This document shows, one piece after another, positions 1-64,000 of a stretch of DNA of 64,000 nucleotides. Below the pieces are notes generated by a model. It did no database searches and was not told where the DNA came from. It saw only the letters and a program-made list of their open reading frames with translations. Location of the stretch: positions 382 to 64,381 of the forward strand of contig CAJXGD010000007.1 of assembly GCA_913053845.1 (NCBI GenBank). Reading direction: 5' to 3'. The position numbers were made by a program, and so were the translations under genes. This stretch comes from an uncultured bacterium. GTDB taxonomy: Bacteria; Bipolaricaulota; Bipolaricaulia; RBG-16-55-9; DRJF01. Each line of letters starts with the position of its first letter. Within the stretch, counting starts at the first letter, position 1.

Positions 1-395
1 GCCGCCTGGCCATCGTAGGCGGTGTAGGTCAGATAATAAGTATCGCCGAACTGAACGATGCGGGGGTCCTCCACGCCGCGCCGCTCGTAATCATGCTCCG
101 GAGTAAGCACCGGTTGAGCCAGGCGCTCGAAGTGTAGGCCGTCCCGGCTGCGGGCCAAGCCGATGCGCGAGACCCCTTGGCGGTCCTGCGCGCGGTAGAG
201 CAGATAAATGCTGTGATCCCTGACTATCGCTGCCGGGTTGAAGACCGCACGGCTCTCAAACCCCTGGCCTTGAGGAAGGAGGATAGGATTCCCTGAGTAT
301 TTGATCCAAGACCCTGTAGGGGGAAACATCGGTTGGCCTAGCAACGTTACCAGCATCGTAGCCAGCAACAAGGCGATCAACGCCAAACGAATCAT
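1..395 (-). CDS. GH130-family glycoside phosphorylase/hydrolase (DUF377-like), N-terminal part only; the gene runs off the left edge
   Basis: Not in the ORF track because it is open at the window edge. My minus-strand translation from ATG 395-393 reads MIRLALIALLLATMLVTLLGQPMFPPTGSWIKYSGNPILLPQGQGFESRAVFNPAAIVRDHSIYLLYRAQDRQGVSRIGLARSRDGLHFER...EDPRIVQFGDTYYLTYTAYDG. It has a hydrophobic N-terminus plus the AVFNPA / LYRA / SRIGLA.S.DG..F / EDPR / YYLTYTAY blocks I associate with GH130 propellers. Confidence 0.55.
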   Translation of the reverse strand, partial: MIRLALIALLLATMLVTLLGQPMFPPTGSWIKYSGNPILLPQGQGFESRAVFNPAAIVRDHSIYLLYRAQDRQGVSRIGLARSRDGLHFERLAQPVLTPEHDYERRGVEDPRIVQFGDTYYLTYTAYDGQA

Positions 396-419
396 GGTAG
401 GCCTGCCTTTGCCCCTATA

Positions 420-1499
420 TCAGGAGCTTTTCGTTGCAGATATAAATGAACGGCCTTTCTTGGTGTGACTCCGGCGCTGCTTGCTGCCACAGGAACCACG
501 CACGACCAGTTCCGTAGCCAGTTTGATCTGGACCGCAGGTTGCTCTGGTTCCTCCACGAGCTCGATCAGTCTCTTAGCAGCTGCCCTGCCCATCTGCTCA
601 GCGAACACCCGCATGGTGCTCAAGGGAGGGTCGGTATGTCGCGCGATAGGACCATCATCGAAGCCGACGATAGCCACGTCTTCGGGAACCCGGAGACCGG
701 CCTCTTTAATCACCTGCATCGCCCCGATAGCAGTAGCGTCATTGGCGGCGAAGACCGCAGTGGGAAGCTCGCGGTCCAGCAGGCGCCGCATGGCTATTCG
801 ACCGTACCTGCTGCCATCATCATACCGGTCGTTGGGTTCTTGCACTCCTTCTGCCACTAGCGCTTGTGCATAACTGAGCCCCTGGGCGGCCAGGGCTTGT
901 TTGTAGCCTGTAAAGCGCTCCGCAAAGCTTAAATCGCAGAGCCGTTCGACGATAAACCCGATTCTTTGGTGACCCAACTTCGCCAAGTGGACCACGGCCC
1001 GGTAGGCACCGCCTACGTTGTCAATCACTACGCTGTCTACCTGGGTGTCATTAAGATGGTTATCGACTAAAACAACGGGAATTCCCCTGCCCTTAAGCTT
1101 TAACACTAGATCTTCTTTGAAGTCACAGCCGGCCAGAATCAGGCCATCCACGCGCCGGGTCTGGATGACGCGGGGAAGCGCTTCGGAGCTGTCATTGGTG
1201 GCGAATACCAGGTGGTAGTACTTTTCGCTGGTGACAGCTTCCACACCGGACATGATCTCACCATAAAATGAAGCCGGGCGCAGGGACTGCCGCCGGTTGA
1301 CCAAGAATCCCAGATTCTCTGTTTTATTGAGCACCAATCCTCTGGCAGCACCGTTGGGGAAGTAACCCAACTGTTTGGCGACTTTCAGAATCTGGGCTCG
1401 CCTCTTCTCGCCGACCCCTCCTTTGTGGTTGAGGGCGCGCGAGACGGTCGAGGGAACGGTCCCTACCTGCTTGGCGATGTCCTTGATGGTAACTCTCAT
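420..1499 (-). CDS. LacI-family transcriptional regulator
   Basis: ORF 420..1523. The N-terminal HTH reads MRVTIKDIAKQVGTVPSTVSRALNHKGGVGEKRRAQILKVAKQLGYFPNGAARGL and is followed by a periplasmic-binding-fold sugar domain. The likely start is the internal Met (MRVTIKD) at 1499. Confidence 0.85.
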   Translation of the reverse strand: MRVTIKDIAKQVGTVPSTVSRALNHKGGVGEKRRAQILKVAKQLGYFPNGAARGLVLNKTENLGFLVNRRQSLRPASFYGEIMSGVEAVTSEKYYHLVFATNDSSEALPRVIQTRRVDGLILAGCDFKEDLVLKLKGRGIPVVLVDNHLNDTQVDSVVIDNVGGAYRAVVHLAKLGHQRIGFIVERLCDLSFAERFTGYKQALAAQGLSYAQALVAEGVQEPNDRYDDGSRYGRIAMRRLLDRELPTAVFAANDATAIGAMQVIKEAGLRVPEDVAIVGFDDGPIARHTDPPLSTMRVFAEQMGRAAAKRLIELVEEPEQPAVQIKLATELVVRGSCGSKQRRSHTKKGRSFISATKSS

Positions 1500-1695
1500 T
1501 GGTTCTAGCCCCTGCCAACGCAAACGATTGCTCTATACTATTCTTTATAGCATAGTTATTCCATTTTGTCAAGGGCTTTTAGAACGCAAACGTTTGTTCA
1601 TTAAGTGAACGTACGCGTGGGAAAAGGGATAAGCGCGGTGAGGGCGTTCTACATTGATTGCCGGGTCACTCGACCCACGCTACAATGAAATCATT

Positions 1696-2874
1696 ATGTC
1701 CCAATCGCCTATCACTCCTGCATTGCTAGCACCTCTAGTCAAGCAAGCCCAGCAGGCTCTTCCCCAACTCCGAGCGGATTATCAGCTGCCATCTGGTGAA
1801 AAACTGCCTCTCTACTTCGCCGGGCTCAAAGGGGGACAGCTCCGTTTTGGCTGGTTCGCTCGGGATCTATTGACTTCAGCGCTCATGCTGGATGATCCTG
1901 TCTGGCTGCACTCTACGGCGATCTTTGCCTTGGAGACGCTGGGGGGGGAACAGGACGCCCAGACCGGAGAGGTGCCCGGCCGAGTCATTCACGAGTTCAA
2001 CCGGGTCATCATTCGTGATCAGGACACACGCTATAACGCCGGGGATACAACTGCCTTACTCTTCGTAGTCTTAGGACGCGCCTTAAGACAGGGAAGGATG
2101 CCATTTCTAGAGGACTATCGCCCCCAGCTCGCTTTAGCAGCCGGATATCTATGCTCTTGCATCCAGGATGGCTTGTATTGGGAGGATCCCCGCAGGAGCG
2201 GCGCAGAGCGCTATGCCTTGAAATCAACTTACTGGAAGGATTCTTGGGTGCCTCAGCGCAAAGACGCGGACCCAGATTACCCAGTTGTCTATACATTGGT
2301 GCAGGCTCAAGCGGTGGCCGCGCTGCACGCTGCGGCGCGCCTGGCCGCTGCCGGCTGGCTCACCCAGGATGAGCTAGATTTCGAGGCTTTAGCTCAGGAG
2401 TTGTCCCAAGCCCTCTGGACCAACCTTTGGGATGAACAGACCCGCTTTCCCTTGATCGCTTGGGACCGGCGCGGCCCCATCCCGGGGCTCGCCTCCGATG
2501 GCTTGCATCTGCTAACTTACTTGGAAAGCTCCGAAGTGCCTCCGGACAAACTAGCAGCGCTGGCGGCCGGTGCGGCCTCATTGGCGACAAACTACGGCTA
2601 TCGCACTTATGCGCCCGGTCAGCCAGACTACGATCCGGAGAGCTATCACTGGGGCTCCATCTGGCCCTTTGACAATTTCTTCATCGCCCTGGGAGCAAAG
2701 AAACATAAGTTAGCCAGAATATTCAAAGTCGCTTCTTCTATAGCGAATGGCCTGGTTCAGATGGGCTTTACCGAGCTATGGTACGACCACAATAGCCACC
2801 CCATTCCGGTGGGCTCGGACTTACAGTTATGGTCGGCCCTCGCGCCCCAAGCGTTGCTACGCCTGATTAGCTAA
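1696..2874 (+). CDS. (alpha/alpha)6 glycosidase, amylo-alpha-1,6-glucosidase (GDE_C)-like
   Basis: ORF 1654..2874; the likely start is MSQSPI at 1696. GDE_C-like blocks are ARDLLTSAL, GRVIHEF, YNAGDTTALLFVV, YWKDSW and YHWGSIWPFDN. It is divergent from the LacI gene. Confidence 0.55.
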   Translation: MSQSPITPALLAPLVKQAQQALPQLRADYQLPSGEKLPLYFAGLKGGQLRFGWFARDLLTSALMLDDPVWLHSTAIFALETLGGEQDAQTGEVPGRVIHEFNRVIIRDQDTRYNAGDTTALLFVVLGRALRQGRMPFLEDYRPQLALAAGYLCSCIQDGLYWEDPRRSGAERYALKSTYWKDSWVPQRKDADPDYPVVYTLVQAQAVAALHAAARLAAAGWLTQDELDFEALAQELSQALWTNLWDEQTRFPLIAWDRRGPIPGLASDGLHLLTYLESSEVPPDKLAALAAGAASLATNYGYRTYAPGQPDYDPESYHWGSIWPFDNFFIALGAKKHKLARIFKVASSIANGLVQMGFTELWYDHNSHPIPVGSDLQLWSALAPQALLRLIS

Positions 2875-2949
2875 CTGATCGCTGGGATAGAGGCGAGCTT
2901 GAGAGTGCTGGGGCAGGTGACCGATCCGGTCGTCCACCAGGCAGAAAAG

Positions 2950-2967
2950 TGCTATGATAGAATCAAG
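2950..2967 (+). promoter_or_regulatory. Extended -10-like element TGCTATGATAGAATCAAG (copy 1 of 2)
   Basis: It has a TGnTATGAT extended -10 shape. A 17/18 identical copy lies at 20073-20090. Confidence 0.3.
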
Positions 2968-3110
2968 AGCAGTCATGCCTGGCTCACTAGCCAGAGGTCG
3001 GCCGTGACCGGTAGCTCGAGCAGGTCGTTCCCTAGGAGGCGCGTCGAGAAGAATAACACCTTAAGGGGCCGCTCAGCTCAGGACGGTCGTGGAAGGGACA
3101 ACTCTGGCAC

Positions 3111-3139
3111 TTGTCAAACTGAGCTTGTTGCGTTATAAT
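3111..3139 (+). promoter_or_regulatory. Sigma-70-type promoter upstream of rho
   Basis: TTGTCA (3111-3116), a 17-nt spacer and TATAAT (3134-3139), read directly. It predicts a rho leader of about 170 nt. Confidence 0.5.
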
Positions 3140-3313
3140 AACTTGCTTAGAGTAGTAGTCCTAACCTAGAAGACCAGCTCAATAGACATATCGAGAGGCG
3201 AAAATCTACCACTTCGTGTCCGATCAACAAAGCGTTATTGACCCCAAGATGAGGGCTCTCGACAGGGTATCCATCCCATTCCCGCTTGATTCACAGAGGA
3301 GGTGCCCGTAAGC

Positions 3314-4627
3314 ATGGATATTACAGACCTACGGGCTAAAGATACCAAAGCACTAAAAGCATTAGCTGATCAGTACGACGTTAATGGCCTCTCGCGCATG
3401 AAAAAAGAAGAATTGATCTGGGCCATCTTGGACGCGAGTGCCCGGCGTGAGGGGCTGAGCATCAAGGATGGCGTCTTGGAGGTTTTGCCGGATAATTTCG
3501 GTTTTCTGCGCGATGCTTCCTGTTTGCCGGGTAAGAACGATATCTACGTCTCGCCTTCTCAGATCAAGCGCTTTAGCCTGCGAGACGGTGATGTGGTGCG
3601 CGGCACCGTCCGGCGGCCTAAATCCGATGAGAAGTATTTCGCCCTGCTCAAGGTGCAACAGATCAATTTTCAAGACCCCAATGCGGTGCGCCATCGCAGC
3701 GATTTTGGCGATCTGACGCCCTATCACCCCACCGAACAGCTCAAGCTGGGCTATGATCCCGAAGAATACTCTACACGGATCATAGATTTGTTCGCCCCCA
3801 TCGGCAAGGGACAGCGCGGCCTGATCGTCTCTCCTCCCAAGGCGGGCAAGACGACCCTGCTGAAAAATCTGGCCCACGGCATCATGGCCAATCATCCGAC
3901 CATCAAGCTGATCGTGCTCCTGGTGGACGAGCGCCCCGAAGAGGTCACCGATTTCAAGCTCTCACTGCAAAATGGCCCCCATGACCCGCGCTACCAGCCG
4001 GAGGTGGTGGCAGCAACCTTCGATCAAAAGCCGGAGATTCACACCCATATCACCGAGTTGGTCATCGCCAAGGCCAAACGGCTGGTGGAGCATGAGTTCG
4101 ATGTGGTCATCCTGATGGACAGCATCACCCGCCTGGCCCGAGCCTATAACTTATCTATCACCCCCAGCGGCAAGTTGCTCTCTGGTGGCATTGACCCCAC
4201 GGCGCTCTATAAGCCCAAGGAGTTCTTCGGCGCGGCGCGCAACCTGGTAGATCTGAGCGCCGAGCGCGATGAGCGCGACCTGCCCCGCACCTGTGGCAGC
4301 TTGACCATCATCGGCACCGCGCTGGTGGACACCGGCAGCCGGCTGGACAGCGTAGTCTTCGAGGAGTTCAAAGGCACCGGCAATATGGAACTGATCCTCG
4401 ATCGTGGTCTGTCCAACAAGCGCATCTTCCCGGCCATAGATCTGGAACTGACCGGCACCCGCAAGGAAGAGCTCCTGCTAGATAAGCAGACCCTGCGCAA
4501 GGTCTGGATTCTGCGCAAGATGATCAGCGGTAGCAAGGACAAACAGGACGCCTTGGAATATATCATCAATGGCATGAGGAAGACTGAGAATAATGAGCAA
4601 TTTCTGGAATTGATGAAGAATGAATGA
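3314..4627 (+). CDS. rho: Transcription termination factor Rho
   Basis: ORF 3302..4627. It has the Rho_N helix bundle (MDITDLRAKDTKALKALADQYDVNGLSRMKKEELIWAILD), a cold-shock-like RNA-binding domain and Walker A GQRGLIVSPPKAGKTTLL. ATG 3314 sits 12 nt after GAGGAGG, so I prefer it over GTG 3302. Confidence 0.95.
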   Translation: MDITDLRAKDTKALKALADQYDVNGLSRMKKEELIWAILDASARREGLSIKDGVLEVLPDNFGFLRDASCLPGKNDIYVSPSQIKRFSLRDGDVVRGTVRRPKSDEKYFALLKVQQINFQDPNAVRHRSDFGDLTPYHPTEQLKLGYDPEEYSTRIIDLFAPIGKGQRGLIVSPPKAGKTTLLKNLAHGIMANHPTIKLIVLLVDERPEEVTDFKLSLQNGPHDPRYQPEVVAATFDQKPEIHTHITELVIAKAKRLVEHEFDVVILMDSITRLARAYNLSITPSGKLLSGGIDPTALYKPKEFFGAARNLVDLSAERDERDLPRTCGSLTIIGTALVDTGSRLDSVVFEEFKGTGNMELILDRGLSNKRIFPAIDLELTGTRKEELLLDKQTLRKVWILRKMISGSKDKQDALEYIINGMRKTENNEQFLELMKNE

Positions 4628-4678
4628 GCGGCAACTCTCCCCGGCACCGGCCGGCTCTCGGCGCTGATCCTCTACCCA

Positions 4679-5938
4679 TTGGCTATGCACCGGCTGTGCA
4701 TCCGAGGTGGCCGGCCCCTGCGGGGCAGGTTGCAGGTCGAAGGGGCCAAGAACAGCGCCCTCAAGCTCTTGGTGGCCTCCTTGCTCACCGAGGAAGAGTT
4801 GCTGTTAGAAAATGTCCCGGAGAACCAGGACGTGCGCACCATGACCGGGATGCTCCGGGCGCTGGGCCAGAGGGTGGATCATCTTGCCCCTGGCCGGTAT
4901 CGCCTCTCTGGAAGCGGTGAGCTGCTCGGCAGAGCTCCTTACGAGCTGGTCCGACTCATGCGGGACTCTTTCACCGTGCTGGGCCCACTGCTGGCCCGCC
5001 TGGGCCGCGCCGAGGTGCCGCTGCCCGGCGGCTGCAATCTGGGTCCCCGCCCAGTCAATTTTCACCTGTCAGGTCTGCGGGCGCTGGGAGCTCAGATCGA
5101 GTTGGTCGGCGGGGTGGTCCAGGCCAGCGCCAGGCGCCTGCATGGCGCCGAGATTCGGCTTGATTACCCCTCGGTGGGGGCGACCGCCCATCTGCTGATG
5201 ACCGCGGCCCTGATCCCGGAGCGCACGCTGATTCAAGGGGCTGCCCAGGAGCCGGAGATTACCGATCTGATCCAGTTGCTGGGCCGGATGGGTGCGGCGG
5301 CGCGGCGGGTGGGCCAGGCGATAGAGATTCGCGGAGCCACCAGACTAGGGGGCGCGCGGCAGCGGGTGATCCCCGATCGGGTGCAGGCCGGCAGCTATGC
5401 GCTGGCCGCGGCGATCAGCGGCGGGGAGCTGAGCATTGGCTGTCGGCCGGATCATCTGCGTTCTCTGATCGGCGAGTTGCGCCAACTGGGCATGACCATC
5501 TCCGAAGAACCGGAGGCTTTGCGCGTGCGTGGCGGCCCCTTGTGCCGTAGTCTCAGCCTGGAGACGCGGCCTTACCCCGGCTTTGCCACCGACTTCCAGC
5601 CCCAGATGACCGCCCTGCTCAGCCTGGCTCCTGGGGAGAGCCGGCTGCGGGAGACGGTCTTTCCCAGTCGCTTCGGCCACGTCCCAGAGTTGCTGCGCTT
5701 GGGGGCCGATATCAGCGCGCACGGTGATACCCTATTGATCCGAGGGGTCGAGCAATTGCAGGGCGCGCGGGTGCGGGTGAGCTCCATCTGCGCCGGTGAG
5801 GCGTTGGTGCTGGCCGCTCTGGCCGCCCGCGGCGAGACGATCATCGAGGATGAGGGGCATTTGCAGCGACGCTACAACCATTTGGCCCGGCAGTTGGCCG
5901 CGTTAGGAGCCGATGTCTCGTACAAAAACGAAGCTTAA
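4679..5938 (+). CDS. murA: UDP-N-acetylglucosamine 1-carboxyvinyltransferase
   Basis: Blocks [15 protein letters not shown] and [14 protein letters not shown] (active-site Cys loop), 419 aa, full-length MurA architecture. Confidence 0.9.
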
Positions 5939-7304
5939 GCCCAGCGGGTCGCTCAGCGAAGATCGCGCCGGCAAGCGTGCCCGACTTTACGGGAAAGAGA
6001 AGGCCATTCTGGTCGGCCTGGAGCTGGGCCGCCAGGGCGACTGGCGCGAGCTGGAGTCGCTGGAGGAGCTGCGGGCACTCAGCCGCACCGCCGGGATAGC
6101 TGTCCTGCGGGTGCTGCGCCAAAGGCGGGTGCGGCCGGACCCGGCCTACTTCATCGGCAAGGGCAAGGCCGAGCAGCTCAGAGAGTTGGCCCAAGAGAGT
6201 GAGGCTCAGGCGATCATCTTCGATGAATCGCTCAGCCCGGCTCAAGGGCGCAACCTCGAAGAGGCCATCGGGGTCAAGATCATCGACCGGACCCAGCTGA
6301 TCATGGACATCTTCGCCCAGCGGGCCCAGAGCGTGGAGGCCAAGTTGCAGGTCGAACTGGCCCAGTTGCAATATCTGCTGCCCCGTCTGCGCGGCTGGGG
6401 GGAGGCGCTCAGCCGGCTGGGTGGCGGCATAGGCACCCGTGGCCCCGGCGAGATGAAGCTGGAGATGGAGCGGCAGACGATCCGCCGCCGCATCCGCTTG
6501 ATCGGGGAGCGGCTGGGCCGGGCCGAGCGCCAGCGGGCCGAGCGCCGGCGGCGCCGCGTGCGGGCGGCCATCCCGCAGATCGTGCTCATTGGCTATACGA
6601 ATAGCGGGAAATCCACCCTGCTCAATCGCCTGTGTGGCGCCAAGGCCGTCGTTGCCGACCGGCTCTTTGCCACGCTCGATCCCTTGGTGCGCCGAGCCCG
6701 ACTGCCCGATCATCGTCGGGTGACTTTTATTGACACCGTCGGCCTGATCCGCAAGCTTCCTCCGCAACTGGTCCCGGCTTTCCATTCGACCTTGGAGGCA
6801 GTGCGCCAGGCCGACCTGCTGTTGGGCGTGCTGGATGGCTCCTCCGAGGGGCTGGCCGTGCAACTGGAGACCATCCGGGCCACTCTGGCCGAGCTCTTCG
6901 GCCAGGAGCCCTGGCCACCGCTGATCCATCTGCTCAACAAGATCGACCGGATCAGCGAACCGGAACAGCGTCGGCGCTTGGAGCTCTTTCGCTATCGGTT
7001 GCCCCAGGCCCTGCCGCTCTCGGCGCTCACCGGCGAGCAGATGGAACAGCTCTGGGAGCAGATCGCTCGGGGCTTGGGTCAGCGGCTGCGGCTAGTCGAG
7101 CTCGAAATCCCCTACCGGCAGGCTTGGCTGATCGAACGGCTGCACCGCTGGGGCGAGGTCACCGCCGAGCGATACGGCGACGAAGGGGTCACCATCGAAG
7201 CGTTGCTAGAGCGTCGCAGCCTGGCCGAATTGCAGCGCGCCCTGAGCCAAGCTCCAGAGGGAGACTCAGGCGTGCTGCTCACCTGGAGGGAGAGCAGAGC
7301 TTAA
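5913..7304 (+). CDS. hflX: GTPase HflX
   Basis: HflX N-domain [37 protein letters not shown] and G1 motif [14 protein letters not shown]. It overlaps the murA 3' end by 26 nt. Confidence 0.9.
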
Positions 7305-8322
7305 AGAGCAGCGCCTCCACCCAGAGCTGGCGGTTGGCGTTGCTCTCGAAGTCGGTCCGGCTCAGCTCCAGCTCGGCGATCAGCTTGGGTAGCTCTGCTG
7401 CAGAGCGCCGGCCCTCACCCAGCGCTCGCTCCAGCTCGGGCAGGCGATCGCAGTTCCAGATGAGCTCGGTCCGGCCGTAGCTCAGCAGCAATAGGTCGCG
7501 CTGCCAGGCCAGCAGCTCCTCCAGCCAGTAGCCCAAGGCCTCTGGGAGCAGCTTGCTCAAGGCCAGGGCGATCTCTAACAGCTCATGGGTCGCCAGGCCG
7601 GGCAGCCGGCTGAGCAGTGCCAACGCCGCCTCGCGCTGGCGCGGGGGCACCTCGTCCGGGGAAAGCTTCTGCACCAGTGCTGGGCCGTCCAGCTCGGCCA
7701 ACTCGCTCTGGGCTTGCTGCACCTGCTCCAGCAGCTCGCCGGGTAATGGCTGGCCGGGGGAGAAGCGCTCCAACCGCTCCGGGCGATCTTGCAGGAAAGC
7801 CATCAGCCAACCTAGCTCTTCACTGCTGAAGCCACGCTGGGCCAGTTGCCGGGTCAGCTCGGCGCGGCTCAAGTGGGGCAGCTTGATGATCTGGCAGCGG
7901 GAGATGATCGTGGGCAGCAGGCGCGGGCGGGCGGTCAGCAGGAGGAAGGTCAGATAGGGCGGAGGGGCTTCCAGTAGCTTGAGCAGACTGTTGGCCGCCT
8001 CCAGGCTGAGCGCTTCGGCCTCCTCGATCAGGTAGATCTTGCGTGCGGACTCGCTGGGCGGGTAGAGCGCATCGCGCTGCAGCCGGCGGATCTGCTCGAT
8101 GCCGATGCGCTTATTGCCCTTGCGTAGCCAGCGGACATCCGGATGGGAGTCGCGGTCCAGCTTACGACAGGTGGGACAGTGGCCGCATGAGCCTGAGGGG
8201 CAGTATAAACGCCGCAAGAAGACCCTGGTGCTCTGGACGGCGCTGGCACCGATCAGCAGATAAGCATGGCTTAAACGGCCTTGAGCCAGGGCGGTCTCCA
8301 GCAATTCTGGGGCGAGGGGCAT
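7279..8322 (-). CDS. holB: DNA polymerase III delta-prime subunit
   Basis: Blocks [10 protein letters not shown], zinc module [10 protein letters not shown] and [10 protein letters not shown] (SRC-like box region). It overlaps hflX convergently by 26 nt. Confidence 0.8.
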
Positions 8323-8346
8323 GGCTGGCCGCGCAAACTGCAGCGT

Positions 8347-9036
8347 CTAGCTGCGCCGCCCGCCCAGGAAGATCATCACGAAGTAGAGCAGGTTGAGCAC
8401 CGCCGAGGCGGCAGCGGCCACATAGGTCAGGGCGGCGGCATTGAGCACCTGGCCCACGGCAGCCAACTCCTGATCGCTGCTCACCGCACCGGACTGGCGC
8501 AATAGCACCAGCGCGCGGCGGCTGGCGTTGAACTCGACCGGCAAAGTGACCAAGGAGAAGAGCACCGCCAGCGAATAGCCCAAGATGGCCAGCAGCATCA
8601 ACGGCCCAAAGAATTTGGGGATGAAGAAGCCGGCCAGCAGCAGGGGAAAGGCCAGTTGACTGCCGAAGTTGGCCGCGGGCACGATGGCCGAGCGCCAGAC
8701 CAAGGGGCGATAGTTGGCCGCATCCTGCAGGGCGTGGCCTGCCTCGTGGGCCGCGATGCCGATGTCGGCCAGCGAGCGGCTCTCCGGTTGAGAGAGGCGC
8801 AGGACCTTTTGGCGCGGGTCATAATGATCGGTCAATTTACCCTGGATGGCCTCGATGGCCACCGGTTGAGGCAGAGTGGCCAGGATGCGCCGGGCCGTCT
8901 CCCGCGCCGTCAGCCCGGAGGAGGCCGCGACCTGGGAGTAGCGTTTGTAAGTGCTCTTGACCTTTGCTTGCGCATAGAAGGCCAGCAAGATCGCTGGGCC
9001 TACGATGATCAGCCACATCGGATCGAAGAAGAACAT
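8347..9036 (-). CDS. Membrane zinc metallopeptidase (Zn_peptidase_2 / YugP-like)
   Basis: N-terminus MFFFDPMWLIIVGPAILLAFYAQAKVKSTYKRYS, an HEAGHALQ zinc motif and C-terminal TM helices. Confidence 0.8.
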   Translation of the reverse strand: MFFFDPMWLIIVGPAILLAFYAQAKVKSTYKRYSQVAASSGLTARETARRILATLPQPVAIEAIQGKLTDHYDPRQKVLRLSQPESRSLADIGIAAHEAGHALQDAANYRPLVWRSAIVPAANFGSQLAFPLLLAGFFIPKFFGPLMLLAILGYSLAVLFSLVTLPVEFNASRRALVLLRQSGAVSSDQELAAVGQVLNAAALTYVAAAASAVLNLLYFVMIFLGGRRS

Positions 9037-9074
9037 AGTTTGTATCTCACCTCAACTTCCAACGGCTACGCTGT

Positions 9075-9103
9075 ATTCTACCGGCTAGAGCGGCGGCCTG
9101 CAA
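9075..9103 (-). promoter_or_regulatory. Putative promoter for the zinc-peptidase gene
   Basis: On the minus strand: TTGCAG (9103-9098), a 17-nt spacer and TAGAAT (9080-9075), about 40 nt upstream of ATG 9036. Confidence 0.4.
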
Positions 9104-9385
9104 ACCCTTCCCCCTTAGTCTTGGTGGGCTTCGCAGCCAGCCACTAAGCTGGAAGGGAAGCTATGATCCTCAAACTGGAGAGGCGCCAGTGCTCCTTGCT
9201 CTTGACAGAATGACCCAAATAACACATATTATTTGTATAAAGCATATATCTAATAGCATATTAGGCGACGGAAAGGGCGGCTTCCCTTATGACGAATGGG
9301 GCATTCGCCTGGGCAAGCTGCCTCACTGGGTTGCGGTAGGGGATGTCAACGGAGATGGGCATATGGGCATGTTGCTCTGTGGAAC

Positions 9386-10063
9386 TCAGTTTCCAGCTTC
9401 CACCCTCCCATCCTTGAGTCGGACCGCGCGCTCGCCGTAGCCGGCCGCTGCCGGGTCGTGCGTTACTAACACGACCGTCCGTCCCTCCCCATGCAGCTCC
9501 TGGAGTAAGGCTAGCACCTGAGCGCCCACCTGAGAGTCCAGATTGCCGGTGGGCTCATCTGCCAGGATGATCGGTGGATCGTTCGCCAGCGCGCGGGCGA
9601 GCGCCACCCGCTGCTGCTCCCCTCCGGAGAGCTCTGTCGGCTTGTGCTCCGCCCGTTCGGCCAACCCAACTCGCCTGAGCAACTGCCGGGCTCGCTCGCG
9701 CCTGATTCGCCGGGGAACTCCACGCAAGAGCAGCGGTAACTCCACGTTCTCTGCCGCGCTCAGCGGCGAGATCAAGTTGAAGGTCTGGAAGAGGAAACCC
9801 ACCCGCTCGCTGCGCCAACGGGCTAGGTGATCTTCGCTGAAGCCGGTCAGGTCCTGGTCTCCCCAGCATATTCGCCCGGCAGAAGGTCGATCCAGCCCAC
9901 CTAGGAGCGCCAGCAAAGTAGACTTGCCGGAGCCAGAAGGCCCCATGATGGCCAGAAATTCGCCGGTGGCGATCTCCAGGTCCAGACCGCGCAGTGCCGG
10001 TACCAGCGAGCGGCCTACCGAGTAAATTTTCCTGACCCCTTCAAGTTTGAATCCCAATTTCAT
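9386..10063 (-). CDS. ABC transporter ATP-binding protein (MacB/LolD/FtsE-like), orphan
   Basis: ORF 9386..10108; the likely start is MKLGFKLEG at 10063. It has Walker [10 protein letters not shown], signature [14 protein letters not shown] and Walker [12 protein letters not shown]. No permease gene is adjacent. Confidence 0.85.
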
Positions 10064-10122
10064 CGCTTCTTCACTTTCGTCGGCTAAACTGTTATGATTA
10101 TACTCCAAATAGCCAGACCGAG

Positions 10123-12558
10123 GTGACCCTAACTCCCATGAGGTATCTAAGCAAAGTTATCGTCCTGACGCTGCTAGTCTTTATCGCCGTCGGCCAGGCC
10201 GCCGGGGCCGCACCGCTCAGCAGGTTGCTGCAATTGGCCGGTCAAGATGCGCTGCCGGAGGTGCGCCAGGCCGCAGCGCTGGCGCTCACCCCCGCCCTGG
10301 TCGCCTCCGCCGCTTGGAGCAACGATGATCTGGGCCAGCTTGCTCGGCAAGGCGCCTCCGGCGAGCTGCGCGCTGCCGCCGCCCGCGCCCTGGGCCAAAG
10401 ATTGACAGAGCGAGCCGGCAGCCTGACCCAACTGGAAAAGCTGGCCGCCTCCGGCCGCTTCCCCGAAGTGCGGGCCGCAGCCGCCCAAACCCTGCGCAAA
10501 TCCCTGTTGCAAAGCGATCTTTCTCTCGATGCTCTGAGTCGGCTGGCCCGGCAGGGTGCCTCTCCTGAGCTGCGCCGCGCCGCCGTACCGGCCCTGGCAC
10601 GCGGCTTGACTGACTCCCCTGGGCACACGACCGCCGAGTTGCTCCATGAAGCAAGTTTGGGCGACTCGACCGCCTATCGGCTGGCCGCAGCTCAGGCGTT
10701 GGCCGCCAGGCTGACCGACTCGGCGCTTCATACGCTCAGCCAGGTGGAGCTACTGGCCATCAGCAGCGGCCAAAAGGTCAATTTGCCCCAACGGATTGAA
10801 GGCGCCAACGCCCAGTTGCGCGCCGCCGCTGCCGGACTCTTTCAGGCCAAACTCGGGCAGGCCAGTTGGAGCCTGGAGGCCCTGGAAGCGCTAGCCGCCG
10901 ACGAGAGCGCAGCGCCCGAACTGCGCCAGGCTGCCGGTCTGGTGCTCTCCCAGCGGCTCTTGCAGGCCAATCTGCCCCTGGCCGAGTTGGAGCAGATTGC
11001 CCTCGATGCGACGCCCCAGCTACGCGCGGCCACTCAGGAGGCACTGGTGCAGGCGCTGGTCGGCGCGGTCGGTCGGCGAGCCCTGACCTTGCAGATGCTG
11101 ACCGAATCGGTGGCCAAAGCGCCAAGTAAGGAGTTGGCCGAAGCGGAGGCTAACGCCGTATTTATCCTGCTGCGCGCGGCGCTGGTCGCCCCGGCGGCCC
11201 AAGTGAGCATAGAGGCCATCGCCAACGGTGAGTCGGTTCAGATAAACGGCCTTCAGATAGACGGCTCCTTGCTCGCTTTCCGCCGGGTGGCCGGGGAGTT
11301 TCTCACCGGGATTTATACCTTCTTCGGCTTCGGCGGCCGCCTGAGCAACCCGCTGGAGCAACTGAGCGCGATCGCCGGTAATCCCAGGCTTTCCGAGGAG
11401 TTTCGCGCCGCCGCCGGGCGGGCACTGGTGCAGGTTTACTCGGCCCAGCGCGGCCGAGCTTTGCAAGATCTGGCGCAACTGAGCGCCTGGCTGGAGCAGC
11501 TTGGCCAAGAGCTCACTCAGGGACAGCCAGATCAGGCCCAGGACACGCTGGGGCACGTCAAGAACCTGTTGGCTGCCGAGCGCTCGCTGCTCCAACTGAC
11601 CGCCGAAGTCGGCGGCCAACTCACCGCCAGTCAACTATTAGCTGAGGCAATCCCCAAGCAGGTGGCCCGCCTGGAGCAGGCAGTTAAGCAAGGAAGCCTG
11701 CTGCTGGCGCGCTCCAGCATCGGCCAGATCGAGCGGGATTTTCAACCGCTCCGGGGAGGCTTGGAGCGGGCGCCCGATCTGAGCCTGGCTGAGCTGGAGC
11801 AGATCGCCGCCCAGGGCGCGACGGCCGAGCTGCGTCAGGCGGCCGGCGAGGCTCTCTCGGAGCGCTTCCTGCGCGACTCGCCCGGCCTAAGCGCGCTAGA
11901 GCAACTGGCGCTCTCCGCCGGGTCAAGCGAGCTGCGCCAGGCGGCGGTGGCAGCGCTGACTCTCGCATTGAGCACGGCCCAACCGGATCTCGATCGGCTC
12001 TATCGCCAGGCTTTGCAGGGCGCGACGGCCGAGCTGCGCCAGGCGGCCGCCCAAGCGCTGCTGCGCTCGCCGGCGCTGACCAGGCTCTCTCTGACCCAAC
12101 TGCAAGCGCTGGCCGATGGCGCCTCGGTCCAGATCGGCCAATTGACCATTGACGGCGGCAATACAGAGTTGCGTCAGGCCTTCGCTGAGGCACTGGGGCA
12201 GCTTTGGCTCTCCGGCGCCGAGCCGGAGCAGAAGCTTGAGCAGTGGGCGGTGCAAGGGGCCACGCCCCAGTTGCGCCAGGTGGCGGCCCAGGCCCTGGCA
12301 CTCCGCTTCGCCCGGCCGGAGGGACCTACGCTGGATAGTCTATTAGCGCTGGCCGTCTCCGGGGCGAGTCATGAGCTGCGCCGGGCGGCGGCCGAAGCGC
12401 TCAGCCGGCGCCTGATCGCTTCCGACCTGAGCGAGAGCGATCTTTTCGCGCTGGTGGCCGAGCATACCCGCTTTTTCGGCGCTATCCCCCAGAGCAGCCC
12501 GGAGCTGAGCCGGGCACTGGCCCAGGCGCTGGCTAACCGTTTGGCCAATGCCCCTTGA
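10123..12558 (+). CDS. Signal-anchored HEAT-like (PBS-lyase-type) repeat protein
   Basis: 811 aa with an N-terminal hydrophobic segment (YLSKVIVLTLLVFIAVGQAAGA). About 16 units of the type G(A/S)(S/T).ELR.AA..AL...L are present, for example GELRAAAARALGQRL, PELRRAAVPALARGL, AELRQAAGEALSERF and HELRRAAAEALSRRL. A central non-repeat coiled segment lies at about residues 440-560. Confidence 0.6.
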   Translation: MTLTPMRYLSKVIVLTLLVFIAVGQAAGAAPLSRLLQLAGQDALPEVRQAAALALTPALVASAAWSNDDLGQLARQGASGELRAAAARALGQRLTERAGSLTQLEKLAASGRFPEVRAAAAQTLRKSLLQSDLSLDALSRLARQGASPELRRAAVPALARGLTDSPGHTTAELLHEASLGDSTAYRLAAAQALAARLTDSALHTLSQVELLAISSGQKVNLPQRIEGANAQLRAAAAGLFQAKLGQASWSLEALEALAADESAAPELRQAAGLVLSQRLLQANLPLAELEQIALDATPQLRAATQEALVQALVGAVGRRALTLQMLTESVAKAPSKELAEAEANAVFILLRAALVAPAAQVSIEAIANGESVQINGLQIDGSLLAFRRVAGEFLTGIYTFFGFGGRLSNPLEQLSAIAGNPRLSEEFRAAAGRALVQVYSAQRGRALQDLAQLSAWLEQLGQELTQGQPDQAQDTLGHVKNLLAAERSLLQLTAEVGGQLTASQLLAEAIPKQVARLEQAVKQGSLLLARSSIGQIERDFQPLRGGLERAPDLSLAELEQIAAQGATAELRQAAGEALSERFLRDSPGLSALEQLALSAGSSELRQAAVAALTLALSTAQPDLDRLYRQALQGATAELRQAAAQALLRSPALTRLSLTQLQALADGASVQIGQLTIDGGNTELRQAFAEALGQLWLSGAEPEQKLEQWAVQGATPQLRQVAAQALALRFARPEGPTLDSLLALAVSGASHELRRAAAEALSRRLIASDLSESDLFALVAEHTRFFGAIPQSSPELSRALAQALANRLANAP

Positions 12559-13345
12559 GCGCGCGCGGCTGATCGAGTCTGGCACGGGGGAGGCCGCCTG
12601 GAACATGGCACTGGACGAAGCGTTGCTGCGACTGCAATCTCAGCGATGTCAAGCCACCTTGCGCTTCTACGGCTGGACGGTGCCCACACTCTCCATCGGC
12701 TATTTTCAAAAGCACTCAAGCGTCGATCAGGAGGCCTGTCGCCGCAAGGGAGTAGCTTGGATTCGGCGACCCACCGGCGGGCGAGGGGTGCTGCACGATC
12801 GGGAGCTGACCTACAGCTTCACCTCTGGTCTGGACGGCCTGCCGCCGGGGGTCAACGGGGCGCACCGGCGGATCAGCAGTGCCCTGGCGCGCGGACTGCA
12901 CCGGCTGGGCTTCGAGGCGGAGCTGGCCCGCCACAGCGAGCGCGGCAGCTCGCAGGCCTGCTTCGACGCTCCCAGCTATTCGGAGTTAACTGTGCGGGGC
13001 AAAAAAGTCGTGGGCAGCGCTCAGACGCGCAGTCGCGCCGCGCTCCTGGAGCATGGCTCGATCCCACTGGAGTTGGATATCTCCCGACTGCTGACCTTGC
13101 TGAAGCTCGACGCACAGCGGCGCGGGCCACTGGTCGAGCGGCTAGAGCGCCGAGCGGCCGGCCTAAACCAACTGGGCCAGGGCACCGTCAAGATTGAGTT
13201 ACTCAAAGCGGCCATCGCCGGGGGCTTTGAAGAGGAGTTCGGCTTCGTCCTGGAGCCGGGAGAGCTCAGCCCGGAGGAACGCGCGTTGGCCAACGAGCTG
13301 CTGGCGACAAAATATCGCACGCTCGCTTGGAATCTGCGGCGCTGA
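12548..13345 (+). CDS. Lipoate-protein ligase / octanoyltransferase family protein (BPL_LplA_LipB domain)
   Basis: Blocks AWNMALDEALL, LRFYGWTVPTLSIGYFQ and RRPTGGRGVLHDRELTYS. It overlaps the previous gene by 11 nt. Confidence 0.8.
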   Translation: MPLERARLIESGTGEAAWNMALDEALLRLQSQRCQATLRFYGWTVPTLSIGYFQKHSSVDQEACRRKGVAWIRRPTGGRGVLHDRELTYSFTSGLDGLPPGVNGAHRRISSALARGLHRLGFEAELARHSERGSSQACFDAPSYSELTVRGKKVVGSAQTRSRAALLEHGSIPLELDISRLLTLLKLDAQRRGPLVERLERRAAGLNQLGQGTVKIELLKAAIAGGFEEEFGFVLEPGELSPEERALANELLATKYRTLAWNLRR

Positions 13346-13356
13346 ACCTCTAATTT

Positions 13357-13380
13357 CCCTCTCCCAAGCTTGGGAGAGGG
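13357..13380. terminator. Perfect 24-nt palindrome between convergent genes (bidirectional terminator candidate)
   Basis: CCCTCTCCCAAGCTTGGGAGAGGG read directly. No clear U-tract follows on either strand. Confidence 0.4.
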
Positions 13381-13398
13381 TCAGGGTGAGGGTTCAAC

Positions 13399-13587
13399 TT
13401 AACCGATCTTGGTAACCTTACCCGACTTGATGCAGCGCGTGCAGACGGTCAGGCGCACCCGCCGTCCTCCCTGCCGGGCCTTGACCTTTTGCAGGTTGGG
13501 CCGGCGAGCCCGCCGACTGCGGTTGCCCGCATGGCTCACCGTGTTGCCAAAATGAGTTCGTTTGCCACAAAGATCACAGACAGCCAT
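13399..13587 (-). CDS. rpmB: 50S ribosomal protein L28
   Basis: MAVCDLCGKRTHFGNTVSHAGNRSRRARRPNLQKVKA. ATG 13587 is preceded by GAGGTGA. Confidence 0.9.
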   Translation of the reverse strand: MAVCDLCGKRTHFGNTVSHAGNRSRRARRPNLQKVKARQGGRRVRLTVCTRCIKSGKVTKIG

Positions 13588-13589
13588 TT

Positions 13590-14564
13590 TCAATCACCTC
13601 GCTCTCTCCTGATCGCTTCCACCAGCGCGGGGATGACCTCGCGCAGGTCGCCGACTACCCCATAGTCGGCTCGCGCGAAGAAGGGCGCTTCAGGGTCCTT
13701 GTTGATCACCAGAATATTCTTGGCCCCCTTGCAGCCGACGACGTGCTGAATGGCGCCGGAGATGCCGCAGGCGATGTAGAGCTCCGGCGCTATCTGGGCG
13801 CCGGTTTGGCCGATCTGATCGGCATGGGGCCGCCAACCGTTGTTGGTGGCCACCCGTGAGCCGCCCACCGCGCCGCCCAGCAACTGGGCCAGCTCCTCCA
13901 GGCTCTTGAATCCTTCAGCGTTGCCTACCCCGCGTCCGCCGCCCACGACGACCTTGGCCTCGGCCAGGCTGACGCCCTCATGGGCACTCTCCTCCATCTT
14001 GCTCATCTGGATAATAAAGTCACGCTCCTCAAGCTGAGCTACGAACTGCTCAATCTGAAAACTCTCGGCCGGCTGCGGTTCGGGAGCGTTGACGTGCAGC
14101 GCTACGGTCAGCAACTTGGGCTCAGAGAGCAACCGAGCTTCTTCGAGTAGACTGCCGCCCCAGCGCAGGCGCGTCACGGTGAAGTCATCACCGGGATGGA
14201 CTTCGGTGCAGTTGGTCGCCAGTCCCAGTTGCAGCCGGGCGGCCAGGTAGGCCAGCAGCTCATTGCCCCGGTCCGTAGCTGCGGCCAACACCACCTGCGG
14301 CCGCTCCTGCTCTATTAATCGGGCCAGCACCCGCGCCTGGGCTTGCGGTGCCCAGCGGGCCAAGCGCTCATCGCCGGTCAGCCAGACCCGCGAGACGCCG
14401 TACTCCTTGAGCTGATCGGTCAATCCGGATGCTTCGGGCGCACCGGCCAGCAGGGCTGCCAGCGGTTGATCCATCTGCTGGGCCAGCCGGCGCCCCATGG
14501 TGAGCGCCTCCCAAACTGCATCGGTGACCTTGCCTCCCTGATCTTCTATCCAAACGACAATCAT
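13590..14564 (-). CDS. etfA: Electron transfer flavoprotein alpha subunit
   Basis: C-terminal FAD-binding block PELYIACGISGAIQHVVG; 324 aa; immediately downstream of etfB. Confidence 0.9.
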   Translation of the reverse strand: MIVVWIEDQGGKVTDAVWEALTMGRRLAQQMDQPLAALLAGAPEASGLTDQLKEYGVSRVWLTGDERLARWAPQAQARVLARLIEQERPQVVLAAATDRGNELLAYLAARLQLGLATNCTEVHPGDDFTVTRLRWGGSLLEEARLLSEPKLLTVALHVNAPEPQPAESFQIEQFVAQLEERDFIIQMSKMEESAHEGVSLAEAKVVVGGGRGVGNAEGFKSLEELAQLLGGAVGGSRVATNNGWRPHADQIGQTGAQIAPELYIACGISGAIQHVVGCKGAKNILVINKDPEAPFFARADYGVVGDLREVIPALVEAIRRERGD

Positions 14565-14566
14565 AT

Positions 14567-15328
14567 CTAGAGCACCCCCAGTTCTTTGAGCGCCGCGACG
14601 ATCTGGGGCACGGCGGCCGTGCCTTCGCCCAGCATCTGAATTTGGCCGCGTCCCTCCGGGGGCTTCTTCAGCCCCAGCTTGACCAACTGAGCCGCCGATT
14701 TCTCCGGTTTGAGGCGCACGATTTCCTTCTTTTTGGCGGTCATGATCCCGCGCAGTGAGGGGTGCCTGGGGCTATTGATGCCCTCTTTCACCGTGACCAC
14801 CGCTGGCAGCGTCAAGGGGTAGAGCTCCCAGCCGCCGGGAACCTCGCGCTTGGCCAGCGCACGCTCCGCCGACTCCAGCTCGAGCTGCTTGACGCTGGTC
14901 ACGCAGGGCCAGCCCAGTGCCTGGGCCACCCGCACACCCACTTGATAATTGCCTGCGTCAGCCGACTCATTGCCGAAGAGCACCAGGTCGAACGCTTCAT
15001 CCTCGATGGCGCTGACGATCGCCGTGGCGGTAGCTGCCGGGTCCCATTCGCCCCCATCGGTCTCGAGCAAGATGCCTCGCTCGATCCCCTTGGCCAACGC
15101 CTCGCGAATCTGCTCCCCGGCCGCCTCCGGTCCCAGAGAGAGCACGGTCGCCGAGCCCCCCTGAGCCTCCACCAGCCGAATGGCTTCCTCTACCGCGCAC
15201 TCCTCATGTGGGCTGACAGTGAACTCCAGATTGCGCGTGTCCAACTCCTGGCCATCGGCAGTGAGCTCCAGGCGGGCTCCGGTATCCGGCACGCGCTTGA
15301 TGCAGACTAACACCTGCAAACTGACCAC
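14567..15328 (-). CDS. etfB: Electron transfer flavoprotein beta subunit
   Basis: N-terminus VLVCIKRVPDTGARLEL; 253 aa; 2-nt gap to etfA. Confidence 0.9.
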   Translation of the reverse strand: MVSLQVLVCIKRVPDTGARLELTADGQELDTRNLEFTVSPHEECAVEEAIRLVEAQGGSATVLSLGPEAAGEQIREALAKGIERGILLETDGGEWDPAATATAIVSAIEDEAFDLVLFGNESADAGNYQVGVRVAQALGWPCVTSVKQLELESAERALAKREVPGGWELYPLTLPAVVTVKEGINSPRHPSLRGIMTAKKKEIVRLKPEKSAAQLVKLGLKKPPEGRGQIQMLGEGTAAVPQIVAALKELGVL

Positions 15329-15360
15329 CTCATTTCTTAATTAGCTTTAGGCTCTTCGGC

Positions 15361-16032
15361 CTAGGCCAAAGGCGCTCGCATATATAAGGGCTCCAGCGTC
15401 TCTCGCTGATCCTGCCCCTGCTCCCGGTAGGCTGCCAAACCCAAGCGCGCCACCTGCAAGCCTGAGGGCCAGTTCAGCCTGGCGGGTGCAACTATTTGGT
15501 CCCCCGCCTGCCCCTCGATCAGGGGGCGATGACGCTCCGCTCCGGGGCCGATCAACAGTGGAGGCTCTTTTGCTTGCTTCTCGCTCAGAGCGGCCAGCAA
15601 GCTGCCGATCGGCTGAGCGCCTCCTTCGGCCAACAACTCTCCTCCCCGGTAGCCGGCCCAATAGACCCAGTCGCGCCGGTCAGGCAACAGCGCATAGACC
15701 GGTCCGCTCCAAAGACAAACCGGCTGAGCGTAGGCCCAGAGCGTCGGCACGCCGACCAAGGGGATCTCCAGCGCTCGGGCCAGCCCCTTGGCCATCGCCA
15801 GACCGATGCGCAGGCCGGTAAAGGAGCCCGGCCCGGCCGAGACGGCGATCAATTCCAGTTGGCTGCGATCCACCTGGCCCCAGTTTAGGGCAGCGGTGAT
15901 AGCCTCCAGGAGCTTTTCGCCCTGCCGGCGCTCGGCGGCAAAGCCCAACTCCGTCAGGTCCCGACCGTTCCGGCAAAGCCCCACGGCGGCCTGCTCCCCG
16001 GCGGTCTCGATCCCCAGGGTGAGCATGGGCAA
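15361..16032 (-). CDS. tsaB: tRNA t6A37 biosynthesis protein TsaB
   Basis: MLTLGIETAGEQAAVGL and VSAGPGSFTGLRIGLAMAKGLA. Confidence 0.85.
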   Translation of the reverse strand: MPMLTLGIETAGEQAAVGLCRNGRDLTELGFAAERRQGEKLLEAITAALNWGQVDRSQLELIAVSAGPGSFTGLRIGLAMAKGLARALEIPLVGVPTLWAYAQPVCLWSGPVYALLPDRRDWVYWAGYRGGELLAEGGAQPIGSLLAALSEKQAKEPPLLIGPGAERHRPLIEGQAGDQIVAPARLNWPSGLQVARLGLAAYREQGQDQRETLEPLYMRAPLA

Positions 16033-16073
16033 AGTTTAGGAGAAGCGAGGGTGGTTTGCAACTTATTGTCACG

Positions 16074-16179
16074 CCCGCCCGGTGGCTAAAGCCACGGGCT
16101 ATCTTTACGAAGTCCCTAGGGGACTAGCCTGCGCTAGCAGGCTTTGCAACTCCCAGCCCGCCACTTCAGTGGCCGGGCT
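16074..16179. repeat. Array of four consecutive hairpins in the ribF-tsaB spacer
   Basis: Read directly: CCCGGTGGCTAAAGCCACGGG (about 16074-16099), AGTCCCTAGGGGACT (16111-16125), AGCCTGCGCTAGCAGGCT (16126-16143) and AGCCCGCCACTTCAGTGGCCGGGCT (16155-16179, spanning the ribF stop codon). Confidence 0.45.
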
Positions 16180-17122
16180 CGTTCGCCTCCTGAAAAAACC
16201 CCCGAATCTTCGCCAAATCTTCGCTCATCTGGTCCACCAATGCCTCGACCTGCTCAAAACGCCTGTCATCTCTGATCTTGGCCAGCAGCTTGACCTCAAG
16301 CTCGCGGCCGTAGAGATCACCCTCGAAATCCAGCAGGTGAACCTCCAGAGCGGCCGGCCGGCCATCGGCGGCGAAGCTGGGCCGCCGACCCACGTAAAAG
16401 GCCGCCGGCCACCAGCGCTGCTGCCAGTAAACCTGCGCGGCAAAGATGCCCTGCTCCGGGAGCACCAGCCGCGGATCAACGGCCAGATTGGCCGTGGGCG
16501 CGCCCAGCTGCCGGCCTCGCCCGGCGCCCCGCTCCACCCGGCCCCAAAGCCGCGGAGCATCACCCAAGAGGCGCGTGGCCAAAGCGATCTCACCTGCCTC
16601 GATCGCCCGACGGACGCGGGTGCTGCTCACCGGCTCGCCCTCCAGCAGGACCGGGGGGACCACATGGGCACTGAAGCCCAGCTCTGCCCCCAACTCCCGC
16701 AGGCGAGACAGATCGCCCCGGCGCTCGTGACCAAAGCGATAGTCCTCCCCGCTGACCACCGCGATGGCTCCCAGCCGATCGTGCAGGATCTGGCGGGCGA
16801 ATGCCGCCGGCGTCAGTGACTGGACCGTGGGAAAGTCTATCACCACCACCCGGTCGACATAATCCCGCAGCCGCTCGATCTTCCGTTCCGGAGGCAGGAT
16901 CAGCCGCTTGGGGCGGCCCAGATAGTTCTGTGGGGGCAGCTCGAAGGTGAGCGCCACGCTCTGGGCAGCGCGGGCCTGGGCCAGCTTAGCCGCCCGGCGG
17001 AGCAACGCCTGATGGCCCAGGTGCACCCCATCGAAGCTCCCGTTGACGATGACCGTCCGCTTGGCCTGGCGCTGCTCATCCGGCATGGTCCCCTTTGGCG
17101 ACCAAGCGCCGTCGTAGCTCAT
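16166..17122 (-). CDS. ribF: Bifunctional riboflavin kinase / FMN adenylyltransferase
   Basis: GSFDGVHLGHQ (nucleotidyltransferase) and GRQLGAPTANL (kinase half). An alternative start, MPDEQRQ at 17086, would shorten the overlap with nrnA. Confidence 0.9.
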   Translation of the reverse strand: MSYDGAWSPKGTMPDEQRQAKRTVIVNGSFDGVHLGHQALLRRAAKLAQARAAQSVALTFELPPQNYLGRPKRLILPPERKIERLRDYVDRVVVIDFPTVQSLTPAAFARQILHDRLGAIAVVSGEDYRFGHERRGDLSRLRELGAELGFSAHVVPPVLLEGEPVSSTRVRRAIEAGEIALATRLLGDAPRLWGRVERGAGRGRQLGAPTANLAVDPRLVLPEQGIFAAQVYWQQRWWPAAFYVGRRPSFAADGRPAALEVHLLDFEGDLYGRELEVKLLAKIRDDRRFEQVEALVDQMSEDLAKIRGFFQEANEPGH

Positions 17123-18080
17123 CCAGGACGCGCCGCTCGACCTCCTCTAGCTCCCCTTCGACCAAGCAGCCGGCCGCCTGGGCATGACCGCCACCGCCGA
17201 AGACGCGGGCGATCCCATTGACCGCAACATGATCCTTGGCCCGGAAGCTGACCTTGACCCGGCGGTGATTTAGCTCTTTGAAGAGCACCGCTACCCGGAT
17301 GCCGTCGGTGGCGCGCAACTCTTCGACCAAGCGCTCGGCATCGTTGGCCCCAGTGCCGGTGTCGTGAAAGATCTCCTGGGAGATGGAGCCCCAGATGATG
17401 CCATCATCAAATTGGGCCTCGGAGAGCACCCGCGCGATCAGGCGCAGCTCCCTGGGCCGGCGCCGCTCATAGAGCTGGATGGAGATCTCGCGCGAGTCGG
17501 CACCCTGCTCCAATAGTTGGGCCGCCACTTGCAGCACCGCGGAGCTAACGTTGGCGTTGCGAAAAGAGTCGGTATCGGCGACGATCCCGGCATAGAGGCA
17601 GTCGGCCAGCGGCGATGTGATGGTGAGTCCCAAGTGTCGGGCCAGCCGATAGAGTATCACGGTGGTGGAGGGCTGATCTTCGACGCAGTTGATCTGCCCG
17701 AAGCGTGGATTGCCCTGGTGATGGTCAATATTGATGATCATGGGGTGATCGGCCACCAGACGATGGACCTCCTCGCCTACCCGACTCAGGTCGCCGCAGT
17801 CGAGCACGAACCAAACATCTATCGGCGTGTTGACCAGCTCACGGGGCAGGACGACTTTGTTGCTCCCGGCCAGAAAGCGTAGGCTCTGCGGCACAGGGTC
17901 GCGACAGACCACAAACGCTTCCTTGCCCAAGGCCTCCAAGATGAGACGCAAGGCCAACTGGCTGCCCAGGGCATCTGCCTCGGGGCCGATATGTGAAGCG
18001 AGGGCAAAACTCTCGTTTCCGCGGATGACGGCGGCTATTTCATCGAAGACGGTCATCTTCGAATACTTCCTTTCTAGCAC
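17076..18080 (-). CDS. nrnA: DHH-family phosphoesterase (NrnA-like oligoribonuclease / pAp phosphatase)
   Basis: DHH motifs HIGPEADALGS, VLDCGD and NIDHHQGN, plus DHHA1 GGGGHAQAAG. Confidence 0.8.
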   Translation of the reverse strand: MLERKYSKMTVFDEIAAVIRGNESFALASHIGPEADALGSQLALRLILEALGKEAFVVCRDPVPQSLRFLAGSNKVVLPRELVNTPIDVWFVLDCGDLSRVGEEVHRLVADHPMIINIDHHQGNPRFGQINCVEDQPSTTVILYRLARHLGLTITSPLADCLYAGIVADTDSFRNANVSSAVLQVAAQLLEQGADSREISIQLYERRRPRELRLIARVLSEAQFDDGIIWGSISQEIFHDTGTGANDAERLVEELRATDGIRVAVLFKELNHRRVKVSFRAKDHVAVNGIARVFGGGGHAQAAGCLVEGELEEVERRVLDELRRRLVAKGDHAG

Positions 18081-18152
18081 TCTGCCTGAGAGACTGAGCG
18101 CTCTGCCTGACCGCTATTCTAGGGCAAGGCCAACGGCCCGTCAACCGGGCCG

Positions 18153-18599
18153 CTAAAAACCCACCAATATTCCCAGCGCTAACCCCGGATTGCCGATCCG
18201 AAGCCGGGGCAGGCTAGCCCAGAGTTGCAGCTCGGCGAAGAAGGTCCCGCTGGGCAGGGCCAGCTCGCTGCCCACCTTGAGCAGGGCCATCGCCCTCAGC
18301 AGCGTCGGTCCCTGTGGCTCCAGCCGCAGGATCGGCGCGATGCCGATGTAGGGAGTGATCAGCAGCAACGGTAAGCGCAGCTTAAAGCAGGGCACCAGCC
18401 AGGGAACCTGTCCCATCCGGGGCAGGTAATCGAGATCGAAACCCAGCAGCACCAAATCCAGGCTCAGGCGCACAAACGGCTCGGGAGGCTGGGCTACCAG
18501 CAGCCCGCCTCCCACCCGCACCAGCGCCAGGCCCGGCTGGACGATCAGAGCTAATAATACGAGCCAGATGATTCCGGTCGGCACGATGTGGTTTCTCAT
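18153..18599 (-). CDS. Hypothetical small membrane/envelope protein
   Basis: ORF 18153..18626. ATG 18599 is preceded by a GGGGGA Shine-Dalgarno. The protein has an N-terminal TM/signal segment, then alternating hydrophobic stretches, and ends ...GLALGILVGF. I recognise no family. Confidence 0.4.
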   Translation of the reverse strand: MRNHIVPTGIIWLVLLALIVQPGLALVRVGGGLLVAQPPEPFVRLSLDLVLLGFDLDYLPRMGQVPWLVPCFKLRLPLLLITPYIGIAPILRLEPQGPTLLRAMALLKVGSELALPSGTFFAELQLWASLPRLRIGNPGLALGILVGF

Positions 18600-18658
18600 T
18601 TGCTTCCCCCTTTCTTTCTTGATCATAACGCAAACGTCTGTAGGAGCGAAGGCCGGGT

Positions 18659-19750
18659 TTGTCTTGTCGTCCGGCTAAAGCTAGAATGAGCTCTACGGCA
18701 ATCATGGCCAGAGAAGCGATCCTGCAAGCGGATGCTCAATTGGAAGATCAGGCGATCCAGTCGCTCCGTCCCAAGCGGCTGAGCGAGTTCATCGGCCAGG
18801 AGAAGGTGGTGGCCCAGCTCAAGCTGACCATGGCCGCCGCGGCGCACCGGGGAGAGATACTGGATCATATCCTGTTGCATGGTCCTCCCGGTCTAGGCAA
18901 GACTACGCTGGCGACCATCGTGGCCGCCGAGATGGGAGTAAATATCAAGGTCAGCTCCGGTCCAGCGATCGAGCGCCCCGGTGACCTGGCGGCGATCATC
19001 ACCAATTTATCGGCAGGTGACGTGCTCTTCATTGATGAGATTCACCGCCTGCGCCGCAACGTGGAGGAGCTGCTCTATCCGGCCATGGAGGATTTCAAGC
19101 TGGATCTGATCATCGGTGAGGGACCCTCGGCCCAGTCCATCCGGCTCGATGTGCCGCGCTTCACCCTGGTCGGTGCCACCACCCGCACCGGCCTGCTCAG
19201 CTCGCCCCTGCGCGACCGCTTCGAGGTCATCTTTCATCTGGATTTCTACAGTGATCAGGAGTTGCAAACTATCGTGGAGCGCGGTGCGCGGCTCTTGGGG
19301 GTCGTGATCAGCTCCGCAGGGGCGGCCGAGATCGCCCGGCGCGCCCGGGGCACGCCGCGGGTGGCCAACCGGCTGCTCAAGCGGGTGCGCGACTATGCGC
19401 AGGTCAAGGCCCAGGGAGACATTGACCGGCAGGTCGCCCGCCGCGCCCTAGAGCTGCTGGAGGTGGATGAATCGGGGCTCGATCAGCTAGATCGCAGCAT
19501 CTTGCAGGCGATCATCGTAAAATTCGCCGGTGGGCCGGTGGGACTGGACACGCTAGCCGCCTCACTGAGCGAAGAGAAAGATACCATCTCCGAAGTCTAC
19601 GAGCCGTTTCTGCTCAAGAAGGGTTTCATCCAGCGCACCCCGCAAGGCCGAGTGGCTACCGAGTTGGCCTATCGGCACCTGGGGCTGCGGCCGCCGGCTC
19701 AGTCCTTGCCATTATTGCCCGCAGAGCCTGAATCATCATCCGGCGGCTGA
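18659..19750 (+). CDS. ruvB: Holliday junction branch migration helicase RuvB
   Basis: [15 protein letters not shown], Walker [12 protein letters not shown] and DEIHRL. The exact start is uncertain because several in-frame Met codons occur in the first 17 codons. Confidence 0.9.
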
Positions 19751-19962
19751 GCTGTGGCCCAAGCAGCGATCAGCTCCTGGGCCGCTTCGGCGTCCTCATC
19801 GTGCTCCACGCAGACCCAAGGGTAGGTCTCCGAGAGGGGAATCCCGCCCAGCAGCCAGCCGCGGTGCTCTCCCTCCACGAAAGCCTTGATGCCGCTCTCC
19901 TGGAGCAACCCCTTGATCAGGTAAGCTTCCTGGGGACTACCGGCGGTGTAAACCCGCTTCAT
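19699..19962 (-). CDS. DUF2007-like small protein (putative signal-transducing fold)
   Basis: [33 protein letters not shown], with an acidic tail. It overlaps ruvB convergently by 52 nt. Confidence 0.65.
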
Positions 19963-20072
19963 CCTGCGATCGCCTCCTCTGCTTGCAGCCGGGACGTGCA
20001 ATGGCGATAATCTCGCTGAGCCATCATAGTCTATCCTGCGGAGGTTAAACAAGTTAGCTCAAGAAGGCAGTC

Positions 20073-20090
20073 TGCTATGATAGAAACAAG
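20073..20090 (+). promoter_or_regulatory. Extended -10-like element TGCTATGATAGAAACAAG (copy 2 of 2), upstream of the glycan operon
   Basis: 17/18 identical to 2950-2967. It lies about 150 nt upstream of ATG 20237. Confidence 0.3.
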
Positions 20091-20236
20091 CAAGAACGTT
20101 TTGGGGTCCTCGAACAGTCCGGCCTGGGAGGCGAGCTGGTCACCGAGACGCTTCACCATTATACTCAGAGCAAGAATGTCAATAAATAGGGATAATCTGT
20201 CAAGATGCTAGCCCAGCAAGGTGGCAACCTGTTTTT

Positions 20237-21646
20237 ATGAGCGATCTCAGCTGGGCCGGCTTAGCCATCCTGCTAGGGGCGGCGCTCTTCCCCTGGATCT
20301 ATCGGGCACCGATTCGCGGGGTTTACTTAATAACCCTGGCGCTGCCGCTGATAGTCAGCCCGCCGCTGCCGCTGCTGGGGCGCAAACTGGCGCTTGTTGA
20401 TCTCTTTATCGTCGTGACCGCGCTGGCTTGGGGTGCTCGTCAACTCTTGGTGCCCGCCGCGCGCCGGCCGTTGCGGCTCGATCCCAAACTCTATATTCCG
20501 CTGGGGCTCTACTATCTGGTCGCGCTAGCCTCATTTCAAAATACCCTTTCGCCACTCTGGAGCGGGATAGAGCTGCTCTCGATGATCTATCTGGGCTTGG
20601 GCTTCTTTCTGGTCATCCAAATCATCTCTGACAAGCGTGAGTTGGAGAATATTCTGAAGTTGTGGATGATCTCGGCGGTGGCAGTAGTGCTCTTCGGTCT
20701 GGTGCAGATGGCTTCGCTCTATACCGGCTTGTGGCAGGATAAGCTGCTCTGGTTCCACACCAAGCAGCGCATTACTTCTACGTTTAATTTCCCCAATCAA
20801 CTGCCTTCGTATCTGGCGACGATCACCCCGGTGTTCTTCTATTATATCGCCCGAGGCAGGACGGCTTGGCTGCGCGGCGGTGCGCTGCTTTTTGCCATCA
20901 CTTCAGCGATCGTGATGCTGGCCACCGCCTCACGGACGGCCGTGGGCCTGATCATCGCCTTGGTGGCGCTCTATTGGGGTTGGTCGCTCATCGAAGGCCG
21001 CAAAAAGCGCGGCAGGCTGCCGCTTCGGCCGCTGCTGGCCGGCGCCGCGGTGGTCCTGCTCTTGTTGGCCTCCGTCTTCGCTCTGCGCGCCAACACCTGG
21101 GGAATATATACTAGACTGCGCCAGGTGCCCTCCATCGGGCGGGCGCTGGACATCGTGCGCAATCTAGACCTGAAACAGATCGACAACGAGCGCTACCTGA
21201 TGTACAGCGTGGGCTTCCAGGCGGTCCGCGAGCACCCTTGGGTGGGCGTGGGCATTGGCAGTTTCCGTTTTTTCTACCTGCGCACCCCCGGCGGTTATCC
21301 GCATGAGATGCACTCCAACCTGCTTTCCCTCTTGGCCGAGACGGGCGGCTTGGGATTTTTAGCTTTTATGAGCTTCATCGGGGTCCTGCTCTGGTATGGT
21401 AAGCGCGTGGCCTTCGATCTGAAAGACGACCGTTGGCGCCACCTGGGCGCGACGCTGGTCATCGGTTTTGTGACCAACTTCTTCGTCTATGGGGCTTTTC
21501 TGCTGGGCCTGCGCGAGCGGCACCTCTGGCTGAGCATGGCACTGATCGTCAGCTTGGTCAATCTGAGCAGGGGCATGGACCCCTCCCCCAGCTCCTCCCC
21601 GAAGCGGAGAGGGGAGCTTATCACCGAAGGGAGCCAAACCACATGA
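20237..21646 (+). CDS. Wzy_C-family (O-antigen ligase / polymerase / O-oligosaccharyltransferase-like) membrane protein
   Basis: Polytopic, 469 aa. The characteristic loop block reads YPHEMHSNLLSLLAETGGLGFLAF. Confidence 0.75.
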   Translation: MSDLSWAGLAILLGAALFPWIYRAPIRGVYLITLALPLIVSPPLPLLGRKLALVDLFIVVTALAWGARQLLVPAARRPLRLDPKLYIPLGLYYLVALASFQNTLSPLWSGIELLSMIYLGLGFFLVIQIISDKRELENILKLWMISAVAVVLFGLVQMASLYTGLWQDKLLWFHTKQRITSTFNFPNQLPSYLATITPVFFYYIARGRTAWLRGGALLFAITSAIVMLATASRTAVGLIIALVALYWGWSLIEGRKKRGRLPLRPLLAGAAVVLLLLASVFALRANTWGIYTRLRQVPSIGRALDIVRNLDLKQIDNERYLMYSVGFQAVREHPWVGVGIGSFRFFYLRTPGGYPHEMHSNLLSLLAETGGLGFLAFMSFIGVLLWYGKRVAFDLKDDRWRHLGATLVIGFVTNFFVYGAFLLGLRERHLWLSMALIVSLVNLSRGMDPSPSSSPKRRGELITEGSQTT

Positions 21647-22587
21647 GCCATTATCTGGTCAGCGGGGCGGCCGGCTTCATCGGCTCGCACTTGACCGCGC
21701 GCTTGCTCGAGCTGGGCAAATCGGTCCGGGCGCTGGATAACTTTTCCACCGGGAAGCGGGTCAATCTGGCCGGCTGCCGGGGCCATGGCAGCTTCGAGCT
21801 CCTGACCGGCGACCTGCGCGATCTGGAAACAGCTCGTCAGGCCGTGGCCGGCATTGATATCGTCCTGCACCAGGCGGCTATATCTTCGGTGCCCCGCTCG
21901 GTGGCTGACCCCTTGAGCTCGCACCAGGCCAACGCCACCGGGACGTTGAATTTGTTGATCGCCGCACGCGATGCCGGAGTGAGAAAACTGGTCTATGCCA
22001 GCTCTTCATCCATCTATGGCCCAACTAGCGAGCTGCCCCAGCGGGAGACGATGCCGCCCAATCCGGTCTCGCCCTATGCCCTGAGCAAGTTCGCCGGTGA
22101 GCGCTACTGTCAGCTCTTCTCGCAGCTCTACGAGCTGCCCACCGTGGCACTGCGCTACTTCAACGTCTTCGGGCCAAGACAGGACCCGGCCTCGCAGTAT
22201 GCCGCGGTCATCCCGCGCTTCATCATCGCGCTGCTCTCCGGTCGGCCTCCGGTCATCTACGGCGACGGGGAGCAGACGCGCGACTTCACTTATATCGCCA
22301 ATGTGGTCGAAGCGAACTTGCTGGCCGCGCAGGCCGAGATCTCCGGCGAGGTGCTCAACATCGCCTGCGGAGAGCCTGTTTCGCTTAACGCGCTGCTGGC
22401 TCAATTGGAAGCGCTCTTAAGTATTGAGATAACCCCAGAATATACCCAGTCGCGACCGGGCGACCTGCGCCGCTCGCAGGCCGACATCGCTAAGGCGCGC
22501 GACCTGATCGGCTATCGGCCGCAGGTAGGCTTTGCAGAGGGCCTGCGGCGCACGCTAGAATATTTTCAACGGGAGATGAAGCGTTAA
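21643..22587 (+). CDS. NAD-dependent nucleotide-sugar 4-epimerase (WbpP/GalE-like extended SDR)
   Basis: Start MSHYLVSGAAGFIGSHL at ATG 21643, which forms an ATGA overlap with the upstream stop. Catalytic YALSKFAGE is present. The longer ORF-track start at 21433 overlaps the Wzy_C gene and was rejected. Confidence 0.85.
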   Translation: MSHYLVSGAAGFIGSHLTARLLELGKSVRALDNFSTGKRVNLAGCRGHGSFELLTGDLRDLETARQAVAGIDIVLHQAAISSVPRSVADPLSSHQANATGTLNLLIAARDAGVRKLVYASSSSIYGPTSELPQRETMPPNPVSPYALSKFAGERYCQLFSQLYELPTVALRYFNVFGPRQDPASQYAAVIPRFIIALLSGRPPVIYGDGEQTRDFTYIANVVEANLLAAQAEISGEVLNIACGEPVSLNALLAQLEALLSIEITPEYTQSRPGDLRRSQADIAKARDLIGYRPQVGFAEGLRRTLEYFQREMKR

Positions 22588-22590
22588 GAG

Positions 22591-23874
22591 ATGACAGATA
22601 AACCTGAGCGGGTGGCGGTCATTGGCCTAGGCTACGTCGGCCTGCCGCTGGCCGTGGCCTTCTGTCAGAACGGTTTTGGCGTAACTGGCATAGATCTGGA
22701 TCACCAACGTCTAGGCCAGTTGGAAAAGGGCAAATCGTACATTCAAGATGTCTCCTCTGAGACGATTGCCGACTGTCTGAAGAGCGGCCGCTTCCGGGTT
22801 TCCAGTGAGTATCAAGCGCTCTCGCAGGCCGAGGCGATCATCGTCTGCGTGCCCACCCCGCTGCGCAAGACCAAGGACCCCGACATGTCCTACGTGGTGG
22901 ACGCTGCTGAGCGCATCTCTCCCCATCTGCGCCGTGGCCAGCTGGTCATCTTGGAGAGCACCGTCTACCCCGGTGCAACTGAAGAGCTGATCCAGCCCTT
23001 GCTGGAGCGCCCCGATCTGGCGGCCGGTCGGGAGTTCCACCTGGCCTTCTCACCGGAGCGAGTTGATCCGGGTAATCGCCAGTTCTCTCTGCGTCAGATT
23101 CCCAAGGTGATCGGGGGGCTGACCCCGGCCTGCGCCGAGCGCGCCCAGCAGCTCTATGAGGCCATCTTCGACCGGGTGCTCACCGTGGGCTCGCTCAAGG
23201 AGGCTGAGCTGACCAAGTTATTAGAAAACACCTTTAGATCAGTCAATATCGGTCTGATCAATGAGCTGGCACTGATGGCCCACAAGATGGGGATCAATAT
23301 CTGGAGCGTCATCGAGGCCGCCGCGACCAAGCCCTTCGGCTTCATGCCCTTCTATCCGGGGCCGGGACTGGGAGGACATTGTATTCCCTTGGACCCGTTT
23401 TACTTGTCTTGGAAGGCCAAGAGCTACGGGGCCGATGCGCGCTTCATCGAGCTGGCCGGCGAGGTCAATGGCAAGATGCCGGCCTACGTGGTCACCCGGA
23501 TCATGGAGCTCTTAAACCAGAAGGGCAAGCTGCTCCGGGGCGCTAAGCTTCTCATTCTAGGGGTGGCCTACAAGCGCGACATCAACGACCTGCGCGAGTC
23601 GCCTGCGCTGGACATCATTGATCTACTGGAAGAGCGAGGCGCCCAGGTGAGTTATCACGACCCGCACGTGCCGGAGTTTGCCCATCGCGGTCGGGAGCGC
23701 CGCTCCGCCGAGCTCAGCGAGAAACTGTTGGCCCGGCAGGACTGTGTGGTCATCGTGACGGCGCACTCGGCCTTCGATTATGGGTATATCGCCGAGCACA
23801 CTCCGCTGATCTTCGACACGCGCAATGCCACCCAGGGGCTGGCCGGGCGCTTCGCTAATATAGAGGTGCTGTAG
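22591..23874 (+). CDS. UDP-N-acetyl-hexosamine 6-dehydrogenase (WbpO/WecC/VipA-like nucleotide-sugar dehydrogenase)
   Basis: VAVIGLGYVGLPLAVAF and catalytic-Cys block GGHCIPLDP; 427 aa. Confidence 0.85.
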   Translation: MTDKPERVAVIGLGYVGLPLAVAFCQNGFGVTGIDLDHQRLGQLEKGKSYIQDVSSETIADCLKSGRFRVSSEYQALSQAEAIIVCVPTPLRKTKDPDMSYVVDAAERISPHLRRGQLVILESTVYPGATEELIQPLLERPDLAAGREFHLAFSPERVDPGNRQFSLRQIPKVIGGLTPACAERAQQLYEAIFDRVLTVGSLKEAELTKLLENTFRSVNIGLINELALMAHKMGINIWSVIEAAATKPFGFMPFYPGPGLGGHCIPLDPFYLSWKAKSYGADARFIELAGEVNGKMPAYVVTRIMELLNQKGKLLRGAKLLILGVAYKRDINDLRESPALDIIDLLEERGAQVSYHDPHVPEFAHRGRERRSAELSEKLLARQDCVVIVTAHSAFDYGYIAEHTPLIFDTRNATQGLAGRFANIEVL

Positions 23875-23898
23875 GGGCGTATGGCCATACGCCCCTAC
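23871..23898. repeat. Perfect 28-nt palindrome, GTAGGGGC-family REP-like element
   Basis: GTAGGGGCGTATGGCCATACGCCCCTAC read directly. It contains the dehydrogenase stop codon (TAG 23872-23874) and ends 5 nt before the GT4 start. Confidence 0.6.
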
Positions 23899-23903
23899 CG
23901 GCG

Positions 23904-25115
23904 ATGGGCCGCCCACGTCCGGCCAAGATATTGCAACTGACGGCGATAGACTTGACTATCTGGGCCTTTCTGCCGCCCTTGCTCGAGCGACTGCGCTCGG
24001 CCGGCCTTCAGGTGCAGCTCGCCTGCTCGCCCGGTCCCCATCTTGAGGAACTACAGGCCCAAGGCTACCGGGTGCACCGGATCCGGATCGCCCGACGGCT
24101 GGTTTCTTTGGAACATCTGCGTGCCCTCTGGCAGCTCTATCGGCTGATGAAGCGTGAGCGCTTTGACCTGGTGCATGTGCACACGCCGGTCGCCGGAGCG
24201 CTGGGTCGGCTGGCTGCCCGGCTGGCCGGGGTGCCGCTGATCTTTTACACCAGCCACGGCTTCTATCTGCCGCAGACCGGCTTCGGCCTGCCACGGCGCT
24301 TTTTTCTGGCCATCGAGCGCTTCTTGGGACAACGTTGCACCGATTTTTTATTCACCGTCAGCGGCGAGGACCGCGAGTTGGCCATCCGAGAAAAGATCGC
24401 ACCGCCCGAGCGGGTGCTCTGGACCCAGGGAGTGGGACTGGACACCGCCCGTTATGGTCAGGTTTTAAGCGAGCCCCAGAAGACAGCCTTGCGGCGCTCG
24501 CTGGAGCTGGCGCCCCAGGACCGAGTTATCGGCTTCATCGGACGACTGGTGCGCGAGAAGGGCATCGAGGAGCTGCTGCTGGCTCTGGCTCAGGTGTGCG
24601 AGCGCTTCCCCAATGCAAAGCTATTGTTGATCGGCGAGACGCTGCCCTCCGAGCGCGATCGGGGGACCGGGCGGCGCATCGCCCGACTCATCCGGGAGAA
24701 CCAACTGGACTCCTCGGTCAGGCTGGTCGGCTTTCGCCAGGATATTCCGGAGCTCTTAGCTCTGATGGATCTCTTCGTCCTGCCCTCGCACCGGGAGGGG
24801 ATGCCCCGCTCGCTCCTGGAAGCTATGGCCGCCAGTCTGCCAGTCGTGGCGACCGATATTCGCGGCTGCCGCGAGGAGGTGGTTGATGGCAGGACCGGCC
24901 TGTTGGTTTCGGTGGGGGACGTTTCCGACCTGGCCCAAGCGATCATGCGCTTATTGTCCGATGGCGAGCTGGCCCGTAAAATGGGCCAGGCTGGGCGAGA
25001 GCGAGCGAGCGAGCTCTTCGACGATAGGGTGGTGCTGGAGCGCCAGATTGAGGTCTATCGGCAGCTCTTGGGGGAGCGAGGTCTATGGCCGGAAAACCAA
25101 TGCGATTCGCGCTAA
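23904..25115 (+). CDS. Glycosyltransferase family 4 (GT-B, GT1/GT4 type)
   Basis: 403 aa. The C-terminal block reads LPSHREGMPRSLLEAMAASLPVVATDIRGCREEVVDGRTGLLV (an EX7E-type region). Confidence 0.85.
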   Translation: MGRPRPAKILQLTAIDLTIWAFLPPLLERLRSAGLQVQLACSPGPHLEELQAQGYRVHRIRIARRLVSLEHLRALWQLYRLMKRERFDLVHVHTPVAGALGRLAARLAGVPLIFYTSHGFYLPQTGFGLPRRFFLAIERFLGQRCTDFLFTVSGEDRELAIREKIAPPERVLWTQGVGLDTARYGQVLSEPQKTALRRSLELAPQDRVIGFIGRLVREKGIEELLLALAQVCERFPNAKLLLIGETLPSERDRGTGRRIARLIRENQLDSSVRLVGFRQDIPELLALMDLFVLPSHREGMPRSLLEAMAASLPVVATDIRGCREEVVDGRTGLLVSVGDVSDLAQAIMRLLSDGELARKMGQAGRERASELFDDRVVLERQIEVYRQLLGERGLWPENQCDSR

Positions 25116-25735
25116 AACGTCTGATGGACATCGCAGGCAGCCTGAGCGGCTTGGGGCTATTGGCAGTGCCCTTCGCGCTGATCGCCCTGGTGATCAAGTC
25201 CGACTCGCCGGGGCCGGTTTTCTTCAAGCAAGAGCGGATTGGCCGAGGCGGTAAACGCTTCCTGAGCTGGAAATTCCGCACCATGATCGTCCATCAGGAC
25301 AAGAGTTATAAGATCAGCCGAGATGATCCGCGCATCACCCGCGTCGGGCGCGTGCTGAGAAAATGGGGACTGGACGAGCTGCCTCAGTTGTTCAACGTGC
25401 TGGGGGGTCAGATGAGCTTAGTGGGGCCGCGAGCCCTACCCTATCCTCCAGAGAGCTACGGCCCAAAGGAGCGCCGCCGGCTGCTGGTCAAGCCGGGGCT
25501 GACCGGCTGGGTGGTCGTCAACGGGCGCAACCGGCTCAGTTGGGAGGAGCGTATTCGGCTAGATCTCTGGTATGTGGATCATTTCTCGCTTTGGCTTGAC
25601 TTGGTGATCCTGCTGCGCACGCTCTGGGTGGTGCTGGTCACCCATGAGGGGCTCTACGGTCCGGGCGGGGTCAACGAAGAGTTCGCCCCAGCGGGCTCAG
25701 CTTCAGGGGAGGAGCCGGCCCACCATGAGCGATAG
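25085..25735 (+). CDS. Small monotopic phosphoglycosyl transferase (PglC/WbaP-C-terminal type, Bac_transf)
   Basis: KRLMDIAGSLSGLGLLAVPFALIALVIKSDSPGPVFFKQERIGRGGKRFLSWKFRTM and DELPQLFNVLGGQMSLVGPRA; 216 aa. Confidence 0.85.
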   Translation: MAGKPMRFALKRLMDIAGSLSGLGLLAVPFALIALVIKSDSPGPVFFKQERIGRGGKRFLSWKFRTMIVHQDKSYKISRDDPRITRVGRVLRKWGLDELPQLFNVLGGQMSLVGPRALPYPPESYGPKERRRLLVKPGLTGWVVVNGRNRLSWEERIRLDLWYVDHFSLWLDLVILLRTLWVVLVTHEGLYGPGGVNEEFAPAGSASGEEPAHHER

Positions 25736-26414
25736 AACATTGCTGATCTACGGGGCCTCCGGCCACGCCAAGGTCATCATTGACATCGTCGAGCGGGCCG
25801 GGCGCTATCGCATCGTCGGCCTGCTGGACGACGATCCGCAGTTGCAAAGTGAAAAATTCTTCGGTTATCCTGTGCTGGGAGGGGGCGAGCGTTTGGCCGA
25901 GGAGAGCTACCCGGATCATCGGCTGGTCATTGCGGTGGGGGATAACTTTGCGCGCCGGGAGATCTGGCGCAGGGTCGAGGCGCTAAGAAATTTCCAGTAC
26001 GCGCTGGCGGTCCATCCTGCGGCCCAGATCGGCCGTGAGGTGCAGTTGGGGGAGGGCACGGTCGTGATGGCCAACGTGGCCATCAATCCCGGCACGCTCA
26101 TCGGTCGGCAGGTGATCATCAACACCGGCGCGACGGTTGATCACGACTGCCTGATTGGGGATTTTGCCCATATCTCGCCAGGGGTACATCTGGCGGGCAA
26201 CGTTCAGGTAGGCGAGCTGACCCATCTGGGCGTGGGAACGGCGGTCCTGCCGGGGGTGCATATTGGGGCCCGGTCGCTCATCGGGGCCGGAGCGGTGGTG
26301 ATCGGTGACATTCCGGATGGGGTTATTGCCGTCGGGGTGCCCGCGCGGGTGATCAAGCAACGAAGTCAGATTGGACCAGGAGGAGCAGATGACCCAAGTG
26401 ATCATTCCGGATAA
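25725..26414 (+). CDS. PglD/NeuD-family sugar N-acetyltransferase (left-handed beta-helix)
   Basis: Start MSDRTLLIYGASGHAKVIIDIVE at 25725, with a hexapeptide-repeat C-terminus (INPGTLIGRQVIINTGATVDHDCLIGDFAHISPGVHLAGNV). Confidence 0.8.
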   Translation: MSDRTLLIYGASGHAKVIIDIVERAGRYRIVGLLDDDPQLQSEKFFGYPVLGGGERLAEESYPDHRLVIAVGDNFARREIWRRVEALRNFQYALAVHPAAQIGREVQLGEGTVVMANVAINPGTLIGRQVIINTGATVDHDCLIGDFAHISPGVHLAGNVQVGELTHLGVGTAVLPGVHIGARSLIGAGAVVIGDIPDGVIAVGVPARVIKQRSQIGPGGADDPSDHSG

Positions 26415-26709
26415 ATTAAGTGAGATACTACAACAATTAGAAGGCAAGACACTGGATCAAAAGCTGGCTCAGTTGATCGAGCGTGACCTGGAGCATCGTT
26501 TGCGCTATTGCTCTAGGCGCATCGTAGATTTCGAGGTGAAATATGGCCTATTGTTCGAGGAATTTCGCGCCGCCTGGGAATTGGGTACCATCCCCGATCG
26601 TCATGCTCATGAGATAGAGCGAGACTACATGGAGTGGGAGAGCCTGGTAGATGAGCGCCAACTGTTGCTCACTAAGTTAAAACAACTCACCAACAGGTTG
26701 TTCTCTTAA
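26389..26709 (+). CDS. Small helical hypothetical protein embedded in the glycan operon
   Basis: ATG 26389 lies 5 nt after AGGAGG. The product (106 aa) is MTQVIIPDKLSEILQQLEGKTLDQKLAQLIERDLEHRLRYCSRRIVDFEVKYGLLFEEFRAAWELGTIPDRHAHEIERDYMEWESLVDERQLLLTKLKQLTNRLFS. G+C is 21/60 at 26401-26460. I recognise no family. Confidence 0.45.
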   Translation: MTQVIIPDKLSEILQQLEGKTLDQKLAQLIERDLEHRLRYCSRRIVDFEVKYGLLFEEFRAAWELGTIPDRHAHEIERDYMEWESLVDERQLLLTKLKQLTNRLFS

Positions 26710-26712
26710 CTT

Positions 26713-27831
26713 ATGCAAGACTTGATTATTCCCGCCTCTAGGCCGGATATCACCGAGGTCGAGCGCCAGGCGGTCCTCGAGGTGCTCGAGAGCCCCATTC
26801 TGAGCATGGGACCCAGGCTGGAGGCCTTCGAGCGTGCCCTGTCTGAATACGTTGGAGTGGCCCACGCGGTGGGCACCAACAGCGGCACCAGCGCCCTGCA
26901 CCTGATCGTGCGCGCCCTGGGCTTGGGAGCCGGCGACGAGGTGATCACCACCCCGTTCAGTTTCATCGCCTCGGCCAACTGTCTGCTCTTCGAAGGCGCG
27001 CGGCCGGTCTTCGTGGATATTGATCCGGAGTCGCTCAATCTCGATGTGGACCGGATCGAAACGGCCATTACTGAACGAACACGCGCGATTTTGGCCGTAG
27101 ACGTCTTCGGCCATCCGGCCGACTGGGACGAGCTAGAGCGGCTAGCTAGCTTGTATGGCCTGCTGCTGATCGAAGATTCGGCCGAGGCGCTGGGCGCCCG
27201 CTATCACGGTCGGCCGGCCGGCAGCTTCGGCCAGGCGGCTATATTCGGTTTTTATCCTAATAAGCAGCTCACCACCGGTGAGGGCGGCGTGGTCTTGACC
27301 GATAATGCTGAGCTGGCCGAGCTCTGCCGCTCGCTGCGCAATCAGGGACGCGCCCCCGACGACAGTTGGCTGACCCACCTGCGCCTGGGCTATAACTATC
27401 GCCTCGATGAGCTCTCGGCCGCCCTGGGCTTGGCCCAGCTCTCGCGGCTGGATGAGATGCTCAGCCGCCGCGAGCAGGTGGCCCAGCTCTATGCCGAAAA
27501 ACTGGCCAACATCGAAGAAGTCACTATTTTGCGGACCAAACCCGGGGTCTGGCGCAGCTGGTTCGTTTATATTATTCAATTGGCTCCCGGGATCAATCGG
27601 ACCAAGCTGATGAGCTATCTGGCCCAGTGCGGCGTACAAACGCGGCCCTATTTCAGCCCCATTCACTTGCAGCCCTTCTATCGCGAGCGCTTCGGATATC
27701 ATGAAGGCGACTATCCTGTCACTGAAAATATCAGTCGCCGCACGCTGGCTCTGCCGTTTTATAACCGGCTTTCCGAGCCGGAGATTGACTATGTGGTGAG
27801 GAGCTTGAAGGAGGGGATCGCAGGAGGATGA
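26713..27831 (+). CDS. DegT/DnrJ/EryC1-family sugar aminotransferase (PglE-like)
   Basis: 372 aa. Blocks GTNSGTSALHL, FYPNKQLTTGEGG (PLP Lys region) and NYRLDELSAALGLAQL. Confidence 0.85.
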   Translation: MQDLIIPASRPDITEVERQAVLEVLESPILSMGPRLEAFERALSEYVGVAHAVGTNSGTSALHLIVRALGLGAGDEVITTPFSFIASANCLLFEGARPVFVDIDPESLNLDVDRIETAITERTRAILAVDVFGHPADWDELERLASLYGLLLIEDSAEALGARYHGRPAGSFGQAAIFGFYPNKQLTTGEGGVVLTDNAELAELCRSLRNQGRAPDDSWLTHLRLGYNYRLDELSAALGLAQLSRLDEMLSRREQVAQLYAEKLANIEEVTILRTKPGVWRSWFVYIIQLAPGINRTKLMSYLAQCGVQTRPYFSPIHLQPFYRERFGYHEGDYPVTENISRRTLALPFYNRLSEPEIDYVVRSLKEGIAGG

Positions 27832-29825
27832 GCCGTCTGATAGGGCGCAATCGCCTGACCCGCGCGCTCTTCTTCGGAGCGCTCGATCTGGTCTGGATCG
27901 GCCTGGCGATCTACATCGCCTTCCTGCTGCGCTTCGACGGCCGGATCTCGCCAAACTACGCCGCGCGGCTCTGGATTTACTGGGGGATCGCCCTGGCGCT
28001 CAAGCTGCCAATCTTCGCCCTACAAGGTCTCTATCGCATGAGCTGGGCTTATGTGAGCTTGGAAGACCTGTTGGCCGTGCTGCGCGCCGCTACGTTGAGC
28101 TCGCTACTCCTGGGCATGGTCTTGTTCTTCTTAGGGCGCGAAAGCTCGCTCTTCAGCGATTTTCCCCGCTCGGTGCTGATTATAGACTATTTGCTCACGA
28201 TAAGCTTCATCGGTGGCTTTCGCCTCTGGAAGCGAATTTATCTTCGCCTGCGCTCGCGAGGAGTGCGGCCGGGGCGGCCAGCACTGATCGTGGGCGCCGG
28301 GGACGCCGGCGAGCAGTTGGCCCGCAACATGCTGAGCGAGCGCGCCTCCGGCTGGAGTCCGATCGGCTTCGTGGACGACGATCCGGCCAAGCGAGGGCTC
28401 TCGCTGCACGGCCTGCCGGTGTTGGGCACGCGGGCCGACCTGCCACAGATTATCAAGGCCTATAATATCGAGCTGGTGCTGGTGGCCTTGCCCGCGGTGC
28501 GCGGCCGGGTGATCCGCCAGATCGTCACCCTGGCCCGTGAGGCCGGAGTGCCCAAAATCGAGATCCTGCCCGGCATCCATGAGCTGCTCAGCGGGCAGGT
28601 CAGCTTGTCGCAAGTGCGTGAGGTGCAACCGGAAGATCTGCTGGGACGCGATCCGGTGCAGATTGATAGCCGGGAGATCTCGTGTTATCTCAAGGGCAAA
28701 CGGGTGCTGGTCACCGGGGCAGCCGGCTCGATCGGCCGCGAGCTCTCTCGGCAGGTGCTCAAGTTCGCTCCGGCCCGGCTGGCCCTGCTCGATCAGGATG
28801 AGACAGCGCTCTTTCTCTTGGGCAATGAGTTGAGCCGGGTCTTTCCCAGTGATCAGACCGCAATCATGCCGGTTTTGGCCGATGTGCGCGATGCGGCCAA
28901 GATCTCCCAGGTGTTCAGCGCCGAACGGCCCGAGATCATCTTCCATGCCGCGGCCTACAAGCACGTGCCGGTAATGGAAGCCCAGCCGGAGGAGGCGATT
29001 AAGACCAACGTGCGCGGCACCCGCCTGCTGGCCCAGGCGGCCTTGGAATCGGGCGCCGAAAAGTTCCTGCTCATTTCGACCGACAAGGCGGTCCGTCCCA
29101 GCTCGGTGATGGGTGCCTCCAAGCGGGTGGCCGAGCTGATCATGCAGGCGCTGGCCACCCAGAGAGCGACCAGCTTTTTCGCCGTGCGCTTCGGCAACGT
29201 GCTAGGTAGCCGAGGCAGCGTGATACCGATATTGCAGGAGCAGATCAAGCGTCGCGGGCCGGTGACCATCACCCATCCGGGAATGAAGCGCTATATGATG
29301 GCCATCTCCGAGGCAGTCGCGTTGGTATTGCAGGCCGGCGCCCTGGGCCAGGGGGGCGAGGTCTTCGTGCTGGACATGGGCCGGCCGGTTAAAATACTCG
29401 ATCTGGCCCGCGAGCTGATTCGCTTCTCGGGCTATGAGCCGGAGGTGGATATTCCCATAGTCTTCAGCGGCGCGCGCCCCGGCGAGAAGCTCTTTGAAGA
29501 CCTGCTGAGCGCCGAAGAGGGCACCGAGGCCACCCGGCATGAGAAAATCTACGTGACCCGCTTGAGCACCTCCTGGGAGCCGAGGGCGCTCTTTGAGGCC
29601 AGCGGGCAACTGGAGCAGGCAGCCGAGCGCGGCGACCGCGAGGCGGTGCTGGCCGGCTTGCGGGAGCTGGTGCCGACCTATCGGCCGCAGGTGATCGACG
29701 CGCCGGTCTCCGTAGGGGCACCCCTGGTGGGTGCCCAGGATGCAGGCGCCCCAGATAGGGCAGGCACAAGGCCCGCCCCTACATCATCAGGCGAGATCCA
29801 TCCTAAAAATGGGGGTGGCAGATGA
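27828..29825 (+). CDS. Membrane-anchored UDP-GlcNAc 4,6-dehydratase (PglF/CapD, Polysacc_synt_2)
   Basis: N-terminal TM helices, VLVTGAAGSIGRELSRQV, AAYKHVPVME and STDKAVRPSSVMGASKRVAE. The last 40 or so codons run through a REP-like palindromic element. Confidence 0.85.
   Translation: MSRLIGRNRLTRALFFGALDLVWIGLAIYIAFLLRFDGRISPNYAARLWIYWGIALALKLPIFALQGLYRMSWAYVSLEDLLAVLRAATLSSLLLGMVLFFLGRESSLFSDFPRSVLIIDYLLTISFIGGFRLWKRIYLRLRSRGVRPGRPALIVGAGDAGEQLARNMLSERASGWSPIGFVDDDPAKRGLSLHGLPVLGTRADLPQIIKAYNIELVLVALPAVRGRVIRQIVTLAREAGVPKIEILPGIHELLSGQVSLSQVREVQPEDLLGRDPVQIDSREISCYLKGKRVLVTGAAGSIGRELSRQVLKFAPARLALLDQDETALFLLGNELSRVFPSDQTAIMPVLADVRDAAKISQVFSAERPEIIFHAAAYKHVPVMEAQPEEAIKTNVRGTRLLAQAALESGAEKFLLISTDKAVRPSSVMGASKRVAELIMQALATQRATSFFAVRFGNVLGSRGSVIPILQEQIKRRGPVTITHPGMKRYMMAISEAVALVLQAGALGQGGEVFVLDMGRPVKILDLARELIRFSGYEPEVDIPIVFSGARPGEKLFEDLLSAEEGTEATRHEKIYVTRLSTSWEPRALFEASGQLEQAAERGDREAVLAGLRELVPTYRPQVIDAPVSVGAPLVGAQDAGAPDRAGTRPAPTSSGEIHPKNGGGR
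29712..29782. repeat. Composite GTAGGGGC...GCCCCTAC palindromic element inside the 3' end of the PglF-like ORF
   Basis: The outer arms are GTAGGGGC (29712-29719) and GCCCCTAC (29775-29782). There is an inner hairpin GGGCACCC-ctggt-GGGTGCCC. The element translates as VGAPLVGAQDAGAPDRAGTRPAPT. Confidence 0.45.
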
Positions 29826-31057
29826 CCGTTTACGATGTCATCGTGGTGGGCGCCGGGCCGGCCGGCTCGGTGGCGGCCAGGACGGCCGCCCAGGAGGGAG
29901 CGCATGTGCTGCTCCTGGAAGAGCATCTCCAGGTCGGTCATCCGGTCCGCTGCACCGGCCTGCTCAGCGTGCGCGGCGTCGAGCAAGCGGGGGTCTCTAG
30001 GGATGTGCTCCTGCGGCCCATCCGCGGGGCGTTCATCTACGGTCCCGAGGGGGAGCGGCTGACGGTCGGAGGCCCCGCGCCCAAGGGCTACGTGATGGAC
30101 CGCGGTCGCTTTGACCAGGATCTGGTTGAACAAGCCAGCCACGCCGGCGTCCAAGTCGTCATCGGGGCGCGGGCCTGCGCGCTCACTCGCAGCACTGCAA
30201 GTTCTGAACTAGTCTTCAGGCGAGACGGCCGAGAAGAGCGGGTCCGAGGACGGGTGATCATCGGCGCCGACGGGCCGCAGAGCCGGGTGGCCCATTGGGC
30301 CGGCCTGCCGCGCCCCCGGCGGATGATCGCCGCACTGCAGGTGACGATCGCCCACGAGCCGGAGCGTCCCGACTTCGTGGAAGTCTTCGTCGGACGCCAG
30401 ATAGCCCCTGACTTCTTCGCCTGGGCGGTGCCAGCCGGGCCGGGAGAGGCGCGGGTGGGGCTGGGCACCAGCCAAGGGCCGCAGATACGGGCTCTACTGG
30501 ACAAGCTGCTCGAGCGTTGGGGCGCGCCGCGGCGGCTCAGCGAAGAGTCAGGCGTTATCCCCTTAGGGCTGCCGGAGCGGACTGTCACAGATGGGATCAT
30601 GCTCGTTGGCGATGCCGCCGGCCAGGCCAAGCCGACCTCCGGGGGTGGCATCTATACCGGCACGAGCTGCGCCCGCATCGCCGGCGAGGTGGCCGCGCGG
30701 GCGGCCCTCTCCGGCAGGAGCGATCGGCGGACGCTCTGGGAGTATGAGCGCCGCTGGCGAGCCCTGCTGGAGCGCGAGTTGCGCTTCGGCTTTCAGGCTC
30801 ATCAGGCGCTCAGGCGCCTAGGCGATGGCGATCTCTCGCGGCTCTTCCGCGCGGCGGATCACCCGCAACTGCTGGCCCTACTGGGTGAGCACGGCGACAT
30901 TGACTACACCAGCCGAGCACTGCGGGCGATGCTGCGGCGACCCAGGCTCTGGGGACGAGTGCTGCGGGCCATCCCCTTCGATCTTCAAGCACTACTGGAG
31001 CTCTTGGGGGGAGCGCCCGAGGACATTGCCCAATACGCTAAAGGAGAGTCTCAGTAG
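29822..31057 (+). CDS. Geranylgeranyl-reductase-family FAD-dependent oxidoreductase
   Basis: YDVIVVGAGPAGSVAARTAAQEG...VRCTGLLS, IIGADGPQSRVA and VGDAAGQAKPTSGGGIYTG. There is an ATGA start/stop overlap with the upstream gene and a 2-nt gap to the downstream gene. Confidence 0.75.
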   Translation: MTVYDVIVVGAGPAGSVAARTAAQEGAHVLLLEEHLQVGHPVRCTGLLSVRGVEQAGVSRDVLLRPIRGAFIYGPEGERLTVGGPAPKGYVMDRGRFDQDLVEQASHAGVQVVIGARACALTRSTASSELVFRRDGREERVRGRVIIGADGPQSRVAHWAGLPRPRRMIAALQVTIAHEPERPDFVEVFVGRQIAPDFFAWAVPAGPGEARVGLGTSQGPQIRALLDKLLERWGAPRRLSEESGVIPLGLPERTVTDGIMLVGDAAGQAKPTSGGGIYTGTSCARIAGEVAARAALSGRSDRRTLWEYERRWRALLERELRFGFQAHQALRRLGDGDLSRLFRAADHPQLLALLGEHGDIDYTSRALRAMLRRPRLWGRVLRAIPFDLQALLELLGGAPEDIAQYAKGESQ

Positions 31058-31059
31058 AT

Positions 31060-35146
<4,087 letters not shown>

Positions 35147-35152
35147 GCAACG

Positions 35153-35806
35153 ATGGCCTATTACTATCTGGAGACGGACGGACGGGTCTATCTGATCGAG
35201 GAGCGGGGCCGCTTGGCCTTCCCCCAGGAGCGCCAGCAGTTGCCCTGCGAGGTCGAGGTATTGCGTCAGATAGAGATCGCCGGGGAGAAGGTGCTCTACT
35301 GCAAGCCATTGATAGATTATTATCCCCGCGACTGGCAGCATAAAGACCTGATCCCCAGCTTGGACCGCGCTCAGCCGCTGGTGCGGCTGGCGGTGCACAC
35401 CAGCTTGCCCCGGGTAGTCACCGAGGCGCTCATCCCCGGTGAAGCCGGCCAACTGCTGCTGGTCAAGGCCAGTCGGGGCTTCAACGCCGGAAAGTGGACC
35501 TTGCCCGGCGGCTTCGTGGGCTACGGCGAAACCCCGGAGCAGGCGACCGAGCGCGAGGTGGGTGAGGAGATCGGCGTGCCCTGCCAATTGAAGCGCTTCT
35601 TGGGGTTGGAGAGCTTTTTCGGCTCTCAGTCTTATTCCATGTGGTATATGTTCTTCTATGAAGTGGAGCTACGCGGTATGACCTTCCGGCCGGCTCCCGA
35701 TGAGATCGCCGAGATCGGCTGGTTCCCGCTGACCGCAGCCCTGGCTCAGTTGCAGGGGGTCAAGCGCGAAGTGGTCCAGAGTTTCTATCAGGCTAGCGCC
35801 CCTTGA
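35153..35806 (+). CDS. NUDIX hydrolase with N-terminal extension
   Basis: Nudix box GGFVGYGETPEQATEREVGEEIG. Confidence 0.75.
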   Translation: MAYYYLETDGRVYLIEERGRLAFPQERQQLPCEVEVLRQIEIAGEKVLYCKPLIDYYPRDWQHKDLIPSLDRAQPLVRLAVHTSLPRVVTEALIPGEAGQLLLVKASRGFNAGKWTLPGGFVGYGETPEQATEREVGEEIGVPCQLKRFLGLESFFGSQSYSMWYMFFYEVELRGMTFRPAPDEIAEIGWFPLTAALAQLQGVKREVVQSFYQASAP

Positions 35807-35865
35807 GTCAGGCACAGATTGCAGCCTCCGGCCCGGTATAGTACACTTTCGCCGGAGGGGGACGT

Positions 35866-36522
35866 ATGGGCAAGGAATGGATCTATCGGCTGATCACTCG
35901 GCTGTCGGGGGGGATCGCCCGGCTGCTCTTCGGCCTTAAAATTCACGGACGGGCTAATATTCCCTCTGGCCACGGCTTCCTGCTGATCGCTCGTCATCGC
36001 AGCTATTGGGATATCCCGCTGCTGGCCGTGGCGCTGAAGCCAGAGCGGCGGATCCATTTTGTAGCCCGCCGGACGCTCCAGCGCAACCTGCTGCTGCGTC
36101 CCTTGATCAAGAACTTGACTATTACAATTGACCGCGAGCATTTTCGCCTGCAAGACTATCGCCGGATCAGCCAGGCTCTGGAGGCGGACAAGATCGTGGG
36201 CATCTTTCCCGAGGGCACGATGACGAACACCGAGACGATTCGCAGCGGGGTGGTGCGCTTCGCCGAGCGTAGCGGACGGCCGATACTGCCGATCAGGATT
36301 GCGGCCCGGGGGCCGTATCCGCCGCACTATCCCTTCGGCCTGCCCCGGATAGATATCTGGATCGGGCAGAGCTTCCGGCTCGCGGAGCTGGAGTCGGAGC
36401 TAAACCGGACGTTGTCGCGTCAGGAGCGCTATGCCCAGTTGGGCCAGGCACTGATGCAGCGGATTGACCGGGCCGGCCTCCCGGCGGAGCGGCCGCTGAC
36501 CGCCGGTCAGGAGCTGCGATGA
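35866..36522 (+). CDS. plsC: 1-acyl-sn-glycerol-3-phosphate acyltransferase
   Basis: HX4D block ARHRSYWD and a FPEGT block. Confidence 0.8.
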   Translation: MGKEWIYRLITRLSGGIARLLFGLKIHGRANIPSGHGFLLIARHRSYWDIPLLAVALKPERRIHFVARRTLQRNLLLRPLIKNLTITIDREHFRLQDYRRISQALEADKIVGIFPEGTMTNTETIRSGVVRFAERSGRPILPIRIAARGPYPPHYPFGLPRIDIWIGQSFRLAELESELNRTLSRQERYAQLGQALMQRIDRAGLPAERPLTAGQELR

Positions 36523-37400
36523 TCGAGATCATTCGGGCCAAGAGCGCCGGTTTTTGCTTCGGCGTGGAGCGCATCGTCAAGATGGCCGAGGCGCTGACCC
36601 AGCAGCCGGCAGGTCCGGTCTACTGTCTGGGCGAGCTGATTCACAATCCTCAAGAGGTCGAGCGGATTCGCGCCCAAGGGATGCGCTTTATCACCGGGCC
36701 GGACGAACTGCCACCGTTGGCACCCGGCCAGCAGGCGCGGGTGCTCATCCGGGCCCACGGCGTGGCCCCGCAGGTCAAGCGGGCCATCACAGAGCGAGGC
36801 TATCAGCTCTCCGACGGGACCTGTCCGCTGGTGACCATCCCGCATCAATTTGCCCGCAAGCTGGTCCAGGACGGCTATCGGCTGGTGATCATGGGCCACC
36901 GGGAGCATCCGGAGATCCAAGGCATCTTGGGGGAGTTGGCCGACCTGCCGGAGGGCCGGGTGGACGTGGTCTCCGGCCCGGAGGAGCTGGAGCGGCTGGA
37001 GCTGCGGGCCGGTGATCGGGTGGGGCTGATCTCCCAGACGACTCATCCCTACGAGCGCTTCGCCCGGTTGGTCGGCGAGGTGCTGGCTCGCACCCTGGAG
37101 GTGCGAGCTTACAACACCATCTGTCAGGCGACCAGCGAGCGGCAGGGGGCGACGCTGGCCCTGGCCAAGGAGGTCCCGCTGTTGATCGTGGTCGGCGGGC
37201 GCCGCAGCTCAAACACCAATCGCTTAGTGGAGATTGCATCCCTTTATACCGAGTGTTATCATCTGGAGGATGCCGCAGAACTGAAAAAGGAGTGGTTCAA
37301 TGGCGTAGAAAAGGTCGGAATTGCGGCGGGGGCTTCCACCCCGGAGCGGAGCATTCAAGAGGTCGAACTGACAATCAGAGCGTTGGTAGGTGATGGTTAA
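36519..37400 (+). CDS. ispH: 4-hydroxy-3-methylbut-2-enyl diphosphate reductase
   Basis: GFCFGVERIV, GTCPLVT and GGRRSSNTNRL. ATGA overlap with plsC. Confidence 0.9.
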   Translation: MIEIIRAKSAGFCFGVERIVKMAEALTQQPAGPVYCLGELIHNPQEVERIRAQGMRFITGPDELPPLAPGQQARVLIRAHGVAPQVKRAITERGYQLSDGTCPLVTIPHQFARKLVQDGYRLVIMGHREHPEIQGILGELADLPEGRVDVVSGPEELERLELRAGDRVGLISQTTHPYERFARLVGEVLARTLEVRAYNTICQATSERQGATLALAKEVPLLIVVGGRRSSNTNRLVEIASLYTECYHLEDAAELKKEWFNGVEKVGIAAGASTPERSIQEVELTIRALVGDG

Positions 37401-37401
37401 G

Positions 37402-39063
37402 ATGGCAGAGAGCAAGATGGAAGAGTTTTTCACCGAGAAGGACGTACAGATGTACAGCCGCGGCGACGTCTTGCGCGGCCGCGTGCTGCAGGTCAACGAG
37501 ACAGGCGTGCTGGTGGACATCGGCTACAAATCGGAAGCTCAGATGCGACGGACCGATCTGGCCCCCTTCCGCAACCAGGAGATCGCCCCCGGCGAGGAGA
37601 TCGAGGTCCTGGTCACTTATATAGACGAGGATGAAGGGACGGTCTATGTCTCCGAGAAGCAAGCGATCTACGAGAAGCGCATCGGCGAGTTGGAGCGCAT
37701 CTATCACGATCGCGGCTATGTCAAAGGGTTCATTGAAGACGTGGTCAAGGACGCCGGTTATCACGTCAATCTCAACGGGATTAGGGCCTTTCTCCCCGGC
37801 TCACACTTGGGCAACGATCTGCCGGCCGACATCGGCAAATTGCGCGGCCAGGAGGCGACCTTCGCCATTCTGGAACTGGACCGACGCGAGAAGAATTTGG
37901 TGGTCTCTCATAAGCGGTATTTGCAGGATCAGGAACGCCAACGGCTGGATCAGATCTTCTCCCAATTGGAAGTAAGTCAGGTCGTCGAGGGCCAGGTCAA
38001 GAGCATCGTAGAGTTTGGCCTCTTCGTGGACATCGGCGGCTTTGAGGGGCTGGTGCACCGTTCCGAGATCAGTTGGAAGGACCTGCCGGCGCCACCCTCC
38101 AGCTATAAGGTCGGCGACCCGGTGACGGTTAAGGTGCTGGATTTCGATCGCAAGCGCCAACGGATCAGCCTGAGCATCAAGCGACTGCGCCCCGATCCTT
38201 GGATCGACATCTGCGAGCGCTACCCCGTGGGTCAGGTATTCTCCGGCGAGGTGGTCAGCATCACCAACTTCGGAGCCTTTGTGCGCTTGGAGCCGGACGT
38301 AGAAGGCTTGGTGCACATCTCCGAGCTTTCCTGGGGTTATCCTGAGGACCCTCATGAGGTGGTCCAGGTGGGCCAGACGGTCAAGGCAGTGGTGCTCGAT
38401 TGCAACAAGGGCAACCGCCGGATCAGCCTGAGCATGAGGCGCGCCGAGCCCGACCCCTGGGCCCTGGTGGAAGAGCATTATCCGCAAGGGGCGGTAGTGA
38501 TGGGTGCGGTCACCAAGCTCACAGACTTCGGGGCCTTCGTCCAACTGGAGGATGGCATCGAGGCGCTGCTGCACATCTCGGAGATGAGCTGGGAGCATGT
38601 GGCCCGCCCGGGTGACGTGGTGCAGCCTGGCGACCAGATCAGTGCCAAGGTGCTCAAGGCCGACGGCGCCAAGCGCAAGATCCGCCTCTCGCTGCGCGCC
38701 CTGCAGGAGGACCCCTGGCACAAGTTCTTGCAGAACTTCCAGTTGGGCTCGATCGTGGAAGGGCCGATCTCCGAGATCAAGGATTTCGGGGCTTTCTTGA
38801 AATTGACCGATGAGGTCGAAGGACTGATCCACGTCTCCGAGGTCACCGACGAGCGCATCGCCACCCCGGCCGAGGTGCTCAAAGTGGGTCAGGTGGTCAA
38901 GGCCCGCATCATCGGGATTAACGAGGAGAAGCGCCAAGTGCGCCTCAGCATGCGCAACCTGGAGGTTCAAGAGCAACAGGAACACGCCCTGGAGGAGGCT
39001 GGTCCCTCAGGCTTCACCATGCGCGAGCTGCTCAAGGGCAAATCGTTTGAGGAGACCGGTTGA
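37402..39063 (+). CDS. rpsA: 30S ribosomal protein S1
   Basis: Six S1 domains, each with G.V..I..FGAFV-type blocks. ATG 37402 lies 9 nt after AGGTGA. The ORF track starts earlier, at GTG 37390. Confidence 0.9.
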   Translation: MAESKMEEFFTEKDVQMYSRGDVLRGRVLQVNETGVLVDIGYKSEAQMRRTDLAPFRNQEIAPGEEIEVLVTYIDEDEGTVYVSEKQAIYEKRIGELERIYHDRGYVKGFIEDVVKDAGYHVNLNGIRAFLPGSHLGNDLPADIGKLRGQEATFAILELDRREKNLVVSHKRYLQDQERQRLDQIFSQLEVSQVVEGQVKSIVEFGLFVDIGGFEGLVHRSEISWKDLPAPPSSYKVGDPVTVKVLDFDRKRQRISLSIKRLRPDPWIDICERYPVGQVFSGEVVSITNFGAFVRLEPDVEGLVHISELSWGYPEDPHEVVQVGQTVKAVVLDCNKGNRRISLSMRRAEPDPWALVEEHYPQGAVVMGAVTKLTDFGAFVQLEDGIEALLHISEMSWEHVARPGDVVQPGDQISAKVLKADGAKRKIRLSLRALQEDPWHKFLQNFQLGSIVEGPISEIKDFGAFLKLTDEVEGLIHVSEVTDERIATPAEVLKVGQVVKARIIGINEEKRQVRLSMRNLEVQEQQEHALEEAGPSGFTMRELLKGKSFEETG

Positions 39064-39117
39064 CCCCTGAGAGCTTAGCGCCGAAGCCTTGAGCCTAAGC
39101 GGGCAAAGGCGGGTAAC

Positions 39118-39696
39118 GTGTTGGCTTTCCTAGCCGGGCTGTTCTTCTATCTCCTGGGGACGATTCCGTTCAGCTATTTGATCGTCCGCTGGCGCCAGGG
39201 GGGCGACATCCGCCGACTGGGCAGTGGTAACTCCGGCGCGAGCAATGTAGTCCGCCAGTCAGGCCTGATCTACGGGATCGCCGCTTTTGCACTGGATTTT
39301 CTCAAGGGAGCTCTCTCTGCTTATCTGGCCCGGCGTTGGGGATTGCCCCTCTGGTTGGCTGGCCTGGCCGTGGTCGGCCACGACTGGTCTCCCTGGCTGC
39401 GCTTCCGGGGAGGCAAGGGAGTGGCGACCAGCTTGGGCCTGATCTTGGTGCTCTCCTGGCCGACGCTGCTGATCACCGTGGGCATCTGGCTACTGACCGT
39501 GATGCTCAGCGGCTGGGCCTCGCTGGCCTCGCTGCTGGCGCTGGGGCTCTCCCCCTTGGCACTGCTGCTGCGCGAGAGCTCATTGAGCAATCTGCTCTTT
39601 TTAGTCGGCCTGGCGCTGCTGGCCGCCGGGCGCCATCATAAGAATATCGCCCGCCTGATCCGTGGAAAGGAGCGCTCGCTCTTCAAGAAGACGTAG
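39118..39696 (+). CDS. plsY: Glycerol-3-phosphate acyltransferase PlsY
   Basis: GSGNSGASNVVR and GGKGVATSLG; polytopic, 192 aa. Confidence 0.85.
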   Translation: MLAFLAGLFFYLLGTIPFSYLIVRWRQGGDIRRLGSGNSGASNVVRQSGLIYGIAAFALDFLKGALSAYLARRWGLPLWLAGLAVVGHDWSPWLRFRGGKGVATSLGLILVLSWPTLLITVGIWLLTVMLSGWASLASLLALGLSPLALLLRESSLSNLLFLVGLALLAAGRHHKNIARLIRGKERSLFKKT

Positions 39697-39799
39697 TGCG
39701 ACCAGATCTCGGGCGAGCGCACCCTCCTGGAGGCTGCTCCCATGGCAAGATTCAAGGGCTTGTGCCTTGCCCCGTCAAGCCGTACTATGACAGATCGCT

Positions 39800-40624
39800 A
39801 TGCTGAAAAAACTCTTGGCTGCCGCCCGGCACAACGACAGTTGGCTCTGCGTGGGTCTCGATCCGCAGCCTACCCTATTGCCCCGGCCATTGGCGCGGGC
39901 TTCTCAGGCGGAGGCCATCTGGGAGTTCAATAGGCAGATCATCGAGGCCACCAGCGAGCTGGTCTGCGCCTACAAACCCAACATCGCCTTCTACGAGGCG
40001 CTGGGCCCGCGCGGCCTGGAGATCTTGCAACGAACTCGCGAGCACATTCCGGCCCACCTGCCGGTGATCTGCGATGCTAAACGCGGCGATGTCGCCCACA
40101 CTAACAAAGCCTACGCCCAGGCGCTCTTCAGCTTGTACAACTTCGATGCGGTGACGGTCAACCCTTATCTAGGCTTCGAGGCACTGGAACCCTGGCTATC
40201 CTACCCGGATAAAGGCCTGTTCCTACTTTGTCGTACCTCCAATCCCGGTGCCGGACAGTTTCAAGACTTGAATTGCGTCGGCCGGCCTCTCTACACCCAA
40301 ATCGCCACCGCAGCCGCCCGTTGGGACCAATCCTGGTCTGGACGACTGGGCTTGGTGGTCGGGGCGACCTATCCCACGGAGCTGGCCACCGTGCGCCAGA
40401 TAGTGGGCGAAGCGATGCCGCTGCTGCTGCCAGGCGTAGGAGCGCAGGGAGGAGATTTAGTACAAGCAGTTCAGGCAGGCATGAATGAAGCCGGCGAGTT
40501 GGCACTGATCAGCGTCAGTCGCAGCGTAATTTACGCTTCGGCGGGTGCAGATTTTGCCTCGGCCGCCCGCGCTGCAGCACAGCAGTTGCGCAACCAGATC
40601 AATCGGGCACGCCGGCGCGACTAG
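39800..40624 (+). CDS. pyrF: Orotidine 5'-phosphate decarboxylase (type 2)
   Basis: LCVGLDP and VICDAKRGDVAHT; 274 aa. Confidence 0.85.
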   Translation: MLKKLLAAARHNDSWLCVGLDPQPTLLPRPLARASQAEAIWEFNRQIIEATSELVCAYKPNIAFYEALGPRGLEILQRTREHIPAHLPVICDAKRGDVAHTNKAYAQALFSLYNFDAVTVNPYLGFEALEPWLSYPDKGLFLLCRTSNPGAGQFQDLNCVGRPLYTQIATAAARWDQSWSGRLGLVVGATYPTELATVRQIVGEAMPLLLPGVGAQGGDLVQAVQAGMNEAGELALISVSRSVIYASAGADFASAARAAAQQLRNQINRARRRD

Positions 40625-40627
40625 GGG

Positions 40628-40699
40628 TGGGCGAACCAGGACTTGAACCTGGGACCTCCTGCGTGTGAGGCAGGCGCTCTCCCACTGAGCTATTCGCCC
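40628..40699 (-). tRNA. tRNA-Val (anticodon CAC)
   Basis: Folded by hand: GGGCGAA/TTCGCCC acceptor, GCTC/GAGC D stem, CCTGC-CTCACAC-GCAGG anticodon arm, CCAGG-TTCAAGT-CCTGG T arm, discriminator A. CCA is not encoded. Confidence 0.85.
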
Positions 40700-40745
40700 T
40701 AAGTCACCCGGTTAGCTTAGCAGAGCCGGCCGGAGGATGCAACGC

Positions 40746-41927
40746 TCAAGGCTCGTTCAGTAGTTGATTGCCCATGCGATCGGCCAGGCTCTCCGTCTCC
40801 CGTTTGCGAGTGATCTCCGCCAACCCCAAGGGGGTCAGATCGATGAAATCCGCCGGCACACGGTCCTTCTTCAGCTCGCTCCGCAGCTTGCGGATCACCT
40901 TACGCTCGGACTCCCGACGCTTCATGTCCACGAAATCTACCACGATGATCCCGCTGATCTTGCGCAGGCGAAGCTGCCGGGGGATCTCACAGGCTGCCTC
41001 CAAATTGCTGTTTAAGATGGCCAACTCTTGGTCTTTATGATGGGTGTCCCTGCCAGTGTTGACATCAATGGCCGTCAGCGCTTCCGTCTCGGCGATGATC
41101 AGCGAGCCCCCGCCGGGCAAGGGCACACGCGGCTGCAAACTGAAGCGTATCTGCTCCTCCACGTCGCGCAGCTCAAAGAGCGGCTGCTGATCCTCATAGA
41201 GCTGGATCCGCCGTTTGTGGTCGCGCAGATGGAGATAGTCCAGGAAATCCAAGATATCTTGATAGGTAGCCTGATCGTCCACTATGACCTGGTGGATATC
41301 ATCGAGCAGGCGATCGCGCAACAGATTGCGGATCAACCCTTGCCCATGATAGATTAGCTTCGGGGCCTTGGCCTTGGCTGCCTCCTCCTCGATCCCCTTC
41401 CAGGTGCCTAGCAGATAGTTAAAATCCCGTTCCAAGTCCTCACGTGAGGCGCCGGCCGAGGCGGTGCGCGCGATCAGGCCCTCATTGGGACGCTTGATCG
41501 CCCGTGCGATCTCTTTGAGACGCTCGCTCTCCTTGGGATCATCAATGCGCCGCGAGATGCCCAGTCGCCGATCCTTGGGGAGAAAGACCCAGTAGCGCCC
41601 GGCCAAGCTGAACCGGGTCGTGCCTTGAGGGTTCTTGCTGCCAATCCCCTCCCGCTTGATCTGGACCAGCAACTCTTGGGAGCTGTGCAGCACCTTGTTG
41701 ATGGGAAAAGGTTGTCCCCGATGGTAACCGCGGTCGACCAGCAACTCCTCATTGATCTCCTTGGCCGAGACGAAGAGATTGTCCACCTCACCCACGTCCA
41801 CAAAGGCCGAACTCAAGCCACTGAGCACATCTTTGACTACGCCTTTGTAAATATTACCGACCAATCTCTTCCGCTGGGGATCCTCATAGTAGATCTCTGA
41901 TAACCGATTGTCTTCTAGGATCGCCAC
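40746..41927 (-). CDS. rng: Ribonuclease G/E family (Rng/CafA); the true start is probably upstream, near 41972
   Basis: S1 domain GNIYKGVVKDVLSGLSSAFVDVG, GLIARTASAGA and IIVVDFVDM. Coordinates follow the ORF track (GTG 41927). Fifteen further in-frame codons (IEKEILISARSAIKR) look like genuine RNase G N-terminus; see findings. Confidence 0.85.
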   Translation of the reverse strand: MAILEDNRLSEIYYEDPQRKRLVGNIYKGVVKDVLSGLSSAFVDVGEVDNLFVSAKEINEELLVDRGYHRGQPFPINKVLHSSQELLVQIKREGIGSKNPQGTTRFSLAGRYWVFLPKDRRLGISRRIDDPKESERLKEIARAIKRPNEGLIARTASAGASREDLERDFNYLLGTWKGIEEEAAKAKAPKLIYHGQGLIRNLLRDRLLDDIHQVIVDDQATYQDILDFLDYLHLRDHKRRIQLYEDQQPLFELRDVEEQIRFSLQPRVPLPGGGSLIIAETEALTAIDVNTGRDTHHKDQELAILNSNLEAACEIPRQLRLRKISGIIVVDFVDMKRRESERKVIRKLRSELKKDRVPADFIDLTPLGLAEITRKRETESLADRMGNQLLNEP

Positions 41928-42453
41928 CCGCTTTATCGCTGAGCGAGCGGAGATCAGAATCTCCTTCTCGATAACTCATCACTCCTTTATCATCGGCTAA
42001 TGTCTCCAATAGCTCTTGGATCGTCCTCCGGGTCGCCGGGTGGCGGAACTGGGGAGCCAGCTCGGCCAGGGGCACCAAGACGAAGCGTCGCTGGGTCAAG
42101 CGCGGGTGCGGAAGCTGCAAGTCCGCTTCAGTTATGATCTGCATCCCGTAGAAGAGCAGATCCAGATCTATCCGGCGCGGTCCCCAGTGGCGGCCCCTCA
42201 CCCGACCCAATCGGGCTTCAATCTCTTGACAGCGCTGCAACAAGGCCCGCGGTCCCAGCCTGGAGCTCAGTTCGACCACCGTGTTGAGAAACCGGGGTTG
42301 GGCGGTGAAGCCCAGCGGCTCAGTCTGATAGAGCGACGCGCGGGCTACCACCTGGACCTCAGGCGTCCGGGCCAAGCGGCTCAGGGCACGCTCCAGATAG
42401 GCCCGGCGGTCGCCCAGGTTGGAGCCCAAGCCCAAAAAGATGCGCTCAGCCAT
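41884..42453 (-). CDS. folK: 2-amino-4-hydroxy-6-hydroxymethyldihydropteridine diphosphokinase
   Basis: Start MAERIFLGLGSNLGDRRAYL at 42453, with RIDLDLLFYG and PHPRLTQRRFVLVPL. The C-terminal tail of about 30 aa overlaps the rng 5' region. Confidence 0.85.
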   Translation of the reverse strand: MAERIFLGLGSNLGDRRAYLERALSRLARTPEVQVVARASLYQTEPLGFTAQPRFLNTVVELSSRLGPRALLQRCQEIEARLGRVRGRHWGPRRIDLDLLFYGMQIITEADLQLPHPRLTQRRFVLVPLAELAPQFRHPATRRTIQELLETLADDKGVMSYREGDSDLRSLSDKAGGDPRRQSVIRDLL

Positions 42454-42811
42454 CGCTGCGCTCACTTTGGACCTCCGCGGCCACGCCGCCCAATTGCAGT
42501 CCCCACGGGGCGCGCGGATGTTTGTGCACGCGCACTTTGGCATGTCTTACCGGGGGGAAATCGTGCAGGAGCTGATCGCTCAGGGCATGGGCTAGCGACT
42601 CGATCAGGCGAAATTGGTGGGTCTGATTGAAGCTGGCTACTCGGCGGATGACCGCCATGTAATCCACCGTCTCGCTCAGTTGATCCTGGGCGGAGGCAAA
42701 ATCCCCCTGGAGCTCGATGTCAAACGAGTAAATCCCACCCCGCTCGCGCTCCTCGGGGGCCACACCATGCCGGGCGTAGAGAGTCAAGCCTTCAATGAAC
42801 AACCGATCCAA
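42446..42811 (-). CDS. folB: Dihydroneopterin aldolase
   Basis: MDRLFIEGLTLYARHGVAPEERERGGIYSFDIEL. 8-nt overlap with folK. Confidence 0.85.
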   Translation of the reverse strand: MDRLFIEGLTLYARHGVAPEERERGGIYSFDIELQGDFASAQDQLSETVDYMAVIRRVASFNQTHQFRLIESLAHALSDQLLHDFPPVRHAKVRVHKHPRAPWGLQLGGVAAEVQSERSDG

Positions 42812-42884
42812 GCCGCGTTATCCTTCCCATCTGCATCATTTCTCCCAGCGCTTATTGTGCCAAGTGGCGGACCGTTTTGCAAGC

Positions 42885-43670
42885 TCAACCCGGCGACCTG
42901 GTTTGCCGGGTCTGCCGAGACAGCAGTTGCCCCAGTCGGCCGAAAGCATAGACCGAGCCGTCATCGCCGATCGGGTAAAGCTCAAAGTCCGGCAAGGTCG
43001 CTTCGTCAAGCAGCGGCGAGAGGCAGCCCTCGCGCCCCAGATCGCTGCCCTGCACCAGCGGATTAACAGCGGGCTGCACCAGCAGCTTGACCCCCCGATA
43101 GCTCCCCTGGAGAAAGCATTTGTAAAGCTCCACCCGACCGGTGACTGGATCGCGCAAGCCGATCGCCGGATGCTCGTGGCCGATGATTACCAGCTCAAGG
43201 TCGGCCGAAAGCTCATCAGGCTGCCGATCACCGTGGATGAAGAGCAGCGGTCCGGCGCGATAGGCCGCACAGAGCTCAATGCGAGCGCTCGCCTGGGCCA
43301 GCGGGGCCAGCTCACCGTCATGGTTGCCTTGGACCAGCACCAGCCGCTCGCTCAACTCGGCCAGCTCGCTCAGGAAACCGAGCAGCTCCTGGAGCTCCCG
43401 CCCCGAGCAGGGGCCGAAACTGTGGCGCAGATCGCCGTTGATGATCAGGCAGCGCAGGGGGTGAGCCGTCGAGATGGCCAACTGAGCGACGATCCGGTTC
43501 AGGCGGACGCGCACCGCCTGGAGCTGCCGCTGGGGCAGGAGCAGCCCCTCACGGCCGAGCGCCCGCTCGAAGCCCAGGTGCAGGTCGGCGATGGCCAGCG
43601 TCCGGCAGCGCTGCCAATAGCAGGCCAGGTCCACCAGTTGTAGCTCCTCATCCAGGAGTAGGCTTTTCAT
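42885..43670 (-). CDS. Calcineurin-like metallophosphoesterase (PdeM / archaeal SbcD-related type)
   Basis: Start MKSLLLDEELQLVDL at 43670. Motifs are LAIADLHLG, INGDLRHSF, VQGNHD and GHEHP. Confidence 0.7.
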   Translation of the reverse strand: MKSLLLDEELQLVDLACYWQRCRTLAIADLHLGFERALGREGLLLPQRQLQAVRVRLNRIVAQLAISTAHPLRCLIINGDLRHSFGPCSGRELQELLGFLSELAELSERLVLVQGNHDGELAPLAQASARIELCAAYRAGPLLFIHGDRQPDELSADLELVIIGHEHPAIGLRDPVTGRVELYKCFLQGSYRGVKLLVQPAVNPLVQGSDLGREGCLSPLLDEATLPDFELYPIGDDGSVYAFGRLGQLLSRQTRQTRSPG

Positions 43671-43804
43671 CCGATTATCCGAGCGAATTATAGCTCTATG
43701 CTCGGGCGTCGGCGATGTGAAGTTGCCCCTGGAGTCCTTTTCGCTTATGATCGTTGGCTGTGGGGCTATCAGGGTCATAACTTGTGGGAGGCGAAGTCGA
43801 GCCA

Positions 43805-44992
43805 ATGGATCTGTTCAGCAAATGCGAGAATTATCACGAGGTCAAGCAGGCCAAGGAGCAGGGCTATTACCCCTATTTCTTGCCGGTCTGCTCCGCTCAA
43901 GACAGTGAAGTGATCATCGAGGGTCGGCGGGTCCTGATGCTGGGCTCCAATAATTATTTGGGCCTGACTACCCATCCTCAGGTGAAACGTGCCGCAATTC
44001 AGGCCGTCGAGCAGTACGGCACTTCCAGTTGTGGCTCGCGTTTTCTCAACGGCACCATGGAGTTGCATCTGGAGTTGGAGGAGCGGCTGGCCCACTTCCT
44101 CAAGCGCGAGGCGGCGCTCTGCTTCTCCACCGGTTTCCAGACCAATCTGGGGACTATCTCAGCCCTGGTGGGCAAGAACGATGTAGTATTCTCCGATAAG
44201 TGGGATCACGCCTCGATCATTGACGGCATCCGCCTTTCCCTGGGCAAGACCAAGCGCTTTCGACACAACGACGTGGAGGACCTACGTCGTGCCCTGCGCG
44301 ACTGTCCTGATGAGCTGGGCAAATTGATCGTAGTCGACGGCCTGTTCAGCATGGAAGGGGACATCTGTCCCTTGGCGGAGATCACCCAGGCCGCCCGGGA
44401 GTACGGTGCGCGGGTCATGGTGGATGACGCCCACGCTCTGGGTGTCTTGGGCGCTCATGGTCGCGGCACAGCCGAGCATTTCGGCCTGGAAGACCAGGTT
44501 GACTTGATCATGGGGACCTTCAGCAAATCATTTGCCTCGCTGGGTGGTGTGATCGCCGGCCCGGCCTCGGTGATCAGCTATATCCAGCACCATGCCCGCT
44601 CGCTGATCTTCAGCGCCTCCATGCCGCCCTCGGCGGTGGCCACCGTGCTGGCCGCGCTGAAGGTAATAAAGAACGAGCCGGAAAGGCACGAGCGGCTGTG
44701 GCACAACGCCCACAAGATGCAGGCCGGCCTGCAAGCGATGGGCTACGATACCGGAGCGTCCCAGACACCGGTCATCCCACTGGTGATCGGCGATATGTTC
44801 CTGGCGCTGACCATGTGGCGCGAACTGCTGGAGAACGGCGTCTACGTCAATGTGATCTTGCCCCCAGCGGTGCCCCAGGGTCGGGCGCTGCTGCGCACCA
44901 GCTATATGGCCACCCATACCGATGAACAACTCGACTTCGCCCTGGAGATCTTCCATAAGATGGGCCACAAGCACGGCGTCCTGCCCGGTTGA
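43805..44992 (+). CDS. Alpha-oxoamine synthase, serine palmitoyltransferase-like
   Basis: Start MDLFSKCENYH, 13 nt after GGGAGG. Blocks are LGSNNYLGL, RFRHNDVEDL, the PLP-Lys block GTFSKSFASLGG, IFSASMPPSAVAT and GVYVNVILPPAVPQGRALLRTSYMATHT. Confidence 0.8.
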   Translation: MDLFSKCENYHEVKQAKEQGYYPYFLPVCSAQDSEVIIEGRRVLMLGSNNYLGLTTHPQVKRAAIQAVEQYGTSSCGSRFLNGTMELHLELEERLAHFLKREAALCFSTGFQTNLGTISALVGKNDVVFSDKWDHASIIDGIRLSLGKTKRFRHNDVEDLRRALRDCPDELGKLIVVDGLFSMEGDICPLAEITQAAREYGARVMVDDAHALGVLGAHGRGTAEHFGLEDQVDLIMGTFSKSFASLGGVIAGPASVISYIQHHARSLIFSASMPPSAVATVLAALKVIKNEPERHERLWHNAHKMQAGLQAMGYDTGASQTPVIPLVIGDMFLALTMWRELLENGVYVNVILPPAVPQGRALLRTSYMATHTDEQLDFALEIFHKMGHKHGVLPG

Positions 44993-45003
44993 GCGGCCTG
45001 CGC

Positions 45004-46158
45004 TTAGAGCTTTTTCTCGTAGATGCGGTAGGTCTTGTCCAGCCGAGAGCCGACCATCTTACAGGCACGAATGATCAGCTCATTGTCTTCTAATAGCCAG
45101 GAGAACTCGCAACTGCGAAAGCGGTGCAGTGCCAAGGTCGCCTCGATCAGTTGGGAGTAGATCAGGGCGTCCACCCCGCGCAGCCGATAGCCGCCCTTGA
45201 TGCCCAGGGTGATGAAGCGCAGGCCGTCCACCCGCCGCATCCCTCGCAGCAGTCGGAAGATTCCCCAGGGGAAGAGCCTGCCCCGCAAGGGCAACAACGC
45301 CTGATAGGCGTCGGGGATCACCAGCCCAAAGCCCACCGGTTCTGCGTCCAGCTCAGCGATCAAGGCTAGCTCAGGAATGGCGATCTGTTTGAGCTCTTTG
45401 CCCTGGGCGAGAAACTCGGCCTCGCTCATGGGGACGAAGCCCCAGTTGCGCTCCCAGGCGGCGTTGTAGATCTGGCGCAGCCGGGTGACCTCGGTGGAGA
45501 AGTCGTGCAGGTTGATCTGGCGCACCTTGAAGCCGCGCCGCTCGGCCCGCCGGGCCAGTGCGCGCAGCCGCACCACCAGCTTTTCATTCTTGGCCAGGAA
45601 ATTTTCGTCAATCTGAAGGCGATAAGCCAGCAGGTCTTTGATTTTAGTGAAGCCGGCAGATTCAAGTAATTCCGGATAATAAGAGGGATTATAGGTCATC
45701 ATCACACAAGGGGGCCGGGAGAAGCCCTCGACGAGCAGGCCACACTCCCCATTGGTGTTGAAGTTAAAGGGTCCGCGCAGGGCCTTCATGTCCGCGGCGC
45801 GCCCCCAGTCGGCGGCTGCCCCTAGCAGGGCCTGACCGACCACCTGATCATCAAGAGTCTCAAAGAAGCCGAAGAATGCCGTCTGCTCATCCCAAAATTC
45901 ATTGTGGTCATGGTCAATCTGCGCCGAGATGCGTCCCACCGGTTGACCGGCTTGATAGGCCAAGAAGAGCTGCACCTCAGCATGCTGATAGAAGGGATTG
46001 CGCTTCGGATCGAAGCGCTCTCGCTCTTGGCTGAGCAGCGGTGCGACCCAATTTTGATCGTGGCGATAAAGCTGCCAAGGCAGGCGGATGAATTGCCGCT
46101 GCTGCTCGGTGGTCCGGACGGCCCTGATCTCAAGCGGCGAGTTGTTCAACGAGCTCAT
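45004..46158 (-). CDS. Large GNAT-fold N-acyltransferase-like protein
   Basis: Start MSSLNNSPLEIRAV at 46158; 384 aa. The N-terminal half reads RLPWQLYRHDQNWVAPLL...FFGFFE. The C-terminal half reads YNAAWERNWGFVPMSEAEF...FITLGIKGGYRLRGVDALIY. The fold assignment is from motif memory only. Confidence 0.55.
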   Translation of the reverse strand: MSSLNNSPLEIRAVRTTEQQRQFIRLPWQLYRHDQNWVAPLLSQERERFDPKRNPFYQHAEVQLFLAYQAGQPVGRISAQIDHDHNEFWDEQTAFFGFFETLDDQVVGQALLGAAADWGRAADMKALRGPFNFNTNGECGLLVEGFSRPPCVMMTYNPSYYPELLESAGFTKIKDLLAYRLQIDENFLAKNEKLVVRLRALARRAERRGFKVRQINLHDFSTEVTRLRQIYNAAWERNWGFVPMSEAEFLAQGKELKQIAIPELALIAELDAEPVGFGLVIPDAYQALLPLRGRLFPWGIFRLLRGMRRVDGLRFITLGIKGGYRLRGVDALIYSQLIEATLALHRFRSCEFSWLLEDNELIIRACKMVGSRLDKTYRIYEKKL

Positions 46159-46282
46159 GGGCTCTTTTATACCCGAAAAGCGGGGGGGCGGGCAAGGGCC
46201 GAGGCCAGCGGTGCAAGATCTGAGTTGCAGCATCGGCGAGCTGACGCTATCTTGATTGCGCCTAGAGGAGGTGGTGCTCATC

Positions 46283-47266
46283 ATGCGTGTTCTGGTTACC
46301 GGCGCGACCGGCCTAGTCGGCAGTCATTTGGCCCAACAGTTGGTGGAAGCCGGCGAAGCGGTGCGCGCCCTGGTGCGACCTACCAGCGATGTGCGTCGGC
46401 TGCAGGCACTGGGCATCGAGCTGGCTCCAGGCGATCTAAACGATGAGAAAAGTCTGCGCTCGGCCTGCCGGGGCGTACAAATCGTCTATCACTGCGCCGC
46501 CCGCCTGCCCTTGGGAGGCCGGCGGGAGCGGTTCTATCGGACCAACGTGCAAGCTACTGCCGCGCTGCTGCGCGCCGCTCAAGCGGCCGAAGTGGAGCGC
46601 TTCGTTTATACCAGCACAGTGGACGTCTACGGCTACGCCGATCAGCGAGGGACCGACGAAGAGACGCCTTTTCGGGCCGACGGTTATTACTCCGAGACCA
46701 AGATCGCCGCAGAGAAGCTCCTCTGGCAGGCCTATCGCAGCGAGCATTTTCCCGTGGCTATAATTCGTCCCTGTCTGATCTATGGCCCCTATGATCGCAA
46801 TCTGTGGCCCGCGCTGCTGCGGATGCTGGCCGGGCATCACGTGCCGCTGATCGGCGGCGGCCGCACCCTGGCCGACATAGTTTACGCCGGCGACGTGGCC
46901 CAGGCGCTCCGACTGGCCGGCAGGCGCGCCGAGGCCCTGGGCCAAGCCTACAACGTGACCGATGGGGCGGAGCGCACCGTGCGCCAGCTACTGAGCGCTT
47001 TCGCTCAGGCTCTGCACCTGGAACCCCGTTTTTTTCGCTTGCCCTATGCCCCGGCTTATGGTGCAGCTCAACTGCTCGCCGGGATAAGCCGCACGCTGGG
47101 CTTCAACCTGCCTGCCGATCTGCAGCCCGATATCATCAAGGCACTGGGCCACGATCGTCACTTCAACATCGGCAAAGCCCGCGCTCAATTGGGCTATCGT
47201 CCCCAAGTCGATCTGGAGACGGGCCTGGCGCAAACGCTCGCCTGGTATAATCAACGCCCAGTCTAG
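46283..47266 (+). CDS. NAD-dependent epimerase/dehydratase-family reductase (extended SDR)
   Basis: Start MRVLVTGATGLVGSHL at 46283, with catalytic YSETK. It is divergent from the GNAT-like gene across 124 bp. Confidence 0.75.
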   Translation: MRVLVTGATGLVGSHLAQQLVEAGEAVRALVRPTSDVRRLQALGIELAPGDLNDEKSLRSACRGVQIVYHCAARLPLGGRRERFYRTNVQATAALLRAAQAAEVERFVYTSTVDVYGYADQRGTDEETPFRADGYYSETKIAAEKLLWQAYRSEHFPVAIIRPCLIYGPYDRNLWPALLRMLAGHHVPLIGGGRTLADIVYAGDVAQALRLAGRRAEALGQAYNVTDGAERTVRQLLSAFAQALHLEPRFFRLPYAPAYGAAQLLAGISRTLGFNLPADLQPDIIKALGHDRHFNIGKARAQLGYRPQVDLETGLAQTLAWYNQRPV

Positions 47267-47290
47267 TAGGGGCGTATGGCTCTTGCGCCC
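47266..47290. repeat. Degenerate GTAGGGGC-family element
   Basis: GTAGGGGCGTATGGC (47266-47280) is identical to 23871-23885. The second arm is degraded (tcttGCGCCC). Confidence 0.4.
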
Positions 47291-49088
47291 AGAGGAAGGG
47301 AGGGGGAACTTGTCGCCTGTTATCACGCTCTTGATCATAATCGCCGCCGCACTGGTGCTCTTCGTCAGCGAGCGTTTTCCCATTCCCTTAGTGGCTTTGT
47401 CCATCTCGGTGGTGCTGATGCTCACCGGTCTGGTCACGCCGGCCGAGGGCATCTCCGGCTTCAGCAGCCCGGCGACCATCACGGTGCTGGCCATGTTTGT
47501 GCTCAGCGCCGGCTTGCAGAAGACCGGCATCGTCCGCTCGCTAGGCGAGCTGATCATCCGCTTTGCCGGCGGCAATCAGTACAAGGGGCTGGCCGCGATC
47601 ATGCTGGTCGCCGGCGGGCTCTCGGCCTTCATCAACAATACCGCCGTGGTGGTGGTGCTCTTGCCCACGGTGATCATCTTGGCCCGGCGCACGGCGCTCT
47701 CTCCGGCCAAATTGCTCATTCCTCTCTCGTTCAGCAGTATGCTGGGCGGCCTGGGCACCCTGATCGGCACCTCGACCAATATCTTGGCCTCCGACGTCGC
47801 GAACAAGCTGGGCTACGGGCCGATTTCCATGTTCGAGTTCACCAAGCTGGGCGTGATAGTTTTCCTGGTCGGCGGAGTCTATCTCTTGCTCTTCAGTGGA
47901 CGCCTCTTGCCGGAGCGCCGTGGGCCACGAGAGGAGAGGACCGAGAGCTACCATCTGCGGGATTATCTCACCGAGCTGGTGATCCTGCCCGACTCACCCT
48001 TGGTTGGGTCCACGGTGGCCCAGTGTCGGCTGCGGCAGCTCTCCGATGCTGACGTGCTGGAGATTATCCGCGCTGGGAGCAAGCTGGAACAGCCGTTCGC
48101 TGACGAAAGGCTGCAAGCGGGCGATGTGCTGATGGTTCGAGGCAAGGTTCAGACGCTGCTGCGGGTGCGCCGCAGTGCCGGGATCAAGATCCTGCCGGAG
48201 GTGCAACTACGCGACTCCGATCTGGTGGCCGACCGGATGGGCCTGCTGGAGGTGCTCATCTCGCCGACCTCGCATCTGATCGGGCGTACCCTGGAGGAGA
48301 TCCGCTTTCGCAACCGCTACAACGCCACGGTGCTGGCCATCCAGCGCCACGGCGAGGCGATTCGCGAGCAACTGAGCAAGAACCGGTTGGCCGTAGGTGA
48401 TGCGCTCCTGATCCAAGGCCCAAGCGCCGTGCTGGAGATGATCCAGGCCAGCCCCAACTTCATCATCGTCGGTGAGGTGCCCCATGAGACGCTCCGCCGG
48501 GAGAAGACACCCATCGCGCTGGGGATTATCATCGGAGTGGTCCTGCTGGCTGCCCTGAACGTCCTGCCCATCCTGGTGACCGCCTTGGCCGGAGCGGTGC
48601 TGATGGTGCTGACCGGCTGTCTGGAGATGAGCGAGTTTTACGAGGCGGTGCGCTGGGATGTCATCTTTCTACTAGCCGGCATTATTCCTTTGGGGCTGGC
48701 GTTGGAGAATACCGGGGCGGCCGCGTCGATCGCTCAGTACGCCGTGGGACTCTCCGGTGTGCTGCCCCCGTTGCTGATTTTGGGGCTCTTCTACGTGCTC
48801 TCCATGCTCCTGACGGAGATGATCTCCAACAACGCCACCGTCGTCCTGCTCATCCCGATTGCCACCGCCGCGGCGACCGATCTGGGGCTGAACCCCCAAG
48901 CCTTCATCATGACGGTGATGTTTGCCGCCTCGATGAGCTTTCTCACCCCCATCGGCTATCAGGCGAACACGCTGGTCTACAGCGCGGGCGGCTACAAGTT
49001 TACCGATTTCTTCAAGGTAGGAGCGCCGATCAGCCTGATCTTGATCCCGATCACGGTCTATCTTATCTCGGTTTTCTGGCCGCTCTAG
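47283..49088 (+). CDS. SLC13/DASS-type anion permease with two internal TrkA-C (RCK_C) domains
   Basis: 601 aa. There are N- and C-terminal polytopic halves, and a central soluble region with two repeats (DYLTELVILPDSPLVGSTVAQ... and LLEVLISPTSHLIGRTLEE...). The start codon is uncertain. Confidence 0.8.
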   Translation: MRPEEGRGNLSPVITLLIIIAAALVLFVSERFPIPLVALSISVVLMLTGLVTPAEGISGFSSPATITVLAMFVLSAGLQKTGIVRSLGELIIRFAGGNQYKGLAAIMLVAGGLSAFINNTAVVVVLLPTVIILARRTALSPAKLLIPLSFSSMLGGLGTLIGTSTNILASDVANKLGYGPISMFEFTKLGVIVFLVGGVYLLLFSGRLLPERRGPREERTESYHLRDYLTELVILPDSPLVGSTVAQCRLRQLSDADVLEIIRAGSKLEQPFADERLQAGDVLMVRGKVQTLLRVRRSAGIKILPEVQLRDSDLVADRMGLLEVLISPTSHLIGRTLEEIRFRNRYNATVLAIQRHGEAIREQLSKNRLAVGDALLIQGPSAVLEMIQASPNFIIVGEVPHETLRREKTPIALGIIIGVVLLAALNVLPILVTALAGAVLMVLTGCLEMSEFYEAVRWDVIFLLAGIIPLGLALENTGAAASIAQYAVGLSGVLPPLLILGLFYVLSMLLTEMISNNATVVLLIPIATAAATDLGLNPQAFIMTVMFAASMSFLTPIGYQANTLVYSAGGYKFTDFFKVGAPISLILIPITVYLISVFWPL

Positions 49089-49188
49089 ACCAACTTGTCA
49101 GAAGGCCGCTTTGCAGATTTCCTTGTGTTGAGGTATCATGGCAAAGATATGCATAGTGGCTGAGCTTCACTATTGCAAGGGGGAAATC

Positions 49189-49749
49189 ATGGATACAGAT
49201 GTGATGAACGGAGTCGATGTCGAGCAACTTGTTGGCACCATTGAGGCGATAAAGGACAAACCGGAGCTTGCCAGGTTCAACTTCAGGGCCAAGACGACTT
49301 GGATCAATGGTGGGCACTCGCGGACGACGATCCAAAGCTTCTACGGTGCAGGTCAGGAGGATACTTCTCGCAGCGAACCATTCGTTTTGGAGGGAGATGA
49401 GCCACCAGTCCTGCTCGGTGCGAACAAGGGCCCCAATGCCGTTGAGATGGTTCTGGCAGCCTTGGCCTCATGTCTGACCGTCGGTATGGTGTACAACGCC
49501 GCGGCCCGTGGATTGAAGATCGAGCGGCTTGAGTTCGAGCTTGATGGTGACGTTGATCTACACAGGTTTTTGGGTCTTTCCGACACCGTGCGAGCCGGTT
49601 ATCAGAACATTCGGCTTACCTGTTCTCTGCAAAGCGACGCGTCTGACAGCGAGCTCTCAGAGCTCCTCGAACATGTCAAGAATACCTCCCCCGTGCTAGA
49701 CATCATAAGCAACCCCGTCAATGTGGAAGTGCAGCTGAAGCACCTCTGA
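49189..49749 (+). CDS. OsmC-family peroxiredoxin-like protein
   Basis: NGVDVEQLVGTIEAIKDKPELARFNFRAKTTW and LAALASCLT. The likely start is MDTDVMNG at 49189. Confidence 0.75.
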   Translation: MDTDVMNGVDVEQLVGTIEAIKDKPELARFNFRAKTTWINGGHSRTTIQSFYGAGQEDTSRSEPFVLEGDEPPVLLGANKGPNAVEMVLAALASCLTVGMVYNAAARGLKIERLEFELDGDVDLHRFLGLSDTVRAGYQNIRLTCSLQSDASDSELSELLEHVKNTSPVLDIISNPVNVEVQLKHL

Positions 49750-49822
49750 GGAGAAAGACTCTATCAAGCATGTGCTATCGCCCTGCAGGCGGGCTGGCTG
49801 AGGGGAGGAGAGAGCGAAAGAC

Positions 49823-51151
49823 TCAATCTTGACCTGCTGATCTGGCGTTCGCGACAGCTTCCAGTCCAGAGTGGAAAGCCAACTCTAACTCCTCAAGCAC
49901 ATGTTCATCATGCGCCAGGGAGATGGCCTGGTGTGACAGAGGATTTGAGCCAACCAGTATTCCACAGTTGGCAAGCGCAGCTACAAAGGTAGCATACAGG
50001 CGCGCGTCAGTGGTAGCCGCAGAGCGGTAGTCGCGGATGGAGACAGCGGTAAAGTACCACTGTAGATGGCCACCACCACCACAGAGCTGGGCCCCAATTC
50101 CTAGGGGTTCCGCTGCTTCGGCAAACGCGCGCCGTAAGCGCTCGGTGCGTACCGCTAGAGTCCGTTGCAAGGAACCATCGGCCAAGAGAGGCAAGGTAGC
50201 TGATGCGGCCGCCACCGATACCGCATGACCGTTAAATGTACCCACGAAGGCTGGTCCATTACCAGGTTCAGTCAGCCGCATGAGCTCTTCGCACCCGGCT
50301 AGAGCTGCTATGGGATAGCCGTTTGCCAGAGCTTTCCCGTATGTAGCCAGATCAGGTACGACGTCGTAGTATTCTTGTGCACCGCCTGGCGCGAGGCGAA
50401 AACCGGTGAGGAGCTCGTCGAAGATCAGCACGATGCCATGTTTTGTACAGATCTGTCGCAGGGCGCGCAAGTACTCACCCGTTGCAGGTATGTAGCCAAT
50501 GTCAATCAACACCGGTTCTACGATCACAGCCGCTAGCTCATGCGCGTGTTCTTCAATCAGTGCACGCGTCCGAGCGATATCGTTGAAAGGCAGCACCAGA
50601 ACGCTGTTCACCGCATCCGGATGCAGTCCTGCCGAACCAGCCAGCGAAATGGGTGCGTCCAGGGAGCCAAGGCAGTTCACATCTGGCCAGGCGCTTACGA
50701 ATACCTCATCTGACCAACCGTGATACGACCCCTCCGCTTTCGCCACGCCCACTCGGCCTGTCGCATAACGTGCGACGTGCAAGGCGTGCATCATAGCCTC
50801 TGTACCTGTATTGCTAAAGCGCACCAGGTCCATCGTCCGTACGATGCGCAAGAACTGCTCGGCCACCTCTACCGCACCCTCCCATTCAACCCCAATGGTG
50901 AGGCCAGTATCAAGCACTCGCGCCACGGCATCTTGGACGCGCGAGTCACCGTGCCCCAAAATGACAGCACCGTTGCCCATGATAAGGTCGAGATAACGGT
51001 TGCCGTCCACATCCCAAACCTCCGCGCCGCGGGCCCGCCGGAAGTAGTAAGGATAAGGTTTGCGCGCGCGTGTGTTCGAATTGACACCGGCGGGTATCAC
51101 CTGATAGGCGCGTTTATGAAGCTCCGCCGATTTCTCTGTGTTAAAGGGCAT
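49823..51151 (-). CDS. Class-III aminotransferase (glutamate-1-semialdehyde aminomutase-like)
   Basis: 442 aa. Blocks VIPAGVNSNTRA, GNGAVILGHGD and IFDELLTGFRLAPGG. Confidence 0.85.
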   Translation of the reverse strand: MPFNTEKSAELHKRAYQVIPAGVNSNTRARKPYPYYFRRARGAEVWDVDGNRYLDLIMGNGAVILGHGDSRVQDAVARVLDTGLTIGVEWEGAVEVAEQFLRIVRTMDLVRFSNTGTEAMMHALHVARYATGRVGVAKAEGSYHGWSDEVFVSAWPDVNCLGSLDAPISLAGSAGLHPDAVNSVLVLPFNDIARTRALIEEHAHELAAVIVEPVLIDIGYIPATGEYLRALRQICTKHGIVLIFDELLTGFRLAPGGAQEYYDVVPDLATYGKALANGYPIAALAGCEELMRLTEPGNGPAFVGTFNGHAVSVAAASATLPLLADGSLQRTLAVRTERLRRAFAEAAEPLGIGAQLCGGGGHLQWYFTAVSIRDYRSAATTDARLYATFVAALANCGILVGSNPLSHQAISLAHDEHVLEELELAFHSGLEAVANARSAGQD

Positions 51152-52412
51152 CTCTGCTGAGAACCTCCTCGAGAAGTTTTAATGAGCGTGGTGAGTGCTG
51201 CTCACGATATAGGAGATCGAAAAACGACCTCCGCCGCTGTGCAGGAACGTTGTGGTACGCGCGGCCGACGATGCGCTCTCCCCAGGCGTAGGCGAAGATG
51301 AAGGGGCGACGTAACCGGTAACTCAAGAAACTCAGGCGTTGTTCCACCCACGACGGGTCAGCGGCCGACTCGTCCTGCAGATGGACACGCGCCAGGTGGG
51401 CAGGCTGACTCGCAGCCAGACGCAAGGCAGCGTGGCAGGTTGCCATCGCACGCACGCGCGATATAGCCGAAGCTAGCTTATCATCGTTATCTATGTCCCA
51501 ACAGAAGGAGAGTCCGTTGTCACCAATACCCTCAAAAATAGGACTCGTAGGTGTATCTGTCACAACGAGTAGCGCATCCTCACCTGCTTCTCTGGAGGCG
51601 ACCGCCGCTTCACGCACCGCAATGTGGGTCAGGTGACCAGGATACGCCTCGTGCGCTACGAGGTGGCGTAGTGCAGGCAACGTATAGGGTTGGTCCAGGT
51701 TGACGTACATCCGGCAACCTTCATAGTCACAGTAAGCGCTGTAGGGTACACCATGTACGGCAACGGGATGGATTGTCCTCCGCGTTGGTATGCGGAAGAG
51801 TCGCTCTTCAACGCGCTCGCGGGCGTCTGCCAGCAGGCGGTTCAAGGTCGCGACTACGTCCTCACGCGGCACATGCCGCTCGGTCTCCCAGGATCTGAGC
51901 GCTTTTGCCAGTGGACCATCGTAGCCGGCCTCATGTAAACGCACGCGCAGCTCGGTGCGCACAGCTTCCCACTCAGATTCGGCAAAGGGCAGACGTTCAA
52001 GGCCCAGGAGTCGTGAGCCCAAACGCGCAAAAGCCTTCCCCTCTAGGTGATGTCCCCCACTTTGCTGCCAGGCGATGAATTCCAAAATCGATGTCGCTAA
52101 GTCCTCATAGTAGGCACAGCGCACCTTGTCCACAAGTGCACCCGCAGCACTCCTCAGATCGCCCCAATGGCGGTCGGCTTCGCTCCAATCCTCATATGCT
52201 ACGGGTTTCACCTGCGAGAGATTGATGGCCACAAGCCCCTCACTGGCCAGGCTGTCATCCTTGCCCCCAACCGACGGACTTGCCCCTTTCAGTGGAACCT
52301 CAGCGACCGTTCCCTCACGGTGGCGCAGCGCGCGCCGGTACAGCCCGTCGACGCCCAGAATCGCCGAGGTGACCTCAACGCTGTATTCCCACAGACGAGC
52401 GTTCATGCTCAT
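51141..52412 (-). CDS. DUF885-like putative metallohydrolase
   Basis: 423 aa. HEAYPGH (in LVAHEAYPGHLTHIA) resembles the HE..PGH motif I recall for DUF885. This is motif-level evidence only. Confidence 0.4.
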   Translation of the reverse strand: MSMNARLWEYSVEVTSAILGVDGLYRRALRHREGTVAEVPLKGASPSVGGKDDSLASEGLVAINLSQVKPVAYEDWSEADRHWGDLRSAAGALVDKVRCAYYEDLATSILEFIAWQQSGGHHLEGKAFARLGSRLLGLERLPFAESEWEAVRTELRVRLHEAGYDGPLAKALRSWETERHVPREDVVATLNRLLADARERVEERLFRIPTRRTIHPVAVHGVPYSAYCDYEGCRMYVNLDQPYTLPALRHLVAHEAYPGHLTHIAVREAAVASREAGEDALLVVTDTPTSPIFEGIGDNGLSFCWDIDNDDKLASAISRVRAMATCHAALRLAASQPAHLARVHLQDESAADPSWVEQRLSFLSYRLRRPFIFAYAWGERIVGRAYHNVPAQRRRSFFDLLYREQHSPRSLKLLEEVLSRDAL

Positions 52413-52428
52413 GATGTCTCCATGCTGC

Positions 52429-53364
52429 TTATCTGCCTTCGCCGCTCTCTAGGTTACCAATCATGTATCCGTAGTCTCCTGGCCCAACCACGTCCGTAGT
52501 CAGATGAGAGAGGATCATGATCCCGCGCCCAAGGGGGTTCCGGACTACCTCTAACTCTTCGAACGTATATGGGCTTAACACTCGGCCAAGGATCTCCCCA
52601 CCGGCAACCTCTTGCCCTAGCGAAGGTGCTGCTGTCTCCAAGAGCCCACCCATGTGCGGGCGTACTGTAACAATCTCATTGATGACCACTTGCTCCGGTA
52701 TCTCGAGCGGAACTCCCTCGACTACATTTAAAGCCCTTAAGATGTTCATAATACCCTCCACACCGCGCGCCACATACGGCCTCTGATCTACCTGACCTCC
52801 ACCAAGCTCGACGACGACGGTGGGAGTCCCACGTTCCGCGGTGATAGTGGTCGCAGTGCCGCGAAACATAGTTCCGCTCAACCCCTGATGGGGGCGGTAG
52901 AGGACCCGAGAACCGAAGCTTCGGGAGAGGTTTTCCGCGTTCAGAATATAGACATAGTCCACCGTTTGGCAGGCACCACCGGAGTGGAGGTCAATCAGGA
53001 TGTCAACCTTGGTAAGGAAGGCCTCCGTGATCACAGTGGCCAACTGCTCGGTGAGCCAACCTTCCCTGTTCCCCGGGAAGACGCGATTCAGGTTGAGGGC
53101 GTCGAGTGGCGTGCTGCGCTTCATCGCTTCGAAGCCAAGCGGATTGGCCACCGGTAGGAGCAGTAACCGGCCGCGAAATGCCCTGTTAGCAAGTCGACGC
53201 GCCAACTGCAAGACAATGCGAGTACCAGTAGGTTCGTCACCATGGATAGCCGCGCAGATGCCCACTGTAGGCCCGTCTCCGTGTGTCCCTCCTAACTCGT
53301 GGAGGTAAACGGCTAACTCACCACCGTTCGCCAGGGTAGTCAAAGAAATGCGCCGTACATTCAT
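52429..53364 (-). CDS. Succinylglutamate desuccinylase / aspartoacylase (AstE/AspA)-family zinc deacylase
   Basis: 311 aa. It has the zinc-ligand block IHGDEPTG and a downstream DLHSGG. Confidence 0.75.
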   Translation of the reverse strand: MNVRRISLTTLANGGELAVYLHELGGTHGDGPTVGICAAIHGDEPTGTRIVLQLARRLANRAFRGRLLLLPVANPLGFEAMKRSTPLDALNLNRVFPGNREGWLTEQLATVITEAFLTKVDILIDLHSGGACQTVDYVYILNAENLSRSFGSRVLYRPHQGLSGTMFRGTATTITAERGTPTVVVELGGGQVDQRPYVARGVEGIMNILRALNVVEGVPLEIPEQVVINEIVTVRPHMGGLLETAAPSLGQEVAGGEILGRVLSPYTFEELEVVRNPLGRGIMILSHLTTDVVGPGDYGYMIGNLESGEGR

Positions 53365-53422
53365 CGATGTCCTCCTTTAGAAATGAGCTTCTCTGCCCTA
53401 TGCTATGCCTTCCAATAGCAAC

Positions 53423-54244
53423 CTAACGTGAGATCCCTCGAGGGTCGAGGAGGTCGCGTAACCCGTCACCAAACAGATTAAAGCCCAATACCGTAATCAT
53501 TATGGCCAAACCAGGGAAGATCGATAAGTACGGGTCAACGCGCAAATAGCGCATCCCATACGCTAGTGTCCACCCCCAACTGGGCGCAGGAGGCTGCACG
53601 CCGAAACCCAAGAAACTTAGGGCCGATTCCGCAACAATTGCCGTGCCCAGTCCTAGGGTCGCCAGTACGATCACCGGTCCCAAGCTATTGGGCAGAAGAT
53701 GATGGGAAAGGATACGCCAACTCGAAGCTCCGATCGCGCGCGCCGCCTCCACGTAATCTCGTTCACGCTCAGCCAGGGCGATGGATCGCACGACACGCAC
53801 ATACTGCGTCCAGAATACGGCGATCAACGCGATCGTGACATTCACCGGTCCTGAACCGAGGACAGCTACCAAAGTGAGTGCCAAGATGATCACTGGAAAT
53901 CCTAGAAACACATCGACGACGCGCATAAAAAGAAGGTCGAGCCAACCGCCGAAGTAAGCCACGGAAAGACCGATCAACGTGCCTAAAGTGGCCGAAACAC
54001 CGACTGAAGACAGAGCGATTAGCAGAGACAGGCGCGATCCAAAAGCAATTCGTGTCCAGAGGTCGCGACCGAAGTTGTCCGTTCCCATCCAGTGCTCAGA
54101 GTCAGGTGGAGCCAAACGGTGAGCCATATTCATTTCATTCAGCGGAAAACTCACCAACCAGGAGGCAAACACAGCCACGAACAGGATAGCAAAGATGATG
54201 AGAGCACCTAGCACTAGAGAGCGGTTCCGCAGTACTCTATGCAT
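53423..54244 (-). CDS. ABC peptide/opine-type permease (DppC/OppC-like)
   Basis: 273 aa with 6 TM helices. EAA-loop region DYVEAARAIGASSWRIL. Confidence 0.85.
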   Translation of the reverse strand: MHRVLRNRSLVLGALIIFAILFVAVFASWLVSFPLNEMNMAHRLAPPDSEHWMGTDNFGRDLWTRIAFGSRLSLLIALSSVGVSATLGTLIGLSVAYFGGWLDLLFMRVVDVFLGFPVIILALTLVAVLGSGPVNVTIALIAVFWTQYVRVVRSIALAERERDYVEAARAIGASSWRILSHHLLPNSLGPVIVLATLGLGTAIVAESALSFLGFGVQPPAPSWGWTLAYGMRYLRVDPYLSIFPGLAIMITVLGFNLFGDGLRDLLDPRGISR

Positions 54245-54258
54245 GTTCTACCTCATTA

Positions 54259-55239
54259 TTAATCAAACCGGATGCGTGGATCAATTAGGGCGTAAAGGAG
54301 ATCCACTGCCAGGTTCACTAGCGAAAAGAGAAGGGCAATGACCAGCACCGTACCTTGCAGGAGCGGGTAGTCGCGCTGAGAAATCGCCCCTACGGCCAAC
54401 CGACCTACACCCGGCCAGCTGAATATGGTTTCTGTCAACACCGCCCCACCCAAAAGGGTGCCGAACTGCAGACCTATCACGCTGATGATCGGCAGAAACG
54501 CATTTCGTAGGGTGTGGTGGTAAACCACTTTCCAACCTGTTAATCCCTTGGCTAATGCTGTTCGTATGTAATCCTCGTGTAGCACGTCGAGCATCGAGGA
54601 ACGTGTAATGCGGCTGATAAACGCGGCTCCGTTCAGTCCTAAGGCAAAAGCTGGCATCGCTAAGTGACGTAAACTGTCAACCAGCACTTGAGGATGTCCC
54701 GAAAGTGCCGCTGCAATCGCCTGCAGAAGTGGCGCACCGCGACCGAAGGCAGGCAACCAGCCCAGCAGCACGGCGAACCAGAACATCAGGAGAATACCGA
54801 GCCAAAAGACTGGCATAGAAACCCCAAGCTGAGCGAAGACCATGTTCGCCATGTCGATGACGGACCCCTGTCGCACTGCGGCCACAATACCCAGGGGCAA
54901 TCCAATGACAATGGCCAGGAAGAGTGCTGTGACTGTCAGCTCTACCGTAGCAGATAGGTGAACGAGCACGATCTGGCTGACCGGATCATGTTGAAAGATC
55001 GACCTCCCAAGGTCTCCCACCGCCAGATGAGCGATGTAGATTCCCAGTTGCACGATGAGCGGCCGATCGAGCCCCAAAGCATGATGCATCTGCGCTATCG
55101 CCTGTGGCGTGGCATCCTGACCTAGAAGCACAACAGCCGGGTCTCCAGGTATAAGACGCATAAGCCCAAAGAGGATGACCACGATGCCAAGCATCATGGG
55201 AATCAGTAAGAGAACACGACGAATCACATAAGAGAGCAT
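54259..55239 (-). CDS. ABC peptide/opine-type permease (DppB/OppB-like)
   Basis: Start MLSYVIRRVLLLIPM at 55239, with EDYIRTALAKGL. Confidence 0.85.
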   Translation of the reverse strand: MLSYVIRRVLLLIPMMLGIVVILFGLMRLIPGDPAVVLLGQDATPQAIAQMHHALGLDRPLIVQLGIYIAHLAVGDLGRSIFQHDPVSQIVLVHLSATVELTVTALFLAIVIGLPLGIVAAVRQGSVIDMANMVFAQLGVSMPVFWLGILLMFWFAVLLGWLPAFGRGAPLLQAIAAALSGHPQVLVDSLRHLAMPAFALGLNGAAFISRITRSSMLDVLHEDYIRTALAKGLTGWKVVYHHTLRNAFLPIISVIGLQFGTLLGGAVLTETIFSWPGVGRLAVGAISQRDYPLLQGTVLVIALLFSLVNLAVDLLYALIDPRIRFD

Positions 55240-55332
55240 GTTAACTCCCTTGACAAAACATGGACATCCAGATTTGGGGGCGCAATCCAACTGCGCCCCC
55301 AAATCTGATCTCGACTAGAGGGGTCACTGGCG

Positions 55333-56907
55333 TTATGGGCCACCCAGTGAAGCGTGCACCAAACTGCGAAGCATGCCGAGCGAGTTGGGCACAAAGCCCT
55401 TGAGGGCCGTAGTGTAAATGACCTGATAGCCCTGGTAAGTGAGGATATAATACGGCACTTCCTCCGCGATGATCTTAGCCGCTTCCCGGTACGCCTTTGC
55501 ACGTTCGTCCTGGCTCGACGCGGTCCGGCCCTTGTCAAGTAGTTGATCCACTTGCGGATTACTGTAGCCGCCCCAGTTGAATCCGCCGCCGGTATGTAAC
55601 TGATTGTACATGGCACGGTCGGGATCAACCAGGTTGAGCCAACCTAACAGAGCAATCTGATACTTGCCATCCTGCACATTCGCGATGAAGGAGGGCCAGT
55701 CAGAGATGTTGACCGTGGAGTCAATGCCGTTTTGTTTGAAGATATTTTGCAGGTACTCCACGACCTGTATACGGTTTGGGTCCTCGCTATGGGTGCTGAG
55801 GACGATGGAGAGTTTCTTCCCATTCTTGTCGAGGATGCCATCGCCGTTCGTGTCTTTCCAACCCTCTTGAGCCAGCAACGCCTTCGCCCGCTGTGGATCG
55901 TAAGACGGTTGCTTAATCGTATCCGTGTAGGCCCAAGAACCTGGCAACAGGATGGACGTAGCTGCTTTATCGATGCCTTGGTAGATCTGATCGACAATCG
56001 TCTTTTGATCAACCAGCATAGCGAGCGCTTGACGTACTTTGACGTCGCTCAGTATCGGGTCTTTCGTATTGAAGTTTAGGTATGTGTAGCCGGTCCCTGT
56101 CATCTGCACGGTGGTAAAGCGCTTATCTTTTGCCAAGCGCTTTACGTCCTGCGGCGAAAGCGGGGACTGAATCAGATCGAGGTCGCCCGCCTCGAGCGCC
56201 TGAGCACGCGCGGTGTTATCCGGCACCACATCCACCTCGATCTTCTTGATGAACTGGGGCTCGCCTCCCCAGAAGTCAGGATTGGCCTCCAATACGATCT
56301 TGCTGGCTTTGTCCCACCTGACAAGCTTGAACGGTCCGCTACCAATGGGGTGAGAACCGAAATTCTGCCCCTCCTTCTCTGCAACGTGCTTGGGCACGAT
56401 GCCTAGATCCAAGTAACTGAGTAGCGGTGCATACGGCTGCTTTAATGTGAACTTAACCGTGTGTGCGTCTATCGCTTCGACCTTTTCGATGGGGGTGTAC
56501 AGCCCACGATGTGGTGCTCCGAAGTTCGGGTCCAGCATCGTCTGGAAGGTGTATACCACGTCTTCCGCCGTAACCGGTGTGCCATCCTGGAATTTTACCC
56601 CACTGCGTAGCTGAAAGATCCATGTTTTCGGGTCTGGATTTTTCCAGCTAACAGCCAAGTCAGGCTGGGGTTGAAGTTTAGCATCGAGCTGCACCAGACC
56701 ATCGTAAATCAGGTTCGTAACACGGTAAGCGGTAGTGTCCTGCTCCAAGCGTGGGTCAAGCGTACCAGCGTCCACGTCCGTGCCGACGCGCAGAACGCTC
56801 ACCTCAGCCTGCTGAGCCTGGGCAGGTGTAACCCAATCGCCAGCTGTTAGGCCTGCTATGAACGCAATCAATCCCAACACCGCAACTAGCTTGACTAACC
56901 TTTTCAC
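55333..56907 (-). CDS. ABC substrate-binding protein, family 5 (DppA/OppA-like)
   Basis: 524 aa. Signal peptide MKRLVKLVAVLGLIAFIAGLTAG. SBP_bac_5-like body (LDPRLEQDTTAYRVTNLIYDGLV). Confidence 0.85.
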   Translation of the reverse strand: MKRLVKLVAVLGLIAFIAGLTAGDWVTPAQAQQAEVSVLRVGTDVDAGTLDPRLEQDTTAYRVTNLIYDGLVQLDAKLQPQPDLAVSWKNPDPKTWIFQLRSGVKFQDGTPVTAEDVVYTFQTMLDPNFGAPHRGLYTPIEKVEAIDAHTVKFTLKQPYAPLLSYLDLGIVPKHVAEKEGQNFGSHPIGSGPFKLVRWDKASKIVLEANPDFWGGEPQFIKKIEVDVVPDNTARAQALEAGDLDLIQSPLSPQDVKRLAKDKRFTTVQMTGTGYTYLNFNTKDPILSDVKVRQALAMLVDQKTIVDQIYQGIDKAATSILLPGSWAYTDTIKQPSYDPQRAKALLAQEGWKDTNGDGILDKNGKKLSIVLSTHSEDPNRIQVVEYLQNIFKQNGIDSTVNISDWPSFIANVQDGKYQIALLGWLNLVDPDRAMYNQLHTGGGFNWGGYSNPQVDQLLDKGRTASSQDERAKAYREAAKIIAEEVPYYILTYQGYQVIYTTALKGFVPNSLGMLRSLVHASLGGP

Positions 56908-57034
56908 GCTATACCTCCTTTAGGATACTTTAAGATGCTCCCGACTTATATCGCTTATCACCCTCCTGACAGATCACCTCCTTCCTATTCTAGCTCGCCA
57001 GCTACACCGATAACCGATAGAAGTGTTCTGGTTA

Positions 57035-57063
57035 AGTATAACACTTGCAAGGTATTTTGTCAA
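57035..57063 (-). promoter_or_regulatory. Near-consensus promoter for the SBP-permease-enzyme operon
   Basis: On the minus strand: TTGACA (57063-57058), a 17-nt spacer and TATACT (57040-57035). The inverted repeat ACTTG (57043-57047) / CAAGT (57061-57065) overlaps the spacer and the -35. Confidence 0.55.
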
Positions 57064-57176
57064 GTAGGTGTCTCTTTCCCCTCTTACAAAGCCAATATTC
57101 CAGCATCAGTTATGGCTACTCTAACACCGTCTGCTCTATAGGAGTGGCGGAGACAAGTGGAGCTGGCACCCAAAAC

Positions 57177-57206
57177 TTGAAAACCCAATAGGCTTAGTGT
57201 TATAAT
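57177..57206 (+). promoter_or_regulatory. Putative promoter for the GntR-family gene
   Basis: TTGAAA (57177-57182), an 18-nt spacer and TATAAT (57201-57206). Confidence 0.4.
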
Positions 57207-57253
57207 TGAGTGTAATGTTGAGGCGTTACAGTCTAGATAAGTGCGCAGGATGA

Positions 57254-58279
57254 TTGGACACGGTGGGGGCAACCCCGAAAAGTGCAACTATGAGTTCCCC
57301 TTTAAGATTAAGCATGACCGTTGATCACGATAGCAATACCCCACCCAGTCTACAAATAAAGGCTCAGATCGAGTACAGCATAGCCTGCAGTGAGCTTCAA
57401 CCGGGAACGCAGTTACCCTCGGTACGTGAGCTCGCTACTCAGTTGGGGGTCGCACCGGTAACCGTCTTCCAAGCGTATCAACGGCTAAAGGAAGAGAGAC
57501 TTATTGCATCCCAATCTGGACGAGGTACCTTCGTAGTACGAAAACCAGGTATTTACATTGAACCGAAACAGATACAGCACTTCGAAGTCTTAATAGATAC
57601 TCTTATCATGGAAGCTCAGAGCCTAGGGTTCAATATCTTGCAACTTCAGGAGCAAATTGCCACTCACTGGAGGGTGTCCTTGCAAGAGAATCATAAGCTC
57701 AAGGTGGCCGTCATAGGGATATTCCAAGAGCCCACCCGTTCCTACGCCAATGATCTAAACCGGATGATTGGTAACCTGGCTGAGTTAGGGGTATTTACCA
57801 TTGACGACATCGAGCAAGATCCTGCAGAGCGCAACAGGTTGCAATCATTTGACCTGCTCGTTACCTTCCCACATTACGTACTCAAGCTCAAGCAGCTGGT
57901 AGGTGCCCAAGTCCCGGTGACCGATCTCCACTTCATCCCGAGCGAACACACACGTACCTCACTGGCTAAGTTGGTCTCCCAAACGCGCTTGCTCGGTGTT
58001 GCAATCTTCCCGGAATTCCTGACTCTACTCAAGTTAGGCATCGAACGCTTCGCTCCCCACGTCCGTCATACTCGCTACGCCGTGCTTGGTGATCCGAAGG
58101 TCAAAGAGCTGGTCCGGCAGTGTCAAGTAGTGGTCTATGCGACAGGGGCAGAAAGTGTGCGAAAGTTATTGGGGGGGGAAGTGCAGCAAAGCTTTGAGTA
58201 TCGGCATGTTCCGGATTCTGCGTTCGTAGAAGAGTATCTGCTGCCGCTCATCCGCTCCATATCCATGCGAACGGGTTGA
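57254..58279 (+). CDS. GntR-family transcriptional regulator with a large C-terminal effector domain
   Basis: Winged helix LPSVRELATQLGVAPVTVFQAYQRLKEERLIASQSGRGTFV. The C-terminal domain of about 240 aa is of unrecognised type. The start is uncertain (alternatives at Met13 and Met21). Confidence 0.75.
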   Translation: MDTVGATPKSATMSSPLRLSMTVDHDSNTPPSLQIKAQIEYSIACSELQPGTQLPSVRELATQLGVAPVTVFQAYQRLKEERLIASQSGRGTFVVRKPGIYIEPKQIQHFEVLIDTLIMEAQSLGFNILQLQEQIATHWRVSLQENHKLKVAVIGIFQEPTRSYANDLNRMIGNLAELGVFTIDDIEQDPAERNRLQSFDLLVTFPHYVLKLKQLVGAQVPVTDLHFIPSEHTRTSLAKLVSQTRLLGVAIFPEFLTLLKLGIERFAPHVRHTRYAVLGDPKVKELVRQCQVVVYATGAESVRKLLGGEVQQSFEYRHVPDSAFVEEYLLPLIRSISMRTG

Positions 58280-58314
58280 AGAGTCTCATTATAGGGTGAA
58301 CCTAAGACTTCTAG

Positions 58315-58386
58315 TGGGCCGTGAGGGGATCGAACCCACGACACCCCGCTTAAAAGGCGGGTGCTCTACCACTGAGCTAACGGCCC
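58315..58386 (-). tRNA. tRNA-Lys (anticodon UUU)
   Basis: Folded by hand: GGGCCGT/ACGGCCC acceptor, GCTC/GAGC D stem, CCCGC-CTTTTAA-GCGGG anticodon arm, and T arm GTGGG-TTCGATC-CCCTC with one U-U mismatch. CCA is not encoded. Confidence 0.85.
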
Positions 58387-58446
58387 AGGCCTAATTATAG
58401 CACAACCCCGGCCGGCAAGACAAAGAGCTGGATAGACAGGCCCTCT

Positions 58447-58476
58447 TTGCCAAGTGGTCGCCGCTTGGCGTATACT
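58447..58476 (+). promoter_or_regulatory. Putative promoter for the LeuA-like gene
   Basis: TTGCCA (58447-58452), an 18-nt spacer and TATACT (58471-58476). Confidence 0.4.
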
Positions 58477-58514
58477 GGCCGCGAATGCCTTCATCATAAA
58501 GGAGAGGTGTCAGT

Positions 58515-59762
58515 ATGGCTAAGCGATTCGAGTCGGCAGAACTGGTCTACGACTGGAACACCCAAGACCCGCTGCCGAGACCGGCACAGGTTGAAGTGAG
58601 CGATGAGACCCTCCGCGACGGCTTGCAATCTCCCTCCATCAGTGACCCGCCCATCGAGATTAAATTGCAGGCTTTGCATCACATGGCCGAGTTGGGCATC
58701 AGCGCCGCCAACATCGGCATGCCCTGCACGGGAGCGCGCCCCAAGCAGGACGCCCTGCGCCTGGCCCAGGAGATCGTCAAAGCTAAGCTGCCCCTGCGCC
58801 CCAACTGCGCCGCACGCACCGTGGTCAGCGATGTGCAGGCCATCGTAGACATCTCCCAGGCGAGCGGCTTGGCCATCGAAGCCTCCACCTTCATCGGCTC
58901 CAGCCCCATCCGCCGCCTGACCGAAGGTTGGGATTTCGAGACCATGCTGCGCCATACCGAAGAGACGATCTCCTTCGCGGTGAATCACCAATTGCCGGTC
59001 ATGTATGTCACCGAGGACACCACCCGCGCCCAGCCGGAGACGCTGCGCCGCCTCTATCAGGTAGCTTTGGACAACGGCGCCTATCGGCTCTGCATAGCTG
59101 ACACGGTAGGACACATCACCCCTCATGGCGTGCGCCAGCTAGTCGGCTTCTTTCGGGAGGAGATCGTCAGGGACAGGAGCGACCTCCGGCTCGATTGGCA
59201 TGGGCATAACGATCGCGGCCTGGCCTTGGCCAATGGCTTGGCCGCCCTGGAGGCTGGGGTGGACTGCGTCCACGGCACAATCCTGGGCATCGGTGAGCGG
59301 GTGGGCAACACCTCCTTGGACCAACTGTTGGTCAACCTGAAGCTCTTGGGCTGGATAGAGTCGGAGCTGAGCTCGCTCAAGACCTATTGCCGGTTGGTCT
59401 CTGAATACTGCAACGGCCCCTTGCCCTTTAACTACCCGGTGATGGGGCAGGACGCCTTTCGCACTTCCACCGGGGTGCACGCTGCGGCCATCATCAAGGC
59501 CAAAGCGCTGGGCCAAGCCTATCTGGCCGATCGGGTCTATTCCGGGGTGCCGGCCGAGCTGGTAGGGCGGCGCCAACGGATCGAGATCGGACCGATGAGC
59601 GGTCGCTCCAATGTAATCTACTGGCTGGAAAGCCGCGCCATCCCGGCTGAGCCGGGGCTGGTCGAGCGGCTCTTTGACCGTGCCAAGCGCGCTAGAGCGG
59701 TGCTGAGCGAGGCGGAGATCGAGGAGCTGATCGCCGAGTATCGGCGCGCGACAGGTGACTAA
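58515..59762 (+). CDS. 2-isopropylmalate synthase / homocitrate synthase family protein (HMGL-like, short form)
   Basis: SDETLRDGLQSPS and HGHNDRGLALANGLAALEAG; 415 aa with no LeuA allosteric domain. Confidence 0.8.
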   Translation: MAKRFESAELVYDWNTQDPLPRPAQVEVSDETLRDGLQSPSISDPPIEIKLQALHHMAELGISAANIGMPCTGARPKQDALRLAQEIVKAKLPLRPNCAARTVVSDVQAIVDISQASGLAIEASTFIGSSPIRRLTEGWDFETMLRHTEETISFAVNHQLPVMYVTEDTTRAQPETLRRLYQVALDNGAYRLCIADTVGHITPHGVRQLVGFFREEIVRDRSDLRLDWHGHNDRGLALANGLAALEAGVDCVHGTILGIGERVGNTSLDQLLVNLKLLGWIESELSSLKTYCRLVSEYCNGPLPFNYPVMGQDAFRTSTGVHAAAIIKAKALGQAYLADRVYSGVPAELVGRRQRIEIGPMSGRSNVIYWLESRAIPAEPGLVERLFDRAKRARAVLSEAEIEELIAEYRRATGD

Positions 59763-59787
59763 TCATTTTGGCTAAGGAGGAGTACTG

Positions 59788-60975
59788 ATGGGACGAGACG
59801 CGGTTATTATCGGCGGGGTGCGCAGCCCCTTCGGCAAGTTCATGGGTTCGCTGGCCTCGGTCTCCGCAATTCAACTGGGAGCCCAGGTGGCTCGCGGAGC
59901 CCTGCAACGGGTGGACGTTGACCCGCAAGAGATCGACGCGGTCGTCTTCGGTAATGTGATTCAAAGCTCGCCGGATGCGATCTATCTGGCCCGCCACGTG
60001 GGGCTTTACGCCGGGATGCGCATCGAGGTGCCGGCGCTGACGGTCAACCGGCTCTGCGGCTCCGGTCTGGAGGCGATCGTGCAGGCGGCTCGGCTGGTGC
60101 AGGCCGGCGAGGCCGAGCTGGTCCTGGCCGGCGGAGCTGAGAACATGAGCCAGGCACCCTACGTGCTGCGCGGGGCGCGCCGCGGCCTGCGTCTGGGCAC
60201 CACTCAGTTGGAAGATTATCTCTGGGAGGCGCTCAACGACCCTTATGCCGACTGCACCATGGCCGGTACGGCCAGCAACATCGCCAATAAGTACGGTGTC
60301 TCACGCGAAGAGCAGGACGAATTCGCCCTGCGCAGCCATCAGCGGGCCCTGCGGGCGATCGAGAGCGGCCGCTTCAAAGAGGAGATCCTGCCCATCCAGA
60401 TCGAGCGCAAGGGGCGCACGATCAGTGTGGACACCGATGAGCATCCGCGTAAGGATACCACAGCGGAGTCGCTGGCCCAGTTGCCGCTGGCACCCTTCCC
60501 CGGCAATACCTGCGTGACGGCGGGCAACGCCAGCGGGATCAACGACGGGGCGGGCGCCCTGCTGGTAGCCAGCGCCGAAAAGGCCGAACAGTTAGGCGTC
60601 CGACCGCTGGGCCGGCTGGTCAGTTGGGCGGCTGCCGGGGTTGATCCCAAGTATATGGGGCTGGGTCCAGTACCCTCCTCGCGGCAGGCGCTGGAGCGCG
60701 CCGGCTTGAGCCTCTCAGATATGGACCTGATCGAGATCAACGAGGCTTTCGCCGGTCAGTATCTGGGCGTGGAGCGCGAGCTGGGGCTGGAGCGTGACAA
60801 GGTCAATGTCAACGGTGGGGCGATCGCCTTGGGCCATCCGCTGGGGGCCTCCGGCGCCCGCCTGGCGCTCACCTTGCTCTTGCAGCTCAGGCAGGAGGGC
60901 AAGCAGTTTGGCCTGGCCTCCCTCTGCATCGGAGGAGGACAGGGAATCGCGGCGATCTTCGAGTCCTGGGCATGA
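59788..60975 (+). CDS. Acetyl-CoA C-acetyltransferase (thiolase II)
   Basis: [12 protein letters not shown] (active Cys), [15 protein letters not shown] and CIGGGQGIA. Confidence 0.9.
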
Positions 60976-61169
60976 GTTGGACCCTGCTGGGGCTGGTCGT
61001 CCTGCTAGTAGCCAGTTGGTGGGTGGGCTGGCGCGTCTACCTGCGCCTCTGGGGTTACCAGCGCGGTCACTACCGGCGTTGCGAGCATTGTGGCCAGCCC
61101 TATAAAGATCAGCCGACCTACTGCCCGCACTGCGGCGAGGTGGTGGCCCACTGGTCCAACCGACGCTGA
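60972..61169 (+). CDS. Small membrane-anchored zinc-ribbon protein
   Basis: 65 aa. It has an N-terminal TM helix ([16 protein letters not shown]) and [23 protein letters not shown] overlap with the thiolase stop. Confidence 0.5.
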
Positions 61170-61204
61170 GGTCTGGGAAAGCTGGGGGAACAAAAGGAGG
61201 CCCG

Positions 61205-61612
61205 GTGGATATTGAGGGGCTGAGACAAATCTTTCGCTTTGAGGTCTCCCGTTACGCCTATACCGATGAGGAGCGCAAGCTCAAGCTGAGAAAGGCCTAT
61301 CGTCAGATCGAGGCCACCTTGAGGGAGACGGTGCGTCAGTTGCAGTTGAGCGGTGGGGGAGGCTACATTCCCTATGGGCCGTTGGCCGAAGTGTTGGCCC
61401 AGAGTGCCCGGCAACTGGCCGGCGAGCTCGACCGTTATCGCTCGGCACTTTCACCGGAGATGGTCCGTGCTTTGGCCAAGCTCAGCGCACAGTTGAGCCA
61501 AGCGCAGCAGCAGGTATCGGCCCACAGTGACTCGCTGGCCGAGCAGTTGCCACAATGGGCCGAGGAGCTGGAGGGCCTAAAGCGCGCGCTGGGGGAGATA
61601 CATCGCCTCTAG
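61205..61612 (+). CDS. Hypothetical helical/coiled-coil protein
   Basis: 135 aa with a GTG start. No family recognised. G+C is like the host. Confidence 0.35.
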   Translation: MDIEGLRQIFRFEVSRYAYTDEERKLKLRKAYRQIEATLRETVRQLQLSGGGGYIPYGPLAEVLAQSARQLAGELDRYRSALSPEMVRALAKLSAQLSQAQQQVSAHSDSLAEQLPQWAEELEGLKRALGEIHRL

Positions 61613-61629
61613 CCAAGGCCCAGAGGGGG

Positions 61630-61702
61630 TGGAGACGAGCGGATTCGAACCGCCGACCTCTGCGTTGCGAACGCAGCGCTCTCCCAACTGAGCTACGTCC
61701 CC
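61630..61702 (-). tRNA. tRNA-Ala (anticodon CGC)
   Basis: Folded by hand: GGGGACG/CGTCTCC acceptor with the G3:U70 identity pair, CTGCG-TTCGCAA-CGCAG anticodon arm, GGCGG-TTCGAAT-CCGCT T arm, discriminator A. Confidence 0.85.
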
Positions 61703-62022
61703 AATGGAGCGCCTGATTATAACCGGGCCGCTCGCCGCAAGCAAAGGGATAGCCGGTAGACTTGGGCACACCAACTTCAGGGTTTTGACTTCTAGACTCA
61801 ATGGATGTATTATCGGGTTGTACTGAGTTGAGTCAAGCGCAATAGGTGGAGGAATTATCCATCTAGCACAGTGAAGATAGGGCTTAGATGGGAATGCGTC
61901 TATATAACATGCAGAATGGTTGTTTAGGTGGAAAGATTCCCGTCTAAGATAGCAGAGCGAAGGTTGGACGGAAGGGAGTCCACCTGGTTGTAGCAAAGCA
62001 ATAAATAGCAAGGAGGAAATGT

Positions 62023-63096
62023 ATGGGTTTTAACGAGGAAATAACAGCTATTGCAGATAAAATCCCTCAGATGATTGACAGGCTTGAAACCGAAGAAGCA
62101 ACAAAAAATGCTTTAATCATGCCGTTCATTCAAGTACTTGGATATGACGTCTTTAATCCACGAGAGGTCGTCCCAGAGTTTGTAGCCGATGTTGGCACCA
62201 AAAAAGGTGAAAAGGTTGATTACGCGATAATGCAAAATGGGGAGATAATAATATTAATTGAGTGCAAACAGGCTAATTCCAATCTTAATGATGCAAATAT
62301 TAGTCAGCTTTACAGGTACTTCACTGTAACGAAAGCAAGAATCGCTATTTTAACAAATGGTGTAAATTATAGATTTTTCTCTGACCTTGAAGAACCAAAC
62401 AAGATGGATCAGCGACCATTTCTTGAGCTTGATATGAATAATATCAGAGAGAATTTGCTTGATGAGATTAAAAAATTAGCAAAAGAGAAATTTGACATCG
62501 ATAGAATGTTAAGCATAGCACATGAATTAAAATATACGTCAGGAATTAAGAAAATCATGACATCGCAGTTTGATAGTCCTGATGAAGATTTTGTAAAATA
62601 TTTCTTTAATGCCGCAAACCCAGGTGCGAGATTCGTCGCCTCAGCAAGAGAGCAATTTGTAGATTATGTAAAGAAAGCTTTCCAACAATTTATCAATGAG
62701 AGCGTTAGTGATCGTCTTCGATCTGCACTGCGAAAAGAAGACGAAAAAAGCGAACAAAAAGAAGTTGATAATGAGGTTGATATGAAGGGAAACCTTAGGA
62801 AAGTTGGCATCGTAACAACGAGTGAAGAGATTGAAGGATATTATATAGTAAGGGCAATAATGAGTAAGGAAATCTCTCCAAACAGAATCGTTTATCGTGA
62901 CACTAAATCGTATTTTGGTATTCTTTTAGATGATAATAATCGCAAACCTATTTGTAGGCTACATTTCAATACGCTACAAAAATACATTGGCATCTTCGAC
63001 AATGACAAAACCGAGACAAGATATCTTCTTAACGAAATAATCGATATCTACAAATTCTCTGATGAACTTATCAAAGTTGCTGATTTTTATCAATAA
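62023..63096 (+). CDS. Solitary PD-(D/E)xK nuclease-fold protein with a type I restriction HsdR N-terminal-like domain
   Basis: 357 aa. Blocks are EEATKNALIMPFIQVLGYDVFNPREVVPEF, the catalytic-type motif KVDYAI...IILIECK, and YRYFTVTKARIAILTNGVNYRFF. G+C is 21/60 at 62221-62280. SD AAGGAGGA lies upstream. Confidence 0.7.
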   Translation: MGFNEEITAIADKIPQMIDRLETEEATKNALIMPFIQVLGYDVFNPREVVPEFVADVGTKKGEKVDYAIMQNGEIIILIECKQANSNLNDANISQLYRYFTVTKARIAILTNGVNYRFFSDLEEPNKMDQRPFLELDMNNIRENLLDEIKKLAKEKFDIDRMLSIAHELKYTSGIKKIMTSQFDSPDEDFVKYFFNAANPGARFVASAREQFVDYVKKAFQQFINESVSDRLRSALRKEDEKSEQKEVDNEVDMKGNLRKVGIVTTSEEIEGYYIVRAIMSKEISPNRIVYRDTKSYFGILLDDNNRKPICRLHFNTLQKYIGIFDNDKTETRYLLNEIIDIYKFSDELIKVADFYQ

Positions 63097-63318
63097 ACAC
63101 AATTTGCCTAACGATGATATCAAGCCGACAGCGTTGGCAGTGGACGTAAGCTATTCACGAGGGGTATTGGCCTAACAAGGCGCTAGCACCTACCACGCTA
63201 CTGCGCACGCTGAAATCAAGGTTGATTGGACGTTTGCAAGTTGGCTCTTTGTCACAGTACACCCTGAAAGGGTCACCCACCAACTAAGATTAAACCATTG
63301 CAATAGGGGTGATCTTCC

Positions 63319-63633
63319 GTGCCTCACGAGATTCATCAAGTTGTTGCATTCGAGAAGGTAGCACCCTATATGTTGTCTGTTACCTTCGAGGACGACAACT
63401 CTCAGGTCATCGATTTCCGTCCCGTGCTGAGGGGCGAACTCTACGGCCCACTGCGAGATAATTCCTTCTTTGACCAAGTACGAGTGGACCCGGAAGTCCA
63501 CACACTCGTGTGGCCAAATGGTGCGGACTTCGATCCGGCGATGCTTTACCATTGGTCTGAGCTTGGTTCCCAGCTTGAAGCTCTTGCAGAGAGCTGGCCC
63601 ACTACAGTGGAGCAGGCCACCAACACGCTGTAA
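63319..63633 (+). CDS. DUF2442-family small protein (orphan; no DUF4160 partner seen)
   Basis: 104 aa with a GTG start. Sequence VVAFEKVAPYMLSVTFEDDNSQVIDFRPVLRGELYGPLRDNSFFDQVRVDPEVHTLVWPNGADFDP. Confidence 0.65.
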   Translation: MPHEIHQVVAFEKVAPYMLSVTFEDDNSQVIDFRPVLRGELYGPLRDNSFFDQVRVDPEVHTLVWPNGADFDPAMLYHWSELGSQLEALAESWPTTVEQATNTL

Positions 63634-63733
63634 GAGTTGCACGGCAGGTGAGCTAGGGCGTTAGGTCCCAAGAGCCTCTGAATTCTTGACGGGCGGATAG
63701 GTATGACGTATAGTCATACTAAGAGGTGAGGCA

Positions 63734-63976
63734 ATGTCAAAGTCCAAGGTAGCCATATCACTAGATGAGACAACGCTAGGCCAGTTAGATCGACTTGTTG
63801 AGGAGTCCATTTTCCCAAGTCGGAGTCGCGCCATTGAAATCGCCATCCAGGAGAAACTCGCTCGTCTGAATAGAGGCCGGTTAGCGCGAGAGTGCGCGAA
63901 GTTGGACCCCAAGTTGGAGAAGTCACTGGCTGAAGAGAGTCTCTTTGAGAATTTGTCGGAATGGCCCGAATACTAA
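63734..63976 (+). CDS. Ribbon-helix-helix (CopG/MazE-type) antitoxin
   Basis: MSKSKVAISLDETTLGQLDRLVEESIFPSRSRAIEIAIQEKL (beta-strand then two helices), with an acidic C-terminal tail. It overlaps the next ORF by 16 nt. Confidence 0.7.
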   Translation: MSKSKVAISLDETTLGQLDRLVEESIFPSRSRAIEIAIQEKLARLNRGRLARECAKLDPKLEKSLAEESLFENLSEWPEY

Positions 63977-64000
63977 GAGGTGACATCCGTTGGGCTGACC
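63961..64000 (+). CDS. MazF/PemK-family toxin, first 13 codons only (cut by the window edge)
   Basis: My translation from ATG 63961 is MARILRGDIRWAD, which matches the RGD(I/V)(W/Y).(A/V)D start typical of PemK/MazF. Genetic context supports the call. Confidence 0.45.
   Translation, partial: MARILRGDIRWAD

What the first reader, a model, noticed from the sequence alone, without database searches (positions are those of the whole stretch)
29822..31057. Geranylgeranyl-reductase-family flavoprotein translationally coupled inside a bacterial glycan operon
Seen: the GGR-like ORF carries YDVIVVGAGPAGS, VRCTGLLS and GDAAGQAKPTSGGGI. It starts with an ATGA overlap on the PglF-like stop and ends 2 nt before the Wzy_C-TPR start. 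It is therefore an integral operon member and not a neighbour.

Established knowledge: GGR-family enzymes saturate isoprenoid double bonds in archaeal lipids, chlorophyll and menaquinone side chains, and archaeal dolichol carriers. Bacterial glycan carriers such as undecaprenyl phosphate are normally unsaturated.

Inference: the enzyme may partially saturate the polyprenyl-phosphate carrier used by the adjacent PglC-type transferase, giving a dolichol-like carrier in a bacterium. Alternatively it may modify an isoprenoid aglycone of the final glycoconjugate.
Basis: partly seen in the sequence, partly recalled or inferred. Interest (0 to 1): 0.6.

Follow-up and report, generated by a model that had tools for sequence, protein, structure and literature searches.

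The report
Isoprenoid reductase paired with glycan ligase
An archaeal-type isoprenoid double-bond reductase is kept directly in front of an O-antigen-ligase-like membrane protein across most of the uncultured bacterial phylum Bipolaricaulota, and in many members the only isoprenoid it could plausibly act on is the lipid carrier of surface sugars, which would give bacteria a dolichol-like carrier.

Summary
ORF 29822-31057 (+) encodes a 411-aa geranylgeranyl-reductase (GGR) superfamily flavoprotein: TIGR02032 scores 236 bits against a cut-off of 158.8, and the predicted fold matches Thermoplasma GGR. It overlaps the PglF-like stop (ATGA) and ends 2 nt before the Wzy_C-TPR start.

- Among 151 genomes of the phylum (Bipolaricaulota/Acetothermia/Fraserbacteria by homologue names), 134 carry one GGR orthologue.
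- In at least 81 of the 133 relatives with the orthologue, Wzy_C-TPR follows it on the same strand.
- A PglF-like gene occurs in only 48 genomes.

Families f6, f7 and f9 mostly lack any UbiA-type prenyltransferase. Two closed f6 genomes and one near-complete one hold only one trans- and one cis-prenyl synthase. No menaquinone, archaeal-lipid or carotenoid route was found there, which leaves polyprenyl phosphate as the plausible substrate.

The closest named relatives outside the clade are archaeal.

This is inference without biochemistry, and my confidence is about 0.5. Rivals are a menaquinone reductase (this genome has MenA) and another lipid role with inherited synteny. First readers of this scan flagged similar GGR-ligase pairs on other genomes; I did not check those notes.

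The parts
29822..31057 (+). GGR-superfamily FAD flavoprotein (411 aa, P0001). It is the only match above the TIGR02032 cut-off in this genome.
   Evidence: TIGR02032 236.3 bits against a cut-off of 158.8. PDB 3oz2 by sequence, E 2e-41. AF2 model pLDDT 90.5; Foldseek 3oz2 TM 0.83/0.86. Only match above cut-off in G000. Invariant C44, F199/W201/P204 and GDAA 263-266 in 18 orthologues.
31060..33600 (+). Wzy_C-TPR membrane protein (846 aa) with a WaaL-like polytopic core and a C-terminal TPR domain predicted to face outside the cytoplasm. This is the conserved partner of the GGR.
   Evidence: Pfam Wzy_C 52.4 bits plus TPR families. Core matches WaaL 7tpg, E 1.4e-5. Hydropathy and positive-inside count place the tail 631-846 outside. 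It lies directly downstream of the GGR orthologue in at least 81 relatives.
27828..29825 (+). PglF-like membrane-anchored UDP-HexNAc 4,6-dehydratase whose stop overlaps the GGR start.
   Evidence: Polysacc_synt_2 372 bits plus CoA_binding_3. PseB-like 181 bits, below cut-off. ATGA overlap.
25085..27831 (+). PglC-type phosphoglycosyl transferase (25085-25735), PglD-like acetyltransferase (25644-26414) and PglE-like aminotransferase (26713-27831).
   Evidence: Bac_transf 209.9 bits; PglD_N plus Hexapep; DegT_DnrJ_EryC1 423.8 bits.
20237..25115 (+). Head of the operon: a second Wzy_C protein (20237-21646), an epimerase/dehydratase-family SDR (ORF 21433-22587, domain from residue 75), a UDP-sugar dehydrogenase (22591-23874) and a GT4 glycosyltransferase (23904-25115).
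   Evidence: Pfam hits. The same order is seen in the relative's loci L009/L010.

Best explanation
The gene encodes a cytoplasmic FAD-dependent GGR-type enzyme. I propose that it hydrogenates one or more double bonds of the cis-polyprenyl (undecaprenyl-like) phosphate or diphosphate carrier, or of its farnesyl/geranylgeranyl primer. That would give a partly saturated, archaeal/dolichol-like lipid carrier.

The gene is co-expressed with a WaaL-like Wzy_C-TPR membrane protein. By homology, that protein takes a polyprenyl-diphosphate-linked glycan on the outer face of the membrane and transfers or polymerises it. In this genome the glycan would be the one built by the adjacent pgl-like block.

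Shown:
- family, fold and catalytic motifs of the reductase
- tight coupling to Wzy_C-TPR
- conservation of the pair across much of the phylum
- no other prenyl-consuming pathway found in many members

Inferred:
- the substrate
- which double bonds are reduced
- that the Wzy_C-TPR protein prefers or needs the saturated carrier
For: 1. It is a true GGR.
- TIGR02032 scores above its cut-off.
- Full-length fold match to Thermoplasma and Sulfolobus GGRs.
- The Cys of the PVRC motif, the F/YxWxxP...GxG motif and GDAA are invariant in 18 orthologues.

2. It is a single-copy core gene of the phylum: 134 of 151 genomes and 48 of 50 genera.

3. The pair is conserved.
- Matching the places, Wzy_C-TPR lies immediately downstream on the same strand in at least 81 of 133 relatives (families f2, f3, f6, f7). 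This includes the closed genomes G001 and G002.
- Intergenic gaps are 2-11 nt in most loci read and 64 nt in the closest relative.
- Upstream genes differ between loci: Fur, ADP-forming acetyl-CoA synthetase-like gene, a small unassigned ORF beside YajQ, CtpA, GpsA, Lhr, PglF.

4. The pair travels together. G000 has two in-paralogous Wzy_C-TPR genes. One stayed beside SecA, the ancestral place. GGR sits with the other, inside the pgl block.

5. Two 'GGR-less' genomes have Wzy_C-TPR exactly at a contig edge where GGR would lie.

6. Elimination of other substrates.
- UbiA-family prenyltransferases were found in 0 of 43 f6, 10 of 55 f7 and 0 of 4 f9 genomes, although GGR is present there.
- G001, G002 and G014 hold one trans-prenyl synthase and one UppS, with no PcrB and no SQS/PSY.

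7. Independent glycan links.
- G145 has PglC-PglD-PglE-PglF-GGR without Wzy.
- A MAG labelled 'Spirochaetota' has Wzy_C, a toxin-antitoxin pair, then GGR.
- G142 has GGR, a TPR protein, then ManC.

8. Precedents.
- Archaeal GGR reduces dolichol phosphate (PMC5088576 and PMC10821996, both citing Naparstek 2012).
- M. smegmatis makes C35-octahydroheptaprenyl-P-mannose (PMC3229680).
Against: - No lipid or enzyme data exist for any member.
- The pair is not universal. GGR and Wzy_C-TPR lie on different contigs in families f4, f5, f8-f11 and genus g29 (about 27 genomes).
- G025 (93% complete) keeps Wzy_C-TPR but no GGR was found.
- G000's SecA-linked paralogue has no adjacent GGR.
- In some lineages the neighbours are glycerolipid or fatty-acid genes: GpsA, PlsX-FabD-FabG-ACP, acetyl-CoA carboxylase, an LPG_synthase_TM protein.
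- Related genomes are not independent, so part of the synteny may be inherited. SecA is also often conserved downstream.
- Absence calls rest largely on MAGs, although two closed genomes agree.
- This genome and its whole order do have MenA.
Confidence: 0.5

Rival explanations
1. It is a menaquinone side-chain reductase working like MenJ or the Archaeoglobus menaquinone prenyl reductase. Its place in the glycan operon would then be incidental.
For: G000 encodes a MenA above the equivalog cut-off (NF004751 308.9 bits against 264) and a second MenA-like protein. All 32 genomes of the sister families in the same order (f2-f5) have UbiA-family genes. GGRs are promiscuous (PMC10821996).
Against: The orthologue, with the same clade-specific C-terminal GDIDY motif and the same Wzy_C-TPR partner, is kept in f6, f7 and f9 lineages where no UbiA-family gene was found, including two closed genomes. 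The MenJ model NF045655 scores 43 bits against a cut-off of 700. The gene was next to no menaquinone gene in any locus read.
Confidence: 0.1
2. It is a housekeeping reductase acting on some other membrane lipid or unknown alkene. Its position upstream of Wzy_C-TPR (and SecA) would be inherited gene order without a shared pathway.
For: Glycerolipid and fatty-acid neighbours appear in several lineages: GpsA in L034, PlsX-FabD-FabG-ACP in L033, ACC genes in L028, LPG_synthase_TM in L026. SecA is also conserved downstream. The pair is broken in six families, and G025 has Wzy_C-TPR alone.
Against: The flanks change while the 2-11-nt junction persists. The pair moved away from SecA together in this lineage. 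GGR joins pgl genes without Wzy in G145. No non-isoprenoid substrate is known for this family. The isoprenoid-binding motif is invariant.
Confidence: 0.25
3. It saturates an isoprenoid lipid anchor (aglycone) to which the Wzy_C-TPR 'ligase' attaches the finished glycan, rather than the carrier.
For: The phylum lacks LPS genes (PMC6092417), so a WaaL-like ligase needs another acceptor. G000 has two trans-prenyl synthases and a second MenA-like prenyltransferase of unknown role.
Against: Lineages that keep the pair have no UbiA or PcrB enzyme to attach a prenyl chain, and only one trans-prenyl synthase. The outward-facing TPR domain fits a protein or polymer acceptor at least as well.
Confidence: 0.1

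Closest known systems
Thermoplasma acidophilum digeranylgeranylglycerophospholipid reductase Ta0516 (PDB 3OZ2) and Sulfolobus acidocaldarius GGR (3ATQ)
   Same: Best sequence hit (E 2e-41) and best fold hit (TM 0.83/0.86). Shared features are the FAD GxGxxG motif, the PVRC cysteine, the F/YxWxxP...GxG lipid-binding motif and GDAA. The named nearest relatives outside the clade are also archaeal, at 38-44% identity.
   Different: Identity is 28%. It scores below the DGGGPL-reductase equivalog cut-offs (132 against 780; 111 against 580). The host is a bacterium in which no GGGPS/PcrB was found and whose only UbiA-family genes are MenA-like, so archaeal diether lipids cannot be the substrate. It carries a clade-specific C-terminal helical tail with a GDIDY motif.
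Haloferax volcanii GGR HVO_1799 (Naparstek, Guan and Eichler 2012, as cited in PMC5088576 and PMC10821996)
   Same: This GGR-family enzyme is needed to saturate the omega-position isoprene of dolichol phosphate, the glycan carrier. That is the chemistry proposed here.
   Different: It is archaeal and also reduces the membrane diether lipids. It is not known to be gene-coupled to a Wzy_C protein. I could not compare the sequences directly.
MenJ (mycobacterial menaquinone reductase) and BchP/ChlP
   Same: These are bacterial members of the same superfamily and reduce prenyl side chains.
   Different: The equivalog and subfamily models are far below their cut-offs: MenJ 43 against 700, BchP-ChlP 157 against 343, ChlP 77 against 505. 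The orthologue persists in lineages without quinone prenyltransferases.
Mycobacterium smegmatis C35-octahydroheptaprenyl phosphate carriers (PMC3229680)
   Same: A partly saturated polyprenyl phosphate is used as a sugar carrier in a bacterium, so the chemistry has a precedent.
   Different: It is a different phylum. No reductase gene is named in the source I read. No Wzy_C coupling is described.
WaaL O-antigen ligase (Cupriavidus metallidurans, PDB 7TPG/7TPJ), for the partner protein
   Same: The Wzy_C core of the partner aligns with residues 114-397 of WaaL (E 1.4e-5). WaaL uses undecaprenyl-diphosphate-linked glycan as donor.
   Different: The partner carries extra N-terminal helices, one extra helix after the core and a roughly 215-aa TPR domain facing outward. 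The phylum has no LPS genes (PMC6092417), so lipid A-core cannot be the acceptor.

Membership tests
GGR superfamily (TIGR02032 GG-red-SF) | Whole-protein score above the curated cut-off | tested here: met
   236.3 bits against 158.8, E 5.8e-70, model positions 1-297 of 297.
GGR superfamily (TIGR02032 GG-red-SF) | FAD-binding Rossmann GxGxxG and GDAA motifs, conserved Cys after the first beta-alpha-beta, and the aromatic-x-W-x-x-P...GxG lipid-binding motif | tested here: met
   VVGAGPAG 8-15, PVRC 41-44, FAWAVP 199-204, GLG 213-215 and GDAA 263-266. These align to the same motifs in 3oz2 and are invariant in 18 orthologues.
GGR superfamily (TIGR02032 GG-red-SF) | GGR fold over the whole length | tested here: met
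   AF2 pLDDT 90.5. Foldseek ranks 3oz2 first (TM 0.83/0.86, 406 columns) and Sulfolobus GGR entries second to seventh.
GGR superfamily (TIGR02032 GG-red-SF) | Hydrogenation of isoprenoid C=C bonds | not testable with these tools
   Needs an enzyme assay or lipid analysis.
Archaeal digeranylgeranylglycerophospholipid reductase (NF041160, NF041080, NF041385) | Equivalog score above cut-off, and presence of the GGGPS/DGGGPS pathway that makes the substrate | tested here: not met
   Scores are 132 against 780, 111 against 580 and 58 against 700. No PcrB/GGGPS was found in G000 or in five relatives. The only UbiA genes in G000 are MenA-like.
MenJ menaquinone reductase (NF045655) | Equivalog score above cut-off, and co-occurrence with menaquinone prenyltransferase | tested here: not met
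   43 bits against 700. The orthologue is present in 37 of 43 f6 genomes although 0 of 43 have a UbiA-family gene.
BchP/ChlP geranylgeranyl-(bacterio)chlorophyll reductase (TIGR02023, TIGR02028) | Score above cut-off | tested here: not met
   156.9 against 343.3, and 76.5 against 505.3.
Eukaryotic polyprenol reductase (SRD5A3/DFG10, steroid 5-alpha-reductase fold) | Membrane steroid-dehydrogenase domain | tested here: not met
   The Pfam scan shows only FAD/NAD Rossmann-type families and GGR_cat. If the product is dolichol-like, it would be made by the archaeal type of enzyme and not the eukaryotic one.
Conserved GGR/Wzy_C-TPR gene pair of Bipolaricaulota (defined here) | GGR orthologue directly upstream of a Wzy_C-TPR gene on the same strand, with a short junction | tested here: met
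   2-nt gap in the window. The same arrangement occurs in at least 81 relatives and in loci L009-L014, L022-L024, L034 and L035. L023 has one inserted gene.

The most novel reading that the evidence does not exclude
A whole bacterial phylum (Bipolaricaulota) routinely makes partly saturated, archaeal/dolichol-like polyprenyl-phosphate glycan carriers. It would do so with an archaeal-type GGR whose expression is tied to a WaaL-like Wzy_C-TPR transferase. That transferase may require the saturated carrier, and saturation might separate an envelope-glycan carrier pool from the peptidoglycan pool. This would blur the textbook rule that bacterial carriers are fully unsaturated and would give the first gene for polyprenyl-phosphate saturation in bacteria.
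Probability: 0.4. Interest if true: 0.75.

Novelty: new variant of a known kind. Interest (0 to 1): 0.6.

Why it matters
Reviews state that bacterial polyisoprenol carriers are fully unsaturated, and that GGR-made saturation of dolichol is an archaeal trait (PMC5088576). They also say GGRs occur in archaea, plants and phototrophic bacteria (PMC10821996).

This finding is a phylum-wide, non-phototrophic bacterial GGR clade. Its nearest named relatives are archaeal, and it is locked to a glycan ligase-like gene. In several members polyprenyl phosphate is the only visible isoprenoid end product.

That makes a long-standing question testable with one gene and one lipid extract: do any bacteria make dolichol-like carriers, and by which enzyme? 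A first cultured member of the phylum has now been reported (bioRxiv 10.1101/2025.11.21.689855).

It also gives a lead on the unstudied Wzy_C-TPR family in an LPS-less, toga- and S-layer-bearing phylum.

Tried and rejected
- **Binding of GGR to the TPR domain.** Hydropathy with the positive-inside rule puts the TPR tail outside the cytoplasm. A complex prediction was therefore not justified and was not run.
- **Pgl pathway as the conserved partner.** Rejected. The PglF-like gene is patchy: 48 of 151 genomes, and near GGR in only 8.
- **GGR remnant beside the SecA-linked Wzy_C-TPR paralogue of G000.** tblastn found none. The 600-nt upstream spacer is low in G+C and unrelated.
- **Relatives outside the clade.** An archaeon (L031) and two bacterial contigs (L032, L033) have no Wzy_C neighbour. 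The pairing therefore belongs to this clade and not to GGRs in general.
- **Searching the genome behind the 'Spirochaetota' MAG locus.** The genome is not held.
- **Literature.** Searches for a described GGR plus O-antigen-ligase/TPR pair, for GGR in Acetothermia/Bipolaricaulota, and for a named bacterial polyprenyl-phosphate reductase found nothing relevant in the held library.
- **Promoter and terminator scan.** It was uninformative beyond showing no terminator-like site at the two junctions.
- **Rooted donor inference for the archaeal affinity.** Not attempted. The tree is midpoint-rooted and most tips are unlabelled.
Full report
**1. Observation**

ORF 29822..31057 (+) exists as described. 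Its 411-aa product P0001 carries the three quoted motifs. The raw sequence shows the ATGA start/stop overlap with the 665-aa upstream ORF. It also shows a 2-nt gap (TAG at ATG) to the 846-aa downstream ORF, and both starts are preceded by purine-rich Shine-Dalgarno-like stretches.

Pfam and NCBIfam confirm the neighbours. In order, the genes are:
- a Wzy_C protein
- an epimerase-family SDR
- a UDP-sugar dehydrogenase
- a GT4 glycosyltransferase
- a PglC-type Bac_transf
- a PglD-like acetyltransferase
- a PglE-like aminotransferase
- a PglF-like dehydratase
- the GGR
- a Wzy_C-TPR protein

After these come unrelated housekeeping genes: ProRS, a NUDIX protein, PlsC-like, IspH, S1 and PlsY. The pattern scan found no terminator-like site at the two junctions.

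**2. What the protein is**

P0001 passes the curated cut-off of the GGR superfamily model TIGR02032 (236 bits against 158.8). It fails every narrower model: BchP/ChlP, three archaeal DGGGPL-reductase equivalogs, and MenJ.

Its best solved relative by sequence is the Thermoplasma GGR 3OZ2 (E 2e-41). The PVRC cysteine, the aromatic-x-W-x-x-P...GxG motif and GDAA all align.

An AlphaFold model built from 18 orthologues has pLDDT 90.5. It matches 3OZ2 at TM 0.83/0.86 over 406 columns, followed by the Sulfolobus GGR entries. Those motifs are invariant in the 18 orthologues. So is a clade-specific C-terminal GD-D motif, consensus GDIDYPS.

It is the only match above the TIGR02032 cut-off in the 2.3-Mb, 91-contig genome, which is 90.6% complete.

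**3. Whose gene it is**

Named homologues are from Candidatus Fraserbacteria, Acetothermia and Bipolaricaulota/Bipolaricaulia. An earlier follow-up on this genome also placed it near Fraserbacteria.

In a sample of 151 genomes of the phylum:
- 134 have one orthologue (62 of 69 high-quality genomes, 48 of 50 genera), at 33-59% identity
- 139 have a Wzy_C-TPR homologue

**4. The conserved partner**

I compared the places reported by hand. In at least 81 of the 133 relatives that have the GGR, Wzy_C-TPR lies directly downstream on the same strand and contig.
- The 81 comprise family f2 (11 genomes), f3 (8), f6 (about 27) and f7 (about 35). They include the closed genomes G001 and G002.
- About 27 genomes clearly do not have the pair: all of f8, plus f4, f5, f9-f11 and genus g29.
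- About 25 cannot be judged, because of contig edges or matches below the listed rows.

Annotated loci agree:

| Locus | Gene order |
|---|---|
| L012 | Fur / GGR / Wzy_C-TPR / SecA |
| L013 | ADP-forming acetyl-CoA synthetase-like gene / GGR / Wzy_C-TPR / SecA |
| L014 | YajQ (opposite strand), a small unassigned ORF / GGR / Wzy_C-TPR / SecA |
| L034 | CtpA-GpsA-GGR-Wzy_C-TPR-SecA |
| L035 | CtpA-GGR-Wzy_C-SecA |
| G082 | CtpA-GGR-Wzy_C-TPR |
| G001 | Lhr-GGR-Wzy_C-TPR |

Junctions are 2-11 nt in most of these loci and 64 nt in the closest relative. In family f2 a PAPS-reductase-family gene sits between the two.

Nine of the 17 genomes without a GGR match also lack a Wzy_C-TPR match. I inspected four genomes that have Wzy_C-TPR but no GGR match:
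- In two (G029, G122), Wzy_C-TPR lies exactly at a contig edge where the GGR would be.
- In G070 (family f8), no GGR lies nearby, as in the rest of that family.
- In G025 (93% complete), Wzy_C-TPR has a divergent upstream gene and no GGR was found.

**5. The pgl block is a local addition**

A PglF-like gene was found in only 48 of 151 genomes: 0 of 16 in f2, 9 of 43 in f6 and 25 of 55 in f7. It lies within 10 kb of the GGR in only eight: G000, G021, G103, G149, G145, G005, G006 and G106.

The closest relative (GGR 73% identical) has the same ten-gene block with different flanks.

G000 also has a second Wzy_C-TPR gene on contig C4, next to SecA, which is the ancestral position. It has no GGR and no GGR remnant beside it. 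A tree shows the two G000 copies are lineage-specific duplicates. So after the duplication the GGR stayed coupled to the copy that is now the last gene of the pgl-like operon.

In G145 the GGR is the last gene of PglC-PglD-PglE-PglF-GGR with no Wzy. That is a second, independent glycan link.

A MAG labelled Spirochaetota has Wzy_C, a HEPN/MNT toxin-antitoxin pair, then GGR.

**6. Substrate by elimination**

G000 has:
- a MenA above the equivalog cut-off, plus a second MenA-like protein
- two trans-prenyl synthases
- one UppS
- no PcrB

A quinone role is therefore possible in this genome. Across the phylum, however, UbiA-family genes are patchy. They were found in 32 of 32 genomes of the sister families of the same order, but in 0 of 43 f6, 10 of 55 f7 and 0 of 4 f9 genomes. 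The control search found them in all 14 reference genomes.

The f6 genomes G001 and G002 (closed) and G014 hold one trans-prenyl synthase, one UppS, no PcrB and no squalene/phytoene synthase. These lineages nevertheless keep the GGR and its partner. The UppS product, polyprenyl (di)phosphate, or its short primer, is then the only known long isoprenoid left.

**7. Partner protein**

The Wzy_C core aligns with the solved WaaL 7TPG. Hydropathy together with the positive-inside rule places the roughly 215-aa TPR tail outside the cytoplasm.

The phylum is reported to lack LPS genes, and its first isolate has a toga-like envelope with an S-layer (PMC6092417; bioRxiv 10.1101/2025.11.21.689855). The acceptor is therefore more likely a protein or a polymer than lipid A.

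WaaL-type enzymes take polyprenyl-diphosphate-linked glycans as donors. The shared molecule between the two gene products would therefore be the carrier lipid.

**8. Relatives outside the clade**

An exhaustive search found 1099 clusters at E <= 1e-30. Of the twenty I looked up, the named ones outside the phylum are all archaeal, at 38-44% identity: Thermoprotei, Methanosarcinaceae, Halobacteriota, Methanonatronarchaeum and Freyarchaeota.

In a FastTree of 164 sequences, all tips I had labelled Bipolaricaulota fall in one 46-tip clade (support 0.94). That label includes the MAG named Spirochaetota. The sister group of this clade contains Methanonatronarchaeum. The tree is midpoint-rooted and most tips are unlabelled, so I make no claim about direction of transfer.

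Three outsiders I checked have no Wzy_C neighbour.

**9. Literature**

[quoted passage not shown] - Partly saturated polyprenyl-phosphate carriers are known chemically in M. smegmatis (PMC3229680).
- I found no paper describing this gene pair.
- First readers of this scan noted GGR next to ligase-like genes in other genomes. One of those descriptions matches the arrangement I saw independently in L034.

**10. Verdict**

The best explanation is saturation of the polyprenyl glycan carrier by an archaeal-type GGR tied to a WaaL-like Wzy_C-TPR protein (confidence about 0.5).

The rivals and their confidences are:
- another lipid role with inherited synteny: 0.25
- a menaquinone reductase: 0.1
- saturation of an isoprenoid anchor: 0.1

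It is a new variant of a known enzyme kind. Interest is 0.6.

Noticed in passing
G000 contig C4:14873-16984 (locus L020:6862-9042, minus strand): This is a second Wzy_C-TPR gene (726 aa, about 50-62% identical to the window copy). It sits next to SecA, the position the GGR-linked copy occupies in relatives, and has no GGR. A low-G+C spacer of about 600 nt lies upstream. The two copies are lineage-specific duplicates.
   Followed up: partly
L023:4552-5292 (genome G007, family f2): A PAPS-reductase-family gene (246 aa) is inserted between the GGR and Wzy_C-TPR. The spacing suggests the same holds throughout family f2. Its role there is unknown.
   Followed up: no
L026:5545-7605 (genome G098, family f8): Here the GGR overlaps an upstream 311-aa ORF with no Pfam or NCBIfam match. 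That ORF is preceded by an LPG_synthase_TM (flippase-like) membrane protein. This is a different, lipid-flavoured context for the divergent f8 orthologue.
   Followed up: no
window 21433-22587: The longest ORF of the epimerase-family gene overlaps the preceding Wzy_C gene by 214 nt. The domain match begins only at residue 75, so the true start is probably near 21650.
   Followed up: no
window 33602-35146: The prolyl-tRNA synthetase after the operon is the archaeal/eukaryote-like type (ProRS-C_1 domain). In relatives this position after Wzy_C-TPR is usually taken by SecA.
   Followed up: no
L021:1612-2329 and L032:4309-5017: HEPN/minimal-nucleotidyltransferase toxin-antitoxin pairs lie just upstream of the GGR orthologue in two unrelated contigs. 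In L021 the pair splits Wzy_C from the GGR.
   Followed up: no
P0123 cluster: A 30-member cluster at 44% identity falls inside the Bipolaricaulota-labelled clade, next to the f8-type sequences. Its only named member is labelled 'Thermoprotei archaeon'. This is either a binning error or a real archaeal member.
   Followed up: no

Follow-up and report, generated by a model that had tools for sequence, protein, structure and literature searches.

A candidate ceramide-type lipid gene trio encoding an Spt-like synthase, a bCerS homologue, and a CerR-type SDR in an uncultured bacterium related to Ca. Fraserbacteria

The bacterial ceramide backbone pathway in Caulobacter crescentus involves Spt (CCNA_01220), bCerS (CCNA_01212), and CerR (CCNA_01222) (Stankeviciute et al. 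2022; Olea-Ozuna et al. 2021), and the pathway has been described further (PMC11087976, PMC11324152). In 2024, sets of Spt, bCerS, and CerR were described for about 40 phyla, and in sphingolipid-producing Bacteroidota the bCerS and CerR genes are unlinked to spt (PMC11334938). Here we describe three neighboring genes in a DNA stretch of 64,000 nucleotides (the whole stretch analyzed is called the window) from an uncultured bacterium, represented by NCBI MAG GCA_011052375.1 and related to Ca. Fraserbacteria. The three enzyme families appear to be the same as in Caulobacter, whereas the genes are adjacent in the window and about 8 kb apart in Caulobacter. Judging from the sequences, the trio very likely encodes the ceramide (dihydroceramide) backbone pathway as defined in Caulobacter. 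With such sets predicted earlier for dozens of phyla, the call is sound and the find is fairly ordinary.

The gene of the Spt-like alpha-oxoamine synthase (43805..44992, + strand, 395 aa) and that of the bCerS homologue, a tandem-GNAT N-acyltransferase (45004..46158, − strand, 384 aa), are convergent with a gap of 11 bp (44993–45003). The bCerS gene and the gene of an extended SDR of the CerR type, a putative 3-keto(ceramide/sphinganine) reductase (46283..47266, + strand, 327 aa), are divergent and separated by 124 bp (46159..46282, read from the sequence). The three ORFs, with their strands, gaps, and motifs, had been listed in an earlier note on this DNA, and all of these were borne out. Gene callers disagree on the start of the synthase gene, where a GTG at 43784 is an alternative start that would lengthen the protein to 402 aa; the ORF of the bCerS homologue is called identically on all three public contigs. 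The divergent region presumably contains promoters for both the bCerS and SDR genes, a role that we only infer because a sequence scan found no convincing sigma-70-like site in 46159..46282. A weak terminator-like hairpin with a T-run found by a consensus scan (44989..45017, + strand) spans the convergent gap, and it is only suggestive as a terminator because the region has just as many of these sites as expected by chance. The trio here forms three separate transcription units, not one operon, whereas the Spt, bCerS, and SDR genes form a single operon in most other phyla.

The synthase contains DLIMGTFSKSFASLGG and belongs to Pfam Aminotran_1_2 (E = 2.6e-64). The PLP lysine (GTFSKS), DHASIIDG, and VDDAH match their counterparts in the alignment with 3a2b and 2x8u, which agrees with the previous assignment of 43805–44992 as an alpha-oxoamine synthase with a PLP-lysine block. 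The closest characterized synthase is Spt from Sphingobacterium multivorum (3a2b, 8guh), a soluble, acyl-CoA-using type. The identity with this crystallized enzyme is 53% over 381 residues without gaps, and the window synthase retains its catalytic Lys, His, and Asp. The identity is 44% with Caulobacter Spt and 35–36% with E. coli Kbl and BioF. The top PDB match is 3a2b (E = 2.5e-131; 1e-82 for Kbl), and the bit scores are 441 for Spt, 280 for Kbl, 259 for CFAT, 244 for BioF, 215 for ALAS, and 137 for CqsA. The long blocks shared with Sphingomonas Spt, as claimed in the earlier note, are visible in the alignment with Sphingomonas wittichii Spt (2x8u), but the closest solved relative is 3a2b. 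By sequence comparison, the synthase resembles the Bacteroidota-type Spt (Sphingobacterium) more closely than the Sphingomonas-type enzyme.

The NCBIfam models of Spt are clade-specific. The top model for the synthase is NF047600 (Bacteroidota-type Spt) with 544 bits, below the equivalog cut-off of 640, and the synthase is also below the cut-offs of NF047599 (433 vs 500) and NF047603 (351 vs 670). Caulobacter Spt, used as a positive control, exceeds the NF047599 cut-off. The Myxococcus synthase and nine other synthases adjacent to bCerS genes are likewise under the Spt cut-offs, and synthases beside bCerS homologues in Myxococcus and Bacteroidota MAGs fall short of the 640-bit cut-off. The cut-offs of the BioF and Kbl equivalog models are not reached either (TIGR00858 bioF, 415 vs 426; NF005394 Kbl, 404 vs 460). 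In the NJ tree, the synthase is placed inside the Spt-like clade together with bCerS-adjacent synthases and S. multivorum Spt, and the BioF/Kbl split has a bootstrap value of 147/200. The grouping of the synthase, which had been set in advance as a test, is thus on the side of Spt and not of BioF or Kbl.

The 384-aa protein gives no match by sequence in Pfam, NCBIfam, or PDB. For comparison, Caulobacter bcerS (ccna_01212) was recovered from metagenome contigs by exact match to both published cloning primers, EK1199 and EK1313 (PMC11087976). The two proteins are equal in length (384 aa each) and are 35% identical end to end over 386 columns (E = 1e-75). Alignment of Caulobacter bCerS with the family profile by hhalign gives a probability of 100 with E = 2.6e-88. 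The AF2 model of the window protein (pLDDT 93.1, pTM 0.90) consists of two GNAT domains, and Foldseek relates it to the tandem GNATs 5kf1, 7q3a, 2wpw, and MshD with E of about 1e-13. The C-terminal GNAT half has the R-x-x-G-x-D/A acyl-CoA motif (RLRGVDA). Both the GNAT-like fold predicted for 45004–46158 and the proposed relation to Caulobacter bCerS are therefore upheld, and these alignments identify the protein as a true homologue of the characterized ceramide synthase.

The SDR contains VLVTGATGLVGSHL and belongs to Pfam Epimerase (E = 1.6e-44) or 3Beta_HSD. The motifs of extended SDRs are present as VTGATGLVGSHL (TGxxGxxG, Rossmann) and YSETK (YxxxK, catalytic). The pairwise relation to Caulobacter CerR is weak (25% identity, 47 bits), and the window SDR is very divergent from it in this respect. 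In a profile built from 38 SDRs adjoining Spt or bCerS genes, however, the window SDR scores 240 bits and Caulobacter CerR 220 bits, while unrelated extended SDRs reach at most 146 bits and the second epimerase in the window (21433–22587) reaches 135 bits. This profile would place the window SDR in the same family as CerR. The earlier assignment to the fold and family of CerR is thus favored by the profile and synteny but not by the weak pairwise similarity. CerR is periplasmic in Caulobacter. The window SDR begins right at the Rossmann motif and has no obvious signal peptide, and the same holds for Caulobacter CerR.

The linkage of the three genes is conserved in other genomes. Among 47 loci with full flanks, the synthase gene lies within 500 bp of the bCerS homologue in 32, the SDR gene lies within 5 kb of it in 26, and both are beside it in 25. 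Myxococcus dinghuensis and dozens of phyla represented by MAGs have these genes adjacent or in operons, in agreement with the co-conservation that the earlier note set as a test. Natural Spt-bCerS fusion proteins of 777–780 aa are also found, and their N-terminal halves are 53–57% identical to the window Spt. At other loci, the neighbors include genes for PAP2, fatty-acid hydroxylase, desaturase, and MlaDEF. The analyses show homology for the three proteins, which for the SDR and CerR is seen in the profile comparison, along with their folds, catalytic motifs, and this linkage.

The window shares its gene content and the Bacteroidota-like subtype of Spt with M. dinghuensis and many MAG phyla. 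The identities with the Myxococcus-type locus are 56% for Spt and 44% for bCerS, and the SDR there has the same HpnA/OleD-like profile. However, spt-bcerS-SDR is a co-directional operon in that locus, unlike the convergent and divergent arrangement in the window. The closest named relative of the window locus is Ca. Fraserbacteria RBG_16_55_9 (MFGX01000016), where Spt is 72% identical, RNase G 68%, the phosphoesterase 47%, and the SDR 44%. Both loci have the RNase G-FolK-phosphoesterase-Spt neighborhood. In Ca. Fraserbacteria, by contrast, the order is SDR-Spt, the SDR orthologue being immediately upstream of the Spt gene, and the place of bCerS is taken by a classical adh_short gene; no bCerS gene is present within 7 kb of the SDR-Spt pair.

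The window locus also differs from Caulobacter in its accessory genes. A phmmer search of the window (E ≤ 1e-3) gave no homologue of AcpR or AasR from Caulobacter, consistent with the earlier observation that genes for an ACP and an acyl-ACP synthetase are missing there, and an AasR-like gene occurs in just two of 80 genome loci (L065 and L072). The lack of a dedicated ACP and acyl-ACP synthetase is as in the Bacteroidota/Myxococcus-type clusters. Genes for LptF2/G2, ceramide kinase, and CDP-alcohol transferase, which distinguish Caulobacter, are absent near the trio.

Other explanations of the trio concern either the identity of the synthase or its substrate. The synthase could be a housekeeping BioF or Kbl, or form a BioF2-like pair of a GNAT and an oxoamine synthase unrelated to sphingolipids. 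JGI labels relatives as "8-amino-7-oxononanoate synthase", the BioF and Kbl models still reach 404–415 bits, and some family members give a faint match to PF13480 (BioF2-like acetyltransferase). Yet these scores are under both the models' own cut-offs and the Spt score, the tree and identities favor Spt, the GNAT partner is homologous over its full length to bCerS, which is defined by experiment, and no biotin or threonine-dehydrogenase genes are near the trio. Mycobacterial BioF2 resembles the bCerS family in that a GNAT-superfamily domain is paired with an alpha-oxoamine synthase, as in the Spt-bCerS fusions. However, the GNAT-like Acetyltransf_6 domain is fused N-terminally in BioF2, whereas the synthase is N-terminal in the fusions found. 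The BioF2-type pairing, raised as an alternative in the earlier note, was rejected: PF13480 (Acetyltransf_6) is absent from the 384-aa protein at E ≤ 0.01, and the two genes are separate and convergent. The explanation by BioF, Kbl, or BioF2 is already largely refuted and very improbable. It is also unlikely, though less so, that the same enzymes make another long-chain-base lipid, with the synthase using alanine (for 1-deoxyceramide), glycine, or cysteate (for a sulfonolipid or capnine-type lipid) instead of serine. The product of the module would then be an N-acylated amino-alcohol lipid other than a canonical ceramide. The synthase is under the Spt equivalog cut-off, the sequence of an alpha-oxoamine synthase does not reveal which amino acid it uses, and the same enzymes have been reported to produce 1-deoxyceramides from alanine, which are abundant in anoxic waters (PMC11334938). 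On the other hand, the synthase groups with S. multivorum Spt, a serine enzyme, and cysteate-C-fatty-acyltransferases score far lower (28eh, 259 bits, and 7u7h, 246 bits, vs 441 bits for 3a2b).

The position of the SDR in the pathway should also be considered. Spt and bCerS might cooperate while the SDR is a chance neighbor, an HpnA-like or sugar-nucleotide epimerase/dehydratase, and another enzyme, such as a classical SDR of the BT_0972/Tsc10 type, performs the reduction. The low identity with CerR agrees with this, as does the fact that the 3-ketosphinganine reductase of Bacteroides thetaiotaomicron is a classical SDR (PMC9278070); the adh_short gene beside the Spt gene at the Fraserbacteria locus is of the classical type, too. 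In addition, the top NCBIfam models of the window SDR are HpnA (178 bits) and OleD. These two rank first also for Caulobacter CerR and the Myxococcus cluster SDR, however, and the window SDR is far below their cut-offs (164–178 bits vs 368–580). It shares the extended-SDR architecture with OleD (2-alkyl-3-oxoalkanoate reductase) and HpnA, and no ole or hopanoid genes are near the trio. OleD, too, acts on a long-chain lipid and reduces its 3-oxo group, which is chemically analogous to the reduction of 3-keto-ceramide. The cluster profile puts the window SDR over Caulobacter CerR and well over unrelated extended SDRs, and the same type of SDR adjoins Spt and/or bCerS in the 26 loci mentioned above and in the two closest relatives. 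A chance neighborhood is accordingly quite unlikely, and the connection to CerR is suggested by the profile comparison and synteny.

The phylogeny of the synthase, the homology to bCerS, and the co-conservation all favor the ceramide-type module that had been proposed. Points against it are the score of the synthase under the Spt cut-off, the weak pairwise match of the SDR to CerR, the division into three transcription units, and the missing bCerS gene near the SDR-Spt pair of Ca. Fraserbacteria. In such a pathway, 3-ketosphinganine would be formed by the PLP enzyme Spt from L-serine and a long-chain acyl thioester. As the trio is not linked to any dedicated ACP or acyl-ACP synthetase gene, this thioester is probably acyl-CoA. 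The tandem-GNAT bCerS would then use a second acyl-CoA for N-acylation of the amine, yielding 3-oxo-ceramide, and the extended SDR would form dihydroceramide by reducing the 3-keto group with NAD(P)H. The bCerS and SDR steps may occur in the reverse order, which is disputed in the literature. The substrates, step order, cofactor, and product of the trio are inferred.

The lineage had been regarded in the earlier note as not known for sphingolipids. No lipid data or sphingolipid report for the lineage related to Ca. Fraserbacteria was found in the literature, in keeping with that claim, but the novelty is tempered by the sets in about 40 phyla. With roughly even chances, the trio may be the first sign of ceramide-type lipids in the Fraseribacteriota/Bipolaricaulota-related lineage, through a rearranged, ACP-independent set of the Bacteroidota/Myxococcus type. 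If this is true, the lineage would add a new candidate source of environmental (dihydro)ceramide biomarkers.

The three ORFs lie exactly where an earlier note had placed them. The serine palmitoyltransferase (Spt)-like alpha-oxoamine synthase (43805-44992, + strand) consists of 395 aa and contains GTFSKSFASLGG. The homologue of bacterial ceramide synthase (bCerS; 45004-46158, − strand) consists of 384 aa, and the extended SDR (46283-47266, + strand) of 327 aa, in which GATGLVGSHL and YSETK are present. The gaps read in the note, 11 bp between the convergent genes and 124 bp between the divergent ones, also agree with the sequence. The synthase start is the sole point where gene callers differ (GTG at 43784 or ATG at 43805). 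Identical products of all three genes are found on three public contigs, including the NCBI MAG GCA_011052375.1. The G+C content of the trio region (approximately 60-63%) is similar to that of the remaining window, and promoter and terminator scans of the region gave matches at chance level.

A PlsC-type glycerolipid acyltransferase gene (35866-36522, + strand) and the gene of the glycerolipid acyltransferase PlsY (39118-39696, + strand) are located 4-8 kb upstream of the trio, where they stand among the housekeeping genes ispH, rpsA, pyrF, rng, folK, and folB. Because these genes surround it, the trio sits in the core genome rather than in an island. The last 2 kb of the window (61630-64000 region) has a G+C content of 42.5%, versus about 60-63% elsewhere. 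A tRNA gene (61630-61702, − strand) lies shortly before the drop, and a type I restriction HSDR_N-domain protein is encoded at 62023-63096; this end of the window looks like an island inserted at the tRNA. A surface-glycan gene cluster (20237-33600, + strand) encodes two Wzy_C/O-antigen-ligase-like membrane proteins, one with TPR repeats, an epimerase/dehydratase, a UDP-glucose dehydrogenase, a GT4 glycosyltransferase, a PglC-like sugar transferase, a PglD-like hexapeptide acetyltransferase, a DegT aminotransferase, and a PglF-like Polysacc_synt_2 dehydratase. The Pgl-like genes resemble the bacillosamine pathway. A geranylgeranyl-reductase-like flavoprotein is encoded at 29822-31057.

The synthase (Pfam Aminotran_1_2) is Spt-like, as the earlier note had proposed, and not BioF or Kbl. 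Among the NCBIfam models, it scores best with NF047600, the Bacteroidota-type Spt (544 bits; cut-off, 640), followed by TIGR01825 (437 bits; cut-off, 535), the beta-type Spt NF047599 (433 bits; cut-off, 500), BioF (415 bits; cut-off, 426), Kbl (404 bits; cut-off, 460), and the alpha-type Spt NF047603 (351 bits; cut-off, 670). All ten bCerS-adjacent synthases tested, including that of Myxococcus, are also below the NF047600 cut-off, and therefore these models are clade-narrow. Caulobacter Spt, used as a positive control for the Spt models, is above the NF047599 cut-off. In the PDB, Spt from Sphingobacterium multivorum (3a2b and 8guh) is the best match (441 bits, E = 2.5e-131), followed by Thermus BioF/Kbl (323 bits), Sphingomonas Spt (313-322 bits), Kbl (266-280 bits), cysteate acyltransferase (246-259 bits), E. 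coli BioF (242 bits), ALAS (about 200-215 bits), and CqsA (137 bits). The alignment with 3a2b extends over 381 residues with no gaps, and the PLP lysine and the DHASIIDG and VDDAH motifs are preserved. The sequence identity is 56% with the Myxococcus synthase, 53% with S. multivorum Spt, 44% with Caulobacter Spt, 42% with S. wittichii Spt, 44% with Thermus BioF/Kbl, and 35-36% with E. coli Kbl and BioF. In a neighbor-joining tree of 64 sequences, the synthase is within the clade of S. multivorum Spt and the bCerS-adjacent synthases, alphaproteobacterial Spt forms the neighbouring group, and Kbl and BioF are outside. The split of BioF/Kbl from all the others has a bootstrap value of 147/200, while that between the Bacteroidota-like group and alphaproteobacterial Spt is poor (31/200), showing low resolution inside the Spt assemblage.

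The 384-aa protein has no match in Pfam-A (2025), NCBIfam r20, or the PDB sequences, and a viral-contig scan gave no matches either. Since Caulobacter bCerS itself has no NCBIfam r20 match and no Pfam hit on record, the negative library results represent a gap in the libraries, not novelty. Thousands of homologues about 370-390 aa long exist, and a profile search of 1.84 billion representatives yields at least 3,358 clusters of them (50% identity, E ≤ 1e-30). An AlphaFold2 model built from a 30-sequence alignment (pLDDT 93.1, pTM 0.90) has two GNAT domains. The top PDB matches by Foldseek are tandem GNATs, namely glucosamine N-acetyltransferase (5kf1), MAB_4324 (7q3a), a clavulanate-pathway protein (2wpw), and MshD, with E of about 1e-13 and identities of only 12-14%.

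We obtained the Caulobacter bCerS sequence by using the published cloning primers for bcerS (ccna_01212), cerR, and spt (PMC11087976 supplement) as DNA probes on metagenome contigs. The forward bcerS primer led to four Caulobacter contigs, two of which have an exact match to the reverse primer and one of which also matches the spt primer. The bCerS genes on two Caulobacter loci (L091:5605-6759 and L092:18453-19607) each encode 384 aa. Translation of the reverse primer gives a C-terminus of ...VYEKAL. This fits YR[IV]YEKxL, a motif that is invariant at the C-terminus across the family and reads YRIYEKKL in the window protein. The two proteins share 35% identity from end to end (386 columns, 13 gaps, E = 1e-75), and hhalign aligns Caulobacter bCerS with the family profile at a probability of 100 (E = 2.6e-88, 368 columns). 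These results identify the 384-aa protein as a bCerS homologue, as suspected in the earlier note, and the tandem-GNAT model agrees.

The best curated models of the extended SDR, HpnA (178 bits) and OleD (164 bits), are both far under the cut-off. The Caulobacter gene cluster was located via a 94%-identical Caulobacter Spt and has the order LptC2, two unknown genes, AasR, SDR, AcpR, Spt, cpg genes, Metallophos, LptF2/G2, and bCerS, where AcpR and AasR are the dedicated ACP and acyl-ACP synthetase. The order agrees with the published map of CC_1152-CC_1168 (PMC11324152). The cerR primers do not match this Caulobacter relative within three mismatches; by eye, both ends of its SDR fit the primers, apart from an indel and/or substitutions. 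From this correspondence and from its position in aasR-cerR-acpR-spt, the SDR flanked by aasR and acpR is identified as the orthologue of cerR, the ceramide reductase gene. The window SDR shares only 25% identity (47 bits) with this CerR in pairwise comparison, and we therefore built a profile from 38 SDRs located within 3 kb of a bCerS homologue at loci that also have a synthase, leaving out the window lineage and Caulobacter. The window SDR scores 240 bits against this profile, its orthologues in Ca. Fraserbacteria and in the relative locus L004 score 250 and 256 bits, respectively, and Caulobacter CerR scores 220 bits, whereas the other extended SDRs score no more than 146 bits, including the second epimerase in the window (21433-22587; 135 bits). 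In Myxococcus and other phyla, the SDRs of the clusters have HpnA, OleD, and SdmB as their top models, as does the window SDR, and Caulobacter CerR gives the same ranking with lower scores. The link to CerR drawn in the earlier note is weak in pairwise comparison and depends on the profile and on synteny. On these scores, short of a proper phylogeny, we read the window SDR as a putative member of a divergent CerR-type family.

Among named sources, Ca. Fraserbacteria RBG_16_55_9 (NCBI phylum Ca. Fraseribacteriota; locus L094) has the synthase nearest to that of the window (73% identity), and a Ca. Bipolaricaulota MAG has the nearest bCerS homologue (59% identity). The Fraserbacteria contig shares the RNase G-FolK-phosphoesterase-Spt neighbourhood with the window (RNase G, 68% identical; phosphoesterase, 47%). 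However, SDR-Spt is the gene order there, and bCerS is absent within 7 kb, whereas bCerS adjoins Spt in the window. The position of the window's bCerS is occupied there by a classical short-chain dehydrogenase (adh_short, 253 aa; L094:6891-7652, − strand) convergent to Spt. It could be an alternative reductase; BT_0972, the 3-ketosphinganine reductase of B. thetaiotaomicron, is likewise a classical SDR (PMC9278070). In a nearer relative (L004/L005), Spt and bCerS are convergent as in the window (Spt, bCerS, and SDR are 79%, 66%, and 68% identical, respectively), and the SDR is displaced about 5 kb by an insertion including a toxin-antitoxin pair.

Downstream of the SDR, a CitMHS/DASS-family anion transporter with two TrkA-C domains (47283-49088, + strand) starts on the same strand within tens of bp of the SDR stop codon. 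The two genes may be co-transcribed, though the pairing is not kept in L004/L005 and L094. On the other side, a PdeM-like calcineurin-like phosphoesterase (42885-43805, − strand; TIGR00024 'SbcD_rel_arch', 143 bits) is divergent from the Spt gene, an arrangement shared by the two closest relatives, L004/L005 (62% identical) and L094 (47% identical). It was rejected as a pathway member, since the Metallophos gene of the Caulobacter cluster has no meaningful similarity to it (E = 0.03). Its location beside Spt may reflect no more than synteny with folB-folK-rng within the lineage.

Distant homologues of the 384-aa protein are also found in operons with a synthase and an SDR, such as SDR-Spt-bCerS-PAP2 (L006), Spt-bCerS-SDR followed by MlaDEF and a fatty-acid hydroxylase (L007), and Spt-bCerS-SDR with PAP2, hydroxylase, and desaturase genes (L075). 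The genes that recur beside the trio at these three loci encode a PAP2-family phosphatase/transferase, a fatty-acid hydroxylase, a fatty-acid desaturase, and the MlaDEF lipid transport proteins, and could plausibly serve in head-group formation, tailoring, and trafficking. The surroundings of the trio in the window contain no such gene. A bCerS scan over one genome per GTDB species gave more than 600 matches, and the best 80 were examined. These 80 carry more than 20 phylum-level labels; Bacteriovorax and Myxococcus dinghuensis are among them, the latter with an Spt-bCerS-SDR operon. A synthase lies within 500 bp in 49 of the 80 loci and an SDR within 5 kb in 39. Among the 47 loci with at least 4 kb on both sides, the numbers are 32 and 26, and 25 have both partners. 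Together with the operons across phyla, this indicates that the trio is co-conserved.

In 13 of the 47 full-flank loci (L026, L035, L036, L042, L043, L055, L068-L071, L080, L085, and L086), there is no Spt-like gene within about 10 kb of the bCerS homologue. Their labels include Anaerolineae/Chloroflexota, Aminicenantes, Ignavibacteriales, Chlorobiota, Gemmatimonadetes, Planctomycetota, Sumerlaeota, and Firestonebacteria. In these genomes the synthase and bCerS genes may be unlinked; alternatively, the bCerS family may have other acyl acceptors. Natural fusions of an N-terminal Spt-like synthase and a C-terminal bCerS domain also occur among the profile-search representatives (P0365, P0381, and P0507; 777-784 aa), and a partial protein of 663 aa (P0024) is another. 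The synthase halves of P0381 and P0507 (777 and 780 aa) share 53-57% identity with the window synthase, and P0365 has two matched bCerS stretches. On the Acidobacteriota chromosome OY761556 (L065:11140-15796), a bCerS homologue is accompanied by a synthase that is more BioF-like (BioF, 342 bits; Spt, 323 bits), an AasR-like gene (350 bits to Caulobacter AasR), and a cluster-type SDR, which may represent an ACP-dependent variant outside Alphaproteobacteria. The locus L075 (JBLHVN010000003), labelled Sulfitobacter sp., was dropped as an alphaproteobacterial anchor, since its Spt is Bacteroidota-like (NF047600, 488 bits) with no alpha-type match at E ≤ 1e-90. Horizontal transfer could explain the mismatch, as could an error in binning or labelling.

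By homology with the Caulobacter pathway (PMC11087976), Spt would condense serine with an acyl thioester to give 3-ketosphinganine, bCerS would N-acylate it to an oxo-ceramide, and the SDR would reduce the 3-keto group. Reduction before N-acylation is the alternative put forward in PMC11324152, and sequence alone cannot decide between the two. Homologues of AcpR and AasR are absent from the window, in line with the earlier remark on ACP and acyl-ACP synthetase genes, and almost absent from the 80 bCerS loci. This absence fits a Bacteroidota-type Spt that probably uses acyl-CoA. An R-x-x-G-x-D/A motif (RLRGVDA) is located in the C-terminal GNAT half of the bCerS homologue; this and the analogy with other tandem GNATs suggest that the C-terminal half may bind acyl-CoA, while the N-terminal half may help form the acceptor site. 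An Arg residue after the second beta-strand of the SDR (ALVRPTS) hints at NADPH as the cofactor.

The earlier interpretation of the trio is thus supported, with corrections, and the gene arrangement in the window is somewhat unusual. The Spt-bCerS-CerR set was reportedly defined in 2021-2022. Public pipelines label the three products '8-amino-7-oxononanoate synthase', 'GNAT family N-acetyltransferase' or 'hypothetical', and 'NAD-dependent epimerase', labels that are corrected here; the bCerS family is unmodelled in NCBIfam r20, and its members go under generic GNAT or hypothetical labels. Spt-like genes, often beside bCerS and CerR, have been described in MAGs of 38 phyla, which brings the number of phyla to 40; 218 of these MAGs are from Chloroflexota and 138 from Planctomycetota (PMC11334938). 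Our literature search found no paper connecting Bipolaricaulota or Fraserbacteria with Spt. The picture of bacterial ceramide synthesis is unaltered, and the value of the finding lies in annotation and a longer list of producers, not in new biology: a Fraserbacteria-related lineage joins the likely bacterial sphingolipid producers.
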